From: a virus
IMG/VR virus record: IMGVR_UViG_3300027754_000042
DNA length: 64,000 bases
Strand: one strand, 5' to 3'
Part shown: positions 1-64,000 of the stretch, piece after piece
Layout of the letters: every line of letters starts with the position of its first letter
Numbering within the stretch: position 1 is the stretch's first letter
The notes under the pieces: generated by a model
Told to the model about the DNA's origin: nothing
What the model saw: the letters and a program-made list of their open reading frames with translations, nothing else
Databases searched by the model: none
Made by a program: the position numbers and the translations under genes

Positions 1-1197
1 GCTAAAGAATTTGCACATTCGCTCGGGCTTCCGTTCGAACCCCACGATCATCAACTACGCGCATTTGCTCTTGCTGTTAGGAACAAACGCTGTGTTTTGG
101 TTTCTCCTACTGGTTCTGGTAAATCACTTATCATCTATCTTTTGACGAGGTACTATGACTGCCGTACTCTTATTATTGTGCCAACTATTTCTTTGGTGCA
201 CCAGTTGTATTCTGATTTTGCCGACTATGGTTTTGTATCTGATGAGTTCGTTCACCGAATTTTTGGAGGGCAAGACAAACAAACAGATAAACCAGTTGTT
301 ATCTCAACCTGGCAATCCGTTTACGAAATGGATAAAAGATTTTTCGAATCTTTTGAGTTGATTGTCGGTGACGAAGCACATCTGTTCAAAGCACAGAGCC
401 TTACTAAGATTATGACGTCCATGGTCAATACTCAGTATCGCTTTGGTCTCACGGGTACGCTTGATGGCTCACAGGTCAATGAATTGGTACTCGAAGGTCT
501 GTTTGGTCCAGCAACCAAGATCATCTCCTCACGCGAACTAATGGATAAAGGCACACTTGCTGATTTGAAAATCAAAGTTCTGGTGTTGAATCATCCTGTT
601 GCAGAAGCAAAGAAACTAAAAGGTGGTACATATCAAGATGAAATTGCACACATTATTTCTTTTGAACCTCGCAATAAATTCATTCGTAATCTTGCTGTAT
701 CTCTCGCGGGGAATACACTGATCCTTTATTCATATGTTGAAAAGCACGGTGCTATTTTGTATGATATGATCGGTGAGAAAGCAGGCAATCGCAAGGTGTT
801 TTTCGTTCACGGTGGCGTTGATGGTGAAGAGCGTGAGGCCATCCGCGCTATCGTTGAGAAGGAAAAAGATGCTATCATCGTTGCGTCCTACGGCACCTTT
901 AGTACAGGCATAAATATCAAGAACCTACATAATGTCATATTCGCAAGCCCAACTAAAAGCCGCGTTAGAACTATGCAATCAGTCGGGCGCGGCTTGCGCG
1001 TATCGGATACCAAAGACAGTATGACACTATTTGATATTGCAGACAATCTTACTATCGGCAATAATAAGAACTTCACATTGAACCACCTTATTGAACGTGT
1101 GAAGATGTACAACTCTGAGGGGTTTGCATATGAAATGCACACCATCAAACTAAAGGAGAGTTCTAATGACCGAAGTGTATTATTTGAAGATGAATAA
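1..1197 (+). CDS. uvsW: UvsW-like SF2 DNA helicase (5' end outside window)
   Basis: Frame open from base 1; SPTGSGKS Walker A, DEAH, GLTGT, QSVGRGLR motifs; upstream of gp55. Confidence 0.93.
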   Translation, partial: AKEFAHSLGLPFEPHDHQLRAFALAVRNKRCVLVSPTGSGKSLIIYLLTRYYDCRTLIIVPTISLVHQLYSDFADYGFVSDEFVHRIFGGQDKQTDKPVVISTWQSVYEMDKRFFESFELIVGDEAHLFKAQSLTKIMTSMVNTQYRFGLTGTLDGSQVNELVLEGLFGPATKIISSRELMDKGTLADLKIKVLVLNHPVAEAKKLKGGTYQDEIAHIISFEPRNKFIRNLAVSLAGNTLILYSYVEKHGAILYDMIGEKAGNRKVFFVHGGVDGEEREAIRAIVEKEKDAIIVASYGTFSTGINIKNLHNVIFASPTKSRVRTMQSVGRGLRVSDTKDSMTLFDIADNLTIGNNKNFTLNHLIERVKMYNSEGFAYEMHTIKLKESSNDRSVLFEDE

Positions 1198-1528
1198 CGG
1201 TGATGATCTCCTATGCACCTACGAAGGTGAGGACGAGGATTGTCTTTATGTTTGTCAGCCATTCGTCGTTGATGCCACACCAAATCTTGACACTGGCATA
1301 TTGACAACAACTATAATGCGTTGGATTCCATTTGATTCGCTCATGGAAACCAAAATAACTATTGACAAATGCAACGTAATGGTGTATTCTCAAGTAGAAT
1401 TAGATATCGCAGAACGCTACCAACGCACCCTTATTATGCTGGAAGAGAAGCGTAAGTATGAAGCGCGCCAAGAAATGATTCGCGATATGGCCGAATCTGC
1501 AAATGGCATTAGCTTATCAATCCACTAG
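1166..1528 (+). CDS. conserved T4-like hypothetical protein (Sm-like fold likely)
   Basis: LKMNNGDDLL start typical of the ORF between uvsW and gp55; SD AAGGAG. Confidence 0.65.
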   Translation: MTEVYYLKMNNGDDLLCTYEGEDEDCLYVCQPFVVDATPNLDTGILTTTIMRWIPFDSLMETKITIDKCNVMVYSQVELDIAERYQRTLIMLEEKRKYEARQEMIRDMAESANGISLSIH

Positions 1529-1537
1529 GAGTATATT

Positions 1538-2128
1538 ATGACTGAAGAATTAGCGCCAATTACCTATGCCAAACCACCTAAGAAGAAAAAGCATTATGTG
1601 AATAATGTCGATTTGTTTGATGCCTTGGTAATTCATAGAGTTAAGGTGCAAGAGGCTAAGGAATCTGGTAAGCAATTGCCTCGCATCCCGCATTATATCG
1701 GCGAAGCGATTATGAAGATTGCGACACACCTTGCGTACAAGCCAAACTTCTCAAACTACACATTCCGCGAGGAAATGATTTCAGATGGCATCGAGAATTG
1801 CCTGCTGTATCTGAATAACTTTGACCCTGCGAAATCTAAGAACCCATTCGCATACTTCACACAGATTATTTACTTTGCATTCCTTCGCCGTATTCAGCGT
1901 GAGAAGCGTCACCTATATACCAAGTATGCAGCCATCGAGCAAGCAAACATTATGGGTGCTACATCTGAAAATCAAGGCGGTGATATTAGGTCTTATGATA
2001 CGGACATCAAGTATGGTGAGTGGTCACAAGAACAGATGGAACGCTTTATGAAAGACTTTGAAGATTCCAGCATTGCTAAGAAAGCTAAGGCGGCTGAAAC
2101 TAAAGAAGCGAAGGTGAATCCACAATGA
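1538..2128 (+). CDS. gp55: late-transcription sigma factor gp55
   Basis: HYVNN, NFSNYTFREEMISDGIENC, NPFAYFTQIIYFAFLRRI. Confidence 0.95.
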   Translation: MTEELAPITYAKPPKKKKHYVNNVDLFDALVIHRVKVQEAKESGKQLPRIPHYIGEAIMKIATHLAYKPNFSNYTFREEMISDGIENCLLYLNNFDPAKSKNPFAYFTQIIYFAFLRRIQREKRHLYTKYAAIEQANIMGATSENQGGDIRSYDTDIKYGEWSQEQMERFMKDFEDSSIAKKAKAAETKEAKVNPQ

Positions 2129-3183
2129 AGATTGCACTTATCACTGATACGCACTGGGGTGTGCGTAATGACAATTCCACATTTCTCGACAACAACAAGA
2201 AATTCTTAGATGACATTTTCTTTCCGTATCTCGATACTCATGGCATTGACACTGTTATCCATCTCGGTGATTTGGTTGACCGTCGTAAATATCTTAATAT
2301 CAATACAGCTAAGCGACTACGAGAAGATTTTATTAGACCGCTACACCAAAGAGAAATCCGCCCTCATCTTATCATCGGAAATCACGATACCTATTTCAAA
2401 AATACCAACTCTGTAAATTCAATCAGAGAAATCTATGGAAATGATTTCTGTATCTATGAGTCCGCTAGAGAGGTAAAAGTTGATGGCGTTCCAATTCTTT
2501 TCATTCCATGGATCTGCGATGATAACCGCGATGAAACGCTACAGCTTATCAGCACAACAAACGCTCAAATCTGCATGGGCCACCTCGAGCTTGCAGGTTT
2601 TGAAATGTATCGAGGTAGTCCAGTCAGCCATGGAGATGATCGTGGTTTGTTTGGTAGGTTCGACATGGTACTTAGCGGTCATTATCATCACAGGTCTTCT
2701 GCTGGGAACATTCACTACCTTGGTAGCCATGCTGAGTTTACTTGGAGCGACTACGATGACCCCAAAGGATTCCATATCCTTGATACGGAAACTCGTGAAC
2801 TGGCGTTTATAGAAAACCCATTCAAGATGTTCCGCAAAATGTGGTACAATGACAAAGACATTACCACCGAAGCTTTGCTTGACAGAGACTTTTCAAAATA
2901 CGCAGGTGCGTATGTGAAGCTTATCGTGCAGGGTAAAGATAATCCTTTCGCGTTCGATTTGTTTACCACGAAACTTTATGAAGCCAATCCTATCGAAGTG
3001 GTAATCGTTGAAGACCATCGCAACATGGACACCATTGACGAGAATGACCTATTGAACGAGGCCGAAGATACCCTTACGATTTTGTCTAAGTATATTGGCA
3101 CACTAGAAACAAGCGTTGACACAAAAGAGCTTGACAATCTAATGCATTCTCTATACAATGAAGCAATGAAAATGGAAGTTTGA
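2125..3183 (+). CDS. gp47: recombination endonuclease subunit gp47 (Mre11/SbcD-like)
   Basis: DTHWG, HLGDL, GNHD, SGHYH phosphoesterase motifs. Confidence 0.95.
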   Translation: MKIALITDTHWGVRNDNSTFLDNNKKFLDDIFFPYLDTHGIDTVIHLGDLVDRRKYLNINTAKRLREDFIRPLHQREIRPHLIIGNHDTYFKNTNSVNSIREIYGNDFCIYESAREVKVDGVPILFIPWICDDNRDETLQLISTTNAQICMGHLELAGFEMYRGSPVSHGDDRGLFGRFDMVLSGHYHHRSSAGNIHYLGSHAEFTWSDYDDPKGFHILDTETRELAFIENPFKMFRKMWYNDKDITTEALLDRDFSKYAGAYVKLIVQGKDNPFAFDLFTTKLYEANPIEVVIVEDHRNMDTIDENDLLNEAEDTLTILSKYIGTLETSVDTKELDNLMHSLYNEAMKMEV

Positions 3184-4892
3184 TGATACATTTTACATCC
3201 GTTCGTTGGAAGAATTTTCTATCCACTGGCAACGCCTTCACAGAGATTTCACTAGATGCCAATCCATCAACGCTCATTGTTGGTGAGAATGGTGCTGGTA
3301 AATCTACTGTGTTGGATGCATTGTGCTTTTCATTGTATGGTAAGCCATTTCGTAAGATCAAAAAGGATCAGCTAGTCAACTCGGTCAATGGCCGAGATGT
3401 TATCGTTGAAGTTGAGTTTACTATTGGTGATAAGCAATATCTAATTCGGCGTGGTATCAAGCCAGCTATCTTTGAAATCATAGAGAATGGCAAGCTCCTA
3501 GATCAGGAAGCTGCTGCGCGTGATTATCAAGAGATGCTTGAGAAGAATATTCTGCGGTTGACAATGAAGTCCTTCACGCAGGTTGTCATTCTTGGTTCGT
3601 CATCGTTCGTACCATTCATGCAGCTATCAACTAACAATCGCCGTGAGGTCATTGAAGACCTGTTGGACATCCGTGTGTTCTCGTCAATGGCCTTGCTATT
3701 GAAGGATCGCGTCACGGGTGCGCGTGAGAACTACAATCTAAACGAACGCGATATGACATCCACATCCGATTCCGTTCTTGTCCAAGAAAAGCTTCGCAAG
3801 CAGCAAGAGGATCATAAGGGTGAAAAAATCCAAGAGCGCCGTGAGCGCATTGCTGAGCTGGAACAAGCTATTGATAGTGCGATGGTCAATGCACAGGAAG
3901 AGCAAGAAACTATCGCACAGCTAACCGAGTCTACAGATGACCACGATTCTGTGATTGAGAGGCAACGCAAGCTCCTCGCGTTAGAGAAAAGCTTGACACT
4001 AAAGAAGACTAACGCAAAGAAGTCAATCGCATTCTACCACGATAACAATGAGTGCCCAACATGCACACAGGATATCGACCAAGCAATCAAGTGTGAGAAG
4101 ATAGATGAAAAAGAAAAAACAATTGCAGAGATCGAAGCTGCGCTCACTAAGCTATCTGGAGAAATTGCAACATGCGAAGCTCGTAGAGAAGCGATTGAGC
4201 GAGTACTTCGGCAAATCCATAAACATCAATCGAGCCTCAATAGCATCCAAGCCGATGTTCGCACAAGCCAAAAAGAAATCTCTATCTGGCAAAAAGAAAT
4301 TGAAGGCCTCGAGAAAGAGACCGTCATTACCAGTCACGACGAAATCATCAAAGACCTACAAGAGAAATATAGCAATCTCTTGGAACGCAAAAAGCATCTA
4401 CTTGCACAGAGAGAAATGCACGATCTGGCAGGAATAATTCTGCGCGACTCAGGTATCAAGTCTCGAATCATCAAGCAATATGTGCCCGTTATCAATACGC
4501 TTGTCAACAAGTACCTTGCTGCTATGGATTTCTTTGTCAAGTTCGAACTAAACGAGCAATTTGAAGAAAAGATTTTGTCACGCCATCGCGATGATTTCAC
4601 ATACGATTCATTTAGCGAAGGCGAAAAAATGCGTATCGACCTTTCGCTATTGTTTACATGGCGTTCCATCGCTCGTATGAAGAATAGCGTCAACACCAAT
4701 CTACTTATCCTCGATGAGGTTTTTGATGCCTCGCTTGATGCTAACGGTTGTGACGAGTTTCTGAAGCTTATACATAATGTGGAAGACACCAACATCTTCG
4801 TCATCTCTCATAAGGGCGATGTTCTACAAGATAAGTTCACAAGCACACTCCGATTCACAAAACAGAAAAACTTTAGTAGGATGATATCATGA
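3180..4892 (+). CDS. gp46: recombination ATPase gp46 (Rad50/SbcC-like)
   Basis: GENGAGKS, CPTC zinc hook, coiled coil, FSEGE signature, ILDEVFD. Confidence 0.96.
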   Translation: MMIHFTSVRWKNFLSTGNAFTEISLDANPSTLIVGENGAGKSTVLDALCFSLYGKPFRKIKKDQLVNSVNGRDVIVEVEFTIGDKQYLIRRGIKPAIFEIIENGKLLDQEAAARDYQEMLEKNILRLTMKSFTQVVILGSSSFVPFMQLSTNNRREVIEDLLDIRVFSSMALLLKDRVTGARENYNLNERDMTSTSDSVLVQEKLRKQQEDHKGEKIQERRERIAELEQAIDSAMVNAQEEQETIAQLTESTDDHDSVIERQRKLLALEKSLTLKKTNAKKSIAFYHDNNECPTCTQDIDQAIKCEKIDEKEKTIAEIEAALTKLSGEIATCEARREAIERVLRQIHKHQSSLNSIQADVRTSQKEISIWQKEIEGLEKETVITSHDEIIKDLQEKYSNLLERKKHLLAQREMHDLAGIILRDSGIKSRIIKQYVPVINTLVNKYLAAMDFFVKFELNEQFEEKILSRHRDDFTYDSFSEGEKMRIDLSLLFTWRSIARMKNSVNTNLLILDEVFDASLDANGCDEFLKLIHNVEDTNIFVISHKGDVLQDKFTSTLRFTKQKNFSRMIS

Positions 4893-5416
4893 TTATTCCG
4901 GGCAACGATCCACGTTTGAAGCAAGTGTGTAAGCCATTCAATTTTGATGTTGGCTACACAATGGAAGATGGTAGCATCCTCTCAGCCGAGAAGCTTTTCT
5001 ATCTTCTCAAAGAACAGATGATTGCTAACAAAGGTGTAGGTTTGTCTGCTTGTCAGATTGGCATTATGACACGCGCATTTGTTATTGGCAACTTTACCGA
5101 CCCCGATAGTGTGATTTCTGTTTTCAATCCGCGCATCGTAACAATGAATGATGATACTGTTGTGTATGAAGAGGGTTGCATTTCATACCCTGGTTTGTTT
5201 ATGAAAGTGAAGCGCCCCAAAGAGTTTGAGGTTCGTTTCTCTGGTTGGGATGGCGTTGCTGGTACCACGATGTTCAAGGGCTACACAGCCAGAGTATTTC
5301 TCCATGAGCTAGACCATCTCGATGGCATTACCTTTCAAAGTAAGGCTAGTCGTTTTCATTTGGAACAAGCTATCAATCAATTAAAGAAAATGAATAGAAT
5401 AAAGAAACATGCATAG
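4889..5416 (+). CDS. def: peptide deformylase
   Basis: GVGLSACQIG, EGCIS, HELDH motifs. Confidence 0.95.
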   Translation: MIIPGNDPRLKQVCKPFNFDVGYTMEDGSILSAEKLFYLLKEQMIANKGVGLSACQIGIMTRAFVIGNFTDPDSVISVFNPRIVTMNDDTVVYEEGCISYPGLFMKVKRPKEFEVRFSGWDGVAGTTMFKGYTARVFLHELDHLDGITFQSKASRFHLEQAINQLKKMNRIKKHA

Positions 5417-5423
5417 AAAACGC

Positions 5424-5452
5424 TTGACAAACTCTTCAAATCTGTTTATAAT
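5424..5452 (+). promoter_or_regulatory. sigma70-type early promoter for the DNA-modification pair
   Basis: TTGACA-N17-TATAAT, perfect consensus. Confidence 0.85.
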
Positions 5453-5466
5453 GCAAATAATAGAGA

Positions 5467-6762
5467 TTGGACAAAACATTGACAAAATATATTCCATACA
5501 CAGTTGACGATATCAAAAAGTCTTCAGCCCGAGAGCTATTCACCGTCGTATCCACTTTTGCTGGTGGTGGTGGTTCATCAACTGGCTATCGCATCGCCGG
5601 CGGTAAAGTTATTGCCATGAATGAATTTGTAGAAGAAGCCATAAAAACATATTCAACAAATTTTCCAGATACCAAGATTATCCCAGGCGATATCAAAAAG
5701 CTTACTGGGCTTGATTTTCTTCGTGAAGCAAATCTCAAGCCTGGTGAACTTGATATCTTCGATGGGTCACCTCCTTGCTCCGCGTTCTCTGTTGCTGGTA
5801 AACGAGAGAAGCAATGGAAGGGTGCTATAAAGAAAACCGATAGCTCGTTTGAGATTGACGAATATGGTGAGCTAGAATTCGTCGAGGGTGAGACGTTTAC
5901 GAAAACAGGCATCAAAACTTATAGTGATGGTATGGTTGTTGAAGCTATTGAAGATTTATTCCTAGAGTTCGTTCGCATCGCAAAAGATATCAAGCCTAAG
6001 GTTATCGTTGCAGAAAACGTCAAGGGTATCACAATGGGCGAAGCGCGCAAGAAGCTTGTAGAGTTTCAGAACGCATTTGAAAACATTGAACCTGGTTATG
6101 TTGTCACGCATCACGTTTTGAGCGCCGCAAATTATGGAGTTCCGCAAGCGCGTGAGAGACTGTTCTTTGTCTGTGTGCGTAGTGATGTTGCTAGTGTGAT
6201 CGGTATGAACTGGATGAATGCCGAGACAATGACAAAGCCACCCGAAACAACTCCTATCATTCGTTCTGGTGGGCGTCGTCTAAGCGAGAATAGTCAACAC
6301 ATCTCATTGCGCGAAGCAATTGAAGATATCGAAAATGATCCTGAAGAAATCCAGATGCTTAAGGATTATGTGATGGGTGGCTTTCAAAAAGATTGGATCA
6401 CGAAGCTTCCATTTAATCCCAAGCGTCATACCAAGCCGAGCGATACTGAGTATCGGTCATGGAATCCTACAGGTTCATGTTTCAATATGATTCGCCCTTG
6501 CCCAGAACTTCCATGCCCTACTCTAACGCAGAGAGGGCAACAGCTTTCTGTGTCTGGTGTGTTTCATTACGCAGAGAATAGAAAGTTTACCATCAAAGAG
6601 TTGAAACGAATCATGAGTCTTCCAGAAGACTACATATTGTCTGGAAACTTTGATAAGCAAGCAGAACGAATCGGGCGCATGGTTGCTCCTAAAATGATGG
6701 GTGCGCTTGCGTCTAACATCTACAATAAAATATTGAAACCCTATAAGGAAGCTACACAATGA
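5467..6762 (+). CDS. C5 cytosine DNA methyltransferase family enzyme, probable carboxymethyltransferase (start uncertain)
   Basis: Motif I FAGGGG, IV GSPPC, VI ENV, VIII PQARERLF; motif X reads IGRMV rather than IGNAV. Confidence 0.9.
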   Translation: MDKTLTKYIPYTVDDIKKSSARELFTVVSTFAGGGGSSTGYRIAGGKVIAMNEFVEEAIKTYSTNFPDTKIIPGDIKKLTGLDFLREANLKPGELDIFDGSPPCSAFSVAGKREKQWKGAIKKTDSSFEIDEYGELEFVEGETFTKTGIKTYSDGMVVEAIEDLFLEFVRIAKDIKPKVIVAENVKGITMGEARKKLVEFQNAFENIEPGYVVTHHVLSAANYGVPQARERLFFVCVRSDVASVIGMNWMNAETMTKPPETTPIIRSGGRRLSENSQHISLREAIEDIENDPEEIQMLKDYVMGGFQKDWITKLPFNPKRHTKPSDTEYRSWNPTGSCFNMIRPCPELPCPTLTQRGQQLSVSGVFHYAENRKFTIKELKRIMSLPEDYILSGNFDKQAERIGRMVAPKMMGALASNIYNKILKPYKEATQ

Positions 6763-7451
6763 CAGGTCAGTTCACGTTCGCGACACGCGAAGAAGGCTTT
6801 GATACGCACATCGACACATCCATTCGCGGCTACAGTGATCTGTGGCAAGACGTTGTGGATATCTCCCAGTACTTTGTTGAGAATGATACCAGCGTGGTCG
6901 ATATTGGTTGCTCGACAGGTAAGATGTTAAAGAGTATGATTAACCAGAACACGTTTGCACCTAACGCAATTTATACAGGTCTAGAGATTGAACCTGAGTT
7001 TTGGGGACCATACGATCAGGACGAAAAGGATTTCGACAACCTCACATATCACAAGGGTGATGCTAATGGGTATTATTTCGACAACTGTTCATATGTCACG
7101 TCCATCTTCACACTTCAGTTCATGCCGTACCATGATCGTATGCATCTAATCAGTCGCGTATTCAATGGATTGAACCCTGGTGGTGCTTTTGTCTTCGCGG
7201 AGAAGACGATGCCTGAGAATGTACGAATCCATGAAATTCGCACCTTTACCTATTATGATTACAAGCGCCGCACGTTTACCACCGACGATATCATGGACAA
7301 GGAGCATCAGCTCCGTCATATGACCAAACCAAACACCCGTGGCGAGCTAATCAAGGTCTGTCTAGACGCCGGCTTTCAAGCGGTTGACACCTTCTGGCAG
7401 AACCACGCCTTTACAGGGTTCATTGCGTTGAAGGGAACGACACAAAAGTAA
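6759..7451 (+). CDS. cmoA: CmoA-like carboxy-SAM synthase / SAM-dependent transferase
   Basis: FDTHIDTSIRGY, DIGCSTG, FTLQF, LNPGGAFVFAEK match the CmoA family; ATGA overlap with upstream gene. Confidence 0.8.
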   Translation: MTGQFTFATREEGFDTHIDTSIRGYSDLWQDVVDISQYFVENDTSVVDIGCSTGKMLKSMINQNTFAPNAIYTGLEIEPEFWGPYDQDEKDFDNLTYHKGDANGYYFDNCSYVTSIFTLQFMPYHDRMHLISRVFNGLNPGGAFVFAEKTMPENVRIHEIRTFTYYDYKRRTFTTDDIMDKEHQLRHMTKPNTRGELIKVCLDAGFQAVDTFWQNHAFTGFIALKGTTQK

Positions 7452-7516
7452 CATAAAATGTTTCAAAAATAATTGAAAAAACACCAAAATACCTGAAAAT
7501 AATTGGCAAACAATTT

Positions 7517-7550
7517 CAATGGCTTAGCGGAGATGATCCCTAAGCCATTG
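7517..7550. repeat. 11-bp inverted repeat upstream of early island
   Basis: CAATGGCTTAG-N12-CTAAGCCATTG. Confidence 0.7.
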
Positions 7551-7571
7551 TTTTTGCTTGTTTTTCTAGCC

Positions 7572-7600
7572 TTGACAATGAGGTGGTTCTTTGCTATTAT
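7572..7600 (+). promoter_or_regulatory. sigma70-type early promoter
   Basis: TTGACA-N17-TATTAT with extended -10 TG. Confidence 0.8.
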
Positions 7601-7637
7601 AAGAATATAAGATGAATTGAAAGACGAGAGACACACC

Positions 7638-7844
7638 ATGAGCGTAGCAACAAACCCCAACCGCCGTCAAGCCCTTCGCGAAGCAACCCAAGATGCTATT
7701 GCTCAGTTCATGCAGAACGGCGGCTATGTGACCCGTTGCGAGACTTCTACTGCTAAGGTCAAGACGTTTCGCCACTTTGCTTCCATTGCCTCGCAAGGCC
7801 GCAAATTGACCACCCTCCGCAATGCCGGCTTTGCTTCTCGCTAA
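7638..7844 (+). CDS. small early hypothetical protein
   Basis: ORF directly after promoter. Confidence 0.65.
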   Translation: MSVATNPNRRQALREATQDAIAQFMQNGGYVTRCETSTAKVKTFRHFASIASQGRKLTTLRNAGFASR

Positions 7845-7859
7845 TTGAAAGGTTCAACC

Positions 7860-8207
7860 ATGTTCTCCATTCGCAAGCTCGACCTCTACCTTGCCGCTAT
7901 CCGCGCTGATTATGCCGCTTTCAAGTTCCGCGGCGAACATGCCAACTCTCCTTGGACCGCTGAGATGGTTGATGAATTCAACCGTACCCTGACCTACGAG
8001 ATTGGTAGCCGTTATGTGAAGGTCGTCAAATACGCCGGCACACCCAACGCCTCTGTCCACTCCTTCATTTGCATGAACGATATGGGCAAATTCTGCAAGG
8101 GCGATATCCTGAAGGCCGCAAGCTGGAAGGCTCCCGCTAGGAATCATGCTCGCGGCAATGTAGTGCTCCGCGATTACCCCACCGTCCAATGGACCGGCAT
8201 CATCTGA
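7860..8207 (+). CDS. conserved phage early protein
   Basis: KGDILKAASWKAPA motif recurrent in T4-like phages; SD AAGG. Confidence 0.7.
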   Translation: MFSIRKLDLYLAAIRADYAAFKFRGEHANSPWTAEMVDEFNRTLTYEIGSRYVKVVKYAGTPNASVHSFICMNDMGKFCKGDILKAASWKAPARNHARGNVVLRDYPTVQWTGII

Positions 8208-8221
8208 GAAAGGTTTACACC

Positions 8222-8494
8222 ATGAGAAAAGTCCTTCGCAAGACCGTCCGCGCTTCTACCCTCACCGAGATTGCTAACCGTCTGTTGGCTTCGCCCTCGT
8301 CCACGCGGGATGAGCGGGTCGGTGTTATCGTTCTCTTGGAGTCTTCACTTCTCACCGACGACGCCTACCGTGGCTATAACTACCTTGATGCCGAGCAGAT
8401 TGGCTTTGAAGGTGTGCAGCCCGGCATTCGGCCCGAGCGTGGCGTTACCAACCAGTTTGCCGACACCGACAACACCCGCCGTGTTTACCTCTGA
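8222..8494 (+). CDS. hypothetical protein
   Basis: SD AAAGG, tight packing. Confidence 0.65.
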   Translation: MRKVLRKTVRASTLTEIANRLLASPSSTRDERVGVIVLLESSLLTDDAYRGYNYLDAEQIGFEGVQPGIRPERGVTNQFADTDNTRRVYL

Positions 8495-8504
8495 GGAGAA
8501 TCCT

Positions 8505-8684
8505 ATGACCCAGTTGGAACACAAAATGAACGAGGGTATTGATGCTCTCATCAAGCAACTCGAAGCCGCTAAAGATGGGCAGGGTTTCAAGTCTAAGGCG
8601 TGGGCTGTGGAGAAAGTGGCTGAGGAAGCCAAGAACTACGCCGACTATTGGAACTACAAACTGGACGATTGGGCTTCCGACTGA
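8505..8684 (+). CDS. hypothetical protein
   Basis: SD GAGGAG before ATG. Confidence 0.65.
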   Translation: MTQLEHKMNEGIDALIKQLEAAKDGQGFKSKAWAVEKVAEEAKNYADYWNYKLDDWASD

Positions 8685-8695
8685 GGAGAATTGAG

Positions 8696-8893
8696 ATGGA
8701 CTTTTCTTACGCCGAAATAATGGATCAGATCCGCATGGCTGAAATGACCGGTGATGTTGACGCCGAAGAATATTGGCATGAAATGCTGGAATGTGTCATG
8801 CAAATTGACGCGATTAACGAAGGCGATGATTATGAGGATGATGGTCAGCCATCCGAGATGCAAGAATGGCAAGATTATGACCGAGATTGCTAG
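8696..8893 (+). CDS. acidic hypothetical protein
   Basis: SD GAGGAG; C-terminal DGQPSEMQEWQDYDRDC motif common in phage early proteins. Confidence 0.65.
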   Translation: MDFSYAEIMDQIRMAEMTGDVDAEEYWHEMLECVMQIDAINEGDDYEDDGQPSEMQEWQDYDRDC

Positions 8894-8922
8894 TTGACAA
8901 ACCGCGCGCCATGTGGTACTAT
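8894..8922 (+). promoter_or_regulatory. sigma70-type early promoter
   Basis: TTGACA-N17-TACTAT. Confidence 0.8.
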
Positions 8923-8946
8923 ACATAATGAATTGAGGAGAAGGTA

Positions 8947-11244
8947 ATGGCTGAGAAACTGGTATCGCCTGGCGCGCTTGACAAGTTGGCTAAACTGCTT
9001 GCGGCTGAGAACATTGCTGTGGAACATGCACCCGTGGTCACCGCGTCTTTTGATGTTAAGAACCGCGTCCTACGTCTGCCTATGTGGCAGGAAATGACCG
9101 AAAGCTTGTACCATCTGCTGGTGCTTCACGAGGTCGGTCATGCACTGGAAACTCCGTGCGATGGCTGGAAAGGTGCTATTGACGCCGTTGAGGAATCAGA
9201 CGGCCGCCGTGTGTCGCGCACATTCCAAGGCTATTTGAATGTTGTTGAGGACGCGCGGATTGAGCGTAAGATTAAGGCTAAGTTCCCCGGCTCGCGCCGT
9301 GATTTTCACGATGGCTACAAGTGGCTTTTTGAGTCGGACTTTTTCAATGTGAAGTCTACCAATCCCGATGAACTGTCAACCATTGACCGTATCAACCTTT
9401 ACTTCAAGGTTGGTTCTCATATGCAGGTGCCGTTCTCGGATGAAGAACAGGTGTTTGTAAAGCGGGCTGAGGACATCCACACATGGGATGAGGCCGTCCA
9501 GCTTGCTAATGATCTCCTTGCTTTTGCCAAAGAAAAGGCGGAGCAGGAAGAGGAAGACCTGGATGAAGAAAAGCGTGACGTTTCTACCCGCACCCTTGAT
9601 GATGATGACGGCGAGGAAGGTGACGATTGGGAAGATGGTGAAGATGGCGATGAAGGGTTAAAAGGCGAGTCCGATCAAGATGAAGTCGGCGATGGTAATG
9701 ATGAGGACAAACCGAAGCCCTCGCGCCGTAAGTCTGGTGGTCAGATAGAAGAGGCTACCACTGATAAGGCTCTGTCTGATAAGATGCAGGATTTGGTTGA
9801 TCCTACTATGCTCGGCAGGGAACTCCGTTATGTGGTGCTGCCGAAGGATATCAATTCGGATAACTTCATTGTGAAGTATGGCGATATCCTGAAGTATGCT
9901 CAGCATGATATCAACCTCGGCAAGGTGGCCGATTATCAAGCTTTTGCCAATCGTGTGTTCTCCAAGTTCCGCAGCGACAATAACAATGCCATCAATTATA
10001 TGGTCAAGGAGTTTGAAATGAAGAAGGCTGCTACGGCCTATTCCCGTAGCAAGCAATCCAAGACTGGTACCATTGATACGACAAAGATCCATAGCTATAA
10101 GTTCAGCGAGGATATCTTCCGTCGTCTCACGGTACTGCCGACCGGCAAGAACCACGGGCTTGTCGTCTATCTCGACCTATCTGGTTCCATGTCTGGTCAT
10201 ATCCGCGGTGCGGTTGAACAGATGATTACCCTGGCTACTTTTTGTCGCCGTGCTAACATCCCACACCGTATCTATGGTTTCTCGACCAGCCTGGCTGGTG
10301 CAGGTTACAATCATCCTGCTACTCTGAAATACCACGATATGCGGTCTAAAATCAATACGGAATGGCGTAACATTGACAATCGTGTTGACAAGCATTTCGT
10401 ATACCCTAACACGGAACTGTCACTGCTGGAATTGTTTCACGAGGGCATGAACCTGCGTGATTTTAATTTCATGTGTTCCACATTGCTTATTTCAGGTATG
10501 ATCCAGAACTATACCACATGCGATCTGGTTCCTGCTGGCTATAATAATGTGAAGCATTATGTCCGTGATGTTATCTTCAATAAATTCCGTGACCCGTTTG
10601 AGTTCCTCAGCCTTGGATCGACCCCGTTCAATGATTCCTTGATGCTTGGTCGCGATATCATTACCAAGTTCACGAAGGAGAAGAACCTCGAGATTGTGAA
10701 CATGGTAACTATCACTGACGGCGAGTCCGATCATCCATCATATATTCTGCACAAGCAGAATGGGCAACGTGGTAATTTGGCTGGTTCTAGTATCATCCAC
10801 AATAACCGCACCTCGTTCCTGACCGACGAGCATAGCAGGCGCCAAATTCGTTTGAATTTTGAGCATAACCATCAATATACCTCAATGTATGCTAAACTCA
10901 TCCGTGACACGATGAAGGTCAATCTTGTTGGCTTCTACATTACCAACAGTGCCCGTGACGTTACCAGCGGCGCCCAGATGGCTGGGTCAAACTGGTATGA
11001 TGCTGACCTGATGGCTAAGTCTTTCCGTTCTAATCAGTACGCAATTGTGCCTGGCTTGTATGGTCACAATGAGTTCTATTATATCAAGGGCGGCAAAGAC
11101 TTGCGTACCGAGAGTTCTGGCATGGGTGATATTGCTGCGGATTCTTCGAAGGGTAAACTGAAAACCGCGTTTGCCAACGCACAATCCAAGCGCGGTACGT
11201 CCCGTGTTGTGTTGGCTAAGTTTATCGACAAGATCGCCGTATAA
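8947..11244 (+). CDS. CobT-like protein: N-terminal HExxH metallopeptidase-like domain, acidic linker, VWA domain
   Basis: LHEVGH, NVVEDARIE, D/E-rich linker, MIDAS DLSGS and ITDGE. Confidence 0.85.
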   Translation: MAEKLVSPGALDKLAKLLAAENIAVEHAPVVTASFDVKNRVLRLPMWQEMTESLYHLLVLHEVGHALETPCDGWKGAIDAVEESDGRRVSRTFQGYLNVVEDARIERKIKAKFPGSRRDFHDGYKWLFESDFFNVKSTNPDELSTIDRINLYFKVGSHMQVPFSDEEQVFVKRAEDIHTWDEAVQLANDLLAFAKEKAEQEEEDLDEEKRDVSTRTLDDDDGEEGDDWEDGEDGDEGLKGESDQDEVGDGNDEDKPKPSRRKSGGQIEEATTDKALSDKMQDLVDPTMLGRELRYVVLPKDINSDNFIVKYGDILKYAQHDINLGKVADYQAFANRVFSKFRSDNNNAINYMVKEFEMKKAATAYSRSKQSKTGTIDTTKIHSYKFSEDIFRRLTVLPTGKNHGLVVYLDLSGSMSGHIRGAVEQMITLATFCRRANIPHRIYGFSTSLAGAGYNHPATLKYHDMRSKINTEWRNIDNRVDKHFVYPNTELSLLELFHEGMNLRDFNFMCSTLLISGMIQNYTTCDLVPAGYNNVKHYVRDVIFNKFRDPFEFLSLGSTPFNDSLMLGRDIITKFTKEKNLEIVNMVTITDGESDHPSYILHKQNGQRGNLAGSSIIHNNRTSFLTDEHSRRQIRLNFEHNHQYTSMYAKLIRDTMKVNLVGFYITNSARDVTSGAQMAGSNWYDADLMAKSFRSNQYAIVPGLYGHNEFYYIKGGKDLRTESSGMGDIAADSSKGKLKTAFANAQSKRGTSRVVLAKFIDKIAV

Positions 11245-11265
11245 ATACAAAGCAAAAATGAGGGG

Positions 11266-11294
11266 TTGACAAATCCCTCATTACCAACTACAAT
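11266..11294 (+). promoter_or_regulatory. sigma70-type early promoter (late box TATAAATA also at 11240-11247)
   Basis: TTGACA-N17-TACAAT. Confidence 0.75.
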
Positions 11295-11322
11295 GGTAAC
11301 ATGATGACAAAAGGAGATGGCT

Positions 11323-11475
11323 ATGTTTAAAGTATCATATACTCTCAAGGATGAAAACAAGCTTCTGTCGGACGAGACGGCCAAGTTTCGTTACCTACAG
11401 GATGCTTTCGATTTCATGCGTCGTTTGTTGGCTTCTACTGGACTTGTTGGTAAACCCACCATCGAGCGGCTTTGA
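11323..11475 (+). CDS. small hypothetical protein (50 aa, not in ORF track)
   Basis: SD AAGGAG, own promoter, MFKVSYTLKD... Confidence 0.6.
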   Translation: MFKVSYTLKDENKLLSDETAKFRYLQDAFDFMRRLLASTGLVGKPTIERL

Positions 11476-11478
11476 CCA

Positions 11479-11508
11479 TTGACAATCCGACCTAATCCGT
11501 GCTATAAT
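11479..11508 (+). promoter_or_regulatory. sigma70-type early promoter
   Basis: TTGACA-N18-TATAAT with TG extension. Confidence 0.75.
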
Positions 11509-11539
11509 ACTTATATGATGATGAAAAGAGGGCGATGAA

Positions 11540-12742
11540 ATGAATACCAATCAGTCCAAGTTCCTTGAGAAAGCCATCAGCAAGTTCGGTACTGACGCAG
11601 TGGTAGCTCGTTCTGAGCTTTGCGATTTTGCTTTGGCAAGCAATTTCAAGCGGGGTTCTTATCGTTGGATTTTTAAAGACGAGTATCGTGCTAGCCATGG
11701 CAAGTACAAGCTGCCTGCCGTCTCTGGCGCTGCTAGTGTTGATACTACGTCCATTGCTGCTATGGCGGCCGATATCGTTCCCATTCGCAAGGCTCAGCCA
11801 GTGGTTACCACTACCAAGTTCGATCCTAACGCCGTGTCGGAGCATGATTATGCTGCGGTGCCCGAGAAGGACAAGAACTATGTGCCTTTTGGCGAGTTCA
11901 AGATGATCGAAAAAATCATTGCGTCTGGCAAGTTTTTCCCTGTGTTTATTTCTGGGCATTCTGGCAACGGCAAGACTTTCATGGTTGAGCAGGCTTGCAG
12001 CAAAGCCAAACGAGCCATGATCCGTGTGCAGATGTCGCGTGAGACCGACGAGGACGATCTGATCGGTGGTTTCCGTCTTATCAATGGCGAGACCAAGTTC
12101 ATGAAAGGCCCGGTACTTCGTGCGATGGAAATCGGTGCTTTGCTTCTGATTGACGAGGCCGACCGTGCTGATCCTGGCAAGGCTATGTGCCTCCAGGGTA
12201 TCCTCGAGGGCAAGTCTTACTATGTGAAGAAGACTGGTGAGATTGTAAAGCCAGCCGATGGCTTTAATATCATGGTCACTGCAAACACCAAGGGCCGTGG
12301 CTCTGAGGATGGGCGTTATGTTGCTGCGACCATGCTTGACGATGCTTGGCTTGAGCGTTTCCCGATCACGGTCGAGCAGGAATATCCTACTGTCCAGATC
12401 GAAAAGAAGATCCTCGTCAACTATCTTGGCAAAGATTTGCCCGAGGCTGATGTTTCGTTCATCGACCATCTGACCGTCTGGTCTGAAATCATCCGCAAGA
12501 CCTTTGCTGATGGTGCCATTGATGAACTCATTTCCACTCGCCGTCTGGTGCATATCGCACAGACGTTCCTGATGCTCGGTGACCGCATGAAGGCCATCAA
12601 GTTCTGCATTAACCGTTTCGATGAAGAGACCAAGACCGCGTTCCTTGATCTCTATAGCAAGGTTGATCCTACGATCAATCCCATCCCCGCCACTCCGGCA
12701 GTTGATGCTGCCTCGGAGAAGTCTCAGGAAATTTCTTTCTGA
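11540..12742 (+). CDS. MoxR/CobS-like AAA+ ATPase
   Basis: GHSGNGKT Walker A, LLIDE Walker B, TANTKG, ISTRRL. Confidence 0.9.
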   Translation: MNTNQSKFLEKAISKFGTDAVVARSELCDFALASNFKRGSYRWIFKDEYRASHGKYKLPAVSGAASVDTTSIAAMAADIVPIRKAQPVVTTTKFDPNAVSEHDYAAVPEKDKNYVPFGEFKMIEKIIASGKFFPVFISGHSGNGKTFMVEQACSKAKRAMIRVQMSRETDEDDLIGGFRLINGETKFMKGPVLRAMEIGALLLIDEADRADPGKAMCLQGILEGKSYYVKKTGEIVKPADGFNIMVTANTKGRGSEDGRYVAATMLDDAWLERFPITVEQEYPTVQIEKKILVNYLGKDLPEADVSFIDHLTVWSEIIRKTFADGAIDELISTRRLVHIAQTFLMLGDRMKAIKFCINRFDEETKTAFLDLYSKVDPTINPIPATPAVDAASEKSQEISF

Positions 12743-12773
12743 GATTAATATAACCTAAATTATGGAGAAATAT

Positions 12774-12980
12774 ATGTCACAGTTGTCCTTGATTGAAAAG
12801 CACCTTCGTCGTAACAACACCGGTCCTGGTGTCACTGTCGCTAAGCTTTCTAAGCTCACTGGCATTTCTAAGGAAGGTATCTATAAGCGTGTTAGTGACC
12901 TTCGCGAAGCGCACACAATCTACAGCAACTACCGCAAGGTAAATGGCGAGCGCAAGCTTTACTATCGCATCGCTGCCTAA
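12774..12980 (+). CDS. small winged-helix/HTH DNA-binding protein
   Basis: VTVAKLSKLTGISKEGIYKRVSDLR helix-turn-helix pattern. Confidence 0.65.
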   Translation: MSQLSLIEKHLRRNNTGPGVTVAKLSKLTGISKEGIYKRVSDLREAHTIYSNYRKVNGERKLYYRIAA

Positions 12981-12990
12981 TTTATGCTAT

Positions 12991-13022
12991 ATAGGGTGGG
13001 GAGCATTCCTCACCCTATTTTT
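12991..13022 (+). terminator. intrinsic terminator
   Basis: ATAGGGTGGGGA/TCCTCACCCTAT stem followed by T-run. Confidence 0.8.
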
Positions 13023-13036
13023 AATGGAGTCTAAAA

Positions 13037-13273
13037 TTGAATAACGATGAAATTCCCTACGCCCATCTTCGTGGTCTGAGTGTTACAGTTCGGAACAATG
13101 ATATCAATGGTGCATTGCGCGTCCTGAAGAAGAAAATTCAAGCTGATGGTATAATGCGAGACCTTTCTGAGCGCGAACATTACACGAAGCCTTCCATGCA
13201 ACGCCGTCTGAATAAAATTCAGGCTATTCGCCGTTGGAAAAAGAAGCAGCAGGAAGCTGCTGAACAGCTTTGA
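13037..13273 (+). CDS. rpsU: ribosomal protein bS21
   Basis: VTVRNNDINGALRVLKKK...REHYTKPS signature. Confidence 0.9.
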   Translation: MNNDEIPYAHLRGLSVTVRNNDINGALRVLKKKIQADGIMRDLSEREHYTKPSMQRRLNKIQAIRRWKKKQQEAAEQL

Positions 13274-13314
13274 ATTTCCATATATATTATTGCAATTTTT
13301 AACATGGAGTCGTT

Positions 13315-14172
13315 ATGTCCGCACTAGAAGTTTCTGTAACAATTGAAGAACTACGCAAGCGTAAGATTTTAGTAGCCACACCTATGTACGGCGGTATGTG
13401 TGGTGGTACATATACAAAGTCAACTGCCGATCTTGCGTCCATGGCAGCACAGTATGGCATGGATGTTCGCTTCTATTATCTCTTCAATGAATCCCTAATT
13501 ACTCGTGCGCGAAATTACCTCGTGGACGAATTTCTGCGTTCTGATTGTACTCACTTGATGTTCATCGACGCCGACATTGGTTTTGATCCGAATGATGTTA
13601 TTGCATTGTCGGTCATTGCGGAAGCTGGCAGTGATAAGGAAATCGTATGTGGTCCGTATCCCAAGAAATGTATTGCTTGGGAAAAGATCAAGCGCGCGGT
13701 CGACCGTGGCTTCGCTGACAAGGATCCAGAGAACCTCGAGAAGTATGTTGGCGATTATGTTTTCAATCCTAAGGAAGGATCTGGATCCATTGCTCTCGAT
13801 CAACCAGTAGAGGTGCTTGAAGGTGGCACTGGCTTTATGATGATCCAGCGTTCTGCGTTGGAAAAGTTTGCAGCCGCTTACCCACAATACACATATCTGC
13901 CTGACCATGTGCGTACCGCACACTTTGATGGTACCCGCGAAATCATGCAGTTCTTCCAGGCTGAGATTGATCCTAAGTCTAAGCGGTACCTATCAGAAGA
14001 TTATTGGTTCTGCCAGAAGATGTGGGACATCAATGTGAAGACATGGCTTTGCCCATGGATGAAGCTTCAGCACATGGGTTCATATGTGTTTGCTGGTTCT
14101 CTTATTGATCTGGCTCAGATCGGCGCTGGTGCTACCGCTGACGTAGGTGAATTAGCTCCTCGTAAAAAGTAA
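13315..14172 (+). CDS. GT-A fold glycosyltransferase-like protein
   Basis: ATPMYGG, ESLITRARN, FIDADI (DxD), GTGFMMI, LSEDYWFC. Confidence 0.8.
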   Translation: MSALEVSVTIEELRKRKILVATPMYGGMCGGTYTKSTADLASMAAQYGMDVRFYYLFNESLITRARNYLVDEFLRSDCTHLMFIDADIGFDPNDVIALSVIAEAGSDKEIVCGPYPKKCIAWEKIKRAVDRGFADKDPENLEKYVGDYVFNPKEGSGSIALDQPVEVLEGGTGFMMIQRSALEKFAAAYPQYTYLPDHVRTAHFDGTREIMQFFQAEIDPKSKRYLSEDYWFCQKMWDINVKTWLCPWMKLQHMGSYVFAGSLIDLAQIGAGATADVGELAPRKK

Positions 14173-14173
14173 C

Positions 14174-14202
14174 TTGACATTCGCATTCACACCTGCTATT
14201 AT
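14174..14202 (+). promoter_or_regulatory. sigma70-type promoter
   Basis: TTGACA-N17-TATTAT. Confidence 0.75.
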
Positions 14203-14228
14203 GATTATCTTGAGTGAAGGAATATACC

Positions 14229-14900
14229 ATGAAAATCTCTAAGACCACAATCGACGTACTAAAGAATTTTGCGACAATCAATCCCAGCATGTTGTTTTCT
14301 GCTGGCTCAGAATTGAAGACGGTCTCACCACAAAAGACCGTCTTCGCAAAGGTAAAGATCGAAGATACAATCGACACTGAATTTGGTGTCTTCGATTTGT
14401 CTCAGTTCATTAATGTTTTGAGTGACTACGAAAATCCCGATATCTCTGTCAATAACACGTTCATCTCCATCACAAATGGAACTGGCGATATCTCAGATAT
14501 CGTTCGTGCAAAGGCAGAGCTTCTTCCCAGTCTTCCTACCAAGGAAGTTACTCTACCTTCGGTCGATGTAGCTTTTGTTCTGGAAGCAGCGAAGCTTCAA
14601 AGAGCATTGCGTCAAGCTTCGCTTCTCGTTCTGCCAGAAATTGCTCTTGTTGGTGAACATGGTAACGCATACTTCTGCGCTATTGATTCGCGCAGCGATT
14701 CCACGAATCGTTTCAAGAGCCCTGTAGGCAAGGCTGAGAAGAGTTATAAGATGATCTTCAAGGTTGATAACCTTAAGGTCATGGGTGGTAAGGACTATGA
14801 TGTGAAGGTATCTTCAAAGGGTATCGCATACTTTGCATCCACTGATGGCATCTGTCATTACTGGGTCGCAACGGAATCTGGTTCGTCTTTTGATGCCTAA
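14229..14900 (+). CDS. gp45: sliding clamp gp45
   Basis: MKISKTTIDVLKNFATINPS N-terminus, FGVFDLSQF, YWVATE. Confidence 0.93.
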   Translation: MKISKTTIDVLKNFATINPSMLFSAGSELKTVSPQKTVFAKVKIEDTIDTEFGVFDLSQFINVLSDYENPDISVNNTFISITNGTGDISDIVRAKAELLPSLPTKEVTLPSVDVAFVLEAAKLQRALRQASLLVLPEIALVGEHGNAYFCAIDSRSDSTNRFKSPVGKAEKSYKMIFKVDNLKVMGGKDYDVKVSSKGIAYFASTDGICHYWVATESGSSFDA

Positions 14901-14902
14901 TC

Positions 14903-14927
14903 GGTGGGGGCGAAAGCCCCCATCTTT
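14903..14927 (+). terminator. hairpin / probable terminator
   Basis: TGGGGGC-GAAA-GCCCCCA followed by TCTTTC. Confidence 0.65.
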
Positions 14928-14944
14928 CGTTATGGATATGTGAA

Positions 14945-15403
14945 ATGACACAAGATAGCAAGCAGTCTAAGCTCGGCCGCGCGGGCGAGAGTATTGTGTT
15001 GAATTGGTATAGTGAACAGGGTATGAAGGTTAAGGCATCTATTGACCAATATGATAGCTACAAAGATGCTTTGATAGATGGTAAGTGGGCAGAAGTCAAG
15101 ACACAGGTTCCATTCGTCTACCGAGATTCATTTACCATAAAGCCAAATCAGTTACGCAAATGCCAAAATGTTTGTCGATTGATTTTCGTTTCTGTACCAA
15201 ACTCAAAAGAAAAACACTATAGCGCAGGAAAAGTGTATTGCATTTTTCCAGAAGATGGGTTACAATACAATAAGTATACCACCAAAGATGGGCGTGAAAT
15301 GATACTCATTCCGATCAAGCAAGATGGTATGCGTGAAATTTTTGAAATGACCGAAGAGGAACAGAAGATCCTTCAGCGATATTCTGTGTCTTCTTGGAAC
15401 TGA
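14945..15403 (+). CDS. putative PD-(D/E)xK nuclease
   Basis: GRAGE...D...AEVKTQ pattern. Confidence 0.55.
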   Translation: MTQDSKQSKLGRAGESIVLNWYSEQGMKVKASIDQYDSYKDALIDGKWAEVKTQVPFVYRDSFTIKPNQLRKCQNVCRLIFVSVPNSKEKHYSAGKVYCIFPEDGLQYNKYTTKDGREMILIPIKQDGMREIFEMTEEEQKILQRYSVSSWN

Positions 15404-15413
15404 TGGAGCCAAC

Positions 15414-16355
15414 ATGCGTGAAGAATTTCTCTGGGTAGAAAAGTATCGGCCGCATAAGATTGCCGATTGCATTCTACCTGATGACCTGAAGCAAACATTC
15501 CAACAATTCGTAAACGACGGCAGCATTCCTAATCTGTTGCTTGCTGGCACTGCTGGTGTCGGTAAGACAACGGTCGCTCGTGCTATGCTTGACGAGATCA
15601 ATGCTGACTATTTAATTATCAATGGGTCAATGAATGGTAACATTGACACACTGCGAAATGAAATTCGCAACTATGCAGGTACCGTATCATTTGGTGGAGG
15701 TCGTAAGTATGTTATCTTGGATGAGGCGGATTACCTCAACGCTAGTTCCACACAGCCCGCACTCAGAAACTTCATGGAGGAGTTCTCAAGTAACTGTGGA
15801 TTTATTCTCACCTGCAATTTCAAGAACCGAATTATCCAACCACTACATTCTCGGTGCGCTGTTGTAGACTTTAAGATCCAGAAGAAGCAACTTGGTGGTC
15901 TTGCTGTTGAGTTTATGAAGCGAGCCATTTGGATCCTTGAGGCTGAGAATGTTGAGTATGATAAAGGTGCAGTCGCAGAGGTAATCAAGAAGCATCTGCC
16001 CGATTGGCGGCGTGTACTCAATGAGTTCCAGAGGTATGCTGCGCGTGGTAAGATTGACACTGGTATCCTTGCGTCGGTCGATAATACCAATATCAGCGAA
16101 CTTGTCAAGTGTTTGAAGAACCGCGAGTTTGAGAACATGCGAAAGTGGATTGGCACTAACTCTAGCGCGGACGTGAATACTCTATTCCGTTCTCTGTATG
16201 ATACCGCTTATGATATCCTAGATCAGAATTCTGTACCGCAGTTGATCCTCATTCTTGCGGACTATCAGTACAAAGCTGCTTTTGTTGTTGACCAAGAAAT
16301 CAACCTTGCTGCATGTATGACGCAGATTATGATTGATTGTGAGTTCAAGTCATAG
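15414..16355 (+). CDS. gp44: clamp loader large subunit gp44
   Basis: LWVEKYRP, GTAGVGKT, ILDEAD, SRC. Confidence 0.96.
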   Translation: MREEFLWVEKYRPHKIADCILPDDLKQTFQQFVNDGSIPNLLLAGTAGVGKTTVARAMLDEINADYLIINGSMNGNIDTLRNEIRNYAGTVSFGGGRKYVILDEADYLNASSTQPALRNFMEEFSSNCGFILTCNFKNRIIQPLHSRCAVVDFKIQKKQLGGLAVEFMKRAIWILEAENVEYDKGAVAEVIKKHLPDWRRVLNEFQRYAARGKIDTGILASVDNTNISELVKCLKNREFENMRKWIGTNSSADVNTLFRSLYDTAYDILDQNSVPQLILILADYQYKAAFVVDQEINLAACMTQIMIDCEFKS

Positions 16356-16365
16356 GACAAATACG

Positions 16366-16923
16366 ATGGCAAAATACTTAGATAGATCAGCGATAGAAGA
16401 CCTTGACTCTTATAGACAAGAGATATTTGCGATTAGAGAAAGAGCATATGCAAAGCATGGTATTGATATATTGGATAACGATACTCTAAGCTCCGTATCA
16501 ATCTACAATTTGGTTTCTCAATATGATCCAGATTACAATATCAACTTTGCTAGAAATGGTGAAGATGCGATTTCTAATCGAATTGAAATTGAACAGAAAT
16601 GTAGCAGAGTCGAAAACGATAAGAAACTGGCTTCATTTATGTTTCATGCTATGGGTAACCTTATCTATGATCGGTATATCTTTGTTGCGCGCCACAAAGA
16701 CAATCTAGACCTACTCAGGATCTATGATATAAGTCAGAAAAAAAATCTGAAAATCATTCATAAGCATTTGACGGCAGAACGAGATGCTTGGTTAGAACGA
16801 GGCAGAAAAGATCAAAGCAAAATGAAAAGGGATGTCGTTTTGCTGTCTGAGAAAATGATGAAAGAACAACTGACAAGCTTATCTAAAATCAAGATATATA
16901 CATGTGAAGTTATTAGAGGTTGA
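16366..16923 (+). CDS. putative restriction-endonuclease-like protein
   Basis: GED...IEQK possible PD-(D/E)xK centre; AT-rich; abuts a methyltransferase. Confidence 0.45.
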   Translation: MAKYLDRSAIEDLDSYRQEIFAIRERAYAKHGIDILDNDTLSSVSIYNLVSQYDPDYNINFARNGEDAISNRIEIEQKCSRVENDKKLASFMFHAMGNLIYDRYIFVARHKDNLDLLRIYDISQKKNLKIIHKHLTAERDAWLERGRKDQSKMKRDVVLLSEKMMKEQLTSLSKIKIYTCEVIRG

Positions 16924-16925
16924 CA

Positions 16926-18176
16926 ATGGCAAATCTGATCTACACAGAAAATGAATTTCTATCGCTGTTCAGTTTTAACAAGACAGTCAGTTTTGAAGAC
17001 TTTAGCAACCAAATTTCTGTGTTGAATGGTAGCGATACCTCAGGAAATTTCGTCGTCAGGAGCGACCTTGATACATTCATCGAAAGAGTTGCAAAAAGCG
17101 ATGACAGAAAAGATAGACTGAACTTATACAAAGAACAAATGTATAAGATGCTCGTTCTAGAACCAGAGGTAGCTCTTACAGAATGGTTTCGTAAGACTGC
17201 TAAAATCGCAGAACCGATTGAGCATTATTTTCAAATACCACCCGCTCAGATTTTAAATGGTGACACATTTGCTGGCCGTACATACAGCAAATATGGTCGT
17301 ATCTGCAAAAACATTAATTTCGAAAAATTTTTCAGCACACGCAAACTTTACAGTAACGATTTCGAGTACACTTTTGGTTTACTAAAAGTGATGTTTGAAC
17401 AATTTAAAATACGCAACAGTTTAGCCAGCCCCGCTTTCTTTGACCATATATGCAAAATTGAAAACAGTAACTATGGACAATTCTGGACCGATTTTATGAT
17501 TGGTTGTAATAGGGCTAGCATTTTTAATCCAGCAACATACAAGGGCATCTTAGACGAAATTCTTCCTGGTAAAATTTTGTTTGCTCCAGTTATGGGTTGG
17601 AATAGCTATCAGTTCGCATTTTATTCGAGCGGATTCGAGAAGTTTATCGCAACTGATGTTATACCTGAGGTTGTTGAAAACGGAAAAACATTGCACAAAG
17701 TCTGGCAAGATTTTTCAGACAAGAGTTTTTTTGGAGTAGCGGATAAGTCTGTCGATCTATATTGTTGCCCCTCAGAAAAACTGAAGTCGATTGGATTCGA
17801 AGATACATATCGAGAGAAGGTAGATGCGGTTCTGTTTAGCCCGCCATATTATGACCTTGAAATTTATGATAGCGAAGATCAAAGTTTTACCAATTATCCT
17901 AACTATGAAGAATGGCTAGAAAAATACTGGGAAGCTACCGTCCTTACAGCAAAGGAAGTGATGAAGCCAGATGCCAATTTTGCGTTTGTTATCTCTAACT
18001 ATAGAAATAAAGCCAAACAAGAAGTGAATATCAGCGAAGATATGATGAGAGTGGTAAGCAAGCACCTGAATCTTAAAGCCAGATATAAGATTCAGTGGTC
18101 AGCTATTGGAACTGGACGGCAAGCAAAAAAAACTAGAGGCGGAAATTTTGAAGACCTTTGGGTTTTCACAAAATAG
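16926..18176 (+). CDS. amino-DNA methyltransferase (N4-C/N6-A type)
   Basis: FAPVMGW motif I variant followed by FSPPYY motif IV. Confidence 0.75.
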   Translation: MANLIYTENEFLSLFSFNKTVSFEDFSNQISVLNGSDTSGNFVVRSDLDTFIERVAKSDDRKDRLNLYKEQMYKMLVLEPEVALTEWFRKTAKIAEPIEHYFQIPPAQILNGDTFAGRTYSKYGRICKNINFEKFFSTRKLYSNDFEYTFGLLKVMFEQFKIRNSLASPAFFDHICKIENSNYGQFWTDFMIGCNRASIFNPATYKGILDEILPGKILFAPVMGWNSYQFAFYSSGFEKFIATDVIPEVVENGKTLHKVWQDFSDKSFFGVADKSVDLYCCPSEKLKSIGFEDTYREKVDAVLFSPPYYDLEIYDSEDQSFTNYPNYEEWLEKYWEATVLTAKEVMKPDANFAFVISNYRNKAKQEVNISEDMMRVVSKHLNLKARYKIQWSAIGTGRQAKKTRGGNFEDLWVFTK

Positions 18177-18177
18177 C

Positions 18178-18206
18178 TAGACATTGAAAGTGTTTGGTGA
18201 TACACT
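18178..18206 (+). promoter_or_regulatory. sigma70-type promoter for gp62-regA
   Basis: TAGACA-N17-TACACT with TG extension. Confidence 0.6.
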
Positions 18207-18238
18207 AATGGTTCTTCAAAAATACAAGAGAGTGTTTT

Positions 18239-18622
18239 ATGGCTAGTCCTTTTGATTATGTAAACTCGATTATGAAGCCAAAACAACCAAACATGATGCG
18301 CGGACATGGAGAAGCAGAAGAGAAGGCTTATGTGCCTTTTCTCACTAACCGATCGCTGTCGTACCACCAAGACTGTGTACTGTATGCCAACGAGATGAAC
18401 ATGCGTGGGCATCTAGACAAATTACTCCAGTATGAGTATTTTATAAATATAATCAGGAAACAGAACCGTAAGTTTGCCAAGTGGCAAAAAGAAGAAAAGA
18501 ACGATTCTGTCGACCTGGTTATGGAGTTCTTCGGCTATGGGCGTTCAGAAGCTAAACAAGCACTGACCGTATTGACACCCAGCCAAGTAGACCAGATCGG
18601 GTCGTTACTTGGCAAAAGGTGA
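18239..18622 (+). CDS. gp62: clamp loader small subunit gp62
   Basis: PFDYVNSI, YVPFLTNRSLS, LQYEYF; position before regA. Confidence 0.9.
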   Translation: MASPFDYVNSIMKPKQPNMMRGHGEAEEKAYVPFLTNRSLSYHQDCVLYANEMNMRGHLDKLLQYEYFINIIRKQNRKFAKWQKEEKNDSVDLVMEFFGYGRSEAKQALTVLTPSQVDQIGSLLGKR

Positions 18623-19038
18623 ACACAATGCAATCCATTATTGAATCCATGATTGAGGTACGACTAAAGACACCAGAAGATTTCCTAAAGATTCGCGAAA
18701 CGCTCAGCCGCATCGGTGTCGCGTCCGCAGAAAAATCAACACTCTATCAATCTTGCCATATTTTCCACAAGCAGGGCCGCTACTATGTGGTTCACTTCAA
18801 GGAACTATTCGCGCTTGATGGCAAGCCAACCAACTTCTCTGATGATGATAAGGCTCGTCGAAACAAGATCGCTAATCTACTCGCTGAATGGGAGTTGATT
18901 GATCTCGTCGATCCTAAAGCATCGGAAGACCCTATTGCTTCATTAAATCAAATCAAAATTCTCACACACAAGGAGAAGAGTGATTGGAAACTGGAAGCTA
19001 AATACAACATCGGTAAGAACCGCGGAAAGGTCGCTTGA
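18619..19038 (+). CDS. regA: translational repressor RegA
   Basis: DFLKIRETLSRIG, LYQSCHIFHKQGRYYVVHFKELF. Confidence 0.96.
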   Translation: MNTMQSIIESMIEVRLKTPEDFLKIRETLSRIGVASAEKSTLYQSCHIFHKQGRYYVVHFKELFALDGKPTNFSDDDKARRNKIANLLAEWELIDLVDPKASEDPIASLNQIKILTHKEKSDWKLEAKYNIGKNRGKVA

Positions 19039-19101
19039 TCGACGCAGCTTCTACCCTCTTGAATTTATGTGTAGTGTTGGGGGTATATCTCCTTCGCTAC
19101 A

Positions 19102-19168
19102 TATAAATAAAACCGTGATGCCCTCGGGGTCACATAATCAACCTTGCCTAATAGGAGGTCATACTATG
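19102..19168 (+). promoter_or_regulatory. late promoter plus ROSE-like structured 5' UTR of hsp20
   Basis: TATAAATA at 19102; hairpin GTGATGCCC/GGGGTCAC; ACCTTGCCT pairs with SD AGGAGGT leaving a bulged G. Confidence 0.6.
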
Positions 19169-19621
19169 ACTAAGAACGACTACGCACAAATCCCATCTCC
19201 ATTCGCATCTTTCGATCCTTTCTCTGTCGGCTTCGACAAGACATTTAAGCTGCTATCTTCGCAGTTGGATGGCATCGGTAAGAACCTTCCTGGATATCCA
19301 CCTTACAATATCAAGAAGGTCGATGATAACAAGTATGTTATCGAAATGGCTGTCGCGGGATTCGCAAAGACAGATATCGAGCTGACTCTCGATGGTGGTA
19401 AGCTAACCATCGCTGGTAAGACTAAAGACTCCAGTGATATGGATAAGGCTACCGAATTCTACTACTACAAGGGAATTGCAGAGCGTGCCTTCAATCGCAC
19501 ATTCACTCTTGCTGATACTGTAGTGGTAAACAATGCCGAATTGATGAACGGCATTCTCAAGGTGTGGTTGGAAAACTTTATCCCTGAGAACCAGAAGCCT
19601 AAGAACATCAAGATCGACTAA
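19166..19621 (+). CDS. small heat-shock protein Hsp20/IbpA family
   Basis: YPPYNI, IEMAVAGF, GIAERAF, NGIL; SD AGGAGG fixes the start. Confidence 0.93.
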   Translation: MTKNDYAQIPSPFASFDPFSVGFDKTFKLLSSQLDGIGKNLPGYPPYNIKKVDDNKYVIEMAVAGFAKTDIELTLDGGKLTIAGKTKDSSDMDKATEFYYYKGIAERAFNRTFTLADTVVVNNAELMNGILKVWLENFIPENQKPKNIKID

Positions 19622-19650
19622 TTACAACCCATTGAATCCTACATCATGCA

Positions 19651-19680
19651 AGCGAGCTGGGAAACTGGCTCGCTATTATT
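19651..19680 (+). terminator. hairpin / probable terminator
   Basis: AGCGAGCTGG/CTGGCTCGCT stem, TATTATT tail. Confidence 0.55.
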
Positions 19681-19696
19681 GTTCGGAGAAAGACAA

Positions 19697-19861
19697 ATGC
19701 AAAATATTTTTAACTTAATCGCAAAGAAAGTAGAAGACACACGCCGCTACTACAAGGCGTTGAATGAATTGAATCGTCTATCGGATAGAGAACTATCTGA
19801 CATTGGATTATATCGTGGTGAAATTCCTATGGTTGCTATGACGGTACTAAATAGAAAGTAA
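19697..19861 (+). CDS. DUF1127 (YjiS-like) small protein
   Basis: ELNRLSDRELSDIGLYRGEI signature. Confidence 0.85.
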   Translation: MQNIFNLIAKKVEDTRRYYKALNELNRLSDRELSDIGLYRGEIPMVAMTVLNRK

Positions 19862-19878
19862 CTCAATAAGGAGTGACT

Positions 19879-20496
19879 ATGGCTATTACATTCGAACAGT
19901 TGAATGAGTTCTTCGAAGATACGGGCGAAGATGTTATTCAGAAATATGTGGAACCTCTAAATGAGGTTATGGATTTTTATGAAATCAACACCCCTCAACG
20001 TATCTCAATGTTCCTTGCTCAGGTAGGCCATGAATCTGGTGGACTAAGAACGATCAAGGAAAATCTAAACTATTCAGCAGATCGCTTGAAGGTAATTTTC
20101 CCTAAGTATTTTCGTGGAGTAGATACAGCACCGTTCGCTAAGAACCCACAGAAAATTGCCAATCGTGTCTATGCTTCGCGCATGGGTAACGGTGATGAAG
20201 CATCAGGAGATGGGTATCGCTACTGCGGACGTGGGCTTATCCAATTGACAGGCAAATCAAATTATGAAGCTTTTGCCAAAGACATGGGGTGGCCACTAGA
20301 AGAAGCAACCGAGTGGTTGAGTACAGAAGAAGGAGCTGCGTGGAGTGCTGGATGGTTCTGGGACTCGCGTGAACTAAACAATTGGGCTGATAAAGGTGAC
20401 GTTGTTAATGTAACTAAAAAAATCAATGGTGGTACCATTGGACTTGAAGATCGTAAATCTCATTATGCTGCTGCCCTGGAGATATTCACAGCATAA
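19879..20496 (+). CDS. glycoside hydrolase family 19 endolysin
   Basis: FLAQVGHES, ENLNY, GRGLIQLTG, TKKINGG; CTAAATA late-type box at 19847. Confidence 0.92.
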   Translation: MAITFEQLNEFFEDTGEDVIQKYVEPLNEVMDFYEINTPQRISMFLAQVGHESGGLRTIKENLNYSADRLKVIFPKYFRGVDTAPFAKNPQKIANRVYASRMGNGDEASGDGYRYCGRGLIQLTGKSNYEAFAKDMGWPLEEATEWLSTEEGAAWSAGWFWDSRELNNWADKGDVVNVTKKINGGTIGLEDRKSHYAAALEIFTA

Positions 20497-20505
20497 GGAA
20501 ATGCG

Positions 20506-20967
20506 ATGCCTAAATTTACAGTAGAAACGGATGAACCTAAACCAGCAATGGATCAGATTCCCCCTGCAACTAAAGGAGCAGGCGCTTCAATCCAGACTAC
20601 ATATATCGACTCAACCCCTAGAGCAGGTGCACCATCAGCCCCACAGTTATCCGAAGCAGCTCAGCTTGCTAAGATTGAACTGGAAAAGAAACAGTGGGAA
20701 GCAGAGAACGCAAAGCAGAATGAAGACTGGATGGTCAAGAAGTGGCGACCCGCAATGGGTTGGTGCTACATGGTCATTTGTTGTTTAGACATGGCTATAT
20801 TCCCAATCATGTGGAATGTGATTCAAGTTATGATGAAGCAACCACTAACCCAATGGAATCCACTTACGCTGCAAGGCGCTGGTTTGTTCCATCTAGCAAT
20901 GGGTGCAGTTCTTGGTATCTCTGCTTGGTCAAGAGGACAAGAGAAAATGCAAGGTGTAACAAAATAA
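20506..20967 (+). CDS. holin (3TM gene-transfer-release-like family)
   Basis: KWRPAMGW, WNPLTLQG, hydrophobic helices; follows endolysin. Confidence 0.7.
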   Translation: MPKFTVETDEPKPAMDQIPPATKGAGASIQTTYIDSTPRAGAPSAPQLSEAAQLAKIELEKKQWEAENAKQNEDWMVKKWRPAMGWCYMVICCLDMAIFPIMWNVIQVMMKQPLTQWNPLTLQGAGLFHLAMGAVLGISAWSRGQEKMQGVTK

Positions 20968-20977
20968 GGATTTTAAA

Positions 20978-21289
20978 ATGAATGATGATGTTGAAAGTGT
21001 GATGGTCGTTAGGTTTTTCACTGGCGATGAAGTGATTGGTAAAGTGAGTGCGTTTGGTCAGCATAATATTGTAATCAAAAAGCCCGCCGCTATTGTGATG
21101 CAACAGGGCACAAATGGTAAAGCCAGTATGGGCCTTCTTGATTACCTACCAATGGCAAAGAGTAAAGAGATTGTGGTTAGTTCGTCCAATATTCTCTTTG
21201 TCTATGAGCCAATGCTTGATGTTGAAAATGCTTACAACACCTCATTTGGTTCTGGATTGGTATTGCCGAAAAGCGGGTTGACATTTTGA
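20978..21289 (+). CDS. conserved T4-like hypothetical protein
   Basis: TGDEVIG...FGSGLVLP pattern typical of the gene before gp43. Confidence 0.7.
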   Translation: MNDDVESVMVVRFFTGDEVIGKVSAFGQHNIVIKKPAAIVMQQGTNGKASMGLLDYLPMAKSKEIVVSSSNILFVYEPMLDVENAYNTSFGSGLVLPKSGLTF

Positions 21290-21306
21290 TGACGATGGTG
21301 TACTAT
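21278..21306 (+). promoter_or_regulatory. sigma70-type promoter giving a leaderless gp43 mRNA
   Basis: TTGACA-N17-TACTAT; ATG 5 nt after -10. Confidence 0.7.
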
Positions 21307-21311
21307 ACACC

Positions 21312-23843
21312 ATGAGCAAATTTTACACCAATGCGATGCAGTTCGGCAACAACATCTTGGTTCGCGGTTACGACCGCGGGCTACAGTTCAACGAAAAGAT
21401 TCCCTACAAGCCCACGATGTTTGTCCAGTCAAAGCATGAGAATGCAAGCTGGACCGACATTCGTGGGCTTTCGCTTGAGCCAATCCAATTTGAATCCATC
21501 AATGAAGCTAAGGACTTTCTCAAGCAATATGAAGACGTAACCAATTTCAATATCTTTGGTCTACAGCGGTTCGTCTACACATACCTGAATGAAGAATATC
21601 CAACCGATGTGCCATATGATCGTGACCAAATCAAGGTCGCATATCTTGATATCGAAGTAAGTTCTGAGAATGGTTTTCCTGCGGTAGAGCGAGCATCGGA
21701 TACCGTCACAGCCATCACGTTGAAGAAAGGCCCGATCTTTCATGTGTTTGGTTTAAAGCCATACACACCAACACGCAATGACGTTTTCTACCATCACTGT
21801 GTCAACGAAAAAGAATTGCTCATTCGTTTTCTGAGTGAGTGGGCGCACGATGGTTATCCCGATATCGTCACTGGTTGGAATATCACATGGTTTGATATTC
21901 CTTATCTTGCCAAACGTATGACAACGGTCATTGGTGAAAGTGAAATGAAGCGCCTCTCACCATGGAAAAATGTCCGTGAGAGACGAGTTCAAATGACATT
22001 CAACAAGGTGCAGGTTGCATATGATATTGGTGGTGTGGCTACACTTGATTATCTTGAGATGTATAAGAAATTCACATACTCTCAGCAGGAATCATATCGT
22101 CTTGACCATATTGCATTCGTTGAACTTGGTGAGAAGAAACTAGACCATTCTGAATTTGAGACACTCCACGAATTCTACATGAAAGATCATACTAAGTTTA
22201 TTGACTACAATATCATCGACGTGGAACTTATCGTGAAGATGGACGATAAGATGAAACTAATTGATATGGCCCTCGCGCTCGCGTATGACGCGAAAGTTAC
22301 CATCGCGGACGTGTTCACGCAGGTGCGTATGTGGGATGTTATCACGCACAACCATTTGTGGAAGAAGAGAATCGCAGTACCACTCAACGGTGGTGGTAGC
22401 AAGGACGAAGTGTTTGTTGGTGCGTATGTGAAAGACCCACAGGTTGGTTCGCACTCATGGGTCATGTCTTTTGATTTGAACAGTCTGTATCCACATTTGA
22501 TTATGCAGTATAACATTTCACCTGAAACCATTCATGTGAACGCGAAAGGCTATGCAATCCAAGCAGACGTTACGATTGATGATCTGCTTGCTGGTAATAT
22601 GCCAGAAGTGCCTGATGGTTATGGCCTTGCAGCTAACGGTTGTTTCTTTAGTAAAGCGAAGCAAGGGTTCTTGCCTACGATTATGCAACGCATGTACAAT
22701 GACCGTGTGGTGTATAAGGACAAGATGATCCTTGCTCAAAAGGCCTACGAGAATGCAAAGACCGAAGCTGAGAAAAAACAGGCTGTTAAAGATATCTCAC
22801 GCTACAAGAATATGCAGCTTGCAAAGAAAGTACAGTTGAACTCCGCATATGGCGCTATCGGTAATCAGCATTTCCGTTTCTTTGATATTGACCAAGCTAC
22901 CGCTATCACTCTTGGTGGGCAACTATCAATTCGTTGGGCTGAAAATGAAATGAATAAGTATCTCAACAAATTATTGAAGACGGAGGATTATGATTATGTT
23001 ATTGCGTCTGATACAGATTCGCTTTATATTAGCTTTGATAAATTGGTACATAGCGTCTTTGAAAAGAGAATTGAGGCTGAAGGGCTTACTCCGGAACTCA
23101 AAGAAAAGATCATTAACTTTCTTGATAAGGTGGCTAGTGATAAAATGGAACCAGTTATTGATCGCATCTATCAGGATCTTGCTGAACGTATGTGTGCCTT
23201 CCAGCAAAAAATGAATATGAAGCGCGAAGTAATTGCAGACCGTGGCATCTGGACCGCAAAGAAGCGATACATTCTCAATGTCCATGATTCCGAAGGTGTG
23301 CGATATGCTAAGCCAAAATTAAAAATCATGGGTATGGAAGCTGTAAAGTCCTCAACACCAGCAGCTTGCCGCACGGCTATTAAAGATGTTCTTAACATCG
23401 TTATGACACAGAGCGAAGATGACCTGCATAGGTACATTGAAAAGTTCCGTAAAGAGTTTTGCAAGTTACCATTTGAAGATATTGCATTCCCTCGCAGTGT
23501 CCAGAACCTCACTAAATATCAGTACGAGACAAAAGGCGTTCCCATGCATGTGCGTGGTGCTATCGTATTCAATAAGAAGCTGCAACAGATGAAGCTTACG
23601 AAAAAATACGAGCAAATCAAAGACGGTGAAAAGATCCGCTTTGCTTATATGAAGATGCCAAATCCTATCCATGAGAATGTGATTGCCGTAATCTCTCAGT
23701 TGCCACCTGAGTTTAAATTAAACGCATATATTGACTATGATATGCAATTTGATAAGGCATTTCTCGATCCACTTCGCACTATTCTTAACACCATTAATTG
23801 GCACACCGAAAAACAATCCACACTGGAGGCATTCTTCACATGA
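21312..23843 (+). CDS. gp43: family B DNA polymerase gp43
   Basis: DIE exonuclease, SFDLNSLYP, KVQLNSAYG, SDTDS, KKRY. Confidence 0.97.
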   Translation: MSKFYTNAMQFGNNILVRGYDRGLQFNEKIPYKPTMFVQSKHENASWTDIRGLSLEPIQFESINEAKDFLKQYEDVTNFNIFGLQRFVYTYLNEEYPTDVPYDRDQIKVAYLDIEVSSENGFPAVERASDTVTAITLKKGPIFHVFGLKPYTPTRNDVFYHHCVNEKELLIRFLSEWAHDGYPDIVTGWNITWFDIPYLAKRMTTVIGESEMKRLSPWKNVRERRVQMTFNKVQVAYDIGGVATLDYLEMYKKFTYSQQESYRLDHIAFVELGEKKLDHSEFETLHEFYMKDHTKFIDYNIIDVELIVKMDDKMKLIDMALALAYDAKVTIADVFTQVRMWDVITHNHLWKKRIAVPLNGGGSKDEVFVGAYVKDPQVGSHSWVMSFDLNSLYPHLIMQYNISPETIHVNAKGYAIQADVTIDDLLAGNMPEVPDGYGLAANGCFFSKAKQGFLPTIMQRMYNDRVVYKDKMILAQKAYENAKTEAEKKQAVKDISRYKNMQLAKKVQLNSAYGAIGNQHFRFFDIDQATAITLGGQLSIRWAENEMNKYLNKLLKTEDYDYVIASDTDSLYISFDKLVHSVFEKRIEAEGLTPELKEKIINFLDKVASDKMEPVIDRIYQDLAERMCAFQQKMNMKREVIADRGIWTAKKRYILNVHDSEGVRYAKPKLKIMGMEAVKSSTPAACRTAIKDVLNIVMTQSEDDLHRYIEKFRKEFCKLPFEDIAFPRSVQNLTKYQYETKGVPMHVRGAIVFNKKLQQMKLTKKYEQIKDGEKIRFAYMKMPNPIHENVIAVISQLPPEFKLNAYIDYDMQFDKAFLDPLRTILNTINWHTEKQSTLEAFFT

Positions 23844-24055
23844 AAGACGACGAATACGATTTTGGCTTTACATTTTCTGACACCGAAGAAATTAAAAGTC
23901 AGGCTGTTGACAAGGCAGAAGGCTTGCGTAAGATGATTATGCCATTGCTGAATAACTTGATGAAGAATCCTGAAAAGGATACCATCGTATGGCCTAACCG
24001 GGATAAGACAATCAAAACTTTCATCAAGAAGATGGATGACTACATGAAGTCCTGA
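23840..24055 (+). CDS. conserved hypothetical protein
   Basis: DFGFTF...LLNNL..NPEKDTI.WPNR; ATGA overlap. Confidence 0.7.
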   Translation: MKDDEYDFGFTFSDTEEIKSQAVDKAEGLRKMIMPLLNNLMKNPEKDTIVWPNRDKTIKTFIKKMDDYMKS

Positions 24056-24066
24056 AGGGCAATCGT

Positions 24067-24651
24067 ATGACACAACTCTGGAGCATAGATTATAATGATT
24101 ATACAAAAAATAAAGATTTAAAATGGCAGCATTGTTCCAGAACAAATAGATATGTTTATGTCACGCCTAATGGCATAAAAGATATCTACAACTTCTGTAA
24201 AATTTATAAAACTATATCAATTTTAGATTATGGATGTGGCTTTGATTATAGCTATGCAAAAGATGGATCGCATCAAAAAAAAATTACTGATAATATCAAT
24301 GTTACTAGATATGACCCCTTTATCGAAGAATATTCTATTCAGCCTTCACAAGCTTCAGATATCGTAGTATGCAATAATGTATTAAACGCGATTGAACCTG
24401 ATTTTTTTGATGAGGTTATGAAAAACATTTATAATTTGACAAACAAGGCCGTAATATGTAACATAATTGTTCCCGGGATGCACATATCAACAGCCGAAGA
24501 ATTTATCAAGAAAATAGCAAAAAGTAAATTCACGATCAAAGAATTTACATATAAAACTCTAAATGAATGGAAAAATATCGTGGGCTACGCCACCCACGAT
24601 TCTGATAATGATAGCAATGAAAAAGTTTTGTATATGTTGCTAGAAAAATAA
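24067..24651 (+). CDS. class I SAM-dependent methyltransferase-like protein
   Basis: ILDYGCG, YDP, DIVVCNNVL; markedly AT-rich. Confidence 0.7.
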   Translation: MTQLWSIDYNDYTKNKDLKWQHCSRTNRYVYVTPNGIKDIYNFCKIYKTISILDYGCGFDYSYAKDGSHQKKITDNINVTRYDPFIEEYSIQPSQASDIVVCNNVLNAIEPDFFDEVMKNIYNLTNKAVICNIIVPGMHISTAEEFIKKIAKSKFTIKEFTYKTLNEWKNIVGYATHDSDNDSNEKVLYMLLEK

Positions 24652-24657
24652 TTGTGG

Positions 24658-24686
24658 TTGACAATCTAATAAACTTGTGATATGAT
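24658..24686 (+). promoter_or_regulatory. sigma70-type promoter
   Basis: TTGACA-N17-TATGAT. Confidence 0.75.
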
Positions 24687-24707
24687 GTTTATATTAATGG
24701 AGGTAAT

Positions 24708-25760
24708 ATGTCACTCAAAGATAAGCTAATCAAAAATTCTACAATCGCTTTCACGTCCACATTGGCTGATAGCAAAATCTTCGCGAAGAAGGATATGATT
24801 CCTACTTCTGTTCCCATGATTAACGTAGCACTATCTGGCAGCGTTGATGGCGGTATTGTACCAGGCCTTACAATGCTCGCTGGTCCATCAAAGCATTTCA
24901 AGACTGGCTTTGCTTTGCTTATGGCTTCATCGTTTCTAAAGAAGTATCCTGATGGTATCGTACTGTTTTATGATTCTGAGTTTGGTACTCCTCAGTCTTA
25001 TTTTGAAACATTTGGTATTCCGTTTGATAGTGTGGTGCATACACCGATCACTGATATCGAGGAACTAAAGTTTGATATCATGCAGCAAATGAAAGAGATT
25101 ACTCGCGACGAACATGTTATGATTGTTATTGATTCTATTGGTAATCTTGCATCAAAGAAAGAAGTGGACGATGCGCTAGACGGTAAGTCGGTCGCTGATA
25201 TGTCCAGAGCAAAGCAGTTGAAGTCTTTGTTCCGTATGATTACGCCACACTTGACGCTCAAGGATATGCCTATGATCGTCGTCAATCATACCTATAAAGA
25301 GATCGGTCTATATCCAAAAGATATCGTTGGCGGTGGTACCGGCTCGTACTATTCATCCGATGCTATTTGGATTCTTGGTCGTCAGCAAGACAAGGACGGT
25401 ACTGAGATCCAAGGTTACCATTTCGTTATCAATGTTGAGAAGTCGCGCTATGTCAAAGAGAAGTCCAAGATCCCAATTACCGTCTCTTTCGAAGGTGGTA
25501 TTAATCGTTGGTCAGGCCTCCTTGATGTTGCTCTCGACGGCGGTTATATTATTAAGCCTAAGAATGGATGGTATGCAACAGTCGATAAGGAAACTGGAGA
25601 AGTCCATACACCAAACTTCCGAGCAGGAGATATTGTCAACAACAAAGAGTTTTGGCTAAAAATGTTCAAGGAAACGGATTTCTCTCAGTACATTGAAAGC
25701 AAGTACAAGATGGCTATGGGTGCTATCATGGAAGATAGTGGTGATGACGATGCCGAATAA
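24708..25760 (+). CDS. uvsX: RecA-like recombinase UvsX
   Basis: AGPSKHFKT, YDSEFG, IDSIGNLAS. Confidence 0.96.
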   Translation: MSLKDKLIKNSTIAFTSTLADSKIFAKKDMIPTSVPMINVALSGSVDGGIVPGLTMLAGPSKHFKTGFALLMASSFLKKYPDGIVLFYDSEFGTPQSYFETFGIPFDSVVHTPITDIEELKFDIMQQMKEITRDEHVMIVIDSIGNLASKKEVDDALDGKSVADMSRAKQLKSLFRMITPHLTLKDMPMIVVNHTYKEIGLYPKDIVGGGTGSYYSSDAIWILGRQQDKDGTEIQGYHFVINVEKSRYVKEKSKIPITVSFEGGINRWSGLLDVALDGGYIIKPKNGWYATVDKETGEVHTPNFRAGDIVNNKEFWLKMFKETDFSQYIESKYKMAMGAIMEDSGDDDAE

Positions 25761-26124
25761 TGTTATTGACAATCCCGTTGCACCACGCTATAATCACTTA
25801 GATCATCCAAGCGTACAGAATTTCACATGCATCCATGTTCAAGATGGTGAGTTCGAAGGTTTGGTATATCACTATGAGAACCTAAAGATTGGCGCACCAG
25901 ATGAAGAAGGTGCATTGCTTACCTTCAATTATCATATCGTTGAAGGTTCAACACCGGAAGATCCTGAAGTGAAGCGCCGTATGGAAGATGTTATTGCTTC
26001 CATCATTTATCATATTTTATCTGACAGTGTAGGGAAGATTGGATCCGATGAGAATAGAACAGACAATCCTGAAGAATCTGGTGCACAACGAGGACTTCGC
26101 ACGGAAGACCCTGCCGTTTCTTAA
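25750..26124 (+). CDS. hypothetical protein in the gp40 position
   Basis: Between uvsX and gp41. Confidence 0.6.
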   Translation: MPNNVIDNPVAPRYNHLDHPSVQNFTCIHVQDGEFEGLVYHYENLKIGAPDEEGALLTFNYHIVEGSTPEDPEVKRRMEDVIASIIYHILSDSVGKIGSDENRTDNPEESGAQRGLRTEDPAVS

Positions 26125-27469
26125 AGACGAGTATTTTACCAATGGTAGTGAACGCGCGGTATTCCTGCGCGTTCATGATTTTATGATGAAGTATAATTCT
26201 AGGCCCACACGCGAAGCTCTTGCAGTTGAGTTGGACAATGCAACCAACATGCCAGAAGAAGAGCATAAGCGGGCTCTTGAGGTAGTTGCTAATCTTAGCG
26301 AACCAGAACCTACTGACATTCAATGGTTGCTTGACAACACCGAAAAGTTTTGCCAAGAGAAAGCTGTCCATAATGCAATCATGGAAAGCATTACCATTCT
26401 TGATGGTAAAGATAAGAACCGCTCGTCTAGTAGCATCCCTGAGATCCTATCAGAGGCCCTCGGCGTATCTTTTGATTCTCATGTTGGTCACGATTTCATC
26501 GAGGACTTCGGTGAGCGATATGATTTCTACCATCGCGTAGAAGAAAAGATTCCGTTTGATCTAGGTCTGATGAACGATATCACTCGTGGTGGTCTATCTC
26601 GTAAGTCTCTCAACATCATCCTCGCTGGCACCGGTGCTGGTAAAACTTTGATGATGTGCCACTTCGCAGCAAATAATCTTGCGTCTGGTAAGAATGTTCT
26701 CTATATCACGATGGAAATGGCCGAAGAGAAAATCGCAGAGCGCATTGATGCCAACCTGCTGAATGTGCCACTAGAAGACCTTGGGCAGCTACCGCGTGAT
26801 ATGTACGAAAAGAAGATTGAACGCCTTCGTGCGAAGACAACTGGTAAGCTTATCATCAAGGAATATCCTACTGCATCCGCACACGCGGGACATTTTAGGC
26901 ATCTCCTGAATGAGCTAAATCTAAAGCGAAATTTTATGCCAGATATCATCTATATTGATTACCTGAATATCTGCATGTCCGCACGAATCAAACCTGGTGC
27001 AAATGTGAATAGTTATACATACATTAAGGCTATTGCAGAAGAGCTTCGTGGCCTTGCGGTAGAGAAAAATCTACCCATCGTATCAGCCACACAGACAACC
27101 AGGTCTGGCTATACTTCAAGCGATCCTGGGCTTGAAGATACATCTGAGTCGTTTGGTTTACCAGCCACGGCCGACTTTATGATTGCTCTTATCCGTACCG
27201 AAGACGCAGACGAGCGTGGGCAGGTAATGGTAAAGCAATTGAAGAACCGCTATGCTGATCCAGCTATCAATAAAAGGTTTATGCTTGGTATTGATAGAAC
27301 CAAAATGCGTCTCTTTGACGCTGAGGATAGCGCACAGGATGATCTGATTGATGATAGTCGTGGTGGTAAGACCAAGCGGTCTGACTCCGTAATGGACAAC
27401 TCTAAGTTTGGTATGGAAGACCGTGAGCGTACCAAACCAAAGTCAAAGTTTGGTAATTTCAAATTCTAA
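26048..27469 (+). CDS. gp41: replicative helicase gp41
   Basis: AGTGAGKT, IDYLNI, SATQTTR, SESFGLPATAD, KQLKNRY. Confidence 0.96.
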   Translation: MRIEQTILKNLVHNEDFARKTLPFLKDEYFTNGSERAVFLRVHDFMMKYNSRPTREALAVELDNATNMPEEEHKRALEVVANLSEPEPTDIQWLLDNTEKFCQEKAVHNAIMESITILDGKDKNRSSSSIPEILSEALGVSFDSHVGHDFIEDFGERYDFYHRVEEKIPFDLGLMNDITRGGLSRKSLNIILAGTGAGKTLMMCHFAANNLASGKNVLYITMEMAEEKIAERIDANLLNVPLEDLGQLPRDMYEKKIERLRAKTTGKLIIKEYPTASAHAGHFRHLLNELNLKRNFMPDIIYIDYLNICMSARIKPGANVNSYTYIKAIAEELRGLAVEKNLPIVSATQTTRSGYTSSDPGLEDTSESFGLPATADFMIALIRTEDADERGQVMVKQLKNRYADPAINKRFMLGIDRTKMRLFDAEDSAQDDLIDDSRGGKTKRSDSVMDNSKFGMEDRERTKPKSKFGNFKF

Positions 27470-27499
27470 ATAGATATTCGACGGCTGGAGAATTAAGTA

Positions 27500-27727
27500 A
27501 TGCAGATTAAGATGTTCACAAAGGACGTGTGCAGTTATTGTGCTGCGGCCAAAGATTTCTTCAACGACCGCCATCTTGAGTTCACCGAGTTTAAGATTGG
27601 CAAACATATTACCCGTGAAGATTTCGTTAAGCAGTATCCTGACTATCGTACAGTACCTCAGATTTTTATCAATGACGAACATGTTGGTGGTTACGACGAT
27701 TTAGTTAAGGATCCTAGATTTAAATAG
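27500..27727 (+). CDS. glutaredoxin
   Basis: CSYC, TVPQIF, GGYDD. Confidence 0.92.
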   Translation: MQIKMFTKDVCSYCAAAKDFFNDRHLEFTEFKIGKHITREDFVKQYPDYRTVPQIFINDEHVGGYDDLVKDPRFK

Positions 27728-27736
27728 GAGACTAAA

Positions 27737-28600
27737 ATGTTAAAAACAACCATGGCTGTACTCATGCTGGTGTTCTTATGTAACACCGCAGAAGCCGAAC
27801 CCAAGAAGAAAGTTTCAGCGAAGACCGCGGAACGCTACTGTAACCTAAGCGTACAAGACAGATACGCACATCTTGCAAAATTCTGCAAGCAGTTGCAAGC
27901 AAAGAGAGTAGTCCCAGCCGCAGCTGCTATTGTTGCGTCTACATATGATGACGACACGCCTGCAAATTTCTTCAGACAGGATAGGGAGAGAGCCGAAGCA
28001 TCACAGTTTTTTGCTGGTTGGCAAAAGCTAGATGCGCCACCGGTAGAGCATAAGAAGCCTAAAGCTAAACCGGTAATGGCTGTTATTGATTTGAATACCG
28101 AGCTTCCTAAGGGTAACACCAATGTATCTCAGTCGCATCCAGAACAACCTATGCGCCGTGAAAATCCACGCCCTGTGTTTGCACCAGAACCAGTGCGGAT
28201 TGCGAGAGAGTGGGAAGGGCTAAATGTAAGAAACGACCGTTCCGATCTTACCAAGCTACTATCAGCTGGTAATGATATGAAGGTGGACCCAGTTCGTATT
28301 CCATGGTGTGCAGCTTTCGCAAATGCGGTATTAAATAAGGCTGGATACCAGGGCACAGGTTCTCTATTAGCTCGCAGCTTTTTAGGGTACGGAATTCCTA
28401 CTACATATCCAAGAGAAGGTGATATTGCGGTGTTTTCACGAGGCAAGAATAGCTCAGCAGGCCATGTTGGGTTCTATGTCGGTGAGGAAACTGTTGATGG
28501 TGTTAGATACATCAAGGTTCTTGGTGGTAACCAGAACAAAGAGGTTAGCGTAGCTTACTACCCAGCAAACAAGTTGCTGGGCTACAGAAAATTGGGCTAG
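27737..28600 (+). CDS. secreted protein with C-terminal TIGR02594/CHAP-NlpC/P60-like domain
   Basis: Signal peptide; PWCAAF, ARSF, GHVGF, LGGNQ. Confidence 0.8.
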   Translation: MLKTTMAVLMLVFLCNTAEAEPKKKVSAKTAERYCNLSVQDRYAHLAKFCKQLQAKRVVPAAAAIVASTYDDDTPANFFRQDRERAEASQFFAGWQKLDAPPVEHKKPKAKPVMAVIDLNTELPKGNTNVSQSHPEQPMRRENPRPVFAPEPVRIAREWEGLNVRNDRSDLTKLLSAGNDMKVDPVRIPWCAAFANAVLNKAGYQGTGSLLARSFLGYGIPTTYPREGDIAVFSRGKNSSAGHVGFYVGEETVDGVRYIKVLGGNQNKEVSVAYYPANKLLGYRKLG

Positions 28601-28632
28601 CATACAAGGAGGTGCCTTTTATTATGTTAGTC

Positions 28633-28662
28633 AGGGGGAAGCAATAACGCTTTCCCCTTTTT
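28633..28662 (+). terminator. intrinsic terminator
   Basis: AGGGGGAAGC/GCTTTCCCCT stem plus T-run. Confidence 0.8.
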
Positions 28663-28670
28663 CGTTTTAT

Positions 28671-28678
28671 TATAAATA
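28671..28678 (+). promoter_or_regulatory. T4-type late promoter
   Basis: TATAAATA 7 nt before ATG. Confidence 0.75.
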
Positions 28679-28685
28679 GGGTACG

Positions 28686-29294
28686 ATGCTAAAATTCCGC
28701 GAGTTCATAGCTGAGGATGTTTCTGGTAGTCTGTCGGTGTTTGACATTGACGACACGCTATTCAGCACCACGACACAAGTCCTCGTCAGAAAAGATGGCA
28801 AGGTTGTTGAGAAATTAACACCAGCCGAGTTCAATGTGTACAAGCTAAAAGACGGTGAGGAATTTGACTTCGCTCAATTCCGATCATCTAAGGTGTTCGC
28901 TGATACCGCAAAGCCAATTGAGACTGTATTCAAGACGGCTAAGAAAATGATTAGCAGATTCCGTGCGCATCCTAACAAGCGCATTATCATCTGTACCGCT
29001 CGCGCGGATCTAGACGATAAGAAGCTGTTCCTTGATACGTTTAAAAAGTATGGCTTTGATATCACGCAGGTGCATGTGTATCGCGCAGGCAATATTAAAG
29101 CCCCAGGTGCAGAAGCCAAAAAGCAAATTGTTCGTGACCAACTAAAAGCTGGTAAGTATCAGGTAGCTAGAATGTTTGATGACGCTAAGGCCAACCTTGA
29201 TAAGTTCATTGAACTGCATACCGAGTTTCCAAAGATTAATTTTGAAGCATTCCTAATCCATGAGGATGGAAGAATAACACGTTACAACGGATAA
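28686..29294 (+). CDS. HAD-family phosphatase with capsid-targeting-like N-terminus
   Basis: MLKFREFIAE; FDIDDT, CTAR, K, FDD HAD motifs. Confidence 0.8.
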   Translation: MLKFREFIAEDVSGSLSVFDIDDTLFSTTTQVLVRKDGKVVEKLTPAEFNVYKLKDGEEFDFAQFRSSKVFADTAKPIETVFKTAKKMISRFRAHPNKRIIICTARADLDDKKLFLDTFKKYGFDITQVHVYRAGNIKAPGAEAKKQIVRDQLKAGKYQVARMFDDAKANLDKFIELHTEFPKINFEAFLIHEDGRITRYNG

Positions 29295-29310
29295 CAAGAA
29301 AGGTATAAGC

Positions 29311-29697
29311 ATGACATATATTCTAACACCAAATGGTCGTAGACCAATTGTTCCTATCAATGAATCCGCTGAGCAGGTAAATGATACCGAAATGGACATT
29401 GATTTTGATGTAGAACACTTTCTTGATTATGTCATGGAAAATTTCCCTGAGCTAACCGAAAAGTACATTGAAGAAAACTACGAGCAGGTAGATGAGCTAT
29501 CAAGAAAGACACTTGGTTCATATGCTTACAAGGCAGACAATCAGCTTGGTAAAGTTGATGCAACTGGTCCTAGTCACAAGGCTGGTATTCCAAGTCATTA
29601 CAGAGGCAAGAACAAGGAACTTGGTAAAGATCCTGCGGATAAAATGAGAGCTAGAAAAGCAGGCATCAAGCTTGCAGTTAAGAAGTTGGATAGATGA
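29311..29697 (+). CDS. probable internal head protein with one VDELS module
   Basis: EQVDELSRKTLGSY...RKAGIKLAVKKL matches repeats in 35607-37637. Confidence 0.65.
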   Translation: MTYILTPNGRRPIVPINESAEQVNDTEMDIDFDVEHFLDYVMENFPELTEKYIEENYEQVDELSRKTLGSYAYKADNQLGKVDATGPSHKAGIPSHYRGKNKELGKDPADKMRARKAGIKLAVKKLDR

Positions 29698-29710
29698 GGT
29701 ATAATGGCAA

Positions 29711-30514
29711 ATGGCAAATAAAGGTTTACAATTTGAATGGTGCATCTACCATCTCGTAGCTAAAGTGGATCCTAAAAAATTTGCTAACGATGCAAATGCC
29801 AAAACAGCCAAGGCCAATTACGCCACGGCTGATGCAGATGTAAAAAAAGATGCCGAATATGCTATCGTTATGATACAAAAAGCGTATGGTAAAATCAAAG
29901 ATATCGAAAAAACATCTGGTGGTGGGGTAGAACCGAAAACTGATCTATATATTACATGCGCTAAGAAAGCAATCAAATGCTCTCTAAAGCATGGTGGTTC
30001 TATTCAACTATCATCTGGTGGTATTAAAACGACAGTAAAATTTCTCAATGGTGTATTGAAGAATGTGTCAAAGAAGCCTGGGTATGACGCTAAAAAAATC
30101 AAATCAATAATGTCTGTTCTAGCTGAATTAGATGAGGGATATGGTGATCTTGGGAAAATGCGTAGAACACAAGCTGACGTTGTGTTAGGGAAAGCACAGC
30201 GATACAATGACCTTCTTCAAAATATTTTAGGATCTGGTAAAAATCCTGTGGTTTCAAAAGAGTATGAAAAAATAAAATTAGCTATTATTGAAGAAGCGAT
30301 AACAGGGAAATACACTTTTGGTGCAACATCAAAATTGGCAGCAGATCATATCTTATCCGACAAAAAACTAGAATTGGTTACACCAGCACTCATCAAAACC
30401 GTTTCAGATAAAACTTCAGTTAGAATTAGACTTAAGGGTCGTGGTAAAGAAATGGTTGCCGGTAAAGAAGTTAGATTGAATGAAGTGGTAGTTAGCTTTG
30501 ACACTAAAGCGTAG
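29711..30514 (+). CDS. restriction-endonuclease-like PD-(D/E)xK protein
   Basis: GLQFE...PKTD...SLK pattern; basic, AT-rich. Confidence 0.55.
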   Translation: MANKGLQFEWCIYHLVAKVDPKKFANDANAKTAKANYATADADVKKDAEYAIVMIQKAYGKIKDIEKTSGGGVEPKTDLYITCAKKAIKCSLKHGGSIQLSSGGIKTTVKFLNGVLKNVSKKPGYDAKKIKSIMSVLAELDEGYGDLGKMRRTQADVVLGKAQRYNDLLQNILGSGKNPVVSKEYEKIKLAIIEEAITGKYTFGATSKLAADHILSDKKLELVTPALIKTVSDKTSVRIRLKGRGKEMVAGKEVRLNEVVVSFDTKA

Positions 30515-30538
30515 TATCTGACCGGTTACAACATCCTT

Positions 30539-30567
30539 ATTATACCATGGAAATATTAATTTGTCAA
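30539..30567 (-). promoter_or_regulatory. antisense sigma70-type promoter
   Basis: Minus strand TTGACA-N17-TATAAT with TG extension. Confidence 0.7.
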
Positions 30568-30571
30568 GTAT

Positions 30572-30579
30572 TATAAATA
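30572..30579 (+). promoter_or_regulatory. T4-type late promoter
   Basis: TATAAATA. Confidence 0.75.
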
Positions 30580-30644
30580 GACGAGCAGAAAGCTAAGGCA
30601 GTCCTGCATGGTCGCGGTTAGGGTACGCCAATCCCGCTAGGAGT

Positions 30645-31829
30645 ATGATGAAAAGATTCAAGAGCTTCGTGGTAGAAGCTGCGTTTTCGTCTGAGGAAGA
30701 CAAGTCGCACTATACCCACATTGAAGACGAGATTTATGTTTCTGGAAAGAAGTCCATTGCTAAGATCAGTGGTTACTTCCATGACCTCATAAAGGGCATT
30801 CCTGAAACTGTAAATCAAACTAAGATCGACGGTGCTCCTAGCGTATTCTATGGCTATCAGAATGGTAAGTTCTTTGTAGCGACCAAATCAATCTTCAACA
30901 AAGATCCTAAGGTCAATTTCACCGTAGACGACATTGAGCGTAATCACGGCCACGCACCAGGGCTCGTAGCTAAACTAAAGCTCGCTCTAGAATATTTCCC
31001 CTACATTACAAACAACAAGAATGAGATCCTTCAAGGCGATATGATGTTCGCTAAGGTTGACCTGAAGAAGGTTGACATTGAAGGTGTCCAGCACTGGTTG
31101 TTCAAACCAAACACAGTTATCAATGCGGTACCTGTGAACTCGGTGCTTGGTAGAGAGATTGCTAAGTCGGTTGTTGGATTCGCACCGCATACTAAGTACA
31201 ATGCATCTGGTAGTCGCGTGACAATTCAAGCGCGTGACATGAAGAAAAACTCACATGTGTTCCTGATGCCAATTGATGCGCCATCGTTGGATCATGTTGG
31301 TCATTTGAAGGCCCATATCACAGAGGTCGATAAGCTCCTTGCATCTATACCGGGTGATGCGTTTGCATACATTTCATCCGAAGAGATGAATCCACATTTT
31401 CTTGCATATGCCAACTATGTGATCCGTAATAACACCGATCAGTCGTATGCTGGTTTCCTTGCGTATATGAAAGAGAAGCTTCAGAAGTTCATTGACAAGG
31501 CTGCTAGTGAAAAAGGTAAAGCTTCAAAGCAGGTGGTATATGATACCATTACCAGCCAAATTGAATCCAATAAAAACCTAATCACAAATGTCCTTGATGT
31601 TCACAACAAGCTTGCTGATATCAAGGACAAGATTATTGACGAGCTAGACACATATCAACCTATTCGTAGATATTTTGAGAATGAGTTTGGTGCGTTGGTA
31701 AAGACAAATCCAGAAGGTTATGTTCTTCTCGGTAAGCACGGTACTGCAAAGCTAGTCAAGCGCCGCGTATTCAGTATGCAGAACTTTGCTCAGGGTTCAT
31801 TCAGAAAGGCGGCACCGAAAGATGAGTAA
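30645..31829 (+). CDS. ligase-fold covalent nucleotidyltransferase-like protein with capsid-targeting-like N-terminus
   Basis: MKRFKSFVVE; TKIDG, ATKS, EGYV, KLV resemble ligase motifs I, Ia, IV, V. Confidence 0.65.
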   Translation: MMKRFKSFVVEAAFSSEEDKSHYTHIEDEIYVSGKKSIAKISGYFHDLIKGIPETVNQTKIDGAPSVFYGYQNGKFFVATKSIFNKDPKVNFTVDDIERNHGHAPGLVAKLKLALEYFPYITNNKNEILQGDMMFAKVDLKKVDIEGVQHWLFKPNTVINAVPVNSVLGREIAKSVVGFAPHTKYNASGSRVTIQARDMKKNSHVFLMPIDAPSLDHVGHLKAHITEVDKLLASIPGDAFAYISSEEMNPHFLAYANYVIRNNTDQSYAGFLAYMKEKLQKFIDKAASEKGKASKQVVYDTITSQIESNKNLITNVLDVHNKLADIKDKIIDELDTYQPIRRYFENEFGALVKTNPEGYVLLGKHGTAKLVKRRVFSMQNFAQGSFRKAAPKDE

Positions 31830-34620
31830 ATCTATCGTTATCGTACCGCTTGGTCGTTTCAATCCGCCACACAAAGAACACGCGCACCTAGTTGACGCAG
31901 TTATCAAGCTTGCTAAATCAACACACAGCGATGCCAAAGTTTTTGTTTCGCGCACCGTCAATAAGAAGAAAGATCCACTGACACCACAGGAAAAGATCCG
32001 ATTCCTGAATAAGATGTTTCCTGGTCATAAGAAACTATTTGATGTGCCACCGATTTCTAATCCATCAATGGTTGGCGTACTAAAGAGTTTGTCTGGTAAA
32101 TATGATACCATGCATATCGTATTGGGTGACGATAGAGTTGCAGAAATAAAAGCGTTTGTTGATAAGTACAACGGAACAGATTACAACTACGATAAGATCG
32201 AGGTTCATTCTCGCCACTCTATCGTAAACACTCGCGTTGGTGATCTTGATGGCGTTCACGCATCCGACATTCGCAAGTGGGCCCAAGCTGGTGACTTTGC
32301 TAAGGTCAGAGATGCTATGTCGGAACATCTTACCGATGCAGATGTAAAGCAAATGATCCGCATCATCCAATCGCGTCTAGGAAAAACAATGAATGAATCC
32401 GTAGTTGCTGAGGAAGAAATTCCACTACCATCTGACGCTGAGATTGATAGATATCTTGACAAGCTAACCGATATGAGTGAGCTGGATCTTCGCGATGAAG
32501 ATGCTATGATGTTGGATATGATTGCGTATGATGATGAACCAAAGAATGTTCATGAAGGCCTAACATCTCAGCAACGCCAGAAGCGTTCACAAAAGATGAA
32601 ATCTATGAGCAAGCGTCTTGCTCGTCTGCGTAAGCTTAAATCAAAGCAGATGCCAGCTGGGCAACGCCTACGCCTTCGTGCGCGTAAGGCTGCTATTATG
32701 ATCCTTCGCGCTCGCGCAAGCGGCCGCAAGAACCTAGATTATAATGCGCTATCACGTTCGCAGCGCATCTCAGTTGATAATGCATTGACACAGCGTTTTG
32801 GTAAATCACTAAAGGGTGCTATCAATAGAATAGCCACACGCATTCTTCCACGTATCCGTAGCAAAGCGCAGGCTTCTGTAGCGCAGGCTCGCTCATCTAC
32901 AAACGAGGCATTTCACATGTTCCTAGAAGGCAAAGAAGGTTCTGCAAAAGACAGAGCAACAGATATCAAGCAAGCAAAAGCAAAGAAGATTTCGGTATCA
33001 GATTGGGAAAAATCAAAAGCTGATGTCGCACATGATAGCCCATTGCATATTGACGCAACAAAAATTGTTTCAACAGATGTTGACCCTACAACGGTTGATC
33101 GTTCAGCGCCAAATCCAAAGCATACAACACATGGTGGTGGTAAGCGTCTTGCTCAATTTCGTATGCGTACCGAAGCACGTTCAAGCGCAGCCGATGCTGT
33201 AGATGCTGGCGATACCAATATCATCTATCAAATGCGTAAGGTTATCATCGCTCGCGGTGAGCATGAGGTGGTATTTGGTGATAAGCACAAGGTAAAGATT
33301 TCTGTGGTTGATGCGAGAAAGATGTTGGATCTATTTGATAGAACACGTTTGCCAGCTGATAAACAAAAGCTAACCGTTGCAGCTAGTAAGAGTTTGACTG
33401 CATTTAGAAATGTTTTGTCACATGGTATTCCAAAAGACAAGCCAAAAATTTCTCTTGGTGGCAGAAAGCTTGATGAGGTATCATTCAATGCTCGCAATTG
33501 GAATCCAAATGATTCTGATGCACCTCCTGGTATCACACAAGCTAATGAAAAGAAGAAGCCAGCAGTAAAGGAAGATTCGGAAGATCCAAATCAGTCGCGT
33601 CGTCTGAATCAAAAGATGGATGTTCTATTGCGTCTCGGCCTTGTTGACACAACCGAGCTTCAAGGTTATCGTCGTGCGTTGCGTAGTAGCAAGCAGTTTG
33701 CTTTGCAAAGCCCACAGCTTCGTAAGAACCTTGCTGATCTATTAGACAAGCTTATTGATTTGACTACGCAAGATCCTGCAACATATTCTCGCGTTCGTTA
33801 TAACGTAGTGAATAAGGAACTTGATAGTCAACCAAATCCTGATCTACGCAAGAAAGCAAAGAAGTCTGGTGTATCTGAAGGTGTTTTGAATCAGGTGTTC
33901 GCTCGTGAAATGGCTGAATCAAACAATGTCAGTCGCGCATATAATCGCGTGGACTCATTTATTGCTGGCGGCTTCGCTGCTAAGTTGGATGAGGATCTAG
34001 CTGAAGATGGCGGGTATAAGAGTCCAACCGGTGGGTTAACTCAAAAGGGCCGAGATCGCTATAATAGAGAAACTGGTGGTAATCTGCAAGCCCCAGTTAC
34101 TACACCACCATCTAAATTAAAAGCTGGATCAAAAGCCGCTGGTCGTCGTAAATCATTCTGCGCTCGCATGAGTGGTGTTGACGGACCGATGAAGAAACCA
34201 AACGGTGAGCCATCTCGTAAAGCCTTAGCATTGCGTAAGTGGAACTGCCGTAGCGAAGAAACAAGCGTTGACGAAAAGCGTGGACTATGGGATAATATTC
34301 ACGCTAAACAGAACCGTATCAAGAATGGTTCTGGCGAGCATATGCGTAAGCCAGGTTCTGAAGGATCTCCATCAAACAAGGATCTCAGAGTTTCAAGAAC
34401 AGAAGATATTACGGCCCGCCATGCATCCCATAAAGTGATTCGCGTGAAAGACGGCAGTAACTTCAGATATCGTAAGGTATATGAAGAACCTATTAGTATA
34501 GCTAAATATTCAGTTGACAAGCCGATTGTTGGCGATGCAGCCGATGGTCCAGATAAGGTCACAAAGACACCAGCACATTTCAAAGAGATTCGTAAGGCGC
34601 TTGCTGGTAAACGAGAATAA
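31822..34620 (+). CDS. cytidyltransferase-like (HIGH superfamily) N-terminal domain fused to multiple basic modules
   Basis: GRFNPPHKEH, KDPL, GDDR, HASDIR; C-terminal modules such as GGLTQKG...RRKSFCARM and GLWDNIHAK. Confidence 0.8.
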   Translation: MSKSIVIVPLGRFNPPHKEHAHLVDAVIKLAKSTHSDAKVFVSRTVNKKKDPLTPQEKIRFLNKMFPGHKKLFDVPPISNPSMVGVLKSLSGKYDTMHIVLGDDRVAEIKAFVDKYNGTDYNYDKIEVHSRHSIVNTRVGDLDGVHASDIRKWAQAGDFAKVRDAMSEHLTDADVKQMIRIIQSRLGKTMNESVVAEEEIPLPSDAEIDRYLDKLTDMSELDLRDEDAMMLDMIAYDDEPKNVHEGLTSQQRQKRSQKMKSMSKRLARLRKLKSKQMPAGQRLRLRARKAAIMILRARASGRKNLDYNALSRSQRISVDNALTQRFGKSLKGAINRIATRILPRIRSKAQASVAQARSSTNEAFHMFLEGKEGSAKDRATDIKQAKAKKISVSDWEKSKADVAHDSPLHIDATKIVSTDVDPTTVDRSAPNPKHTTHGGGKRLAQFRMRTEARSSAADAVDAGDTNIIYQMRKVIIARGEHEVVFGDKHKVKISVVDARKMLDLFDRTRLPADKQKLTVAASKSLTAFRNVLSHGIPKDKPKISLGGRKLDEVSFNARNWNPNDSDAPPGITQANEKKKPAVKEDSEDPNQSRRLNQKMDVLLRLGLVDTTELQGYRRALRSSKQFALQSPQLRKNLADLLDKLIDLTTQDPATYSRVRYNVVNKELDSQPNPDLRKKAKKSGVSEGVLNQVFAREMAESNNVSRAYNRVDSFIAGGFAAKLDEDLAEDGGYKSPTGGLTQKGRDRYNRETGGNLQAPVTTPPSKLKAGSKAAGRRKSFCARMSGVDGPMKKPNGEPSRKALALRKWNCRSEETSVDEKRGLWDNIHAKQNRIKNGSGEHMRKPGSEGSPSNKDLRVSRTEDITARHASHKVIRVKDGSNFRYRKVYEEPISIAKYSVDKPIVGDAADGPDKVTKTPAHFKEIRKALAGKRE

Positions 34621-34641
34621 GTTCAAAATAAAAAAGGAGAA

Positions 34642-34920
34642 GTGAAAATGGATATGGATGTAATTATTGGTTGCGTTATTTTTCTAGCTATTGTTGGGTA
34701 TTTGGTATATGCAAAGCCATGGAAAAATGAAGAGTTTATTGTTGCTGATGAGCAAGAAGCTAAAGCAGCAGTTGAAGAAGTAAAGGCTGAAGAAACGGTT
34801 GTCGTCGTTGTACCAGAGCCAGAGCCTGTTGTGGAAGCTGTTGTGGAAGAAGCACCAGTCGTTGTTATTGAGCCAGAAGATGCGCCTAAGCCTAAGAGAG
34901 GCAGAAAAGGGAAGAACTAA
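34642..34920 (+). CDS. membrane-anchored acidic hypothetical protein
   Basis: N-terminal TM, E/V/P-rich tail, KPKRGRK end. Confidence 0.6.
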   Translation: MKMDMDVIIGCVIFLAIVGYLVYAKPWKNEEFIVADEQEAKAAVEEVKAEETVVVVVPEPEPVVEAVVEEAPVVVIEPEDAPKPKRGRKGKN

Positions 34921-35357
34921 TGGATGAGCTTTCAGAACTACTCAAGAAATCACTCGCTACAACCTTTGCGTTTTATCTGAAGGCTCATAACTTTCACTGG
35001 AACGTAGAAGGTCCATTCTTCTCGCAGTACCATGAATTTTTTGAAACTCTATACACCGATGCGTTTGAAGCTACCGATGGCCTTGCAGAACACATTCGCG
35101 CATTGAATGTTTATGCGCCAGGTTCATTCAAGCGTTTTGGTGAGCTATCAACCATTCAGGATGAGCTAACAGTTCCTAATGCTGCTGGTATGTTAAATCG
35201 TTTGTACGATGATAACAATGCAGTTATTGCTACGCTTGTTCCTGCACAGAAAGCAGCGGAGGTTGCTGGTGCGGTAGGAATTGAAAACTACCTACAAGAC
35301 CGTATTGATATTCATAACAAACACGCTTGGATGTTGAGAGCGACAAAGAAGAGCTAA
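34920..35357 (+). CDS. dps: Dps family ferritin-like protein
   Basis: HNFHWNVEG, HEFFE, DGLAEH, KHAWML. Confidence 0.92.
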   Translation: MDELSELLKKSLATTFAFYLKAHNFHWNVEGPFFSQYHEFFETLYTDAFEATDGLAEHIRALNVYAPGSFKRFGELSTIQDELTVPNAAGMLNRLYDDNNAVIATLVPAQKAAEVAGAVGIENYLQDRIDIHNKHAWMLRATKKS

Positions 35358-35368
35358 GAAAGGTAATT

Positions 35369-35605
35369 ATGTCATATCGTAGCTTAGAAAACACAATTCG
35401 TTTTGGCCCTATCAAAGAAGAAAAGGACTACGAAGGGCAGATGGCCCGCGCACAGTTGCAGATAATTGCACAGCGCGCCTCCGCTCTTGCTGATATGATG
35501 AAAGACGATATGCAGCTAGAAGCTTGGGTACAGAGCAAGATCACAATGGCTGAAGATTATGTAACAACAGTCCACGATTATATGACTACTAGAAAGGGTA
35601 ACTAA
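35369..35605 (+). CDS. conserved T4-like hypothetical (probable internal protein module)
   Basis: DYEGQMARAQL...LEAWVQSKIT.A.DY. Confidence 0.7.
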   Translation: MSYRSLENTIRFGPIKEEKDYEGQMARAQLQIIAQRASALADMMKDDMQLEAWVQSKITMAEDYVTTVHDYMTTRKGN

Positions 35606-35606
35606 A

Positions 35607-37637
35607 ATGTCTATTGATAAGAAAGCATTTGGTCTTAGCGATTCGCTAATCAGTGCGGTAAGCGAAGCACTCAAGGGTGGTCAAGTCAAAATCGACAAGA
35701 ACCACAACGGCAAGATTGATGGGCAAGATTTCAAGATGCTCCGTAAGGAAGAAATTGTTGATGAAGGAAATCCTGCTAATAAGGAAAAGAAGAACGCAGC
35801 TGCGGCGGCTGTCGGTGCTAAGAACAGAGATAGTCAGTACCTAAGCAGAATGAATCCATCTGTGGCTGATAAGATTCGTGGTCGCGAAAAGATGTCAGGC
35901 AATGATCGTAAGCAGTTCGAAGAAGTCGAGCAGGTTGACGAGAAGGCCGTATCAAAGGCTCAGCAACATGCAGCTGGCGCAGCACTTGCTACACAGCGCG
36001 GTGAGTATGATGGTGGCAAGAAGGGCGGCGCAATCAACCGCATGGCTTCTATGAAGACTTCAGAGCTTCGTAAGTTTGCTGGTACAAAGACAAAGAGCCT
36101 TCCTACACACAAGGAAGAAGTCGAGCAGGTAGACGAGCTATCAAAGAAGACCATGGGTTCGTATATTAAGAAGGCTTCACATGATGTGGCAACTAAGTCT
36201 GCTGCAACTGGTCGTTATGCTGATCGTGCCAATGCGGTTAAGGATCAGATGAAGAAGGGCGACTATTCAAATTACCAGCAAGGTAAGAAGGATGATGCAA
36301 CCGCTGATAAGATGTTCAACAAGTCATGGAAGCGCCGCGCGGGTATCGCTAAGGCTACCGACAAACTAACTAAGGAAGAAGCCGAGCAGGTAGACGAGCT
36401 TTCAAAGGCTACTCTTGGTTCTTATGTAAACAAATCAGCAGCAAGTCTCGGAAAGGCTGGTTACAACGCCGGCAGTACCGATGGCACTGCGGCTAAGTTG
36501 GATCCACACATTCATACTATAAACAAGAGATCAGCTGGCATCAAAAGAGCTGTAGGTAAATTGGCTAAAGAAGACACTCAAATTGATGAGCTATCAACTG
36601 ATACATACCACAGCGCAGCACACAAGGCTGCTAAGAAAGCTATGGGTGATGCTCAGGGTCGTTCTGGTCCTATCTTCAAGAAGTATGCTGGAATGGCTAA
36701 TAAGTTCCGTGATAAGGGTATGGATCAGGAGAAGAAAGAGAAGGCGTCTAAGGATGCTAAGTCTGCAAAGATGAAAGCCTATCGTGCTGATCGTGATAAG
36801 AATATGGAAGAAGAGATTCAGATTGATGAAATCTCGAAAGGAACTCTTGCATCTTATGGTTATAAGGCCGGTAGACAAATGCAAGGTAATCAACCATCTG
36901 ATCCTGATAAGTTTCGTAAGCGCACCAATCGTGAAAAGGGTTCTAAGTTGGCTTACGGTAAGTATTACGGCCACAAGGTAAAGGTTCCTGCTACTGAAGA
37001 AGTAGAATCTGTTGATGAACTATCAAAAAATACTCTTGGTAATTATGCTCTAGCAGGAGTAAGAGACATTGCTTCTCGTCAGTATGCTCTTGGTAAAGGC
37101 GACAAATCTAATACAGGCAAGCTTATGAATCGTCGTAAAGGCGTTGATAAAGCAATCAGTAAACTTACTAAAGAAGAGACTGATCCAGGATTTGCTGAAG
37201 CTAAGACCATGACTAAAGTGAAGACAACAAAAGACATTGGGTATAAGGTTGTCGATGTTGGTCCTGGTCAAAAAGAGAAAATAGTGAAGGCACACAATTG
37301 GACTGAGCCAAAAAAGAAGTTACCTAATGGAGCAGATTATGCGGCACAAAGACGCAAAGAGAGACTTGCTGCTAATGGTCGTATGGATGAAGCCACTGAG
37401 AATCCAATGGCAAAGCAATTGGCTGCAAAGAAGGCTGCGATTCAGAAGACAATCGTTCAGAAGAAAATGCAGGTTATGCAGTCTAAAGCTAATAAGCAAA
37501 TGTCTTCAATGAAAGAGGGTAAATGCTCTTGCACTGAAGGTAAAAAGTCTATGACATGTGAGACACACGGTGATAAAGCAAAGGGAATGAAGGGTGGCAA
37601 AGAGCCAATCCTAATGAACCCACCACTCAGAGACTAA
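35607..37637 (+). CDS. modular repeat protein, probable protease-processed internal head polyprotein
   Basis: Seven (V/I)DE linkers separating Lys/Arg-rich modules. Confidence 0.75.
   Translation: MSIDKKAFGLSDSLISAVSEALKGGQVKIDKNHNGKIDGQDFKMLRKEEIVDEGNPANKEKKNAAAAAVGAKNRDSQYLSRMNPSVADKIRGREKMSGNDRKQFEEVEQVDEKAVSKAQQHAAGAALATQRGEYDGGKKGGAINRMASMKTSELRKFAGTKTKSLPTHKEEVEQVDELSKKTMGSYIKKASHDVATKSAATGRYADRANAVKDQMKKGDYSNYQQGKKDDATADKMFNKSWKRRAGIAKATDKLTKEEAEQVDELSKATLGSYVNKSAASLGKAGYNAGSTDGTAAKLDPHIHTINKRSAGIKRAVGKLAKEDTQIDELSTDTYHSAAHKAAKKAMGDAQGRSGPIFKKYAGMANKFRDKGMDQEKKEKASKDAKSAKMKAYRADRDKNMEEEIQIDEISKGTLASYGYKAGRQMQGNQPSDPDKFRKRTNREKGSKLAYGKYYGHKVKVPATEEVESVDELSKNTLGNYALAGVRDIASRQYALGKGDKSNTGKLMNRRKGVDKAISKLTKEETDPGFAEAKTMTKVKTTKDIGYKVVDVGPGQKEKIVKAHNWTEPKKKLPNGADYAAQRRKERLAANGRMDEATENPMAKQLAAKKAAIQKTIVQKKMQVMQSKANKQMSSMKEGKCSCTEGKKSMTCETHGDKAKGMKGGKEPILMNPPLRD
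35919..36410 (+). repeat. dispersed coding repeats GAAGAAG(T/C)CGAGCAGGT(A/T)GACGAG
   Basis: Copies at 35919, 36114, 36375; related copy at 29481. Confidence 0.8.
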
Positions 37638-37706
37638 ATAGGGTATAGCGAATAAAATCTATATTATGCCGAGTAGTCACAACGAAAAGCGAAAAGGAAT
37701 AAGAAA

Positions 37707-38453
37707 ATGGCACTATGGGGTTTTAGTAGAGAAAGCACACAGGTAGCTTCCGGAGCAAATACGGAAGCTGCTATCCGCAAAGGTTATCGCCCACTTCCAC
37801 TAGCAGGCGGTATTGGTCACTCATTTGATTTACCAGATGGTGGTAGTTATGCAAACAAGCGTAACGTCATCGCAACATCTGCTGGATGGGTTCGTCGCAC
37901 CAATCGCGTATCAGATGGCAATCAACGTCAGTTTGATGAAATTTTGGTTGCAGCAAATCCAGGCAGTGGATTTAGATATACATCTAATACATTTCTTGGT
38001 AGTCCAGACATTGTAGAAATCTTCGTGAAGCTAAATGCTAACGGAGTTATTTCTGCAAACGCATCTGGTGCTAACCTATATGTTGTGTTTAATATGCCAG
38101 TTCATAAGCGCCCATCAGGTAACCTTATGTCAATTAGCATTGCAAACACTGCTGGTGGTAACAACGCAGTTGCTCGTATCACAGCAGCTTCGGCCGCTCG
38201 TGCAAACGTGGCCAATAACGTAATGATCTTCACTCTACCTGCAATGCGTGGTGGTGTTGGTTCTGCGAAGGCTACATATCATGTGAACGCACAATCAATC
38301 TCAGTAACCGGTGGTGGTAATCCACTTTATAATCCAGACTTCGGTGTTACGATTACAGCTAACCTTGTAATCACAGGCGCAGTTGCTAACAATCTTACTC
38401 GCTTCAACGGCGAGCGTATTACCAACTTCACAGTATCACCAGGCGGACGCTAA
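37707..38453 (+). CDS. probable virion structural protein
   Basis: MALWG start, A/G/N/T-rich; CTAAATA late-type box at 37634. Confidence 0.65.
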   Translation: MALWGFSRESTQVASGANTEAAIRKGYRPLPLAGGIGHSFDLPDGGSYANKRNVIATSAGWVRRTNRVSDGNQRQFDEILVAANPGSGFRYTSNTFLGSPDIVEIFVKLNANGVISANASGANLYVVFNMPVHKRPSGNLMSISIANTAGGNNAVARITAASAARANVANNVMIFTLPAMRGGVGSAKATYHVNAQSISVTGGGNPLYNPDFGVTITANLVITGAVANNLTRFNGERITNFTVSPGGR

Positions 38454-38474
38454 TAAAGGATCGGGAGCTGAATA

Positions 38475-38855
38475 ATGGCTGACAAGAAAGTATCTCAACT
38501 ACCATCAGCGACAACGGCTGCATCTCCCGATTTGCTCCTGATTGTTACTGACGCTAATGGAACACCTACATCTAAACAGATTACTGTAAAGAAGCTATTT
38601 GGTGCAGTTCCATCCAACACCGTGTTCAGTGGGTCAACACTCACTGTACGCGCACGTACCACAACTACAGCAAACGTCAATGTTACAAAAACTCTCACTG
38701 CAAATATTGTCAACGTCACATTAGGTAGCACACCAGCTTCCAATAATGCGACAACTGTTGGTATGGCTGTAGGAGAGATGCGTTTCACTAATACATATAT
38801 CTACATTGCAGTCAACGCAACTACCATAAAGAGAGTTGCGCTTAATACATTTTGA
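38475..38855 (+). CDS. probable virion structural/fibre-associated protein
   Basis: MADKKVSQLP start, YIYIAV...KRVAL end. Confidence 0.65.
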   Translation: MADKKVSQLPSATTAASPDLLLIVTDANGTPTSKQITVKKLFGAVPSNTVFSGSTLTVRARTTTTANVNVTKTLTANIVNVTLGSTPASNNATTVGMAVGEMRFTNTYIYIAVNATTIKRVALNTF

Positions 38856-39307
38856 GGTGTGATTTGATTCATAAGGTAATTGAGTTTCTTTTAGATAATG
38901 GCGCCGAAGAAAATAATCACAGCCAAAGATCCTTATTAGAGCATCTAACCGGTACAGCAAGTTTACTTATGGACTGGGGATGTTCTAGTGACGTTGTATA
39001 TGCTGGATTGTGTCACTCAATTTATGGTACAGATTCATATCATACGGTTACCATAGATCCATCAAAGCGCGATGAAGTCCGTGCCTTGATCGGAGAGAAA
39101 GCAGAAGCATTAGCGTGGGAGTTCGGCAATCGCAAGAACCCACGCATTGTTTCGTTTATACAAAACCAAGAAACAGATTTAGTTGTTATTGAGTGCGCGA
39201 ACCTTATAGAGCAGAAAGTTGAGCCACACCATTTGGCTGCTGCTCTTGCTATATCATTACCACATGAAGTTCGCAAGAGCGTAATCAATTATTTAAAGGT
39301 CTACTAA
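38852..39307 (+). CDS. HD-related hypothetical protein (start uncertain)
   Basis: HSQRSLLEHL..T, AGLCHSIYGT, LIGEKAE. Confidence 0.6.
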   Translation: MRCDLIHKVIEFLLDNGAEENNHSQRSLLEHLTGTASLLMDWGCSSDVVYAGLCHSIYGTDSYHTVTIDPSKRDEVRALIGEKAEALAWEFGNRKNPRIVSFIQNQETDLVVIECANLIEQKVEPHHLAAALAISLPHEVRKSVINYLKVY

Positions 39308-39690
39308 TGGTCGGTGCAACAGAAAGAATCGAAGCTGCTATAGACAAGCTCACTGATATTTCCAGTGATCTAAAGGCTATGATTGCAGTTCAAGAAGCCA
39401 GACTGACTCAGCACGAAAAGCAAGCTGAGGTTATTGAAACCAAATTGGAAAAACGTCGTGAAGAATTGGATCAGAAATTGAAAGATGTTTATGATACGAT
39501 CCGCACACAAGACAAAGCCATATTAGACGAAATAAAAGCAGTAAGAGAAGAACAAAATAAACATTATGCATGTTTGAATGAAAAGATAGCTGCTATTCAG
39601 AAATACATATGGATGGCTATTGGAGGTGGTACTGTACTTGGCTATGGGTTTTCGTTTATAGCCACATTTTTTAAGGTACTTGGGCACTAA
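39307..39690 (+). CDS. coiled-coil protein with C-terminal TM
   Basis: Heptad pattern then WMAIGGG hydrophobic segment. Confidence 0.65.
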   Translation: MVGATERIEAAIDKLTDISSDLKAMIAVQEARLTQHEKQAEVIETKLEKRREELDQKLKDVYDTIRTQDKAILDEIKAVREEQNKHYACLNEKIAAIQKYIWMAIGGGTVLGYGFSFIATFFKVLGH

Positions 39691-39701
39691 GTGAAAGAGA
39701 T

Positions 39702-40091
39702 ATGAAAGGTACCTTGGACGAATCAAATTTTTTTCTGTTTGCCGCAAAGCATTATACCAATCCGTGCATTGACGAAATAGAGTTCAACGAAGACCTAGAT
39801 AGAATTAAAAATCTGCGTCGATTGTTTAATCGCTATGAAAAGAAAGGTGAGTTGAAGGAACGGTTGATACTGAATCACTTGGTGGTTCTTTACAATGTGT
39901 TTGAGCCAGAAGCTTTGACGCGAATGCTGACATTTAAGTTATATGATTACCTTGAGTATCTAAAACCATTCTTGTTGTTATTGAATTATTGGCCCGAAAA
40001 TGTGTACGGCATTGGTCAAAGAAACGAGACAATTAGATCCACGGACGTTATGATGGATCGTCAAATAATGGATGTTCTAAGGAAAATCTAA
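39702..40091 (+). CDS. conserved T4-like hypothetical protein
   Basis: LFAAKHY.NP.C...LKERLILNHL. Confidence 0.75.
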   Translation: MKGTLDESNFFLFAAKHYTNPCIDEIEFNEDLDRIKNLRRLFNRYEKKGELKERLILNHLVVLYNVFEPEALTRMLTFKLYDYLEYLKPFLLLLNYWPENVYGIGQRNETIRSTDVMMDRQIMDVLRKI

Positions 40092-40423
40092 TGAGCGAAA
40101 TCAAAGAAGATGCTCCAGGAAATGCCACAGGCGCAGCAGTCGCAGGCACAGGTGGCGGTGTTCATTGGAGTAAGAGACAACCAAAATTGGGCCTCAAAGG
40201 TACCATGAAAAAGTATGGGCAACCCATACTGTTCAAGACCCTTCGTCGTAAAGCTATAAAAGAAGCCAGACGCACAGAAGTGGATTACCAGCATGAATTA
40301 GATCGTAAGAAAGATGCTGGTGCAAATGAATCAAAATCCGTATATTACAAAGTCTTAAAGAAGCGTTTGCCTGCGGTCAGTCGCACAAGCGCAATGGGAG
40401 ACGGTTCAGACGGGAGCGAGTAA
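40091..40423 (+). CDS. conserved hypothetical protein
   Basis: IKEDAPGNATG N-terminus. Confidence 0.6.
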   Translation: MSEIKEDAPGNATGAAVAGTGGGVHWSKRQPKLGLKGTMKKYGQPILFKTLRRKAIKEARRTEVDYQHELDRKKDAGANESKSVYYKVLKKRLPAVSRTSAMGDGSDGSE

Positions 40424-40896
40424 TGGGTATAGGTATCAAAGTCGCAATAGCGGCAATTCTTTTTTCCATCGTATCAGGTGGGTATTTCTACATTCAAGCA
40501 TTAGAAGGTAAGTTAGAGGCTGCTGCGGAAGTTCAGCAGCGCATGGAAGGTGTTATCAATCAGCAAAAAGCACAGATGGATAGGCAGAATGAAGATATCC
40601 AGAAGATGCAGGAAATCAACACCGAAATAACCAAAGACTTTATCAAGACACAACAGGAAGCATCTGACCTTCGCTCGAAGGTTGCAGCGCCAAGACTAAC
40701 AGCCGCGTCTATCGCAAATGCTGATGATGTTCAAATGAAAATCAACCGTGGCACAAAAGCAGCGTTTCGTTGTAATGCGATTGCTACAGGTTCACCCTTG
40801 ACAAAAGACGAGCGTTCTGGTACTATGAAAAATGCAATATGTCCAGAATTAATTTCTTCTCTTATGCCTAAGGGAGTGGCTGCAAATGCAAAATAA
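40423..40896 (+). CDS. i-spanin (Rz-like)
   Basis: N-terminal TM, periplasmic coiled coil, followed by a lipoprotein gene. Confidence 0.75.
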   Translation: MGIGIKVAIAAILFSIVSGGYFYIQALEGKLEAAAEVQQRMEGVINQQKAQMDRQNEDIQKMQEINTEITKDFIKTQQEASDLRSKVAAPRLTAASIANADDVQMKINRGTKAAFRCNAIATGSPLTKDERSGTMKNAICPELISSLMPKGVAANAK

Positions 40897-41245
40897 AATC
40901 TTACTGCTATGCGCTACACTATTGTTGGCGGGTTGCAATTCAACACCCAAGGTATTTGATAAGCCAGTTCTGATTGATCGCCCAGAACTTATTCTACCAA
41001 CGGTAATGCCAGCCACACAAAACGATGTGGAGTGGATTGTTCTCACACCAAACAATATCGAAGCTAAGATAAAAGAAATGGCTGCCAGTGGTGGTCCAGT
41101 TGTACTATTTGCTGTGACACCTGCAGGCTATGAAACTCTTGCAATCAATGCGGCTGAGATGCGCCGCTATGTTGTACAACAAAATACCATAATTGCTGGC
41201 TACAAAAAATACTACCGTAACTACAAGCTAGAGGCTCAGAAATAA
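40886..41245 (+). CDS. o-spanin (Rz1-like lipoprotein)
   Basis: Lipobox LLAGC, Pro-rich segment, overlaps i-spanin. Confidence 0.75.
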   Translation: MQNKILLLCATLLLAGCNSTPKVFDKPVLIDRPELILPTVMPATQNDVEWIVLTPNNIEAKIKEMAASGGPVVLFAVTPAGYETLAINAAEMRRYVVQQNTIIAGYKKYYRNYKLEAQK

Positions 41246-41246
41246 C

Positions 41247-41275
41247 TTGACTAGTGCGATAATTCTGATTATAAT
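41247..41275 (+). promoter_or_regulatory. sigma70-type promoter giving a leaderless primase mRNA
   Basis: TTGACT-N17-TATAAT; ATG 6 nt after -10. Confidence 0.7.
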
Positions 41276-41281
41276 GAACCT

Positions 41282-42286
41282 ATGTCTAATATCACTGATT
41301 CGAAATACATAGCCCTCATCTCTCCCAAACTCTTGGTATTCAAGAAGAAGGGCGGCGCATATAATTTTCGTTGTCCTTTCTGTGGCGATTCCCAGAAAAA
41401 CAAATACAAAGCCCGAGGCTATCTTTTTCCAAAGAAAGATGGCTACATATTCAAATGTCACAACTGCGATCTAGGTACCTCACTGTACAAGGTGATTGAT
41501 ACCATTGATCCTAATCTCGCTCGCGCATACAAGCTGGAATCATTCAAGGAACGTGGCTTAGGTAACGAGCCATTGCAGTTCTCTATTCCAGATGTTCGCA
41601 AAGAAATCATAACCAAGACAGTTCTGGATGATATGCTGATAAAGATCAAGGATCTTCCGTCAGATCATTTTGCTGTGCAATATGTCAAGGGTCGCAAGAT
41701 ACCAAAGGATCGTTACGACGATCTATATTTCGCACGGGATATGAAAGCCCTAGAAACACTTAACCCTGCATATGAGGGCCGCCTGGTATCAGATGCTCGC
41801 CTTGTCATACCGTTTCGTAATGCGAATGGTAAACTAACAGGCGTGTCTGGGCGTGCGCTCGGTACATCCACACTCCGATATGTCACTATGCGTATTGAAG
41901 ACGAAGCCCTTGTCTATGGGCTCGATAAGGTAGATACAACAAAAACTATATACGTTGTAGAAGGTCCCATCGACAGCATGTTCTTACCGAACGCAATTGC
42001 TGCTGGTGGCACCGACTTCACACGCGCGGTACGAAGCATTCCTACCGATCGTGTGGTACTTGTATTTGATAATCAACCGCGTAATCCACAGGTCGTAAAG
42101 AAAGTTGAATCATTTGTCGCTGGTGGGTACGGGGTCGTCATCTGGCCAGATCACTGGAAATATAAAGATATAAATGAAGCAATTATTGATGGTTTGTCGC
42201 CAGAAGCAATTCACTCTATAATAAATACAGCTACGCATACTGGCTTGTCTCTCAAGCTTGCGATACGTTCCTGGAAAAAGTGTTGA
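41282..42286 (+). CDS. gp61: DNA primase gp61
   Basis: RCPFCGDS/CHNC zinc finger, VEGPIDSMF, KDINE TOPRIM. Confidence 0.95.
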   Translation: MSNITDSKYIALISPKLLVFKKKGGAYNFRCPFCGDSQKNKYKARGYLFPKKDGYIFKCHNCDLGTSLYKVIDTIDPNLARAYKLESFKERGLGNEPLQFSIPDVRKEIITKTVLDDMLIKIKDLPSDHFAVQYVKGRKIPKDRYDDLYFARDMKALETLNPAYEGRLVSDARLVIPFRNANGKLTGVSGRALGTSTLRYVTMRIEDEALVYGLDKVDTTKTIYVVEGPIDSMFLPNAIAAGGTDFTRAVRSIPTDRVVLVFDNQPRNPQVVKKVESFVAGGYGVVIWPDHWKYKDINEAIIDGLSPEAIHSIINTATHTGLSLKLAIRSWKKC

Positions 42287-42347
42287 AATAGCCGAGAGCA
42301 ATTCTCGGAACGATGCCGTTTGTTCAAAAAGAAAATTGGAGAATTAT

Positions 42348-44255
42348 ATGTCTAACTCGTTACCTTCCCTCTATCAGCAGTTCATTCATCTATCAAGATA
42401 TTCGAGGTTCATGTGGGATGAGGGGCGACGAGAAAGTTGGAGTGAAACGATCAGCCGCTTCTTTGATTTCTTTGAATCGCACCTGAAGACAAACCATGGT
42501 TATGATACTGCTCAGATTAGGGCCGAACTTGAAGATGCTGTTTTGTCTCTCAAGGTCATGCCATCTATGCGTTGCATTATGACTGCTGGTGAAGCATTGA
42601 AGCGCGAGAATATCGCAGCTTACAATTGCTCTTATGTTGCTGTGAATAGCCCACGGTCATTTGATGAGATCCTTTATATTCTTATGAATGGTACAGGCGT
42701 TGGATTCTCTGTAGAGTCCAAAGACGTAGAACAACTCCCCATCGTTTCCGAAGATTTTCATAACACCGATACCACAATCGTAGTTGCTGATTCAAAGCTT
42801 GGTTGGGCTAAGTCGCTCAAGGAGCTTATCGGTATGCTTTATGTTGGGCAAATTCCTCAGTGGGATGTGTCTAAGGTTCGTGCTGCTGGTACACCACTAA
42901 AGACGTTCGGTGGGCGTGCATCTGGCCCTGAGCCGCTTGAGGCTCTCTTCAAGTTCTGCGTAGAAACATTCAAGAAGGCCGCTGGTCGTCGTCTAAACAC
43001 ATTGGAAGCCCATGATATCGTTTGTAAGATTGCTGATATTGTCGTTGTCGGTGGTGTTCGTCGCTCCGCTCTTATTAGTCTCTCTGACTTGTCTGATGAC
43101 CGTATGCGCGTGGCAAAATCTGGTCAATGGTGGATGGACCAATCACAGCGAGCATTAGCTAATAACTCAGCGGTCTATAAAGAAAAGCCTGATATGGGTC
43201 TTTTCATGGAAGAGTGGAAGTCTCTCTATGAATCAAAGTCTGGTGAGCGCGGTATCTTCAATCGTGCGAGCGCGAAGGCTACAGTTATCAAGCATGGTCG
43301 TCGTAACCCTGATTATGATTTTGGTACCAATCCATGTTCCGAGATTATCTTGCGCGACAAGGAATTCTGCAATCTATCCGAAGTTGTTGTGCGCGATACT
43401 GACACGATGGAAACTCTCAAGGAGAAGGTCTATTGGGCTACCATTCTTGGTACATGGCAGTCAACACTAACTGGATTTAAATATCTATCATCATCTTGGA
43501 AGCGCAACTGCGAAGAAGAGCGTTTGCTCGGTGTGTCAATGACAGGAATCATGGACAATGACCTCACAAATGGAAAACTCCCAGGAATTGAAGGCCGCTT
43601 GGCAGAGCTTCGTGAAATTGCAGTCGCCACGAATGCAAAGTTTGCTAAAGAATTGGGTATTCCGCAATCTGCTGCTGTTACCTGTGTTAAGCCTTCTGGG
43701 ACTGTTTCTCAGCTTACTGATGCTGCTTCCGGTATTCATGCTCGTCATAATCCTTATTATATCCGCACCGTTCGTGCTGATAAGAAAGATCCACTGGCTG
43801 CTCTCATGATTGATGCTGGCATTCCAGTTGAAGATTGTGCGATGCGCCCTAATAATGTTTATGTGTTCTCGTTCCCAATGAAGGCACCAGAGAATTCGGT
43901 ATTCCGTACAGATATGTCGGCTATTGAACAGCTTGAACTGTGGGTCACTTATCAGGATCATTGGTGCGAACATAAGCCTTCGGTTACCATTTCTGTCAAG
44001 GAACACGAATGGCTTGAAGTTGGTGCTTGGGTCTATAAGCATTTTGACAAGATGTCAGGCGTGTCATTTCTTCCATTCTCTGACCATGTGTACAAGCAAG
44101 CACCATATCAAGACTGCACAAAGGAAGAATACGAGGCCTTCGCTGCTAAGATGCCTAAGGTAATTGATTGGTCTCGTCTTGGTCAATATGAAAAGACAGA
44201 TAATACCACTGGTGCACAAGAATTAGCGTGTGTTGCAGGAGGCTGTGAAATCTAA
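42348..44255 (+). CDS. nrdJ: class II (adenosylcobalamin-dependent) ribonucleotide reductase
   Basis: YNCS, GGVRRSA, GTNPCSEI, KPSGT, C-terminal CxxxxC; no R2 gene adjacent. Confidence 0.9.
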   Translation: MSNSLPSLYQQFIHLSRYSRFMWDEGRRESWSETISRFFDFFESHLKTNHGYDTAQIRAELEDAVLSLKVMPSMRCIMTAGEALKRENIAAYNCSYVAVNSPRSFDEILYILMNGTGVGFSVESKDVEQLPIVSEDFHNTDTTIVVADSKLGWAKSLKELIGMLYVGQIPQWDVSKVRAAGTPLKTFGGRASGPEPLEALFKFCVETFKKAAGRRLNTLEAHDIVCKIADIVVVGGVRRSALISLSDLSDDRMRVAKSGQWWMDQSQRALANNSAVYKEKPDMGLFMEEWKSLYESKSGERGIFNRASAKATVIKHGRRNPDYDFGTNPCSEIILRDKEFCNLSEVVVRDTDTMETLKEKVYWATILGTWQSTLTGFKYLSSSWKRNCEEERLLGVSMTGIMDNDLTNGKLPGIEGRLAELREIAVATNAKFAKELGIPQSAAVTCVKPSGTVSQLTDAASGIHARHNPYYIRTVRADKKDPLAALMIDAGIPVEDCAMRPNNVYVFSFPMKAPENSVFRTDMSAIEQLELWVTYQDHWCEHKPSVTISVKEHEWLEVGAWVYKHFDKMSGVSFLPFSDHVYKQAPYQDCTKEEYEAFAAKMPKVIDWSRLGQYEKTDNTTGAQELACVAGGCEI

Positions 44256-44410
44256 TGCCAGATAGAGATATTAGATGCCCTTGCGGCGAATATGAGTATA
44301 CCGTTTCGTATGAGAAGAATGGTAAGAAAGACGAACCATCATTCTGCGCCTTTTGTGGCGCAGATGTAGAAGACGCGAAGATTGAAGAACTCGAGGAAGA
44401 TGAGGAGTAA
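44255..44410 (+). CDS. small zinc-ribbon protein (51 aa, not in ORF track)
   Basis: CPC...CAFC with acidic tail; TAATG overlap. Confidence 0.65.
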   Translation: MPDRDIRCPCGEYEYTVSYEKNGKKDEPSFCAFCGADVEDAKIEELEEDEE

Positions 44411-44413
44411 ATT

Positions 44414-44704
44414 ATGAAACAGTGGTTATATTATGGTTGGGTAACATTCAAACATTGGTTTCTCTTTACATCGTGGACAATTTTCCACAGTAAAGAGGAC
44501 CGAGCAGAACTGATAAAGCTGTACAATGAAAGGCTTTTTCAGAAGAAGCAGATGGCAATATATGTTGCATATCTTGGTCGATTGGCAAAATATGATGAAA
44601 TCGAAGACTTTACCGGTCTAGATTTGTATATCGGTGATTTAAAAGCCGATAGGTTTGATCTCGTAGACGAGTACTACAAAGCTAAGGAAAAGAAAGAAGA
44701 ATAA
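44414..44704 (+). CDS. hypothetical protein
   Basis: SD GAGGAG, tight packing. Confidence 0.6.
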   Translation: MKQWLYYGWVTFKHWFLFTSWTIFHSKEDRAELIKLYNERLFQKKQMAIYVAYLGRLAKYDEIEDFTGLDLYIGDLKADRFDLVDEYYKAKEKKEE

Positions 44705-45405
44705 TGATTTCATTCATCATACCATGCTATAACGAAGAAGCGCATATCAAAGATTGCATACGTTCTATTCGTAAACATGTGTGGTACGTGCCGTATGAAA
44801 TCATTGTGGTTGATAACAATTGCACCGACAAGACTGCTGAAATCGCAGAACTAGAAGGTGCTTTTGTTATCAAAGAATCTCGCAAGGGTGTTGTGTTTGC
44901 GAGACAAGCTGGCTATGAAGCTGCTAAAGGTTTTCTGATTGCTAACATTGATGCTGATTCAAAAATAACTGAAGGTTGGGTTTGGGAAGCATTGAGTTGC
45001 CTATCTAATGAAAATGTTGTCGCTGTAAGTGGGCCTCTTAAATATGACGGCGCTAGTTTGGGTTTAAGAATAATGACTAAGCTCTATTACTTGATTGCAA
45101 AACTCAGCAACGATTATATTGGTGTATTTCTTCAAGGTGGAAATGCTATGATTAAAAAATCTGCTCTAGATAAAGTTGGTGGGTATGATTTAAATATTGC
45201 TTTCTATGGTGAAGATACTATGACAGCAAAGCGGATTCAGCATCTTGGTAAAATAGTATTTAATATGTACATGATTACCACGACCTCACCTAGACGACTT
45301 GAAGAGCAAGGCGTCCTCAAGACGACTTGGCTTTATTTGACTAACTATTTTTCCGTGACATTCAAAAATAAATCCACAACGAATGATTACAAGGATTATA
45401 GATGA
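44704..45405 (+). CDS. family 2 glycosyltransferase
   Basis: IIPCYNEE, VVDN, IDAD, GED. Confidence 0.9.
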   Translation: MISFIIPCYNEEAHIKDCIRSIRKHVWYVPYEIIVVDNNCTDKTAEIAELEGAFVIKESRKGVVFARQAGYEAAKGFLIANIDADSKITEGWVWEALSCLSNENVVAVSGPLKYDGASLGLRIMTKLYYLIAKLSNDYIGVFLQGGNAMIKKSALDKVGGYDLNIAFYGEDTMTAKRIQHLGKIVFNMYMITTTSPRRLEEQGVLKTTWLYLTNYFSVTFKNKSTTNDYKDYR

Positions 45406-46130
45406 AGTCATACCGAACAGTATTCATCTCAGATATCCATCTGGGCACGAAAATGAGTCAAGCAGACCAGCTGCTTGAGTTTATGAAAACATTTGAGTGT
45501 GAGAAGATATATCTTGTTGGTGATATTGTTGATTGTTGGGCCATGTCAAAGAAAAACATATGGTCTCAATTTCATAATGACGTAATTCAAAAGCTTTTGC
45601 GTCGAGCTAGAAAGGGCACAGAAGTTGTATATATCCCAGGAAACCATGACGACGTTATGCGTAACTATTGCGATAACGAATTCGGTCATATTATTATGGT
45701 TAGGGAAGCCATACATGTGGGAGTCGATAATAGGTTATATCTTGTTACTCACGGTGATCAGTTTGATGTGGTAATTAGAAATGCTGAATGGCTTTCTCAC
45801 CTTGGTTCATGGGCATATGATTTTAGTATTGACATGAGCTTTTTTATTAATAAAATAAGAACAGTGTTTGGTATGAAATACTGGTCGCTCTCCGCATATT
45901 TAAAAGGAAGAGTAAAAGAGTCGGTAAATTTTATTGGCAACTATGAAGAGACGCTATGTAATTATGTGAGAGGCAAAAATCTTGACGGAATTATATGCGG
46001 GCATATTCATCATGCTAATATTCGTGATATTGGCGGTATTAGATATATGAATTGTGGCGATTGGGTAGAATCGTGTACCGCATTGGTTGAGAACCATGAT
46101 GGTACATTTGAAATTGTGAAGTGGAAGTAG
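45402..46130 (+). CDS. LpxH-like (UDP-2,3-diacylglucosamine hydrolase family) metallophosphoesterase
   Basis: SDIHLG, GDIVD, GNHD, HGD, GHIH, NCGDW. Confidence 0.85.
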   Translation: MKSYRTVFISDIHLGTKMSQADQLLEFMKTFECEKIYLVGDIVDCWAMSKKNIWSQFHNDVIQKLLRRARKGTEVVYIPGNHDDVMRNYCDNEFGHIIMVREAIHVGVDNRLYLVTHGDQFDVVIRNAEWLSHLGSWAYDFSIDMSFFINKIRTVFGMKYWSLSAYLKGRVKESVNFIGNYEETLCNYVRGKNLDGIICGHIHHANIRDIGGIRYMNCGDWVESCTALVENHDGTFEIVKWK

Positions 46131-46143
46131 ACTATATAAGTCT

Positions 46144-46605
46144 ATGACATATGAGAATGCGTGGACTTTTAATGGTAAGGAATTTGACAGTGAGGATATC
46201 GGGGATGCGTACGGCTTCGTTTACCTTATCACAACACCAGAGGGTCAGAAGTACATCGGTAGAAAGTACTTCTGGTCTATCAGAAAAGTTAAGGGTAAGA
46301 CCCGTCGTCAGCGATCCGAATCTGACTGGAAAAAGTATTATGGCTCCAGTGATTTACTCAAAGCCAAAATCAAAGACTCCAACAAAAATCTCTTCAGACG
46401 AGAAATTATCTCTTTACATTCGACCAAAGGTCGTGTAAACTATGAAGAAGTAAAAGAGCAATTCGTAAATGGCGTCCTGGAAAGTGACGACTATATCAAT
46501 GACAATATCAATGGAAAGTGGCACCGTGGACCAGAACACATCACAAGCAAATCAAGATTCTCTTCCCTCTCATCTGGGCGGGCATCTAAACAAAACCCAC
46601 AATGA
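46144..46605 (+). CDS. GIY-YIG endonuclease
   Basis: GFVY...KYIGRK, YYGSS, F.REI. Confidence 0.85.
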   Translation: MTYENAWTFNGKEFDSEDIGDAYGFVYLITTPEGQKYIGRKYFWSIRKVKGKTRRQRSESDWKKYYGSSDLLKAKIKDSNKNLFRREIISLHSTKGRVNYEEVKEQFVNGVLESDDYINDNINGKWHRGPEHITSKSRFSSLSSGRASKQNPQ

Positions 46606-47104
46606 TCGTGGCACTCTCCTTCATTGTATCGAGAAGTTTCAAATCAAATCATTCCTCGATGTTGGCTGTGGCCCTGGCGGTATGGTTCGTCTCGCACAAA
46701 TGCGTAATCTATTCTCATTAGGTATCGACGGCGATTGGGAAGTTCCTAAGGAAAAGGAAGCAAAGATTATCATCCACGATTTCACAACTGGTCCTGCGCC
46801 ATTAGACCGCGAGTTCGATCTTGGTTGGTCTGTCGAGTTTCTTGAGCATGTGGATGAACAATATCAGGATAACTATATGCAAGCTTTTGCTCGCTGTAAG
46901 TATGTTGCATGTACCGCTGCTGGTCCTGGTGCACCTGGGCATCATCATGTGAACTGCCAACTACCTACATATTGGCTTGATGTTTTTGATAAGTATGGTT
47001 TTGATTATGATGACGAGACCACACAGGAAATTCGTCTACACAAGTCTACCATGCAGAAGCCATTCATGCAGCGTACTGGTATGTTTTTTGTAAGGAGAGC
47101 ATAA
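46511..47104 (+). CDS. SAM-dependent methyltransferase (start uncertain)
   Basis: LDVGCGPG, GIDG, VEFLEH, GHHHVNC. Confidence 0.8.
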   Translation: MESGTVDQNTSQANQDSLPSHLGGHLNKTHNDRGTLLHCIEKFQIKSFLDVGCGPGGMVRLAQMRNLFSLGIDGDWEVPKEKEAKIIIHDFTTGPAPLDREFDLGWSVEFLEHVDEQYQDNYMQAFARCKYVACTAAGPGAPGHHHVNCQLPTYWLDVFDKYGFDYDDETTQEIRLHKSTMQKPFMQRTGMFFVRRA

Positions 47105-47325
47105 TGATTTCGCAATATTGGAGCACTGATAAAAAGCTTTGTGCTGAAGTCCGTTTGTTTGAAGAACGCAGATTGGGTCCTGATACAGCCGCGGCTGCTA
47201 ACATGTACGCGGTAGATTTCAAGCGCGATGGTGTGCTTGTCGAGACAAGATACTTTCCTGGCAAGAGTGAAGCCTATGCTGATAGCGCAGCCTATAACTG
47301 GACGATTGGTATTCTAAATCTTTAG
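47104..47325 (+). CDS. hypothetical protein
   Basis: TAATG overlap; ends AAYNWTIG. Confidence 0.6.
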   Translation: MISQYWSTDKKLCAEVRLFEERRLGPDTAAAANMYAVDFKRDGVLVETRYFPGKSEAYADSAAYNWTIGILNL

Positions 47326-47333
47326 GAGATAAC

Positions 47334-47540
47334 ATGCAAATTTTAACGACACATAGTTGCGATGATGACCACCGTTGCGCTGACGTTCTCAAATATGAAG
47401 ATGGCACATTTACAGTTCGGTTTCGTTTATACGAGACTGTAGTTAAGACACAAGATTTTTCAACCGATCAGCAAGAAGCTGAAGCTGCGGCTAAAGATTG
47501 GTCTATAGGTATTATGGTGCGTCCTGATAATTCTATGTAA
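47334..47540 (+). CDS. hypothetical protein, paralog-like to preceding ORF
   Basis: CA(E/D)V and AA..W.IG shared with 47104-47325. Confidence 0.6.
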   Translation: MQILTTHSCDDDHRCADVLKYEDGTFTVRFRLYETVVKTQDFSTDQQEAEAAAKDWSIGIMVRPDNSM

Positions 47541-47554
47541 TAAAGGATTTAATT

Positions 47555-48286
47555 ATGATTGAACCTATTCGTATTTTCGTAGGCACATCTTCTAACAATG
47601 AAGATGCTGAGGCTGAAATGGTGTTGGAATATACACTAAAGAAGCACGCCACGCATCCTATCCAGATTACATGGATGCGCCAGACGCATGACACCAATTC
47701 TCATTGGGGTGGATGGGAAACGGAAAATTGGTCTACGCCGTTTAGTGGCTTTCGTTGGGCAATTCCTGAGGCGTGTGGTTATCATGGGCGAGCAATTTAC
47801 ATGGATGTAGATCAGCTTAATTTGCGTGATATCGCTGATCTATACGCAACGGATCTTAACGGCCGCCCTATGGCTGCTCGGCGCGGCGCTCGTTTTGGTG
47901 GTCATGAGTTTTGTGTCATTGTTATGGATTGTGAGCAGTTTAATGGTATTCTTACACCTGTGGCGCGAATGAAGTCTAACCCATCAGCCCATCATCGGTA
48001 TATCAATATGTTCTCTGGTAATCCAGAATATGTGACTGACCTCGATCCTCGGTGGAATTGTCACGATGGTGACGGTTTAGCTCTTGACAATATCTGGCAC
48101 TTACACTATACTAAAATGAGTACACAACCTTGGAAGCCTGCGTGGTTTACTGGCAAAGCTGAGGAACATCCACGGCAAGACCTTGTGAAGCTTTGGCATG
48201 ATATGCGAGCCGAAGCAGTTCTTAATGGCTACGCGCCACAGCTTACCAATGAAACATATGGCGACTATAACATCATAGGAAGATAA
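47555..48286 (+). CDS. GT-A glycosyltransferase-like protein
   Basis: STPFSGFRW, AIYMDVD, WN..D, HYT...QPW. Confidence 0.8.
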   Translation: MIEPIRIFVGTSSNNEDAEAEMVLEYTLKKHATHPIQITWMRQTHDTNSHWGGWETENWSTPFSGFRWAIPEACGYHGRAIYMDVDQLNLRDIADLYATDLNGRPMAARRGARFGGHEFCVIVMDCEQFNGILTPVARMKSNPSAHHRYINMFSGNPEYVTDLDPRWNCHDGDGLALDNIWHLHYTKMSTQPWKPAWFTGKAEEHPRQDLVKLWHDMRAEAVLNGYAPQLTNETYGDYNIIGR

Positions 48287-48287
48287 C

Positions 48288-48518
48288 ATGGCTTTGCGTG
48301 AAGATATGGGAGGTGCAATGGAGATATTCAATCACATGTATTTCCTGAAGAAGGAGATTGCGTATCTTACGAGGTACGCTGAAGTCAATGGGCCTCATGA
48401 TATGGGTCACATTCATACTACCATCAGCGTTCTTCAAGGCCGCTTTGATGAATGCAAAAAGTTCTCGGATGATTTTATGGCCAGTTCTCGGCATCTTCTT
48501 GATGGGATTACACTATGA
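48288..48518 (+). CDS. hypothetical protein
   Basis: DMGHIHTTISVL motif; SD AGGAG. Confidence 0.55.
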   Translation: MALREDMGGAMEIFNHMYFLKKEIAYLTRYAEVNGPHDMGHIHTTISVLQGRFDECKKFSDDFMASSRHLLDGITL

Positions 48519-49231
48519 AACTATTTGCATCGTGCGATTCAAAGTACCTTCGCGTACACGCGCCCGCGCTCGTAGCGTCGGCTGCATATCATAATAACTC
48601 TATCCATATCAATGTGATTGCTCCTGGGCAAGATGATCGTGACATCCTTGATGATATGAGTTCTAAGTACCACAAGATATCAGAATGGCCGCATAGTGAT
48701 TTTAGTTGGTCTATGAGTACCATGTATGCTTGCCCTAAAGATTCAGAAGAACTGCGTACGGTTTATGCTTGCGATAGGTTCCTTACCGCAGGTCTCGTTA
48801 TGCAGAACCACGAATGCGATTTGCTTATCATCGACACCGACTGTTTGGTTATGCAACACATTGAACCAATTCTTGATGACCAGGTTGGATTGTTTCTTCG
48901 TGAGTCATTGCCCGGCACACAGGGTTGGGAAAATGCTGGTAGTCGTGTAGCAGCTGGTGCTGTGTTTATTTCACAAGAGGCTGTACCATTCCTTGAGAAG
49001 GTTGAAAATCGTATCAGGAAAGGGCCTCTCGCGTGGTTCTTAGATCAGGTAGCTATCAATGAAGCTTATCAGGAAGATATTACTGACTATCGTTTTAGGT
49101 ATTTCGACGCGCAATTTATGGATTGGGAGTTCGTGGAAGGAACTACGATCTGGACTGGTAAAGGACCGCGGAAGTATGAGAACGAAAAATACCTTGCCAA
49201 GAAAGCTTTCTTCGAAAGGATGATGCGGTGA
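48515..49231 (+). CDS. nucleotide-diphospho-sugar transferase-like protein
   Basis: IIDTD DxD, AAG, WFLDQ. Confidence 0.7.
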   Translation: MKLFASCDSKYLRVHAPALVASAAYHNNSIHINVIAPGQDDRDILDDMSSKYHKISEWPHSDFSWSMSTMYACPKDSEELRTVYACDRFLTAGLVMQNHECDLLIIDTDCLVMQHIEPILDDQVGLFLRESLPGTQGWENAGSRVAAGAVFISQEAVPFLEKVENRIRKGPLAWFLDQVAINEAYQEDITDYRFRYFDAQFMDWEFVEGTTIWTGKGPRKYENEKYLAKKAFFERMMR

Positions 49232-49434
49232 GATACTTCTCTTACATGATAACTGGTGGCGAACGAGGCGAAACCTATGAAGTTGAAACAGTATCAGAAG
49301 AACAAATTCTTGATTGGGATTGGCGCGATTGGGTGCGCGAAGAACGTAAAAAAACAAACCCAAAAGAACTAACAAAAGAAAACTGTATCAATGATTGGGT
49401 TATTTTGAATAACGCATGGGAGAGTACGCCTTGA
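49228..49434 (+). CDS. hypothetical protein
   Basis: CINDWV...AW motif; overlaps neighbours. Confidence 0.55.
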   Translation: MRYFSYMITGGERGETYEVETVSEEQILDWDWRDWVREERKKTNPKELTKENCINDWVILNNAWESTP

Positions 49435-50399
49435 GAAAAGTGTCAATTCTGTTCCCTCGTTTGGATGTGACATTCAAAGAAGGACCTGTACCCGAAGGTC
49501 GTGGCGAAATTCCACCAATTCGTATTCATTGGCAAAATTTCAAAGATAAGCTATTGCAGCATCATATGCTGAAGGCTGGCGATAAGGTTTCAATTATTGA
49601 AAAGCCACTTTGGCAATTTACGACTGAGTTCGTAGAATCACTAGACGCTGATATCGTGTATATTCCACATAAGTCGACCGATACTTTTCCTGTGAGTGGA
49701 AAAGAAGTTCGCTACTATATGCAGAGCGTATTTCCTTTTCAGTTTTATATTGACTCAAAGGGCTTTGCTGGTGGTAGCTCAAGGTACCCATTTGACTATG
49801 ATTGGAACCTTGAGATACCACACGGAAGCTTCTATGCCCAGATGCAGGCTCGTGCGCTCGCGGGTGAGAGTAAGTTCGCACAACCGCCTATGGGTAAAAT
49901 TACAGTTGAATCTGATGGCCCATATGTTCTGTTTCCATGCCAGATTCCACACGATGAAACAATCAAGTACCATTCCGATATCTCGGTGTTAGATGCATTG
50001 ATGGCTACATGTGAGGCTACAAAGAAGCTAAATATGCCACTGGTGGTAAAAGGGCATCCTGTTAATCCAGGTAGCATGGCACCGTTATATCAAGCGGTTA
50101 AGCAATACGATCATGTTCATTGGGTCGATGATGTGTCCATTCACGATTTGATCCCCAACGCACATGCGGTTGTCGTCGTAAATTCTGGGACTGGTATGGA
50201 AGCAATGCTTCATAAACGCCCAGTGATTACCTTTGGTAGATGTGAGTATGATTGCGTGAGTAACAAGGCTACGGCGGATAATATCGTTGACGTTCTCAGG
50301 TCTCCTGTGTTCAACGAGAAGGAAGTACGAGCATTTTTCGAGTCGTGGTACGAATGGACTTACGACACAAGAAACGGTAATTCTTTTAACGGGCTATAA
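49416..50399 (+). CDS. KpsS/KpsC-like capsule polysaccharide (GT-B) protein
   Basis: PCQIPHD, VKGHP, VNSGTGMEA. Confidence 0.75.
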   Translation: MGEYALRKVSILFPRLDVTFKEGPVPEGRGEIPPIRIHWQNFKDKLLQHHMLKAGDKVSIIEKPLWQFTTEFVESLDADIVYIPHKSTDTFPVSGKEVRYYMQSVFPFQFYIDSKGFAGGSSRYPFDYDWNLEIPHGSFYAQMQARALAGESKFAQPPMGKITVESDGPYVLFPCQIPHDETIKYHSDISVLDALMATCEATKKLNMPLVVKGHPVNPGSMAPLYQAVKQYDHVHWVDDVSIHDLIPNAHAVVVVNSGTGMEAMLHKRPVITFGRCEYDCVSNKATADNIVDVLRSPVFNEKEVRAFFESWYEWTYDTRNGNSFNGL

Positions 50400-50410
50400 G
50401 GAGAACGAAT

Positions 50411-50776
50411 ATGTCATATTGGGGTTATCACCTCCTATTGGACTGCGCTGAATTGGATCACGCAGCAATCACAGATGCGGAGAACATCTATTATTTCGTC
50501 AAGCGTTTGGTCAAAGATATTGATATGGTCGCTTATGGTGAACCACATATTGTTAACTTTGGCTCAGGCAACAAGGCCGGCTACACATTGGTACAGTTAA
50601 TCGAAACATCAAATATCGTAGCGCATTTTGTGCCAGATGATGGCATGGGTGGTAATGCTATGTACCTCGATGTTTTCTCATGCAAGGAATATGACGATCA
50701 GATTGTTATTCAGTTGGTCAAGGAATATTTTGGTGCAAAGTATGTGCGTCCAAACTATCTCACAAGACAGGCGTAA
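50411..50776 (+). CDS. speD: S-adenosylmethionine decarboxylase proenzyme-like
   Basis: GYHLLLD, LIETS cleavage region, LDVFSC. Confidence 0.8.
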   Translation: MSYWGYHLLLDCAELDHAAITDAENIYYFVKRLVKDIDMVAYGEPHIVNFGSGNKAGYTLVQLIETSNIVAHFVPDDGMGGNAMYLDVFSCKEYDDQIVIQLVKEYFGAKYVRPNYLTRQA

Positions 50777-50781
50777 TTGTC

Positions 50782-50810
50782 TTGACAAAGAGTAAAGATG
50801 CATATATAAT
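50782..50810 (+). promoter_or_regulatory. sigma70-type promoter for tRNA-Gly/porin
   Basis: TTGACA-N17-TATAAT. Confidence 0.8.
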
Positions 50811-50824
50811 ACACAATAGAAATT

Positions 50825-50899
50825 GCGGGCGTAACTCAGTGGTAGAGTGTCAGCCTTCCAAGCTGTTCGTCGCAGGTTCGAACCCTGTCGCCCGCTCCA
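50825..50899 (+). tRNA. tRNA-Gly(TCC)
   Basis: Cloverleaf, loop CTTCCAA, encoded CCA. Confidence 0.95.
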
Positions 50900-51012
50900 A
50901 GTTTCACGAGTGGCTAGAAATGGCCCTCGTGATTGCTATCTGTAACTGGATGGCATTGAGCGTAGGAATCTTCCTACTTTTATATAATGTCTTTTTAGAC
51001 TAAGGAGTAAAT

Positions 51013-51558
51013 ATGAAAAACACAATCACTACCATCTTCGCACTTGCACTAAGCACTTCCGCTTATGCAACTGACGTACCAAGCGGCAAGGTCGCTCCAA
51101 AGGCTCCCGTACCCGTCTTCGTAAGCGCCGACAATTATATCGGTGTTAATGTCGGAGCGAATGTCACTGATGGCGTCAACAAACAAGCTCCTACAGCTTT
51201 CGGCGTTATTGCAGGTCGTAAGGTTCTAGGTTTTGGTCCTATGGGTTTCACAGCAGAAGCCGCATATGATTACACCAAGGGCAATACTAACATGGTTTCA
51301 GGCAATGCGCTTGTATCATATGCGTTTGGTCCTTTCTCTCCATACGCTCTTGGCGGTGTTGGCTATCGTTTTGTTGATAGCAAGCTTCCTGTTCGTGTTG
51401 GTGGTCCTAAGAATGAGGCAGTTTGGGCAGCTGGTGGTGGTATTAAGTTTGCGGTCACGTCCGCAATTGAGCTTGATGCTCGGTACCATCGCGTAGAAAA
51501 CTTTGACTACAAGCGTCCCGAAGATCGTGTGTCTCTTGGAGTTAATTATAAGTTCTGA
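51013..51558 (+). CDS. Omp25/RopB-like outer-membrane beta-barrel
   Basis: Signal peptide AYA, Pro-rich linker, PYALGGVG, terminal YKF. Confidence 0.85.
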   Translation: MKNTITTIFALALSTSAYATDVPSGKVAPKAPVPVFVSADNYIGVNVGANVTDGVNKQAPTAFGVIAGRKVLGFGPMGFTAEAAYDYTKGNTNMVSGNALVSYAFGPFSPYALGGVGYRFVDSKLPVRVGGPKNEAVWAAGGGIKFAVTSAIELDARYHRVENFDYKRPEDRVSLGVNYKF

Positions 51559-52691
51559 TGATGAAAATATCCCTCACTGCGGATAAGTTCGGTTATTATG
51601 AGGTGGGGGGTAGAACCACATATAGTAAAATGGAAGCCCTTGAGTGGGCTTCCACTACTAACATGAAGGCGGAGTGGAATTTTAATCGCTCCGCCTTTGA
51701 GTCTATGGATTGGAAGAAAGAGCCTACTGGTTCTCTTTGGGAAATGTACAAAGAGAGAGCGAGGCAAATCCGTGAAGAATACGATTATGTTGTATTATGG
51801 TATAGCGGAGGTTCTGATAGTCATAATCTACTTTGGGCATGGTTGGATGCAGGTCTTAAAATAGACGAGATTGCAACAACATGGAATTACGGTGCTACTG
51901 GCGATAAACAGAATCACTATAACGCAGAAATCACAAATGTGGTTTTGCCAGATATCGCAATGCTGAAAAATGCTGGTTACGAATTCGAGTTTCGTTTGAT
52001 TGATATCTCACATTTCTGTATAAAACTTTTTAGTACATGGAATACAGAGTTTGAATATAACGTCAACTTCCATCTCAGTCCAAACAATCCTGCAAAACAC
52101 ATATTCCGAAATGAGATTGACGATTATAAAAACATGATCGCTGATGGTAAGAAGTTATGTTTTGTTTGGGGTAAAGAAAAGCCAGTTCTTCAATATGAGA
52201 ACGGTAAACATTTCTTCGTGTTTTCCGATAACATTGACAACACGGTTGGTCCATATGTTCAGAAAAAGTATCATCAAGGGTGGTATGATGAGCTATTCTA
52301 TTGGACACCTGATATGCCACAGCTGGCTATCAAGCAAGCGCATGTTCTAAAGAACTATGTGGAATCATGTATTGACGAATCGCAGTTCGAACCAAAGAGC
52401 GACACTAAATTTCAAACAGGTGGCTATTCGAAACGATTCGATGGGTATCTAAAAGATGCATATGTCAAGACAGCTATATATCCAAAATGGTCAAATGATA
52501 TTTTCTGTAATGGTAAAGCTGGATCTATGACATATAGCCAGCGTGATAGATGGTTCATCAAGTCGTCATTGCTCGAAAGACATAAGTTCATGTCAATAAT
52601 GGATTCAATATATTCAGGTATCTATAAGAAAGATTTCTACGACAGACATAATTATTATCCATTTTACAGCTCAAGGTATTTTTTAGAATGA
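51558..52691 (+). CDS. PP-loop (adenine nucleotide alpha-hydrolase-like) protein
   Basis: LWYSGGSDS. Confidence 0.7.
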   Translation: MMKISLTADKFGYYEVGGRTTYSKMEALEWASTTNMKAEWNFNRSAFESMDWKKEPTGSLWEMYKERARQIREEYDYVVLWYSGGSDSHNLLWAWLDAGLKIDEIATTWNYGATGDKQNHYNAEITNVVLPDIAMLKNAGYEFEFRLIDISHFCIKLFSTWNTEFEYNVNFHLSPNNPAKHIFRNEIDDYKNMIADGKKLCFVWGKEKPVLQYENGKHFFVFSDNIDNTVGPYVQKKYHQGWYDELFYWTPDMPQLAIKQAHVLKNYVESCIDESQFEPKSDTKFQTGGYSKRFDGYLKDAYVKTAIYPKWSNDIFCNGKAGSMTYSQRDRWFIKSSLLERHKFMSIMDSIYSGIYKKDFYDRHNYYPFYSSRYFLE

Positions 52692-53140
52692 ACAAATTTT
52701 ATGAGACGCACACGCGCACGATAGCGAAGACGCTGACGATCAGAGTTCTATTCACTCTAAGCCATCTCTTGAATGGATTCATCGTTACCGGTAGTTTCGT
52801 TATTGGAGCGCAGATTGCAGGCGTAGCAGCCATCATCAATATGGTTTTATTTTGGATTCACGACCGTGCGTGGGAATTTGCGGCATTCAATAGAAAACCA
52901 GGTGACACCAAGTTATTTGTTGACGGGCACCCAAGAACTATTAGCAAGAGCATAACGTGGCGGGCACTAATCACAATCAATAATTTTATGATTCCATTCA
53001 TAATGACTGGCTCTTGGCAATCGGCTATAGCGTTCCTAGGAATAGCTACCGTACTAAATATTATCGTATATTATGCTCATGAACGAGTTTGGAATGGTGT
53101 TGTTTGGGGAAAGAGAGAAAAAGATGTCGTTCAGCAATAA
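52688..53140 (+). CDS. tandem DUF2061-like membrane protein
   Basis: Two copies of RTI.K....R...H(D/E)R.W. Confidence 0.75.
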   Translation: MNKFYETHTRTIAKTLTIRVLFTLSHLLNGFIVTGSFVIGAQIAGVAAIINMVLFWIHDRAWEFAAFNRKPGDTKLFVDGHPRTISKSITWRALITINNFMIPFIMTGSWQSAIAFLGIATVLNIIVYYAHERVWNGVVWGKREKDVVQQ

Positions 53141-54500
53141 AACATTTTGTACGATGCCTTGGTCGTCTATTATGATTTTGCCATCAGGTGATTTCAAGAT
53201 TTGTTGTTTCACAGGCCACAAGACATCAGATGGTCGTGATAGCCATGGTGTTGCTATAGATGATGACGGCAATTCAATGAATGTCCTGACGCATTCTATC
53301 AAAGAAGCAATGAATAGTAAATGGCATAAAGAATTGCGAGTAGCGCAGTCACAAGGCAAGCGCCACGAGATATGCAAGGTGTGTTGGGATCGTGATGATG
53401 CCGCAGCGACACATGATGAGGCTGCAACATCATTGCGCGTCGTGCGAACCTACTACCAGAATGCTGATAGCGGAACAAATCAATCCCGTAAACATTTTGG
53501 TGGGCATCCTATGACGGGTGCTGTTCTACCTGAGACTGCATCTGATATCATGACCGCTGGTGGTTCGATTGACATGATGCCAATCAGCTTGGATATGCGC
53601 TTTAGCAATCTATGCAATGCTAAATGCATCATGTGTGAACCTCTCTATAGCACACTTTGGTACGGAGATCAAATCGACGTAAATCAAAAAGATTTTTTTG
53701 ATGTAGGACCAAAACGATATAACATCATTACCAAAACATCTCCTACCGGCCGCAAGACATATACCGATGACATGCCAAATTGGAATGATGACCCTCGTTG
53801 GTGGAAACAGTTTGATGAACTAGCACCACATCTTCGTCACGTTTATATCACAGGTGGCGAACCTTTCATCCAGCCTGTCCATGATGTATTCATCGAAAAG
53901 CTTGTCGAGCGCGGCTTCGCAAAAAACATTATCATCGAATATGATACCAATCTCAGCGTTTTGAATCCAAAGATTTTGAATTATCTCACAGAGTTCAAAG
54001 ATGTTATCATTCGCATCAGTGCCGATGATGTCGGCGAAAGGTATAACCTTGTTCGCTTTCCATTGAAGTTTGATCGCATCACCAAGAACATAGAACTACT
54101 AAAGGAATATGGGCTCCACGAAAAAATTGTCAATATCACATCATGCATTGGTATTCATACCATTTTTGCTCCACTTACCATTCACAGATATTTTAGTGCG
54201 CTCGGCTACGATAAGTATGTGTTCCGTATCCTTCGCTCTCCACCACAGGTCGATATCATCAATCTACCTCGAGCGGCCAAAGAAGCCGTGATAAAAATTT
54301 ATGAGCAATCGGATCTTCCGCATTCAGACCAAAAGCATGTTGTTGGTTATCTGAAAAACAATCTGGATGCTCTATCAGATGAAAAGGCGCGAAATCAAAT
54401 TTCGATTTTCAGGCATTATATGAATTCTCTCGATCGGTCGCGTGGCACAGATTGGCGTGCTACAATACCCGAGGTGGACGCACTTATTGCTAAGTTCTAG
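53124..54500 (+). CDS. radical SAM protein with N-terminal twitch/SPASM-like domain
   Basis: FCTMPW, CC, CKVC; CNAKCIMC; TGGEP. Confidence 0.88.
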   Translation: MSFSNKTFCTMPWSSIMILPSGDFKICCFTGHKTSDGRDSHGVAIDDDGNSMNVLTHSIKEAMNSKWHKELRVAQSQGKRHEICKVCWDRDDAAATHDEAATSLRVVRTYYQNADSGTNQSRKHFGGHPMTGAVLPETASDIMTAGGSIDMMPISLDMRFSNLCNAKCIMCEPLYSTLWYGDQIDVNQKDFFDVGPKRYNIITKTSPTGRKTYTDDMPNWNDDPRWWKQFDELAPHLRHVYITGGEPFIQPVHDVFIEKLVERGFAKNIIIEYDTNLSVLNPKILNYLTEFKDVIIRISADDVGERYNLVRFPLKFDRITKNIELLKEYGLHEKIVNITSCIGIHTIFAPLTIHRYFSALGYDKYVFRILRSPPQVDIINLPRAAKEAVIKIYEQSDLPHSDQKHVVGYLKNNLDALSDEKARNQISIFRHYMNSLDRSRGTDWRATIPEVDALIAKF

Positions 54501-54524
54501 TGGTGTGATAATTTAGCAACACCA
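54501..54524. repeat. palindrome before second early island
   Basis: TGGTGT-N12-ACACCA. Confidence 0.45.
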
Positions 54525-54547
54525 AATCATCTAGTGGTTAGGGCGCC

Positions 54548-54576
54548 TTGACAATAGGCCCCCTTTCTGGTATTAT
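54548..54576 (+). promoter_or_regulatory. sigma70-type early promoter
   Basis: TTGACA-N17-TATTAT. Confidence 0.75.
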
Positions 54577-54648
54577 AGGGATATGAGTTGAGGTTAAGGC
54601 ATGAGCGTAGCAATAACGAGCGTATCACAGTTTGTTACCATTATTACC

Positions 54649-54677
54649 TTGACAATCAAGCAGAAGCCTAGTAAGAT
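54649..54677 (+). promoter_or_regulatory. sigma70-type early promoter
   Basis: TTGACA-N17-TAAGAT. Confidence 0.65.
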
Positions 54678-54707
54678 GGTTATAGAGTCAGAAAACGGAG
54701 CTAAAGC

Positions 54708-54854
54708 ATGACAATAGAATATATCTTCGAAACCTTTCGTGCGCTTGAGACTGTTGCAGAGCGTGTTACATACTTGCAAGAACTTGCAACTCTTTCGCTG
54801 CCGTACGATATCAATTATGAAGCGTTAATCCGTGCATGGCTTGCATCAGAATAA
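54708..54854 (+). CDS. small hypothetical protein (48 aa, not in ORF track)
   Basis: SD GGAG, own promoter. Confidence 0.55.
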   Translation: MTIEYIFETFRALETVAERVTYLQELATLSLPYDINYEALIRAWLASE

Positions 54855-54912
54855 ACAAAGATCGTAACATAAACAATTACAAAAATAACCGTCAAATCGC
54901 CGCTAGGTGCCA

Positions 54913-54941
54913 TTGACAATCCAATCCGCTCCTAGTAGAAT
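54913..54941 (+). promoter_or_regulatory. sigma70-type early promoter
   Basis: TTGACA-N17-TAGAAT. Confidence 0.75.
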
Positions 54942-54971
54942 ATAAAAGTAGGGTGAAATCAGAGGTACATC

Positions 54972-55505
54972 ATGAACTTTAAGCAAGCAGATCCGGTCGT
55001 CAACCTTCTCAAGGCTAATGGCAACCGCTTTACTCCCGCGCAGCTTGACGCCGCGACGGGTTCCGAACGCCGCTCCCGTCGGGCGCTGTTTCTCGCTCGT
55101 CAGATGGGTCTGGCTATCGAGGCAGTTCGTGATGGCGGCCGTGGCGTTACCGCTTACGTCCTTGCGTCTGGCGACCTTAGTGCCATTCCTGTCGCAGCGC
55201 CCAAAGCTGCTAAGGTCAAGGCTCCCAAGGTTGTAAAGACGCAAGCGCCGAAGGCGGTCAAGGACAAGGCGGTCAAGGTTGTCGATACCTCTCGTCTGTC
55301 CGACGAGGCTAAGGCGGCAGTCAAGGCTAAGAACCTTGAGACCATGAAGGTTGTGTCTGCCAAAAAGCATCCTATCACCAAGCAAGCCATGACCAAGACC
55401 CAAGAAAAGGTTCTTGAGGAGTTTGCCCGAATGGAATTGGCAGACAAGATCGACCCGCGTGAATATATGCCCGCCTTCCTTCTCAAGGAATCTTATAGCG
55501 AATAG
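54972..55505 (+). CDS. HTH-like protein with Lys/Ala-rich linker
   Basis: FTPAQLDAATG...; APKAAKVKAPK repeats. Confidence 0.65.
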   Translation: MNFKQADPVVNLLKANGNRFTPAQLDAATGSERRSRRALFLARQMGLAIEAVRDGGRGVTAYVLASGDLSAIPVAAPKAAKVKAPKVVKTQAPKAVKDKAVKVVDTSRLSDEAKAAVKAKNLETMKVVSAKKHPITKQAMTKTQEKVLEEFARMELADKIDPREYMPAFLLKESYSE

Positions 55506-55533
55506 CAGCTTAATTTAAGAGTACCACAGGCCC

Positions 55534-55562
55534 TTGACAATCAAGCCCGTCTGTGGTATCAT
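55534..55562 (+). promoter_or_regulatory. sigma70-type early promoter
   Basis: TTGACA-N17-TATCAT; inverted repeat TACCACAG/CTGTGGTA overlaps it. Confidence 0.75.
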
Positions 55563-55576
55563 TAAGTTAAGATGAA

Positions 55577-56242
55577 ATGAACACGGAGAACATGGCCATG
55601 ATTAAGCTTTCCAAAGCCTCTAAAATGCCCGCCAAATCCTGGTCGCTTCAGGCTCGCAAGACCTGCCCCGGTTCTATCGACCCGGTGACAAAGGCCCCGG
55701 TTGAGGTGTGCGCTGGCTGCTATGCCACCGAAGGCTTCTACCAGATGCCTGACGCCATCGCATTGCGCGAACACAACCGCGAGGATTGGAAGCGCCCGGA
55801 GTGGGTTGATGATATGGTCAAGGAGTTGAAGCGCCAGAAATTTTTCCGTTGGTTCGACTCGGGTGACGTTTACCACCCGGCTTTGGCTTTCAAGATTTTT
55901 CTGGTCATGCAAAAAACTCCTCACGTCCAGCATTGGCTGCCCACGAAGTCTTACAAGGTCCCGCGCATCCGTGCGATCCTTGAGCGGATGAAGGCCCTGC
56001 CGAACGCAGCGGTTCGCTATTCGTCGGACTTTATCAATGGCGCTTTTGAGCATGGTGAGCATGGCTCAACGGTTGTTCCGTTTGCCGACTCCGAGACCGA
56101 AGCGTCCAAGGTGTGTGACGCATATGAGCGTGGTGGCAAATGTGGCGATTGCCGCGCTTGCTGGAATAAGGATGTGGCTGTGGTCGCGTACCCCGCGCAC
56201 GGTCGCCGTATGGGCAAGATTATGAAAAATCTTGCAGCCTAA
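55577..56242 (+). CDS. GP88-family Cys-rich phage protein
   Basis: SKMP, TCPGS, CAGCYA, FRWFDSGD, WLPTK, CGDCRACW. Confidence 0.8.
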   Translation: MNTENMAMIKLSKASKMPAKSWSLQARKTCPGSIDPVTKAPVEVCAGCYATEGFYQMPDAIALREHNREDWKRPEWVDDMVKELKRQKFFRWFDSGDVYHPALAFKIFLVMQKTPHVQHWLPTKSYKVPRIRAILERMKALPNAAVRYSSDFINGAFEHGEHGSTVVPFADSETEASKVCDAYERGGKCGDCRACWNKDVAVVAYPAHGRRMGKIMKNLAA

Positions 56243-56245
56243 GGG

Positions 56246-56274
56246 TTGACAATCCTGCCAGTTCGTGGTATTAT
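56246..56274 (+). promoter_or_regulatory. sigma70-type early promoter
   Basis: TTGACA-N17-TATTAT. Confidence 0.75.
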
Positions 56275-56300
56275 GGTAATATGATGATGAATGGAGAAAA

Positions 56301-56567
56301 TTGATGGCGCAAGTAGCAACCAAGTCAGTTTCGATCCGTAAGATCATGGCTCGCCCTACCTTTCTACAGGGTGTCCGTGATGCCGCGAACGGTCTAGGTT
56401 TTTGCTCCGATTACGATGATTTTTCCACAGCGGAACAGTGGTCGTATGAGCGAGGTCGGTTGTTTTATTTTGCTACGGGACTCAAGGCGTTCCGTGCAGG
56501 AGCTGGCGTAAGGCGTGAAGCCATCGTTCTCTATAAGTTTGGCCGTGCCAGCTTGTCCATTCTCTGA
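56301..56567 (+). CDS. hypothetical protein
   Basis: QWSYERGR motif; SD GGAG. Confidence 0.65.
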   Translation: MMAQVATKSVSIRKIMARPTFLQGVRDAANGLGFCSDYDDFSTAEQWSYERGRLFYFATGLKAFRAGAGVRREAIVLYKFGRASLSIL

Positions 56568-56575
56568 GGTGTCAA

Positions 56576-56785
56576 ATGAACCAGTTTTTGTCAAAGGATC
56601 CTGCGACGGCTATCACGGAAATCAAGGCTCGGTTGTATGACCGCCTAACCCGTAGCCGTCACCTGTTGCACCAATACGATTCCCCTATGGCAGGACTGTC
56701 TGGTTCCGAGCTTGGGTATCGCGCTGGGCTCCATGAGGAAATTATGTACCTAGAGCGTCTCCTAAACGATATCGAAAACAGCTAA
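56576..56785 (+). CDS. hypothetical protein
   Basis: SD GAGGT. Confidence 0.6.
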   Translation: MNQFLSKDPATAITEIKARLYDRLTRSRHLLHQYDSPMAGLSGSELGYRAGLHEEIMYLERLLNDIENS

Positions 56786-56793
56786 AATAGACC

Positions 56794-56822
56794 TTGACAA
56801 TCCCGTCCCGACCATATAAAAT
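56794..56822 (+). promoter_or_regulatory. sigma70-type promoter
   Basis: TTGACA-N17-TAAAAT. Confidence 0.7.
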
Positions 56823-56841
56823 AAAAATAATGGAGAGTGTG

Positions 56842-57045
56842 ATGCAATTTTTAGCCAAACCTAATCTAAATAACACCACTGGTCAGAAGGTGTTCGATAC
56901 GTTAGCCGAGGCCGTTAAGTACCTAGAATACAAAACTGGGCACAAAATGGACTTTGTTGTCGATAGAAAGACGAAGGTAAAAACCTATGACTGGGAAATC
57001 ATCGGTAAGCTCAAGCGGATCAAAGCGCAACCCGATTGCGATTGA
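56842..57045 (+). CDS. hypothetical protein
   Basis: SD GGAG. Confidence 0.6.
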   Translation: MQFLAKPNLNNTTGQKVFDTLAEAVKYLEYKTGHKMDFVVDRKTKVKTYDWEIIGKLKRIKAQPDCD

Positions 57046-57187
57046 TTTGGCTACTACTAAATACCATGCTCGTGTCGTTGCATCTCGCAAAGGCTACAAG
57101 CGTAAAGGTCGCGTAGCTCAGCTGGATAGAGCAACGGATTTCTACTCCGTGGGCCGAGGGTTCGAATCCTTCCGCGACCGCCACTAA
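56987..57187 (+). CDS. ArfA-like basic peptide reading through tRNA-Arg
   Basis: KRNPIAIDL...RV...K.GYKRKG resembles ArfA; SD GAAGGT 8 nt upstream. Confidence 0.45.
   Translation: MTGKSSVSSSGSKRNPIAIDLATTKYHARVVASRKGYKRKGRVAQLDRATDFYSVGRGFESFRDRH
57107..57183 (+). tRNA. tRNA-Arg(TCT)
   Basis: Cloverleaf, loop TTTCTAC, CCA. Confidence 0.95.
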
Positions 57188-57203
57188 CAAAGAGGTTGAC
57201 AAG

Positions 57204-57569
57204 GTGACAAAGATCGTTTATAATGGTTGCTTCGGTGGCTTTGGTTTGTCCGATGCCTGCATTCGTAGATACCTTGAGATAAAGGGTGTCCCTTTTACCG
57301 AGGAAGAGTCCGAAGTTAGTTTTCGCAATGTCCGATTCCGTATCGGTACTAGCGTAATGAATGAGGGTGAATTTTTCAATGATTGGAATATTGAGCGGAC
57401 AGATCCTGTTCTTGCTCAGGCCGTAGAGGAACTTGGTAAAGCTGCGTCTGGCTATTGTGCTGACCTGTGCATCCGTGAGTTAGCACCTGGTACGCGGTAC
57501 ATTCTGCGAGAGTATGACGGTTCCGAATGGATCGAAACCGAAGATGAAATGGAATGGAGTGTAGCATGA
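57204..57569 (+). CDS. conserved phage protein
   Basis: KIVYNGCFGGFGLS, RTDPVL, EYDGSE. Confidence 0.8.
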   Translation: MTKIVYNGCFGGFGLSDACIRRYLEIKGVPFTEEESEVSFRNVRFRIGTSVMNEGEFFNDWNIERTDPVLAQAVEELGKAASGYCADLCIRELAPGTRYILREYDGSEWIETEDEMEWSVA

Positions 57570-57820
57570 TCCGCATTGCAGCCGTCTCAGCATTAGCCCT
57601 CGCGCTCGCGGGCTGCAATGCGACCGTGTATGGTCCTCGCCCTACCATGGATGTTTACGTTCCGCCTCCGCGGTATATCGCGCAGGAGCCAGTGTATATA
57701 CCACAGCCTGTTCCTAGGCCGTATTATGCACCACTCCGACGCCCGCGGTGTGCTACTGTGTGGAATCGCACTCCTCATGGGTATGTAGAGCGTCAGGTTT
57801 GCGGGAACCATATCCCGTAA
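57566..57820 (+). CDS. Pro-rich lipoprotein
   Basis: Lipobox LAGC; P/Y/R-rich. Confidence 0.65.
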   Translation: MIRIAAVSALALALAGCNATVYGPRPTMDVYVPPPRYIAQEPVYIPQPVPRPYYAPLRRPRCATVWNRTPHGYVERQVCGNHIP

Positions 57821-57827
57821 AGATTTC

Positions 57828-57904
57828 GGACTCTTAGCTCAGTTGGTTAGAGCAGCGGTCTTTTAAACCGTTGGTGCTGGGTTCGAGTCCCAGAGAGTCC
57901 ACCA
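57828..57904 (+). tRNA. tRNA-Lys(TTT)
   Basis: Cloverleaf, loop CTTTTAA, CCA. Confidence 0.95.
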
Positions 57905-57909
57905 TATAA

Positions 57910-57987
57910 CCTCCGTTGGTGTAGCGGTCCAACATACCCGCCTTTCAAGCGCGGAGATCATCGGTTCAAATCCGATACGGAGGACCA
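57910..57987 (+). tRNA. tRNA-Glu(TTC)
   Basis: Cloverleaf, loop CTTTCAA, CCA; irregular anticodon stem. Confidence 0.9.
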
Positions 57988-57998
57988 AAAAAGAATGG

Positions 57999-58055
57999 TT
58001 GACAAAAGAGTGCCAATATGCTACTATATAAGAATAGAGAATACGCTGTTTGACA
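57999..58055 (+). promoter_or_regulatory. tRNA-operon promoter followed by rrn boxA-like element
   Basis: TTGACA-N17-TACTAT; GCTGTTTGACA at 58045-58055. Confidence 0.65.
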
Positions 58056-58129
58056 TTGCTGGTAAAGAAAAAGAAACGCCGGGGATTCCTGCTTTTAGAG
58101 TAGGGATTCTTACCCCATCGTGGGTGTAA

Positions 58130-58236
58130 CGGTTGTTTCTTCTAAAAGAGCTATGCGATGCTGCCACATCGTTAGTGGCAGCTACAAGATATCTCGTATG
58201 GGGTATGCAAGATAGCTCTTTTAGAAGAAACAACTG
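58130..58236 (+). ncRNA. structured RNA closed by a 23-25 bp stem
   Basis: 58132-58154 is the exact reverse complement of 58212-58234. Confidence 0.7.
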
Positions 58237-58431
58237 ATTAGGTATGGTGTTATGGAAAATCCCAGTGTTCCTGGGCAGCGCACAGTCCCTGGAGCCCTCT
58301 GTCCTGCAGGCACGGCATAAACTGAGTTGTAACTGAAAAGTGGGGTTGCTCCCACGCATAAGGTTACAGATTAAAGCGAACGGTATGACAGTCTATCCAT
58401 ATCCATAACATAACACCATGCCTAATCAGTT
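58232..58431 (+). ncRNA. structured RNA closed by a 23 bp stem
   Basis: 58232-58254 pairs with 58409-58431 with one G-U; internal hairpins. Confidence 0.7.
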
Positions 58432-58433
58432 TT

Positions 58434-58510
58434 CGGAGATTGGCTCAGTCTGGTAGAGCATCGCGTTTGGGACGCGAGGGTCGCAGGTTCGAATCCTGCA
58501 TCTCCGACCA
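58434..58510 (+). tRNA. tRNA-Pro(TGG)
   Basis: Cloverleaf, CCA. Confidence 0.96.
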
Positions 58511-58515
58511 ATTTA

Positions 58516-58591
58516 GGACCATTAGCTCAGCTGGTAGAGCAGGAGACTCTTAATCTCTTTGTCGCAGGTTCGATCCCTGCATGGTTCACCA
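58516..58591 (+). tRNA. tRNA-Lys(CTT)
   Basis: Loop CTCTTAA, CCA. Confidence 0.95.
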
Positions 58592-58596
58592 AATGA

Positions 58597-58671
58597 TGGG
58601 GCATAGCTCAGTGGTAGAGCAAACGCTTGATAAGCGTTAGGTCGCTGGTTCGGATCCAGCTGTCCCAACCA
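58597..58671 (+). tRNA. tRNA-Ile(GAT)
   Basis: Loop TTGATAA, CCA. Confidence 0.95.
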
Positions 58672-58717
58672 AATGCATATATAAACTATAATAGCATTCG
58701 TTGTTATTATAGTTTGA

Positions 58718-58793
58718 TTCTCGATAGCTCAGTTGGTAGAGCGTCTGACTGTTAATCAGAATGTCCCTGGTTCGAGCCCAGGTCGAGGAGCCA
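58718..58793 (+). tRNA. tRNA-Asn(GTT)
   Basis: Loop CTGTTAA, CCA. Confidence 0.96.
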
Positions 58794-58796
58794 ATT

Positions 58797-58908
58797 AGAA
58801 GAGGCGGTATCGGTGGAGCTTCATAGCTTGTTTCACGAACACCGAGAGAACATCCCATTGGTCGTGCGATGGTATTCAAGTATCCCTAATGCTGGGAACG
58901 CCTCTTCT
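58797..58908 (+). ncRNA. unidentified multibranch ncRNA
   Basis: 10 bp closing stem AGAAGAGGCG/CGCCTCTTCT plus three internal helices. Confidence 0.6.
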
Positions 58909-58918
58909 TCTCATTCAC

Positions 58919-58993
58919 GGTCCGTTAGCTCAGCGGTAGAGCAACGCTTTTACACGGCGAAGGTCGGCGGTTCAATCCCGTCACGGACTACCA
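58919..58993 (+). tRNA. tRNA-Val(TAC)
   Basis: Loop TTTACAC, CCA. Confidence 0.95.
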
Positions 58994-59069
58994 GGGGGTA
59001 TAGCTCAGTTGGGAGAGCGCCTGCTTTGCAAGCAGGATGTCGTCAGTTCGATTCTGGCTACCTCCACCA
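58994..59069 (+). tRNA. tRNA-Ala(TGC)
   Basis: G3-U70 pair, CCA; no spacer after tRNA-Val. Confidence 0.96.
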
Positions 59070-59070
59070 T

Positions 59071-59177
59071 TTCAGGACTAACAGTAGAAGCAAATGGTTA
59101 CCTACTGTGAATGGCAGCAAGATGCTGGGCGACCCGATAAATCCTAACCATAGGTTGCATCTAGTCAAGATCCTGAA
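59071..59177 (+). ncRNA. unidentified multibranch ncRNA
   Basis: Closing stem TTCAGGA/TCCTGAA, internal helices, possible loop-loop pairing. Confidence 0.6.
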
Positions 59178-59185
59178 TTCAATTT

Positions 59186-59262
59186 GTCTCGTTAGCTCAA
59201 CTGAATAGAGCATCGGTCTACGAAACCGAAGGTTGGGGGTTTGACTCCCTCACGGGACTCCA
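59186..59262 (+). tRNA. tRNA-Arg(ACG)
   Basis: Loop CTACGAA, CCA; A19/U56 variant. Confidence 0.93.
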
Positions 59263-59272
59263 TATCGCGTAT

Positions 59273-59316
59273 GGGATGGTGTGGTTTGGCGAGGCCTGTG
59301 TACACAACACCATCCC
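59273..59316 (+). other. intergenic hairpin
   Basis: GGGATGGTGT/ACACCATCCC 10 bp stem. Confidence 0.55.
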
Positions 59317-59325
59317 TCTAGTTTT

Positions 59326-59401
59326 GCCCTTATAGCTCAGCTGGTAGAGCAACTGATTTGTAATCAGTAGGTCCGGAGTTCGAATCTTCGTGGGGGCACC
59401 A
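59326..59401 (+). tRNA. tRNA-Thr(TGT)
   Basis: Loop TTTGTAA, CCA. Confidence 0.95.
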
Positions 59402-59402
59402 T

Positions 59403-59570
59403 AATTCGAAGGGATGAGATCCTTTGCGTCACCACCTAACCTGGGTTCAAGCGGCCTTGGTGGATATAGGCTGCGGCCGCCTGAAGAGACCGAGTTACTT
59501 GGACCGTCTTGTCTCAGAACCTGTTGCGCGAAAAGGCAACGCTGGATGGCAGTAACCAGTACCGAAATTT
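59403..59570 (+). ncRNA. unidentified GC-rich ncRNA with possible pseudoknots
   Basis: At least five helices fill the Thr-Asp spacer. Confidence 0.55.
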
Positions 59571-59645
59571 GCTCTTGTACGCATCTGGTGAAGCGACCCC
59601 TCTGTCTAAGGGGTGAGGAGGGTTCGATTCCCTTCAAGAGCGCCA
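59571..59645 (+). tRNA. tRNA-Asp(GTC)
   Basis: Loop CTGTCTA, G73, CCA. Confidence 0.92.
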
Positions 59646-59665
59646 TAAAAAATGAAGGATCATAT

Positions 59666-60628
59666 ATGCAGCCTGTTGCAGTCTTTTGTAAAGAACCAGA
59701 ACTATCTGTTTATTGGACACTCACAGATTTCTGCAATTTTAGTTGCAACTATTGTCCATCTTTTCTTCATAGTGGTGAATATCACAAAGGTGTATCGCAA
59801 GGATTTCCTACTGACGAACAGATAATAGCATTTGTTGATAAGCTTGAAGAGTTGGCTAAAACTCGCAGACTTGATGTTGTGTTAAGTGGCGGAGAACCAA
59901 CTTTGCATCCTATGCTACCCTACATTGTTTCCAGATTGCGTGATAAATGCATATTGTGTATAACGACCAATGGTTCGCGAGGAAATGATTTTTGGAAAAG
60001 TATCCTTCCTATTTCAGCCGTTCAGTTATCTCTTCATCCAGAGTTCACAAAATCTAATAAGGTCAATAGTCTCTCAAGAATTATTATAGATAGTGGAACT
60101 AACTTGAGGTACAATCTATCGTGTGATCCTAATAATTGGGAAAAAGCAATGGCTTTATATGATGAATTAGATGACGAGTTTAAAGTTTTTGTTACTCCAA
60201 AAGTCTTGCAGCATTGGGATAAAAACGATAAAATAAATCGCACGACTTATAGATACAGCAGGGAACAATATAACTGGATATCAGACACATTAAAAAAATA
60301 TGAAGATTATATTGCAAATAACAAAAAAAGAGAAACTAGGTCTAACCCTAAAATGATCTTTTCTGATGGGTCAACTATCTCAGCAATGAAACTTGGACTT
60401 ATAACGCTGAATAATTGGCACAATTTCGAAGGATGGAAATGCCATGTTGGGTCGGAATCCATTCATGCTTCATATTCCGGTGATGTTTTTGCTGGAGTGT
60501 GTGGTTCAAAATTATTAGGAAAGATTGATAATTTTGAATTATTTGATGACTATATAATCTGTCCTAGACATCGCTGTACATGTCCTTCGGATATTAAAGC
60601 GAATAAGCAAATAGTTTTGCCCCTGTAG
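59666..60628 (+). CDS. radical SAM protein; stop codon inside tRNA-Leu
   Basis: CNFSCNYC, SGGEPTLHP, TTNG, C-terminal Cys cluster; SD GAAGGA. Confidence 0.88.
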   Translation: MQPVAVFCKEPELSVYWTLTDFCNFSCNYCPSFLHSGEYHKGVSQGFPTDEQIIAFVDKLEELAKTRRLDVVLSGGEPTLHPMLPYIVSRLRDKCILCITTNGSRGNDFWKSILPISAVQLSLHPEFTKSNKVNSLSRIIIDSGTNLRYNLSCDPNNWEKAMALYDELDDEFKVFVTPKVLQHWDKNDKINRTTYRYSREQYNWISDTLKKYEDYIANNKKRETRSNPKMIFSDGSTISAMKLGLITLNNWHNFEGWKCHVGSESIHASYSGDVFAGVCGSKLLGKIDNFELFDDYIICPRHRCTCPSDIKANKQIVLPL

Positions 60629-60695
60629 TCCAACTGGTAGAGGCACCGGATTTAGGTTCCGGGTGGTGGGAGTTCGAATCTCTCCAGGGGCACCA
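60619..60695 (+). tRNA. tRNA-Leu(TAG), short variable loop
   Basis: Loop TTTAGGT, A73, CCA. Confidence 0.9.
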
Positions 60696-60710
60696 ATATA
60701 AGGATGCATT

Positions 60711-61169
60711 ATGCAAAAGATGATCGTGCTTGACAATGTGTTTGATCCTGTTATACTGGAACAGTTGAAAGCGTTTGATTATGGTCCGCCAATGCCACAG
60801 CGTTGGTACGATTACGGCGTTAGCCCATTGCATGAAAAGATCCTCGATATCGCGAAGGAGCATTTTGATCTATCGCAGACAACTGGTTATGAAATGTGGG
60901 TCAATCAAAAAGCCGTTGGTTGGCATTTTGACCACGATGAGTACATATATAAGCGAACAGAGGAACTGATATTTCCTGCTGTGAGCATCGTGTACTACGC
61001 ACACATCGAAAACATGCAAGGTGGTGATTTCACGTCCGAGAGTTTTCGATGTACGCCTAAGACAAATAGGTTGGTCATGTTCTCTTCTGACATTTACCAT
61101 GCTGTGTATGATTACACAGGTACACGATTTGCAATTAGTATGAATCCGTGGAATAACAGGCCCGTATAG
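60711..61169 (+). CDS. 2OG-Fe(II) oxygenase; stop codon inside tRNA-Leu
   Basis: WHFD, GG, PKTNRLVMF, H.V, R. Confidence 0.85.
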   Translation: MQKMIVLDNVFDPVILEQLKAFDYGPPMPQRWYDYGVSPLHEKILDIAKEHFDLSQTTGYEMWVNQKAVGWHFDHDEYIYKRTEELIFPAVSIVYYAHIENMQGGDFTSESFRCTPKTNRLVMFSSDIYHAVYDYTGTRFAISMNPWNNRPV

Positions 61170-61236
61170 TCCAACTGGAAGAGGCGTCGGTTTCAAACTC
61201 CGAATGTTGTAGGTTCGAGTCCTACTACGGGCACCA
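61160..61236 (+). tRNA. tRNA-Leu(CAA), short variable loop
   Basis: Loop TTCAAAC, A73, CCA. Confidence 0.88.
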
Positions 61237-61251
61237 ATTTAAAGGTATATC

Positions 61252-61848
61252 ATGCAGAAATTAAATTTGTTTTCAACACCAGTAGCAATTTTTGATTTGC
61301 CAGATTTTGAAAGAATCAATAAAATTATTTTAGATGGCAATCTCAAAGGTGTTGCTGAGCAAAATGGTTCAGATACTTTTGAGTATTCACAAGACAGAAA
61401 TATCTGGAGTCATAGATATAATGAAGGTATAAATATTCTTCATGATTTCTTTTTGGAATCTGCTGCCAAATATGCAACTGAATTTTTTGAGATGGAATAT
61501 AAACCAGATTTCTTTAGACATGCTAGAGGGTGGATTAATTTTTGTAAATATGGGCAAGAATATAGATTTCATAGTCATCGAATGACTACGATTGCAGCCA
61601 CTTATTATGTGGATGTAGGAGATAAAGGTGGGATCATTCGACTACTCGATCCTAGATCGACGTTAGGTTGGATTAGTCTTAATCCTAAACATTATAATGT
61701 GTTCAACTATAAGCCAAAAGCTGGACAGATGATTATGTTTCCTGGGTGGCTAGTTCATCAAGTGTCGCACAATCAAACCGATAAAGATCGTGTGGCAGTG
61801 ACAACAAATATGAATCTTATTCAGAAGCACTATGCTACCTTAGTGTAA
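61252..61848 (+). CDS. TIGR02466-like 2OG-Fe(II) oxygenase; stop codon inside tRNA-His
   Basis: LFSTP, WIN, HSH, DPR, FPGWLVH.V, R. Confidence 0.85.
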   Translation: MQKLNLFSTPVAIFDLPDFERINKIILDGNLKGVAEQNGSDTFEYSQDRNIWSHRYNEGINILHDFFLESAAKYATEFFEMEYKPDFFRHARGWINFCKYGQEYRFHSHRMTTIAATYYVDVGDKGGIIRLLDPRSTLGWISLNPKHYNVFNYKPKAGQMIMFPGWLVHQVSHNQTDKDRVAVTTNMNLIQKHYATLV

Positions 61849-61909
61849 TTGGTAAGCACCCGGTGTTGTGGACGCCGGAGTTCAAGTTCGAATCTTGGAG
61901 GTAGTGCCA
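61834..61909 (+). tRNA. tRNA-His(GTG), lacking G-1
   Basis: Loop TTGTGGA, G1-U72, G73, CCA. Confidence 0.9.
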
Positions 61910-61918
61910 ATATAAATA

Positions 61919-61993
61919 GATCCTAGAGCATGACTGGCTATGCGGGTGTCTCTAAAACATCGAATACGGGTTCAAGTCCCGTTAGGATCACCA
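61919..61993 (+). tRNA. amber suppressor-type tRNA (anticodon CTA)
   Basis: 7 bp acceptor GATCCTA/TAGGATC, loop CTCTAAA, TTCAAGT T-loop, A73, CCA. Confidence 0.85.
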
Positions 61994-62061
61994 ACTGATA
62001 ATGGAGTAATAACATGAAGGTATTTTTTCTGTAGGTTTTTCGTCCCCCATGAATTTTCTTA

Positions 62062-62090
62062 TTGACTTTGAATAATCACTATCGTATAAT
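62062..62090 (+). promoter_or_regulatory. sigma70-type promoter
   Basis: TTGACT-N17-TATAAT. Confidence 0.75.
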
Positions 62091-62114
62091 GTTAACATCA
62101 ATAAGGAAACCAAC

Positions 62115-62531
62115 ATGTCTATCAAGTTAAAGATCAAGTCTAAACATCTCGCATTGGAAGCTGGCGTCATTCGGTTCGAGGAACAGAAACTCAAGCGCCA
62201 GATTGAATGGCTCAAGACACACCAAAAGGACGAGACTAAAGTTCGTTTTATGTGGGAGTCATTGAATAGCCATCGTCGTTTTGATGTTCGCAATGAAGCT
62301 CGTGCTACTCTTCTCGCTCGCGCATACATAGAAGGGCGAATTTACAAAACGGTAGAACATTGTCGTAAAGATAATGGTACGTTCAAGACGTATATTTTGC
62401 CTCGTATTGTTTCAATGGTCATCAAATATGAGCATGGAAAAATTGAAAAGTTTATGAAGCCAGATGCGGTAAAAGCCGTGCGTGACGAGGTTGTAGCGTG
62501 GCTTGAAGGTCAAGTCTGGGTTCAAGTATAA
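62115..62531 (+). CDS. conserved phage hypothetical protein
   Basis: LKIKSKHLALEA...HRR..VRNEAR...LARA. Confidence 0.75.
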   Translation: MSIKLKIKSKHLALEAGVIRFEEQKLKRQIEWLKTHQKDETKVRFMWESLNSHRRFDVRNEARATLLARAYIEGRIYKTVEHCRKDNGTFKTYILPRIVSMVIKYEHGKIEKFMKPDAVKAVRDEVVAWLEGQVWVQV

Positions 62532-62538
62532 AAGAATT

Positions 62539-62632
62539 GGGTGAGTTGATGCTATGGCGTGTGCATCCCCGGACTGTAAATCCGGTCCCTATGTGGTAAA
62601 CAATGTAGGTTCGACTCCTACCTCACCCACCA
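62539..62632 (+). tRNA. tRNA-Tyr(GTA), enlarged D arm
   Basis: Loop CTGTAAA, long variable region, CCA. Confidence 0.88.
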
Positions 62633-62717
62633 CTACCATCGGACCGTGTGCCCACCGTGCGGCAGCCGATGTAAAACAAACCCGTGGCGCTTATGGAGCC
62701 AGTTAACGGTGGGAACA
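62633..62717 (+). ncRNA. unidentified pseudoknotted element
   Basis: CCCACCGT/ACGGTGGG crossed by CATCGG/CCGATG. Confidence 0.5.
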
Positions 62718-62721
62718 GTTT

Positions 62722-62797
62722 GCCGATGTAGCTCAGTTGGTAGAGCGCACCCTTCATACGGGTATGGTCACTGGTTCAAGTCCAGTTTTCGGCACCA
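62722..62797 (+). tRNA. tRNA-Met(CAT), elongator type
   Basis: Loop TTCATAC, CCA. Confidence 0.92.
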
Positions 62798-62802
62798 ATT
62801 GA

Positions 62803-62877
62803 AGCAGAGTGGAGCAGTAGTAGCTCGTTTGGTTCATACCCAAAAGGCCGGTGGTGCAATTCCACCCTCTGCAACCA
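62803..62877 (+). tRNA. initiator-like tRNA-Met(CAT), atypical
   Basis: 1:72 mismatch, A11:U24; only two G-C pairs in anticodon stem. Confidence 0.8.
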
Positions 62878-62974
62878 ATATAGTCTCGCGGCGTTTGGAT
62901 CACCCTCCCAGGTTCACGGTCACAAAGCGAGTGTGGTGGTACTGCGTGGTAAGGTTCGCTCTTACCAACTATAT
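62878..62974 (+). ncRNA. unidentified multibranch ncRNA
   Basis: Closing stem ATATAGT/ACTATAT, internal helices incl. a T-arm-like hairpin. Confidence 0.5.
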
Positions 62975-62978
62975 ACTT

Positions 62979-63054
62979 GCCGTCTAAGCTAATCTAGTGA
63001 AAGCGCCTGCCTGAAGAGCAAGAGAGCTTGGAGCGTAACCAAGAGACGGCACCA
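62979..63054 (+). tRNA. tRNA-Phe(GAA), divergent
   Basis: Acceptor GCCGTCT/AGACGGC, loop CTGAAGA, T-loop AGCGTAA, CCA. Confidence 0.82.
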
Positions 63055-63062
63055 TTATAAAT

Positions 63063-63093
63063 AAAAAAAGGAGCGAACTTCGGATCCGCTCCT
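63063..63093 (-). terminator. intrinsic terminator (minus strand, possibly bidirectional)
   Basis: A7 run then AGGAGCG/CGCTCCT stem. Confidence 0.75.
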
Positions 63094-63113
63094 CTACTTC
63101 ATGTAAGGTAAAT

Positions 63114-63347
63114 TTATTCGGTATATGTGAATGAAGTGTTAGCTACCAAATCTTTTAGACCAGTGAGAAGAACATCGCCTTCGTCATCTTCTTCGTCATC
63201 TTCGTCATCTTCTTCTTCGTCTTCTGGCTCTTCGGTAAGATTGCCTAGGATTGTATCAATTCTCATTTCAAGTTCATTAAGAAAGTCAATTTTGGATTGG
63301 ATCTTATCTACACGATTACTGATTTCTTCAAAAAGCTTCTCGGTCAT
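63114..63347 (-). CDS. small highly acidic protein
   Basis: SD AGGA, CTAAATA box at 63394-63400 on minus strand, terminator downstream. Confidence 0.65.
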   Translation of the reverse strand: MTEKLFEEISNRVDKIQSKIDFLNELEMRIDTILGNLTEEPEDEEEDDEDDEEDDEGDVLLTGLKDLVANTSFTYTE

Positions 63348-63429
63348 GATTTTTTCCTATAATATGAATCATTATAAATATTTCGCACGACGCTATTTAG
63401 AATAATTTATTCAAATAGGAAATAAATAT

Positions 63430-64000
63430 ATGAAAAAGATTGCTCTTTTTAATCACCAACCAGAATGCTCTATTGAGTGTTGTAATGGGATAATAAGAGC
63501 GTTATCTTCGCAATATGAAGTGAAGCTGTTTACAATTCAAGATGATCTTGATGAGGTACTAAATGATGTGGATGGAATTGTTTTCCCTGGCGGCATTGGC
63601 GACAGTGACAGTTATCACGATTTCTTTACACGTTCTAAAGCTAACAAAATCGCAGCGTTTCTTGATAGAGGTGGTAGGTATATCGGCATTTGCATGGGTG
63701 CTTATTGGGCTGGTTCTAGATATTTTGATTTTCTTGATGGGATAGACGCTGTTCAATATATCAAGCGACCAACGGCTGAGATACGCCGAAGCTATGGTAC
63801 GGTTGCTGATATTGAATGGCTTGGTCAAAAAGAAAAGATGTTCTTCTATGACGGTTGTGTCTTTACAGGCAGCGGATATTATGATACTATTGCCAAATAT
63901 GCTAACGATGAACCGATGGCAATCATTCAAGGCAATCTTGGTCTGATTGGTTGCCATCCTGAGAGTGAGGAATTTTGGTATGAGAGTCCTTATCAGTATC
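63430..64000 (+). CDS. BPL-N / class I glutamine amidotransferase-like protein (3' end outside window)
   Basis: FPGG, GICMGAY nucleophile elbow, HPE; TATAAATA at 63373. Confidence 0.85.
   Translation, partial: MKKIALFNHQPECSIECCNGIIRALSSQYEVKLFTIQDDLDEVLNDVDGIVFPGGIGDSDSYHDFFTRSKANKIAAFLDRGGRYIGICMGAYWAGSRYFDFLDGIDAVQYIKRPTAEIRRSYGTVADIEWLGQKEKMFFYDGCVFTGSGYYDTIAKYANDEPMAIIQGNLGLIGCHPESEEFWYESPYQY

Follow-up and report, generated by a model that had tools for sequence, protein, structure and literature searches.

Why would a phage encode a homologue of a DNA cytosine C5-methyltransferase (C5-MTase), with arginine at the usual asparagine position of motif X, directly beside a homologue of CmoA? 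The pair lies in a 64-kb (64,000-nucleotide) stretch of DNA, referred to here in its entirety as the window, from a phage of freshwater lakes, and is best explained as an early-transcribed cmoX-cmoA operon of a T4-like (Kyanoviridae-type) phage. From its sequence, we consider it highly probable that this operon makes carboxy-SAM (Cx-SAM) and writes 5-carboxymethylcytosine (5cxmC) on phage DNA. The initial annotation, which predicted as much, cautioned that a similar phage pathway might have been reported, and this pathway has indeed been published for Synechococcus phage S-B43, whose CmoA makes Cx-SAM (Yang et al., Nat Commun 2025, PMC12783734). CmoA converts SAM and prephenate to Cx-SAM, with a kcat of 2.33 per s for the S-B43 enzyme, SpCmoA, and SpCmoX (PDB 8YF3) then moves the carboxymethyl group onto cytosine C5, with Arg350 binding the carboxylate (PMC12783734). 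SpCmoX accepts Cx-SAM as its sole cofactor and does not use SAM, its R350N mutant is dead and its specificity is GC (PMC12783734). The resulting 5cxmC provides both restriction protection and a handle for further modification; S-B43 virion DNA contains 5gcxmdC only, with no 5cxmdC (PMC12783734).

The anatomy of the unit can be read directly from the DNA (Table 1). Its consensus promoter and the ATGA coupling of its two genes, both proposed earlier, are present; the earlier list of features lacked the terminator hairpin, and the start codon of cmoX proved ambiguous. The promoter is one of two sites in the first 20 kb that match the consensus at all 12 positions, and near-perfect sites occupy other plus-strand intergenic gaps (3131, 7572, 8894, 11266, 11479 and 14174), as expected for the early promoters of T4-like phages. 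Downstream, the terminator region (7505-7572) folds at -26 kcal/mol (z = -4.41), and an equally good fold arose in 0 of 200 shuffles. Two in-frame TTG codons are candidate cmoX starts, with no ATG or GTG upstream of motif I; the N termini of homologues favour TTG 5479 (MTKYIPYT) as the probable start. One 151-nt freshwater metatranscriptome contig crosses the cmoX/cmoA junction at at least 99% identity, a weak hint of co-transcription that could also reflect DNA carry-over. The RNA contigs recovered, two of 151 nt from a single metatranscriptome and a third from a run whose type is uncertain, are confined to 6684-6958, and the absence of cover over the rest of the operon is uninformative either way.

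Table 1. Features of the cmoX-cmoA unit and of related sites, in window coordinates
Feature	Position	Strand	Basis or detail
Promoter, sigma-70-type, TTGACA-17-TATAAT	5424..5452	+	12/12 consensus; 50-nt gap 3' of peptide deformylase gene
cmoX, DNA cytosine C5-carboxymethyltransferase homologue	5467..6762	+	Start at TTG 5467 gives 431 aa, at TTG 5479 427 aa
Catalytic Cys codon TGC, SPPC motif	5776..5778	+	C104 = SpCmoX C98; 8YF3 alignment and sequence
Clade-specific insertion after motif IV	5803..5910	+	29 alignment columns within residues 113-148; alignment
Target-recognition region	6190..6561	+	Residues ~242-365; 35% identity to SpCmoX, 27 gapped columns
Motif X Arg codon CGC	6676..6678	+	R404 (from TTG 5467) = SpCmoX R350; 8YF3 alignment
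ATGA overlap	6759..6762	+	cmoX stop TGA 6760-6762, cmoA start ATG 6759-6761; sequence; translational coupling
cmoA, carboxy-SAM synthase homologue	6759..7451	+	230 aa; TIGR00740, PDB, phrog_4752 and SpCmoA matches
Intrinsic terminator	7517..7565	+	14-bp-class hairpin (7517-7550), then UUGUUUUUGCUUGUUUUU (U-tract); fold of 7505-7572
Next promoter, 3' of terminator	7572-7600	+	Near-perfect site
Empty syntenic cmoY site	23844..23854		DNA polymerase gene abuts next ORF; relative G004 has CmoY gene between
P0001, PP-loop protein, SGGSDS	51558-52691		Confident model; best matches, carbapenam and beta-lactam synthetases, are weak

The first gene encodes a clear member of the C5-MTase family (PF00145, 5e-51; TIGR00675, 1.5e-39). 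Motifs I (FAGGGG), IV (GSPPCSAF), VI (AENVKG) and VIII (QARER) are kept and motif X reads AERIGRMVAP, so that the retained motifs and the ERIGRMV variant with its Arg codon, as first noted, are all there in the sequence. Aligned with the crystal chain of SpCmoX, the protein matches at E = 7.6e-103 with 46% identity. R404 aligns with R350, and the other Cx-SAM-binding and catalytic residues reported for SpCmoX (PMC12783734), F25, E47, F48, D69 and C98, are all kept, as F31, E53, F54, D75 and C104. The two enzymes differ elsewhere: an insertion after motif IV is common to L006 and L007 and absent from L018_p1, L022 and SpCmoX, and because the target-recognition region has diverged from that of SpCmoX, GC specificity cannot be assumed for the window enzyme. 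The GC dinucleotide itself (observed/expected = 1.19) gives no usable target-motif signal.

The second gene was proposed to be CmoA-like, and its best NCBIfam matches are indeed the two CmoA equivalogs, although both fall under their curated cut-offs (TIGR00740, 8.5e-26, 91.1 versus 193.3 bits; NF011995, 3.5e-20, 72.5 versus 285 bits). They are still by far the top matches of this protein, and the CmoA homologues that we checked in Staphylococcus, Erwinia and Moraxella phages are likewise under the TIGR00740 cut-off. Structural matches (PDB 4GEK, 4IWN and 1IM8; E = 1e-19 to 3e-18), a match to phrog_4752 (2e-53) and full-length similarity to the assayed SpCmoA (48.5% identity over 231 residues, E = 1.5e-68) support the assignment. 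Of the cofactor residues of E. coli CmoA, Y39, D62, G64, S66, D117, F137 and E164 are kept; D89 is replaced by Glu. At N90 and N132 both this protein and SpCmoA have hydrophobic residues. R199, which salt-bridges the Cx-SAM carboxylate in E. coli CmoA, pairs in a sequence-level alignment with Glu182 of the window protein, and the active SpCmoA also aligns a Glu there. Four residues further on, Arg186 is aligned as invariant in every phage CmoA, SpCmoA included.

Taken with the published pathway, these features outline a probable mechanism. CmoA would convert host SAM and prephenate into Cx-SAM; CmoX would flip the target cytosine out, attack C6 with Cys104 of the SPPC motif and move the carboxymethyl group from Cx-SAM to C5, while motif X Arg404 would hold the cofactor carboxylate. 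The product, 5cxmC in phage DNA, would act as a shield against host restriction. The sequence comparisons show directly that the proteins are homologous, that key residues are conserved, that the genes are linked and how the operon is built; from these and from the homologous S-B43 pair, which supports the predicted Cx-SAM synthesis and 5cxmC writing, we infer the activity of this enzyme pair.

Which form the modified base finally takes is a separate inference, and it turns on the glycine ligase CmoY. We defined CmoY as a PF00733-type, glutaminase-less PP-loop protein of ~270-290 aa near cmoX/cmoA, and searched ~90 kb of an estimated 180-kb genome, comprising the 64-kb window and 26 kb upstream that were read on contigs 99.9% identical to it. 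Near-identical contigs, the longest of 80.6 kb, occur in the JGI lake metagenomes 3300009155, 3300009161 and 3300027770. CmoY was detected in the positive controls, S-B43 and the relatives G003, G004 and G005. Neither the window nor the upstream 26 kb has a PF00733 or CmoY-like match; SpCmoY gave a best tblastn hit of E = 0.15 in the window, and the CmoY of G004 found no match in the upstream 26 kb. The three cmoY positions examined from relatives are all empty in the window phage. Because no CmoY orthologue was found in the ~90 kb, we favour free 5cxmC over the glycine amide of S-B43 as the predicted end product, with the chances roughly balanced.

The strongest rival holds that 5cxmC is an intermediate here too, and that a ligase encoded elsewhere, either a distal CmoY or a PP-loop protein of the P0001 family, turns it into an amide, for example 5gcxmC. 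The exclusive 5gcxmdC of S-B43 virion DNA (PMC12783734) is consistent with this, as is the presence of cmoY, at varying positions, in the relatives nearest to this phage beyond its 99% cluster; in the closest of them, G004, whose CmoX is 75% identical, cmoY lies 18 kb away. P0001, with its SGGSDS PP-loop and its weak matches to carbapenam and beta-lactam synthetases, could be a candidate, and the same phage encodes three further PP-loop proteins, 19-24 kb upstream of the window. We rejected P0001 as a specific CmoY substitute: its profile similarity to CmoY is limited to 31 PP-loop columns, and its homologues occur in cmoY-positive G003 and cmoY-negative G002 alike. P0001 belongs to no Pfam or PHROG family and has no match among 50,697 phage records. 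A 266-aa upstream PP-loop protein (L053:4240-5040) was likewise set aside as CmoY, with weak generic PP-loop matches and no PF00733. Further against an obligatory ligase, the complete genomes of the cyanophages S-CRM01 and RN05-S have cmoA-cmoX and no PF00733 or Asn-synthase-like gene, so ligase-free systems exist. With no CmoY match in the ~90 kb searched, we regard the intermediate reading as a real possibility, if on the doubtful side.

The location of cmoY varies among relatives, with four different positions, while two cultured phages with complete genomes lack the gene and the window phage apparently does too; on this gene content, cmoY is mobile and dispensable, and natural DNA with unamidated 5cxmC therefore likely exists. 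Because S-B43 has only the glycine amide, terminal free 5cxmC has yet to be shown in a native phage. Our fuller proposal, made tentatively and with somewhat less than an even chance of being right, is that this lineage, like S-CRM01 and RN05-S, is ligase-free, that its virion DNA would carry free, negatively charged, terminal 5cxmC and that its target is not GC. We predict a different target motif because the recognition domains diverge and because both enzyme types, window-type and SpCmoX-type, occur in tandem in some phages. The four PP-loop proteins of this phage could nevertheless be enzymes acting on the 5cxmC carboxylate, and a bolder variant would make the expanded P0001 family new amide ligases for the 5cxmC handle.

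Does motif X Arg travel with cmoA? The sample comprised 24 IMG/VR relatives, five cultured phage lineages and the two nearest non-Arg homologues. Motif X reads ER.GRMV.P in 24/24 IMG/VR relatives, cmoA lies at most two genes from cmoX in every one with a long enough flank, and the order gp46-PDF-cmoX-(cmoY)-cmoA-CobT is kept. S-B43, RN05-S, S-CRM01, PaBG and Mcat8 (5/5) also combine motif X Arg with an adjoining cmoA, and cmoA is absent throughout the complete genomes of Melnitz (motif X Leu) and Fpv5 (motif X Met). The 34.6-kb record G001, the nearest to the window among the records searched, has neither a cmoX nor an Asn-synthase match and is uninformative. The co-occurrence of motif X Arg with a neighbouring cmoA, suggested at the outset as a check, thus holds in this sample.

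This linkage bears on the proposal that CmoA instead serves translation, supplying Cx-SAM to host CmoB for cmo5U34 on phage tRNAs beside an ordinary 5mC enzyme. The coupling of cmoA to the MTase gene, its tie to motif X Arg in every relative and the lack of cmoA where MTase homologues lack the Arg all make this very unlikely, even though the original role of CmoA is in tRNA modification and the window encodes 20 tRNAs, including Pro-UGG, Val-UAC, Ala-UGC, Thr-UGU and Leu-UAG, anticodon classes that carry cmo5U in E. coli. Moreover, the window has no CmoB (best tblastn E = 0.44), and SpCmoX is unable to use SAM (PMC12783734). A side benefit for tRNA may accompany the DNA role. Less probable still is that CmoA mainly drains host SAM as an anti-defence activity akin to phage SAM lyases, with DNA carboxymethylation secondary, a question posed as open by Yang et al. 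(PMC12783734) and in keeping with the early promoter, but one that does not account for why cmoA is so strictly inherited together with an MTase adapted to Cx-SAM.

A blind reading of sequence alone thus recovered a real DNA hypermodification pathway that was experimentally described only in late 2025. With the CmoA-CmoX pathway known and 5,615 candidate CmoX sequences in the published survey (PMC12783734), our analysis adds little scientifically beyond three modest, testable points. What is added for this phage is its apparent lack of the glycine ligase. CmoX enzymes form two or more clades that differ in their recognition domains and sometimes occur in tandem, which suggests several target specificities, and enzymes of varied specificity could serve as sequence-specific carboxyl-tagging tools. 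The nearest non-CmoX homologues, with Leu or Met where motif X usually has Asn, may represent additional cofactor variants. Neither the IMG/VR sample numbers of these relatives nor S-CRM01, RN05, PaBG or Mcat8 were found in the supplement to PMC12783734, and our literature searches found no characterization of the S-CRM01 or RN05-S cmoA-cmoX units.

Among known systems, the closest is that of S-B43, with which the window shares both core enzymes (CmoX 46% and CmoA 48.5% identical), the SPPC motif, the motif X Arg, the Cx-SAM contacts and, in T4-like (Kyanoviridae-type) genomes, a place among the replication-module genes. It differs in gene order, which is cmoX-cmoA with an ATGA overlap here and cmoA-cmoY-cmoX in S-B43, in the absence of a detected CmoY from ~90 kb, in the 29-column insertion and 35%-identity target-recognition region of its CmoX, and in its freshwater-lake origin. 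The cyanophages S-CRM01 (NC_015569) and RN05-S (PV261924) resemble it in that cmoA adjoins an Arg-type C5-MTase with no ligase found, but their gene order is opposite and their CmoX identity is 44-46%. In the engineered carboxymethyltransferase M.MpeI N374K/R (Wang and Kohli 2021, ref. 21 in PMC12783734), a basic residue in place of the motif X Asn likewise permits Cx-SAM use; that enzyme was made in the laboratory by mutating a CpG methyltransferase and relies on host CmoA, whereas the window holds a natural, dedicated operon. Compared with the E. coli CmoA/CmoB pathway of tRNA cmo5U34 (PDB 4GEK), the CmoA fold (E = 1e-19), the predicted chemistry and the SAM-binding residues are retained, but R199 is not kept at the aligned position and a DNA C5-MTase homologue takes the place of CmoB as acceptor enzyme. 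That homologue in turn has the same fold as M.HhaI and M.HaeIII and carries their motifs I, IV, VI and VIII, but departs from them in motif X, where GRMV in place of GN(A/S)V points to Cx-SAM as the predicted cofactor.

The window pair, the C5 DNA methyltransferase (C5-MTase) homologue cmoX and the carboxy-SAM synthase homologue cmoA, is supported as a further member of a published CmoA/CmoX system, with activity predicted from sequence. The literature check that the initial annotation had called for finds the pathway already in print: a paper of December 2025 (PMC12783734) describes the CmoA/CmoX/CmoY system of Synechococcus phage S-B43. There SpCmoA converts SAM and prephenate to carboxy-SAM (Cx-SAM), and SpCmoX, which accepts only Cx-SAM, places the carboxymethyl group on C5 of cytosine within GC sites; its Arg350 replaces the motif X Asn and binds the carboxylate (crystal structure 8YF3). 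SpCmoY, an asparagine-synthetase homologue without the glutaminase, then adds glycine, and virion DNA holds only the amide 5gcxmC (PMC12783734).

Window CmoX aligns with chain 8YF3_A at E = 7.6e-103, R404 (numbered from TTG 5467) and C104 pairing with R350 and C98, and F31, E53, F54 and D75 with the remaining published cofactor contacts. The 230-residue CmoA is 48.5% identical to SpCmoA over its full length, has two CmoA equivalogs as top family matches, with scores under the curated cut-offs, and retains most cofactor-binding residues of E. coli CmoA (PMC3663124). R199 of the E. coli enzyme, the Cx-SAM carboxylate ligand, pairs with Glu in all phage CmoAs aligned, active SpCmoA among them; with SpCmoA as the reference, the assignment is not weakened by this. 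Four residues after that Glu, an Arg invariant in the same alignment may be a shifted carboxylate ligand. The homologies and conserved cofactor contacts thus support the DNA carboxymethylation first predicted for the pair.

The anatomy of the unit also stands as originally described: the promoter is perfect, the ATGA overlap couples the genes, the C5-MTase motifs are kept (FAGGGG, GSPPCSAF, AENVKG and QARER) and the motif X Arg, in AERIGRMVAP, lies exactly where it was placed. Translation of cmoX starts at TTG 5467 or TTG 5479, the latter favoured by homologue N-termini. The 64-kb window is a T4-like phage's module of replication and early genes, all on the + strand; it encodes a UvsW-type helicase, gp47/gp46 homologues, peptide deformylase (PDF), CobT/CobS-like proteins, clamp loader, family B DNA polymerase, UvsX, gp41 helicase and class II RNR, followed by a tRNA cluster. 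Despite two suppressor-type tRNAs, every window gene is open under code 11. Additional SAM-related genes of this phage, in and around the tRNA region, encode an AdoMet decarboxylase homologue and a pair of radical SAM proteins, of which one has a SPASM domain. Near-identical operons recur across many freshwater and lake metagenome studies (2017-2023), and a short contig of one freshwater metatranscriptome spans the cmoX-cmoA junction, a weak hint of expression.

Coordinates of the features discussed (window positions unless a locus is named)
Feature	Position	Strand	Remark
Peptide deformylase gene	end at 5416		5' neighbour of cmoX
Promoter TTGACA-17-TATAAT	5424-5452	+	in 50-nt gap 3' of peptide deformylase gene
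cmoX	5467-6762	+	PF00145 at 5e-51
Motif X Arg codon CGC	6676-6678	+	
ATGA overlap	6759-6762	+	cmoX stop / cmoA start
CmoA residues 182-186	7302-7316		Glu to invariant Arg
Strong hairpin and U-tract	about 7517-7565		z = -4.4; closes cmoX-cmoA unit
Next promoter	7572-7600		3' of hairpin
AdoMet decarboxylase homologue, radical SAM proteins	50411-50776, 53073-54500, 59414-60628		
tRNA cluster	50825-62877		n = 20 genes
PP-loop protein P0001	51558-52691		377 aa, SGGSDS
tRNA, anticodon UCA	57910-57987		suppressor-type, reads UGA
tRNA, anticodon CUA	61919-61993		suppressor-type, reads UAG
Tandem cmoX paralogues	L018:688-2941; L019:3518-5771; L021:3968-6221		ahead of cmoA
Melnitz C5-MTase	L033:3498-4715		ARIGLMV
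Fpv5 C5-MTase	L035:2384-3451		LIGMSV
vB_EamM_Y3 cmoA locus	L036, record 12641-14309		
SPbeta-like cmoA locus	L037:4983-6682		
Enzyme island	L053:2749-9941		about 16.5-24 kb upstream of window start, just upstream of gp13

The proposed co-occurrence of motif X Arg and cmoA held, in a small sample, and agrees with the published survey, in which 4,257 of 5,615 CmoX candidates occurred with CmoA (PMC12783734). All 24 IMG/VR relatives of window CmoX (42-99% identity) carry ER.GRMV.P, cmoA lies at most two genes away wherever the flank is long enough, and the order gp46-PDF-cmoX-(cmoY)-cmoA-CobT is kept. Cultured phages S-B43, RN05-S, S-CRM01, Pseudomonas phage PaBG and Moraxella phage Mcat8 likewise combine the Arg with an adjoining cmoA. 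The nearest C5-MTase homologues outside the CmoX group, from Methylophilales phage Melnitz and Flavobacterium phage Fpv5, have Leu and Met at this position, and their use of cofactors may be relaxed or of another kind; no CmoA homologue was found in either complete genome. Two other layouts were seen. In Erwinia phage vB_EamM_Y3, cmoA adjoins an asparagine-synthase-like gene with no C5-MTase nearby, the single PF00145 match being a 742-aa ORF about 18 kb away; the same may hold for the many cmoA-carrying jumbo phages of Erwinia and Dickeya. In a Staphylococcus phage SPbeta-like locus, cmoA adjoins a C5-MTase with canonical SPC, not SPPC, whose motif X alignment is not confident.

Window CmoX and SpCmoX are 52-74% identical in their catalytic parts but only 35% in the target-recognition region (27 gapped columns), and window CmoX has a 29-alignment-column insertion after motif IV. 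In three homologue loci (L018, L019, L021), a window-type and an SpCmoX-type cmoX stand in tandem; L020 has a second copy without the N-terminal part, and L023 starts too near the contig end to show a first copy. Tandem paralogues are 60-71% identical in their catalytic parts, and those of L018 29% in the recognition domain, which suggests that one phage has two target specificities. These comparisons argue for different target motifs of the two types, and the GC specificity of SpCmoX should therefore not be transferred to window CmoX.

The window phage departs from the published case in its apparent lack of a CmoY orthologue. SpCmoY has no window match better than E = 0.15, PF00733 matches none of the scanned window ORFs, and every cmoY site used by relatives is empty: between cmoX and cmoA (L007-L015, L025), immediately 5' of cmoX (L016, L018, L019, L024) or, in the L006 contig G004 (CmoX 75% identical to window CmoX), directly 3' of the DNA polymerase gene. 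Nor is CmoY found in 26 kb further upstream, read from JGI lake-metagenome contigs 99.9% identical to the window and containing structural genes and an enzyme island. CmoA/CmoX systems without a ligase clearly do exist, as in S-CRM01 (178.6 kb) and RN05-S (206.5 kb), whose complete genomes carry cmoA-cmoX but give no PF00733 match (the S-B43 control was detected); in RN05-S, cmoY is cleanly missing between cmoA and cmoX relative to its sister S-B43. It is also missing in a 139-kb relative of 78% estimated completeness. On the CmoX tree the window groups with L004 and L005 and next with L006 and L016, which bear cmoY, so that the gene may have been lost recently or may persist as an unseen distal copy. 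The chances that free 5-carboxymethylcytosine (5cxmC) is the end product are about even.

The most serious alternative, which bears on the end product only, is that a ligase encoded elsewhere acts on the base, and the phage does have four functionally unassigned PP-loop proteins. One of them, P0001, has a confident model (pLDDT 91.5) whose best matches, all weak, are carbapenam and beta-lactam synthetases, MnmA and LarE, with NAD synthetase weakly too; it has no Pfam or PHROG family and more than 300 unnamed metagenomic homologues. P0001 is a predicted adenylating enzyme of unassigned substrate; its likeness to CmoY is confined to the PP-loop, and its homologues occur in cmoY-positive and cmoY-negative phages alike. 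Two P0001 paralogues (352 and 400 aa) lie in the enzyme island along with a generic PP-loop protein of 266 aa. The island also encodes a fatty-acid-hydroxylase-like protein and a pair each of TctC/Bug-like proteins and 2OG-Fe(II) oxygenases, and no CmoY orthologue is among its products. The phage's tRNAs with UGG, UAC, UGC, UGU and UAG anticodons suggest that CmoA could serve tRNA, but this does not explain why cmoA is so strictly coupled to an MTase with the Arg, and no CmoB was found in the window. That CmoA serves as a SAM drain is speculative.

Relative to published S-B43, the window phage thus differs in having no CmoY orthologue in the window or the 26 kb upstream. What we add to the published system is modest: the apparently CmoY-less architecture, the divergent recognition domain of window CmoX and the Leu/Met motif X variants in the nearest non-CmoX homologues.

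Follow-up and report, generated by a model that had tools for sequence, protein, structure and literature searches.

The 64,000-nt viral DNA analysed here (IMG/VR record IMGVR_UViG_3300027754_000042; this whole stretch is hereafter referred to as the window) contains a short open reading frame that runs without a stop codon of its own into a tRNA-Arg gene and appears to encode an ArfA-like peptide. The features of this locus are as follows, in window coordinates:

56794..56822, + strand: sigma-70-like promoter (TTGACA, 17 nt, TAAAAT; 11/12), predicted by consensus match
56842..57045, + strand: 67-codon upstream gene with no assigned function, homologues of which occur in 44 loci
56974..56977, + strand: Shine-Dalgarno-like AAGG (AAGGAG in many relatives), 9 nt ahead of the ATG, supported by conservation
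56987..57106, + strand: arfA-like ORF with ATG at 56987 and 40 sense codons, without its own stop; net charge of the product approximately +9
57023..57106, + strand: conserved ArfA-like core (residues 13-40, KRNP ... Y-K-R-K), supported by pN/pS, a core-only HMM and hhalign
57106..57107, + strand: expected RNase P cleavage site, corresponding to the mature tRNA 5′ end and the end of codon 40, as predicted from the universal 5′ maturation of tRNAs
57107..57183, + strand: tRNA-Arg(UCU) with an encoded CCA (57181-57183), identified by ARAGORN and scoring 68.1 bits with the Rfam tRNA model
57185..57187, + strand: first in-frame stop (TAA), reached only by reading an unprocessed transcript through the whole tRNA

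A preliminary description of this DNA had reported that the ORF runs in frame into tRNA-Arg(TCT) with base 57107 on a codon boundary. This is correct, as the first base of the tRNA lies 120 nt from the ATG (57107-56987) and falls on the first codon position of the arfA-like frame, and the peptide quoted in that description corresponds to residues 13-40. The 40-residue product contains 10 Lys/Arg and a single acidic residue, with five of the Lys/Arg located in the last eight residues; a small peptide with a Lys/Arg-rich C-terminal tail is a trait of ArfA that is present in the window peptide. The ORF sits in the +1 frame relative to the 67-codon gene and shares the last 59 nt of that gene, an overlap on which the preliminary description was silent. 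Both the Shine-Dalgarno-like sequence and the ATG are embedded in a conserved K-x-K-T-Y-D-W-E stretch of the upstream gene product, and the ArfA-like core lies outside the overlap except for a five-codon extension of the upstream gene that is peculiar to the window's subgroup. The TAA stop of the upstream gene is positioned approximately 5-6 codons earlier in most relatives; at the location of this TAA the window has CAA, the product of a CGT/CGC change that is synonymous in the arfA frame.

The promoter at 56794-56822 presumably drives a single transcript of the upstream gene, the arfA-like ORF and tRNA-Arg, and a consensus scan identified no promoter-like site between it and the tRNA. Zero spacer between ORF and tRNA leaves no space for a promoter of the tRNA's own, and transcription of the tRNA would have to pass through the ORF. 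A candidate internal promoter within the ORF (TTGCGA-16-TAAATA) was set aside, since it lacks the key final T and is not conserved, and none passes the scan. An RNase III-type hairpin or terminator within the ORF, as found in bacterial arfA, was likewise rejected: the sole candidate is a weak 5-bp hairpin at 57026-57040 that is not kept in close relatives, the ORF region folds no better than shuffled sequences (z = -0.02), and there is no notable terminator-like site within the ORF.

The bare pattern of an open frame entering a tRNA is within reach of chance, as open frames of at least 30 codons enter many of the 20 tRNAs of the window, and the significance of the ORF comes from its conservation rather than from this pattern. 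With the flanking genes as unbiased probes, viral and metagenome collections yielded 44 loci with the upstream gene, mostly from lake metagenomes. Close DNA relatives were not found among cultured phages, where the tRNA was the sole matching part. Twenty of the 44 loci (17 distinct DNAs encoding 15 distinct peptides) have this +1 frame open and adjoining tRNA-Arg(tct) without a stop; whether homologues also abut tRNAs had been put forward as a check in the preliminary description, and they do. The ...RK|GRVAQ junction is identical across these 20 loci despite a synonymous divergence of approximately 0.6. None of the 17 distinct DNAs has a stop in the arfA frame, and stops do occur in both other frames.

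The pattern of substitution is that of a protein-coding sequence read in the arfA frame. Outside the overlap, at codons 16-39, this frame has a pN/pS of 0.37, compared with 2.20 and 1.39 in the other two, and variable sites are distributed 14/13/25 by codon position, with all 25 third positions variable. Among the closest relatives, changes within 57020-57045 are synonymous or Ile/Leu exchanges in the arfA frame; read in the upstream-gene frame, the same changes amount to one nonsense and three non-synonymous substitutions. The start signals show the same dependence on the ORF. AAGG, often extended to AAGGAG, is located 7-9 nt before the ATG in every one of the 23 distinct arfA-bearing upstream 25-mers, and both it and the ATG are made from synonymous choices within the K-x-K-T-Y-D codons of the upstream gene. 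Four loci lack the ORF through deletion; two of them show AAA in place of AAG, and two show TAC in place of TAT, which abolishes the ATG. Start signals that are kept where the ORF exists and relaxed where it is absent argue for independent initiation rather than a frameshift fusion. A chance ORF is ruled out by the conservation, the pN/pS and the homology described below, and 56987-57106 is, as judged from these comparisons, an authentic phage gene whose product is a small and strongly basic peptide.

The adjoining tRNA-Arg is functional in all lineages: across 14 aligned homologues, compensatory changes occur at 10 of the 21 pairs without any pair being disrupted, and a G7-to-A change is balanced by one in its acceptor-stem partner. 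The position of the in-frame stop is not conserved. The first stop had been described as lying just past the CCA, which holds for the window (TAA at 57185-57187) and gives a 66-residue read-through product peculiar to its subgroup, but in most relatives a TAA in the anticodon loop ends the frame after 52 residues. The tRNA-encoded tail is thus 12 or 26 residues in length, one database protein shows a frameshift in it, and within the tRNA the frame obeys tRNA constraints and not coding ones. Public collections hold 42 proteins that correspond to the ORF read on into the tRNA, nearly all of them unnamed "hypothetical proteins" of 52 or 66 residues.

The fusion to the tRNA has been lost at least three times, and each time the gene has remained intact with a stop 9-12 codons further on. 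In L025 the tRNA was replaced, leaving 11 nt of the old tRNA as G-R-V-A codons; in L047-L049 and L061 an HNH endonuclease gene was inserted exactly at the junction; and in L050 the tRNA was deleted. The sole indel is an in-frame three-codon insertion at the junction in L054. A FastTree tree placed the stop-bearing variants among the fused forms; this tree is rough, being built on 174 nt without support values, and was used only for this placement.

Kinship with ArfA, as claimed in the preliminary description, was upheld for the orthologues of the ORF and for its core profile but not for the window peptide searched by itself. Whether taken as 40 or 66 residues, the peptide had no match to the Pfam ArfA model (gathering threshold 25.5 bits) up to an E-value of 10, and it had no ArfA match in Pfam, NCBIfam or the PDB (phmmer). 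None of the 15 fused-form peptides matched Pfam ArfA, the fused-form profile found no ArfA in the PDB, and a six-frame search of the 154-kb fused-form relative G002 with the Pfam model returned nothing. The best matches of direct family searches were ribosomal proteins L23 and L14 with E-values of approximately 1, which were taken as chance. The KGKGS(Y) motif, already noted as missing, is absent from all 15 fused-form peptides, and the window reads R-K-G-Y-K-R-K at this position. By the Pfam threshold and the KGKGS motif, the window peptide falls short of standing membership of ArfA.

The connection to ArfA is made through a sister lineage consisting of L015 and eight other distinct peptides, in which the same ATG within the same upstream gene begins a peptide that contains KGKGSY, and the gene has a normal stop codon and no adjoining tRNA. 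These positional orthologues score 34.8 bits with Pfam ArfA, and 33.6 bits when searched in six frames (cut-off 25.5), and match E. coli ArfA chains in the PDB over residues 12-43 with an E-value of approximately 0.0015. Alignment of the tRNA-fused and KGKGSY forms by hhalign gave a probability of 99.4% with a single three-residue gap at K-G-S, a score that owes part of its value to the first 12 residues, whose sequence is set by the overlapping gene. For this reason, an HMM was built from the 28 positions of the fused-form core alone and run on ten Pfam-positive ArfA peptides together with 1,395 stop-to-stop ORFs of the window as decoys. The ArfA set, drawn from unrelated sources, comprised the copies of phages Cr30, Kabachok and RXM, a stand-alone copy from another 150-kb phage record, three from Pelagibacteraceae bins, one from a Pirellulales bin, and two sister-lineage cores. 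All ten ArfAs (E-values 4.6e-11 to 0.01) were placed above all 1,395 decoys, the best of which had an E-value of 0.047. Ala18 of E. coli ArfA is required for RF2 activation; in an ungapped alignment the equivalent position is variable in the phage peptides, and the invariant Ala of the phage family is found one position earlier.

The nearest other named family is the uncharacterised DUF7230 (PF23876), a 42-position model with a gathering threshold of 27 bits. Relatives of the window peptide score 12-26 bits with this model and one stand-alone relative (P0042) reaches 27.8 bits; the window peptide itself has no match, and the Cr30 ArfA matches both ArfA and DUF7230. Taken together, these searches are best explained if the window peptide is a divergent branch of the ArfA lineage from which three residues of the KGKGS turn have been removed. 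The preliminary description had named ordinary stops in homologues as a finding that would refute its interpretation, and such stops are present in the sister lineage and in other phage ArfAs.

The DNA polymerase of the window places the phage, which is of freshwater origin, among the T4-like myoviruses. Two near-complete relatives each carry a circularly permuted, two-piece tmRNA of the alphaproteobacterial type, scoring 107 and 114 bits (cut-off 50); the tags end in YALAA and RLAA. The standard tmRNA model had returned tRNA cross-matches alone, and it was the alpha-type model that matched. One of these relatives has the fused form, with 94-96% identity to the window across the locus, and the other encodes a stand-alone ArfA. 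No RF-1-domain protein, such as a phage release factor or an ArfB-like protein, was found in four relatives. The tmRNA type and the nearest ArfA relatives, which belong to phages of Caulobacter, Brevundimonas and other Alphaproteobacteria and to Pelagibacteraceae bins, suggest an alphaproteobacterial host. ArfA has been described from beta- and gammaproteobacteria, a range outside which this probable host falls (PMC8012679).

Three enzyme genes in the same tRNA cluster likewise take their stop from within the next tRNA:

ends at 60628: radical SAM gene, with TAG at positions 8-10 of tRNA-Leu(UAG)
60711-61169: 2OG-Fe(II) oxygenase gene, with TAG at positions 8-10 of tRNA-Leu(CAA)
61252-61848: second oxygenase gene, with TAA at positions 13-15 of tRNA-His

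Counting the clear protein genes located directly upstream of window tRNAs, four of six have no stop before the tRNA and the remaining two have one 7 nt before it. The layout of the oxygenase gene before tRNA-His is the same in relatives, but in a different frame. The three gene/tRNA junctions fall at 60618/60619, 61159/61160 and 61833/61834. Cleavage at these tRNAs would mean that the phage generates non-stop versions of several of its messages.

Conservation, selection and profile comparisons together show a real, ArfA-related gene that is stop-less and whose junction with the tRNA has been kept. From its layout we infer co-transcription, cleavage, stalling, tmRNA gating and rescue activity, as follows. 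Translation of the arfA-like ORF would begin at its own Shine-Dalgarno sequence and ATG inside the 3′ end of the preceding gene, and the tRNA, whose first base directly adjoins the last Lys codon, would be co-transcribed by way of the ORF. Every tRNA 5′ end is produced by RNase P, so the processed upstream RNA is expected to end at 57106 with no stop codon. In making the tRNA, RNase P would cut at 57106/57107 and leave a non-stop message that ends at the third base of Lys-40, at which ribosomes would stall. A message ending on a codon boundary would be an ideal substrate for both the tmRNA and the ArfA systems. Trans-translation, by the host tmRNA and probably by the two-piece tmRNA of the phage as well, would then tag the peptide for degradation, and once tmRNA can no longer keep up, ArfA/RF2 or ArfB would release the 40-residue peptide. 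ArfA itself has no ordered structure away from the ribosome; the freed ArfA-like peptide would, as ArfA does, settle in the vacant mRNA channel of further stalled ribosomes and bring in a release factor.

This scheme follows the known biology of E. coli ArfA, which is translated from a non-stop mRNA truncated by RNase III or at a terminator, is tagged by tmRNA and escapes only under saturated trans-translation, and acts on ribosomes with no more than approximately 3 nt past the P site (PMC8012679). An ArfA-like gene made stop-less by tRNA excision, gated by tmRNA and encoding a rescue peptide is the best explanation of the locus, to which we assign a probability of roughly 60%. The length of the peptide counts against it: ArfA 1-40 has no activity and the ribosome-bound protein is ordered over 46-48 residues (PMC8012679), and by alignment the 40-residue peptide ends at approximately residue 42 in E. 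coli numbering. Natural ArfA-family peptides of 35-39 residues end 4-7 residues past the conserved aromatic, however, which makes a peptide that ends at Y+3 almost complete for its branch. The next two tRNA-encoded codons (G, R) complete the R-K-G-R/K ending of the family, a chance fit that may point to some role for read-on into the tRNA. Nor is the non-stop design obligatory, as the sister lineage and other phage and bacterial homologues have ordinary stops, and the three lineages that lost the fusion but kept the gene with a nearby stop count against an obligatory role as well.

The stop-less layout of other genes in the cluster makes tight packing a serious rival explanation for the missing stop, although we consider it a good deal less probable. 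According to this explanation the gene is a real ArfA-like gene, the absence of a stop is a neutral by-product of extreme packing of the tRNA cluster with no tmRNA-linked gating, and the peptide is made mainly from unprocessed transcripts and ends in or after the tRNA, with 66 residues in the window and 52 in most relatives. The four of six clear genes that enter their tRNAs without a stop are what such packing would produce, and a layout before tRNA-His that is kept in relatives in another frame also fits. The persistence and diversification of relatives with ordinary stops, and of fusion-loss variants with 9-12 extra residues, also speaks for packing, and the G-R supplied by the first tRNA codons suits the C-terminal consensus of the family. 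However, the tRNA needs 5′ maturation, so that cleaved, non-stop copies of the message necessarily arise, and the length, frame and sequence of the tail vary as the tRNA dictates, indicating that the tail is not selected as protein. The tail would also add 30-65% to a 40-residue peptide, whereas the stops of the enzyme genes lie within 8-15 nt of the tRNA start.

It is improbable, though less easily dismissed than a frameshift product, that the gene encodes a real ArfA-descended basic peptide that is no longer a rescue factor and, for example, blocks or marks host ribosomes, competes with tmRNA-SmpB for the empty mRNA channel, or acts on RNA. The deletion of KGS, the miss of the Pfam ArfA model and the proximity to an uncharacterised family (relatives score 21-26 bits with DUF7230, cut-off 27) would agree with such a change of function, as would a probable alphaproteobacterial host, a group in which ArfA has not been described (PMC8012679). 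Against this, the positions shared with ArfA cover both the release-factor-side strand and the basic tail, and ArfT, a known rescue factor, is just approximately 40 residues in length and likewise lacks ArfA motifs (PMC8012679).

Very unlikely, and rejected on the kept start signals and the stand-alone homologues, is a +1 ribosomal frameshift near the stop of the upstream gene that would join the ArfA-like segment to the 62-67-residue upstream protein as a basic ribosome-binding tail: the ORF does lie in the +1 frame and its core starts exactly at the end of the upstream gene in most relatives (TAA within the R-N codons), but the ATG and AAGG(AG) are present in all arfA-bearing loci and lost where arfA is absent, the later upstream stop of the window's subgroup left the arfA frame unaltered, homologues with their own starts stand alone in other phages and bacteria, and no conserved slippery or stimulatory element was seen.

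Compared with known systems, the proposed tRNA-gated rescue gene most closely resembles ArfA (YhdL, PF03889). Both are small basic peptides with shared positions that begin at K-x-N, where the core starts, continue along the aromatic-R-x-R-V strand and extend into the Y-x-R-K tail. The processed transcript of ArfA lacks normal termination (PMC8012679), as is predicted for the phage gene, whose synthesis should then depend on ribosome rescue. They differ in the means of truncation, which in ArfA is a hairpin inside the ORF and here would be RNase P excising a tRNA at a set codon boundary. The window peptide also lacks the hydrophobic C-terminal extension, the KGS of KGKGS and the K-H motif of ArfA and falls below the Pfam threshold, and its gene is phage-borne, starts inside another gene and probably functions in an alphaproteobacterial host. 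Closer in sequence are the ArfAs of phages Kabachok (Brevundimonas), RXM (Citromicrobium) and Cr30 (Caulobacter), of Pelagibacteraceae and of L015, which form a KRNP-type branch of 35-50 residues together with the window peptide, the L015-type genes occupying the identical position inside the same upstream gene. Unlike the window peptide, these ArfAs keep KGKGS/F-Y, pass the Pfam ArfA threshold and have a normal stop with no tRNA. The phage copies are known only as annotations, the RXM genome paper giving its annotated ArfA a one-sentence mention (PMC8953757), and the Cr30 copy is unannotated. DUF7230 resembles the family through the relatives described above, and differs in that the window peptide itself is not matched.

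Small release-factor-dependent rescue peptides are also known in BrfA of B. subtilis, made from a non-stop mRNA that differs in being truncated at a terminator, and in ArfT of Francisella, which has a similar length of approximately 40 residues (PMC8012679); neither has a detectable sequence relationship to the arfA-like peptide. The processing itself has a parallel outside bacteria and phages. In mitochondrial tRNA punctuation, excision of tRNAs sets the 3′ end of the upstream mRNA and can leave an incomplete stop, and non-stop mitochondrial mRNAs are known. That system differs in being organellar, in having its stops completed by polyadenylation, and in having no link to a rescue-factor gene. 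The literature search found no paper on phage ArfA function, on an arfA truncated by tRNA processing, or on DUF7230.

Phage tmRNAs are already known (PMC5648845), and one further, tentative suggestion is that this phage runs a two-tier rescue system, in which its own two-piece tmRNA is backed by an ArfA-like factor gated by tRNA excision, and which would exist because the phage makes non-stop messages. If true, at least four tRNA-packed genes, including the rescue gene itself, would lose their stops at RNase P maturation, and the ArfA-like peptide would free those products untagged and keep ribosomes available during infection. The tRNA-Arg(UCU) reads codons classically linked to stalling, and the pairing of the ORF with this tRNA may not be accidental.

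For annotation, the 52- and 66-residue "hypothetical proteins" in public collections have translated tRNA as their C-termini. The cut site predicted here is fixed to the nucleotide and readily testable. ArfA is the textbook case of a gene made only from a stop-less message, its product accumulating when tmRNA is saturated, and excision of an adjoining tRNA would be a new, third route to the non-stop arfA design, found in a virus. If confirmed, tRNA processing would be able to control the translation of an adjacent gene, the ArfA lineage would extend beyond the beta- and gammaproteobacteria into phages of probable alphaproteobacterial hosts and into Pelagibacteraceae, and phages would be seen to manipulate ribosome rescue with an ArfA-type factor of their own beside their own tmRNA.

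Three enzyme genes of the window, encoding a radical SAM protein, a 2OG-Fe(II) oxygenase and a 2OG-FeII_Oxy_5 protein, are free of stop codons up to the tRNA that follows each of them, and are closed within it as follows:

59666-60628, radical SAM gene, stop TAG at positions 8-10 of tRNA-Leu(UAG)
60711-61169, 2OG-Fe(II) oxygenase gene, stop TAG at positions 8-10 of tRNA-Leu(CAA)
61252-61848, 2OG-FeII_Oxy_5 gene, stop TAA at positions 13-15 of tRNA-His

All three transcripts would be expected to become non-stop mRNAs on cleavage by RNase P. At two related loci (L069 and L070), the 2OG-FeII_Oxy_5 gene enters tRNA-His in a different frame from that of the window and is closed by a TAG at tRNA positions 8-10.

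In some relatives an HNH-type endonuclease gene (L047:1640-2440; also in L048, L049 and L061) is inserted precisely at the junction of the arfA-like ORF and tRNA-Arg(UCU), its own stop being the TAG at tRNA-Arg positions 8-10. A T-to-C substitution, silent in the arfA frame, carries the upstream 67-codon gene five codons beyond its usual TAA (window 57028-57045); the window shares this extension with one close relative. On the 3′ side of tRNA-Arg, a promoter-like sequence overlaps the GTG start (57204) of a conserved 121-codon gene:

57196-57224, perfect sigma-70 consensus (12/12; TTGACA, 17 nt, TATAAT)

A TTGACA is likewise found 3′ of the tRNA in distant relatives. In the more distant loci L005 and L006 (both at 3350-3500), tRNA-Arg(UCU) lies 3′ of the 121-codon gene rather than 5′ and has its own promoter (TTGACA-17-TACTAT), with no ArfA-like ORF upstream of it.

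Peptides exceeding the Pfam ArfA threshold (PF03889, 25.5 bits) include a 50-codon ORF of Caulobacter phage Cr30 (KF301602.1, about complement 11139-11291; L021:1450-1602), scoring 27.2 bits, which is unannotated and occupies an apparent intergenic gap. The threshold is also passed by 35-residue peptides ending at normal stop codons in Pelagibacteraceae bins (L066:1001-1108 and L067:995-1102) and a Pirellulales bin (L064). These bins, whose contigs may be chromosomal or phage-derived, fall beyond the beta- and gamma-proteobacterial range commonly quoted for the family.

Two near-complete relative phages, G002 (which carries the tRNA-fused form of the arfA-like ORF) and G004, encode circularly permuted (two-piece) tmRNAs of the alphaproteobacterial type, with tags ending in YALAA and RLAA:

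L080:1451-1840 (-), tmRNA of G002, RF01849, 107 bits
L079:1515-1881 (+), tmRNA of G004, RF01849, 114 bits

The remaining tRNAs of the window include the following:

57910-57987, anticodon UCA, called SeC in ARAGORN and an ordinary tRNA in Rfam
61919-61993, anticodon CUA, called Pyl in ARAGORN and an ordinary tRNA in Rfam
62979-63051, extra tRNA, Rfam 39.2 bits, missing from the ARAGORN list

The tRNA-Asp (59571-59645) and tRNA-Tyr (62539-62632) called by ARAGORN are not on the Rfam gathering list. The UCA- and CUA-anticodon tRNAs are kept in relatives and are potential opal and amber suppressors, respectively; code 11 reads the large genes of the window normally. If these suppressor tRNAs act, the resulting stop read-through would raise the load of ribosomes arriving at mRNA ends.

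What the first reader, a model, noticed from the sequence alone, without database searches (positions are those of the whole stretch)
57999..58431. tRNA operon opens like an rRNA operon: promoter, boxA, two long processing stems
Seen: promoter, then GCTGTTTGACA, then two consecutive RNAs each closed by a 23-bp or longer stem (58132-58154/58212-58234 perfect; 58232-58254/58409-58431 with one G-U, which favours the + strand), both with internal hairpins. Known: rrn leaders use boxA for Nus-dependent antitermination, and long stems are RNase III substrates. Inference: the phage borrows rrn antitermination for its tRNA/ncRNA transcript and releases two unknown RNAs, or the stems act as dsRNA decoys.
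Basis: partly seen in the sequence, partly recalled or inferred. Interest (0 to 1): 0.7.

Follow-up and report, generated by a model that had tools for sequence, protein, structure and literature searches.

The report
rRNA-style leader on phage tRNA operon
A freshwater T4-like phage starts its tRNA operon with an exact copy of the "keep transcribing" signal (boxA) of alphaproteobacterial ribosomal RNA operons. Two previously uncatalogued folded RNAs follow, each closed by a 23-base-pair stem, so the phage seems to borrow the host's rRNA-making layout for its own small RNAs.

Summary
The region holds a sigma-70-type promoter (57999-58027), the motif GCTGTTTGACATTG (58045-58058), and two adjacent stem-closed elements: E1 (58132-58234, perfect 23 bp) and E2 (58232-58431, 23 bp with one G-U).

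The motif matches alphaproteobacterial rrn boxA exactly. The same 15-mer lies 160-315 nt upstream of 16S rRNA and recurs in the 16S-23S spacer. It precedes E2 in 16 of 16 related phage loci that were retrieved without using the motif.

E2 is a real plus-strand structured RNA:
- 22 variants, 99% of cells paired, 12 compensated pairs.
- It is absent from Rfam.
- A self-complementary site stays palindromic through compensated changes.
- Its interior occurs in lake metatranscriptome contigs from three studies.

E1 occupies a swappable slot. At least a dozen unrelated cargos sit between the same invariant outer arms, always with a compensated helix of about 23 bp.

Nus-dependent antitermination and RNase III release are inferred, not shown. 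The dsRNA-decoy alternative has no support. The functions of E1 and E2 are unknown.

This scan noted the same design before on related phage DNA (e1-5661315, e1-5705242, e1-5342483). I re-tested the claims here independently. I found no report of it in the papers I searched.

The parts
57999..58027 (+). Sigma-70-type promoter: TTGACA, 17 nt, TACTAT, with a TG extension.
   Evidence: 10 of 12 consensus positions. A promoter of the same design (TTGACN-17-TATACT-like) sits at the same place in most relatives although the spacers differ.
58045..58058 (+). boxA-type leader motif GCTGTTTGACATTG, about 11-24 nt into the predicted transcript.
   Evidence: Single exact copy in the window. The 15-mer used for the genome scan, 14 nt of which are in the window, lies 160-315 nt upstream of 16S rRNA in Alphaproteobacteria, with a second copy in the 16S-23S spacer. 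It is present in 16 of 16 phage loci retrieved independently of it. It is predicted unpaired (centroid).
58068..58078 (+). Second leader box, GAAAAAGAAACG. It resembles the GAAAGAGAAACG box that follows boxA at about the same distance in some alphaproteobacterial rrn leaders. Its GAAAC is the 5' strand of the leader hairpin.
   Evidence: side-by-side host and phage leaders. (35-nt, 88.6% match of the phage leader to the rrn leader in L225).
58073..58139 (+). Leader hairpin: GAAACGCCG pairs with CGGTTGTTTC around a roughly 48-nt two-hairpin insert. Its 3' strand is the first 8 nt of the E1 5' arm, so the two pairings compete.
   Evidence: fold of the nascent RNA; relatives carry the same stem capped by a GAAA or UUCG tetraloop instead of the insert, with compensated variants (GAGACAA/TTGTCTC, AGATAAC/GTTATCT).
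58132..58234 (+). E1: a 103-nt stem-closed RNA. A perfect 23-bp closing helix (58132-58154/58212-58234) encloses hairpins at 58160-58182 and 58189-58206. It is one cargo type of a swappable slot.
   Evidence: It is 98-100% identical wherever this cargo occurs, and the two variants seen turn U-G pairs into C-G. At least 12 other cargos lie between the same outer arms, with a compensated 22-24-bp helix. One metatranscriptome contig at depth 2.
58232..58431 (+). E2: a 200-nt structured RNA. The closing helix is 58232-58254/58409-58431 with U58243-G58420. The multi-helix interior holds strongly conserved single-stranded stretches.
   Evidence: Alignment A1 has 22 distinct variants. Of the cells in 54 pairs, 99% are paired. 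Twelve pairs carry compensatory changes, 0 of 500 shuffles reach the observed values, and slid controls pair about 40%. G-U positions fix the strand. There is no Rfam match. Metatranscriptome contigs from three studies cover 58253-58415 with 0-1 mismatches.
58303..58310 (+). Self-complementary octamer CCTGCAGG in an unpaired junction of E2.
   Evidence: Relatives carry CTAGCTAG, CCAGCTGG, TCCTAGGA or CTGCAG at the same site, so changes are compensated to keep a palindrome that cannot fold on itself.
58434..58510 (+). tRNA-Pro(UGG), the first tRNA of the array. It begins 3 nt after the E2 3' arm, so RNase P cleavage would define the 3' side of the E2 precursor.
   Evidence: In all relatives E2 ends 2-5 nt before a tRNA.

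Best explanation
Coordinates 57999-58431 are the 5' leader module of the phage's main tRNA operon, and the module is built on the plan of a bacterial rRNA operon.

Proposed sequence of events:
1. Host sigma-70 RNA polymerase starts at the promoter.
2. About 11 nt into the transcript it makes a boxA that matches alphaproteobacterial rrn operons.
3. Inferred: NusB/NusE (S10) bind this boxA and, with NusA, NusG and SuhB, convert the polymerase into an rrn-type antitermination complex.
4. Inferred: that complex resists Rho and carries transcription through the several-kb, largely untranslated array.

The first two genes are non-coding RNAs, E1 and E2. Each is enclosed by a helix of about 23 bp formed by its own flanks, like the leader-trailer helices around 16S and 23S rRNA.

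Inferred: host RNase III cuts these helices. RNase P at the adjacent tRNA-Pro cuts the 3' side. Together these release E1 and E2 as discrete stable RNAs.

Shown here:
- The motif matches rrn boxA exactly.
- The layout is conserved in related phages.
- Both closing helices and the E2 interior are RNA structures on the plus strand.
- The E1 position is a slot with fixed arms and exchangeable cargo.
- E2-interior sequence occurs in RNA libraries.

Not shown:
- Nus recruitment.
- RNase III cleavage.
- What E1 and E2 do.

My best guess for E2 is a trans-acting RNA that pairs with copies of itself through the compensated palindrome at 58303-58310. That guess is speculative.
For: Anatomy: promoter; inverted repeats; fold z = -7.8.

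boxA identity:
- Of 120 genome hits to the 15-mer, 15 lie 160-315 nt upstream of the 16S 5' end on the same strand, and several more sit at contig ends with the same leader. These rrn-linked hits are all in Alphaproteobacteria.
- Full rrn operons were confirmed by Rfam.
- A spacer copy was seen directly and as pairs 2.4-3.0 kb apart.
- The exact 14-mer is in 11 of 201 sampled alphaproteobacterial genomes. The reversed control is in none.
- The motif matches 9 of 11 positions of the gamma-proteobacterial consensus GYTCTTTAANA (PMC5725501).
- rrn operons carry boxA after the promoter and again before 23S, and their rRNAs are flanked by long leader-trailer helices (PMC10250234).

Conservation in phages:
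- 16 of 16 loci retrieved through E2 carry the motif: 10 exact, 3 with one mismatch, 3 with two.
- In every locus mapped from the motif onwards it heads a plus-strand tRNA array.

E2: 99% of cells paired, 12 compensated pairs, 0 of 500 shuffles reach the observed values.

Slot-1 helix: 22-24 bp in 18 distinct elements, outer 11 bp essentially invariant, inner 12 bp compensated, G-U pairs present.

RNA libraries: E2-interior contigs appear in three studies, while the promoter and leader have a depth of about 0.
Against: - The host is unknown, so it is not shown that this phage's host uses this boxA variant. Only about 5% of sampled alphaproteobacterial genomes hold the exact 14-mer.
- Position 4 of the box is G where the gamma-proteobacterial consensus has C, a position whose mutation inactivates E. 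coli boxA (PMC5725501).
- No experiment shows Nus binding, Rho resistance or RNase III cleavage.
- The relatives encode no RNase III of their own.
- The metatranscriptome data are assembled contigs. They cannot give ends, strand or level, and DNA carry-over cannot be fully excluded.
- E1 itself barely varies, so its interior fold rests on energy and two U-G to C-G changes only.
- Three relatives lack a recognisable promoter between the upstream terminator and boxA.
Confidence: 0.6

Rival explanations
1. The conserved motif is not a Nus-factor boxA in this phage. It is instead a DNA- or RNA-level site for something else, such as a second -35 element (it contains TTGACA) or an operator for a phage regulator. 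One candidate regulator is the small winged-helix-like protein encoded just upstream in most relatives. The match to rrn leaders would then be incidental.
For: The motif contains a perfect TTGACA. An 84-91-aa conserved gene sits immediately upstream of the promoter and motif in most related loci. Three relatives have the motif directly after a terminator with no separate promoter. The box differs from the E. coli-type consensus at position 4.
Against: No -10-like hexamer follows at 16-18 nt in any locus. The small gene is absent from the window and from the 93%-complete close relative G003, while the motif is kept. The match to rrn covers 14 nt in the window (15 in most relatives), and a second box at matching distance resembles the rrn leader as well. 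In hosts the motif occupies both classical boxA positions, leader and spacer.
Confidence: 0.12
2. The long inverted repeats are primarily DNA-level features: boundaries of small mobile or recombining cassettes (MITE-like or recombination-anchor repeats). That would explain why cargos differ between phages. The RNA helices would be a by-product.
For: The same 11-nt outer arms flank at least 12 unrelated cargos. E1 is 98-100% identical in loci whose flanks are only 79-93% identical, as expected for recent exchange. Elements come and go between relatives: L016 has E1 and a second arm-flanked element but no E2, and L003 has E2 with a different slot-1 cargo.
Against: The helices contain G-U and U-G pairs that are mismatches on the other strand, for example five in L081 (for E2). 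The inner halves of the arms differ between cargos yet stay complementary and keep a 22-24-bp length. Orientation is always the same as the tRNAs. No target-site duplication flanks E1 or E2, which abut and overlap by 3 nt. Exchange by homologous recombination at the arms is compatible with the RNA explanation and does not replace it.
Confidence: 0.1
3. No functional RNAs are released. The stem-closed structures serve the operon in cis, or act as dsRNA decoys. As 5' structures they might stabilise the tRNA precursor, help its folding and processing, or soak up host RNase III or dsRNA-sensing defences.
For: Both elements lie at the extreme 5' end of the operon. About 23 bp of dsRNA is the size RNase III recognises (established knowledge). 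The cargo in slot 1 is highly variable, as if its sequence mattered little.
Against: The interior of E2 is conserved, not only its stem. It has invariant single-stranded stretches and four internal helices with compensated changes. A palindromic site is kept by compensated changes. E1 is conserved base for base. Metatranscriptome contigs cover the E2 interior while the leader is not seen.
Confidence: 0.08

Closest known systems
[quoted passage not shown]
   Same: The order is the same: promoter, then boxA, then a hairpin region, then RNAs each enclosed by a long helix formed by their flanks, then tRNAs. The boxA matches that of alphaproteobacterial rrn leaders exactly, and a second leader box is shared. 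Layout as described in PMC10250234.
   Different: The enclosed RNAs are 103 and 200 nt and unrelated to rRNA. Only one boxA is present in the window. The first enclosed RNA is an exchangeable cassette. The operon belongs to a phage and consists of tRNAs, small RNAs and a few ORFs. Function is untested.
Lambda nut sites (boxA plus boxB with protein N) and other phage uses of Nus factors
   Same: A phage places a host-type boxA early in a transcript, presumably to make the polymerase termination-resistant (PMC10250234, PMC2800207).
   Different: No N-like protein or specific boxB is evident. The hairpin after boxA carries interchangeable GAAA, UUCG or insert loops. The box copies the rrn form exactly and drives an RNA-gene operon, not early protein genes.
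boxA elements ahead of other genes and untranslated arrays (the suhB 5' UTR; CRISPR arrays)
   Same: boxA is used outside rrn to control Rho termination (PMC5725501). Its use ahead of CRISPR arrays is from my own knowledge of the literature and was not read here.
   Different: Those are chromosomal bacterial loci. Here the element is phage-borne and combined with leader-trailer-type helices.
T4 stable RNAs C and D (species 1 and 2) in the T4 tRNA cluster
   Same: They are non-tRNA stable RNAs of unknown function, co-transcribed and processed with phage tRNAs (my own knowledge).
   Different: There is no detectable sequence similarity: the 451-nt region finds nothing in 50,697 GenBank phage records. 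To my knowledge T4 has no boxA or 23-bp closing helices there.
GOLLD and ROOL RNAs (Rfam RF02032, RF03087)
   Same: They are phage-associated, tRNA-adjacent structured RNAs that form homo-oligomers (PMC12286853). E2 carries a compensated self-complementary site.
   Different: E2 is 200 nt rather than about 580-800 nt. It has no Rfam match. Self-association of E2 is only inferred.

Membership tests
rrn-type boxA (Nus-factor antitermination signal) | The sequence equals the boxA that bacteria carry in the rrn leader and again in the 16S-23S spacer. | tested here: met
   The 15-mer lies 160-315 nt upstream of 16S in at least 15 alphaproteobacterial genomes. Spacer copies were found. It matches 9 of 11 positions of the gamma consensus GYTCTTTAANA.
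rrn-type boxA (Nus-factor antitermination signal) | It lies in the transcribed leader, downstream of a promoter and upstream of long untranslated genes. | tested here: met
   It begins 17 nt after the -10 hexamer. E1, E2 and a plus-strand tRNA array follow. The arrangement is the same in relatives.
rrn-type boxA (Nus-factor antitermination signal) | It is single-stranded in the nascent RNA. | tested here: inconclusive
   It is unpaired in the centroid fold and nearly unpaired in the nascent-RNA fold. This is prediction only.
rrn-type boxA (Nus-factor antitermination signal) | The phage's own host uses this box. | tested here: inconclusive
   The host is unknown. The exact 14-mer is in 11 of 201 sampled alphaproteobacterial genomes. 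The best extended leader match is to a Parvibaculaceae MAG.
rrn-type boxA (Nus-factor antitermination signal) | It binds NusB-NusE and makes RNA polymerase resistant to Rho. | not testable with these tools
   This needs binding assays and reporter or ChIP experiments.
RNase III-processed leader-trailer helix | A continuous dsRNA of about two helical turns (20 bp or more) is formed by the flanks of the enclosed RNA. | tested here: met
   23 bp for E1 and E2. 22-24 bp in 18 slot-1 elements. 21 pairs in the E2 consensus.
RNase III-processed leader-trailer helix | The helix is maintained in evolution by compensatory changes on the RNA strand. | tested here: met
   E2 helix 1 has 4 compensated pairs plus G-U to G-C and U-G to U-A switches. 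In the slot-1 helix, positions 12-23 carry 3-5 pair types each.
RNase III-processed leader-trailer helix | The helix is cleaved by RNase III, releasing a discrete RNA. | not testable with these tools
   The only weak hint is metatranscriptome contigs of the E2 interior, whose ends are not interpretable. No phage RNase III gene was found.
Any described RNA family (Rfam 15) | A match to a covariance model at or near the gathering score. | tested here: not met
   Only tRNAs reach the gathering score. At E up to 10 there are only chance miRNA-hairpin hits to the E1 stem. Relatives give nothing at the slot-1 or E2 elements either.
Y RNA / YrlA | A long closing stem with a Ro-binding site, a YrlA model match, and an Rsr/Ro (TROVE) partner. 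| tested here: not met
   No YrlA or Y RNA hit at E1 or E2. No TROVE and no RtcB gene in three near-complete relatives. A host Rsr cannot be excluded.
GOLLD/ROOL-type self-assembling phage RNAs | A large ornate RNA (about 580-800 nt) with a family model match, forming homo-oligomers. | tested here: not met
   Size and model match both fail. Only the self-complementary site resembles them, so E2 may work like them but is not a member.
MITE-like inverted-repeat mobile DNA | Terminal inverted repeats with target-site duplication, in either orientation. | tested here: not met
   Inverted repeats are present. There is no duplication at the borders: E1 and E2 abut with a 3-nt overlap. Orientation is fixed relative to the tRNAs. 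G-U pairs show selection on the RNA strand. Copy number could not be assessed because the whole genome is not held.

The most novel reading that the evidence does not exclude
The head of the tRNA operon in this group of freshwater T4-like phages is a modular RNA-cassette platform. A hijacked host rrn antitermination signal drives it, and standardised processing helices of about 23 bp punctuate it. It expresses two things. One is a universal RNA (E2) that assembles with copies of itself through a compensated palindromic contact, as the much larger GOLLD and ROOL RNAs do. The other is an exchangeable effector RNA chosen from a pool of a dozen or more cargos, some of them tRNA-shaped, that phages swap by recombination at the fixed arms. 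The cargos would then be host-specific tools, for example decoys for tRNA-targeting or RNA-sensing defences.
Probability: 0.25. Interest if true: 0.8.

Novelty: new variant of a known kind. Interest (0 to 1): 0.62.

Why it matters
boxA/Nus antitermination and RNase III leader-trailer helices are textbook features of rRNA operons. A phage copying both to express its tRNAs and private small RNAs would extend them to a new setting.

It would also explain how long untranslated phage RNA operons escape Rho. The exact boxA match gives a sequence-based clue to the host of an uncultured phage, here an alphaproteobacterium.

The region also yields two RNA classes absent from Rfam. One (E2) has strong covariation and a probable self-pairing contact. 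The other position is a natural cassette slot with fixed arms, which could serve as a scaffold for expressing arbitrary small RNAs.

All of this can be tested with standard reporter, RNase III and native-gel experiments.

Tried and rejected
- **Cultured-phage search.** The 451-nt region and a 5-kb neighbouring stretch find nothing in 50,697 GenBank phage records.
- **Rfam.** Nothing at the gathering score or in E-value mode for E1, E2 or the slot-1 variants. The miRNA hits simply reflect a long hairpin.
- **Y RNA idea.** No TROVE and no RtcB gene in relatives, and no YrlA match at E1 or E2. Dropped.
- **Phage RNase III.** None found in three near-complete relatives.
- **Motif as operator of the upstream winged-helix-like gene.** The gene is absent from the window and from G003 while the motif is kept.
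- **Motif as a -35 element.** No -10 partner follows in any locus.
- **rRNA origin of E1 or E2.** No similarity to alphaproteobacterial rrn operon sequences.
- **Trans targets.** Duplex predictions of the E1 and E2 cores against each other, the leader, and 16S and 23S rRNA were no better than shuffles.
- **Long-range leader-trailer pairing.** I looked for pairing of the post-boxA leader with the far end of the array, a lead from e1-5802701. No inverted repeat of 14 nt or more involves 58040-58131 within 56500-64000.
- **CRISPR-repeat mimic.** A 10-nt identity of the E1 arm to a type II-A CRISPR repeat, recalled from memory, was treated as chance and not pursued.
- **Contig ends.** The ends of the metatranscriptome contigs near 58253-58258 and 58404-58415 cannot be read as RNA ends. 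Two of the four listed contigs are exactly read length (151 nt), and one continues with unlike letters.
- **Uncovered parts.** Parts of the stretch without cover in those runs prove nothing.

Full report
**What is in the sequence**

The window comes from a large uncultured T4-like phage. It encodes a gp43-type DNA polymerase, gp41, gp61 and gp46 homologues. The polymerase is about 51% identical to those of cyanomyoviruses. The nearest record held is an IMG/VR fragment. DNA runs that hold the stretch are freshwater and lake metagenomes.

Twenty tRNA genes, all on the plus strand, lie between 50.8 and 63 kb. The finding sits between tRNA(UCA) (57910-57987) and tRNA-Pro (58434-58510).

- A TTGACA-17-TACTAT promoter with a TG extension at 57999-58027.
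- The motif GCTGTTTGACATTG at 58045-58058, the only exact copy in 64 kb.
- A perfect 23-bp inverted repeat, 58132-58154/58212-58234.
- A second 23-bp inverted repeat, 58232-58254/58409-58431, with one U-G position.

The plus strand folds far better than shuffles (z = -7.8).

**Is the motif a boxA?**

I scanned one genome per prokaryotic species for the 15-mer GCTGTTTGACATTGT (14 of these bases are in the window; most relatives carry all 15).
- In 15 rows the 16S rRNA 5' end lies 160-315 nt downstream on the same strand.
- Several more rows sit at contig ends with the same downstream leader sequence.
- These rrn-linked rows are all from Alphaproteobacteria, including Paracoccus, Pelagibius, Dongia, Methylopila, Rhizomicrobium, Parvibaculaceae and Hyphomonadaceae.

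Rfam confirmed complete 16S-tRNA-tRNA-23S-5S operons behind the motif.

A second copy lies in the 16S-23S spacer. I read a near-copy directly in one operon. Exact copies appear as pairs 2.4-3.0 kb apart in three genomes.

Leader plus spacer is the classical disposition of rrn boxA (PMC10250234). The box also fits 9 of 11 positions of the gamma-proteobacterial consensus GYTCTTTAANA (PMC5725501).

In a sample of 201 alphaproteobacterial genomes, 11 hold the exact 14-mer. None holds the reversed control.

The resemblance goes beyond the box. About 18 nt downstream, some host leaders carry GAAAGAGAAACG. The phage carries GAAAAAGAAACG at the same distance. One rrn leader matches the phage leader at 88.6% over 35 nt.

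I therefore accept that the motif is an alphaproteobacterial rrn-type boxA, and I take the host to be, probably, an alphaproteobacterium. Whether Nus factors actually act on it cannot be tested here.

**Conservation in phages**

Related IMG/VR contigs were collected in three ways: through the E1 arm, through the motif, and through an 18-mer inside E2.

The third set is independent of the motif. All 16 of its distinct loci carry the box 84-211 nt upstream of E2: 10 exact, 3 with one mismatch and 3 with two.

In every locus the order is the same:
1. An upstream terminator, usually followed by a sigma-70-type promoter.
2. boxA.
3. A hairpin.
4. One or two stem-closed elements.
5. A long plus-strand tRNA array.

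In one unrelated contig (L074) the same box precedes a tRNA array directly.

A small winged-helix-like gene lies just upstream in most relatives. It is missing from the window and from the 93%-complete close relative, so the box does not depend on it.

**E2 (58232-58431)**

Twenty-two distinct variants align over 222 columns. The consensus structure has 54 pairs in 8 helices.
- 99% of cells are paired.
- 12 pairs show compensatory double changes.
- 0 of 500 column shuffles reach the observed values.
- Sliding the partners drops pairing to about 40% with essentially no compensation.

G-U to G-C and U-G to U-A switches in the closing helix put the structure on the plus strand. Long single-stranded stretches are invariant.

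At 58303-58310 an unpaired octamer is self-complementary (CCTGCAGG). At that site relatives have CTAGCTAG, CCAGCTGG, TCCTAGGA or CTGCAG. The changes are compensated so as to keep a palindrome that is too short to fold on itself. The simplest reading is pairing between two copies of the RNA. I checked only the sequence pattern.

E2 always ends 2-5 nt before a tRNA.

No Rfam family matches.

Contigs from lake metatranscriptomes of three studies cover 58253-58415 with 0-1 mismatches. The promoter and leader have virtually no cover in the same runs. This argues that E2 accumulates as RNA. Contigs cannot give ends, strand or amount, however.

**E1 (58132-58234)**

E1 folds into the 23-bp helix plus two hairpins.

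Wherever this cargo occurs it is 98-100% identical, although the neighbouring leader (79-93%) and E2 (82-93%) diverge. Most of those loci were found through its arm, which biases the arm but not the interior. The two substitutions seen turn U-G pairs into C-G.

E1 is only one occupant of a slot. At least a dozen unrelated cargos of 90-129 nt lie between the same outer arms, GTTGTTTCTTC and GAAGAAACAAC. Across 18 distinct elements:
- The closing helix is always 22-24 bp.
- The outer 11 bp are essentially invariant.
- The inner 12 bp differ but remain complementary.
- G-U pairs are present.

Some cargos carry T-arm-like motifs or a nearly whole tRNA-like fold.

The first 8 nt of the 5' arm can alternatively pair with a GAAAC-containing strand upstream. 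This forms a leader hairpin that is itself conserved with compensated variants. In relatives it is capped by GAAA or UUCG tetraloops, or by the 48-nt insert present in the window.

The E1 and E2 helices share 2-3 nt and would abut without a linker.

**How it most likely works**

The layout copies an rRNA operon: promoter, boxA, hairpin region, then RNAs each bracketed by a helix made from their flanks, then tRNAs.

In rrn operons boxA nucleates the Nus/SuhB/S4 complex. That complex resists Rho and is thought to hold the leader strand near the RNA exit channel until the trailer emerges. The leader-trailer helices are RNase III substrates (PMC10250234).

By analogy, I propose two things. The phage uses host Nus factors to transcribe its largely untranslated array. 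Host RNase III, together with RNase P at tRNA-Pro, excises E1 and E2.

The constant length of about 23 bp across unrelated cargos fits a ruler-like dsRNA enzyme. The relatives encode no RNase III, Ro or RtcB of their own.

Shown: identity of the box, conservation, RNA-level helices, slot behaviour, and presence of E2 in RNA libraries. Inferred: Nus recruitment, RNase III cleavage, self-pairing of E2, and any function of the RNAs.

**Rivals**

Three rival readings are weighed in the Rival explanations section. Each explains part of the data but not all of it.
- The motif as a promoter or operator element. This does not explain its occupation of both boxA positions in hosts.
- The inverted repeats as DNA-level cassette borders. 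This does not explain the strand-specific compensated helices.
- The structures as mere cis stabilisers or dsRNA decoys. This does not explain the conserved E2 interior.

**Novelty**

The region has no match among GenBank phage records or in Rfam. Full-text searches on boxA, phage and tRNA, and on structured RNAs in phage tRNA clusters, brought up no description of such a leader.

Within this scan the same design was already noted on related phage DNA (e1-5661315, e1-5705242, e1-5342483). boxA-headed tRNA arrays were also noted in other phage lineages. Those are unchecked AI notes, and I re-derived the claims here from the sequences.

I class the finding as a new variant of a known kind. The known kind is rrn-type antitermination and processing architecture, here moved to a phage RNA operon. 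It contains two RNA classes that no database lists.

Noticed in passing
L006, L016, L041, L088, L093, L094 and others: the ORF ending 75-125 nt upstream of boxA. Absent from the window.: A conserved 84-91-aa protein with a helix-turn-helix-like look and a C-terminal ...KYR(F/L)G.PSR..(I/V)AAGYKA.A.GLV sits immediately upstream of the promoter-boxA module in most relatives. It is missing from the window and from the 93%-complete relative G003.
   Followed up: partly
L142, L035, L173 and L026 (slot-1 cargos): Some slot-1 cargos contain T-arm-like GGTTCGATTCC hairpins. In L142 the cargo is an almost complete tRNA-like fold embedded inside the 23-bp closing helix.
   Followed up: no
window 58794-58918, 59070-59185 and 59263-59325: Other inter-tRNA spacers are also stem-closed structured blocks. 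They are optional: the close relative L008 lacks the first two, with tRNA-Val next to tRNA-Asn and tRNA-Ala next to tRNA-Arg.
   Followed up: partly
L094 3483-3556 and L035 3276-3366: Weak tmRNA-model hits (28-30 bits, below the gathering score of 47) span only 75-90 nt inside the tRNA arrays of relatives. They are probably tRNA-like elements without a coding part.
   Followed up: no
L021, L022, L058, L061, L068, L122, L125, L129 (phage contigs); L186, L199, L208, L224, L284 (Alphaproteobacteria): The extended form GCTGTTTGACATTGTGAA recurs in unrelated phage contigs, often ahead of ORFs. It also recurs at non-rRNA places in alphaproteobacterial genomes. boxA-type control may therefore reach beyond rrn and tRNA arrays.
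   Followed up: no
L131, L139, L164 and also L005, L011: In several relatives the box follows the upstream gene's intrinsic terminator directly, with no recognisable promoter between. In three of them it reads GTTGTTTGACATTG, continuing the terminator's T-run.
   Followed up: no
window 57910-57987 and 61919-61993: The array encodes tRNAs with UCA and CUA anticodons, which would read opal and amber stop codons. The first lies just upstream of the promoter studied here.
   Followed up: no
window 28736-28749: A one-mismatch copy of the box (GGTGTTTGACATTG) lies inside ORF 28686-29294. It is probably chance: 11 matches at up to 3 mismatches against 8.6 expected.
   Followed up: no
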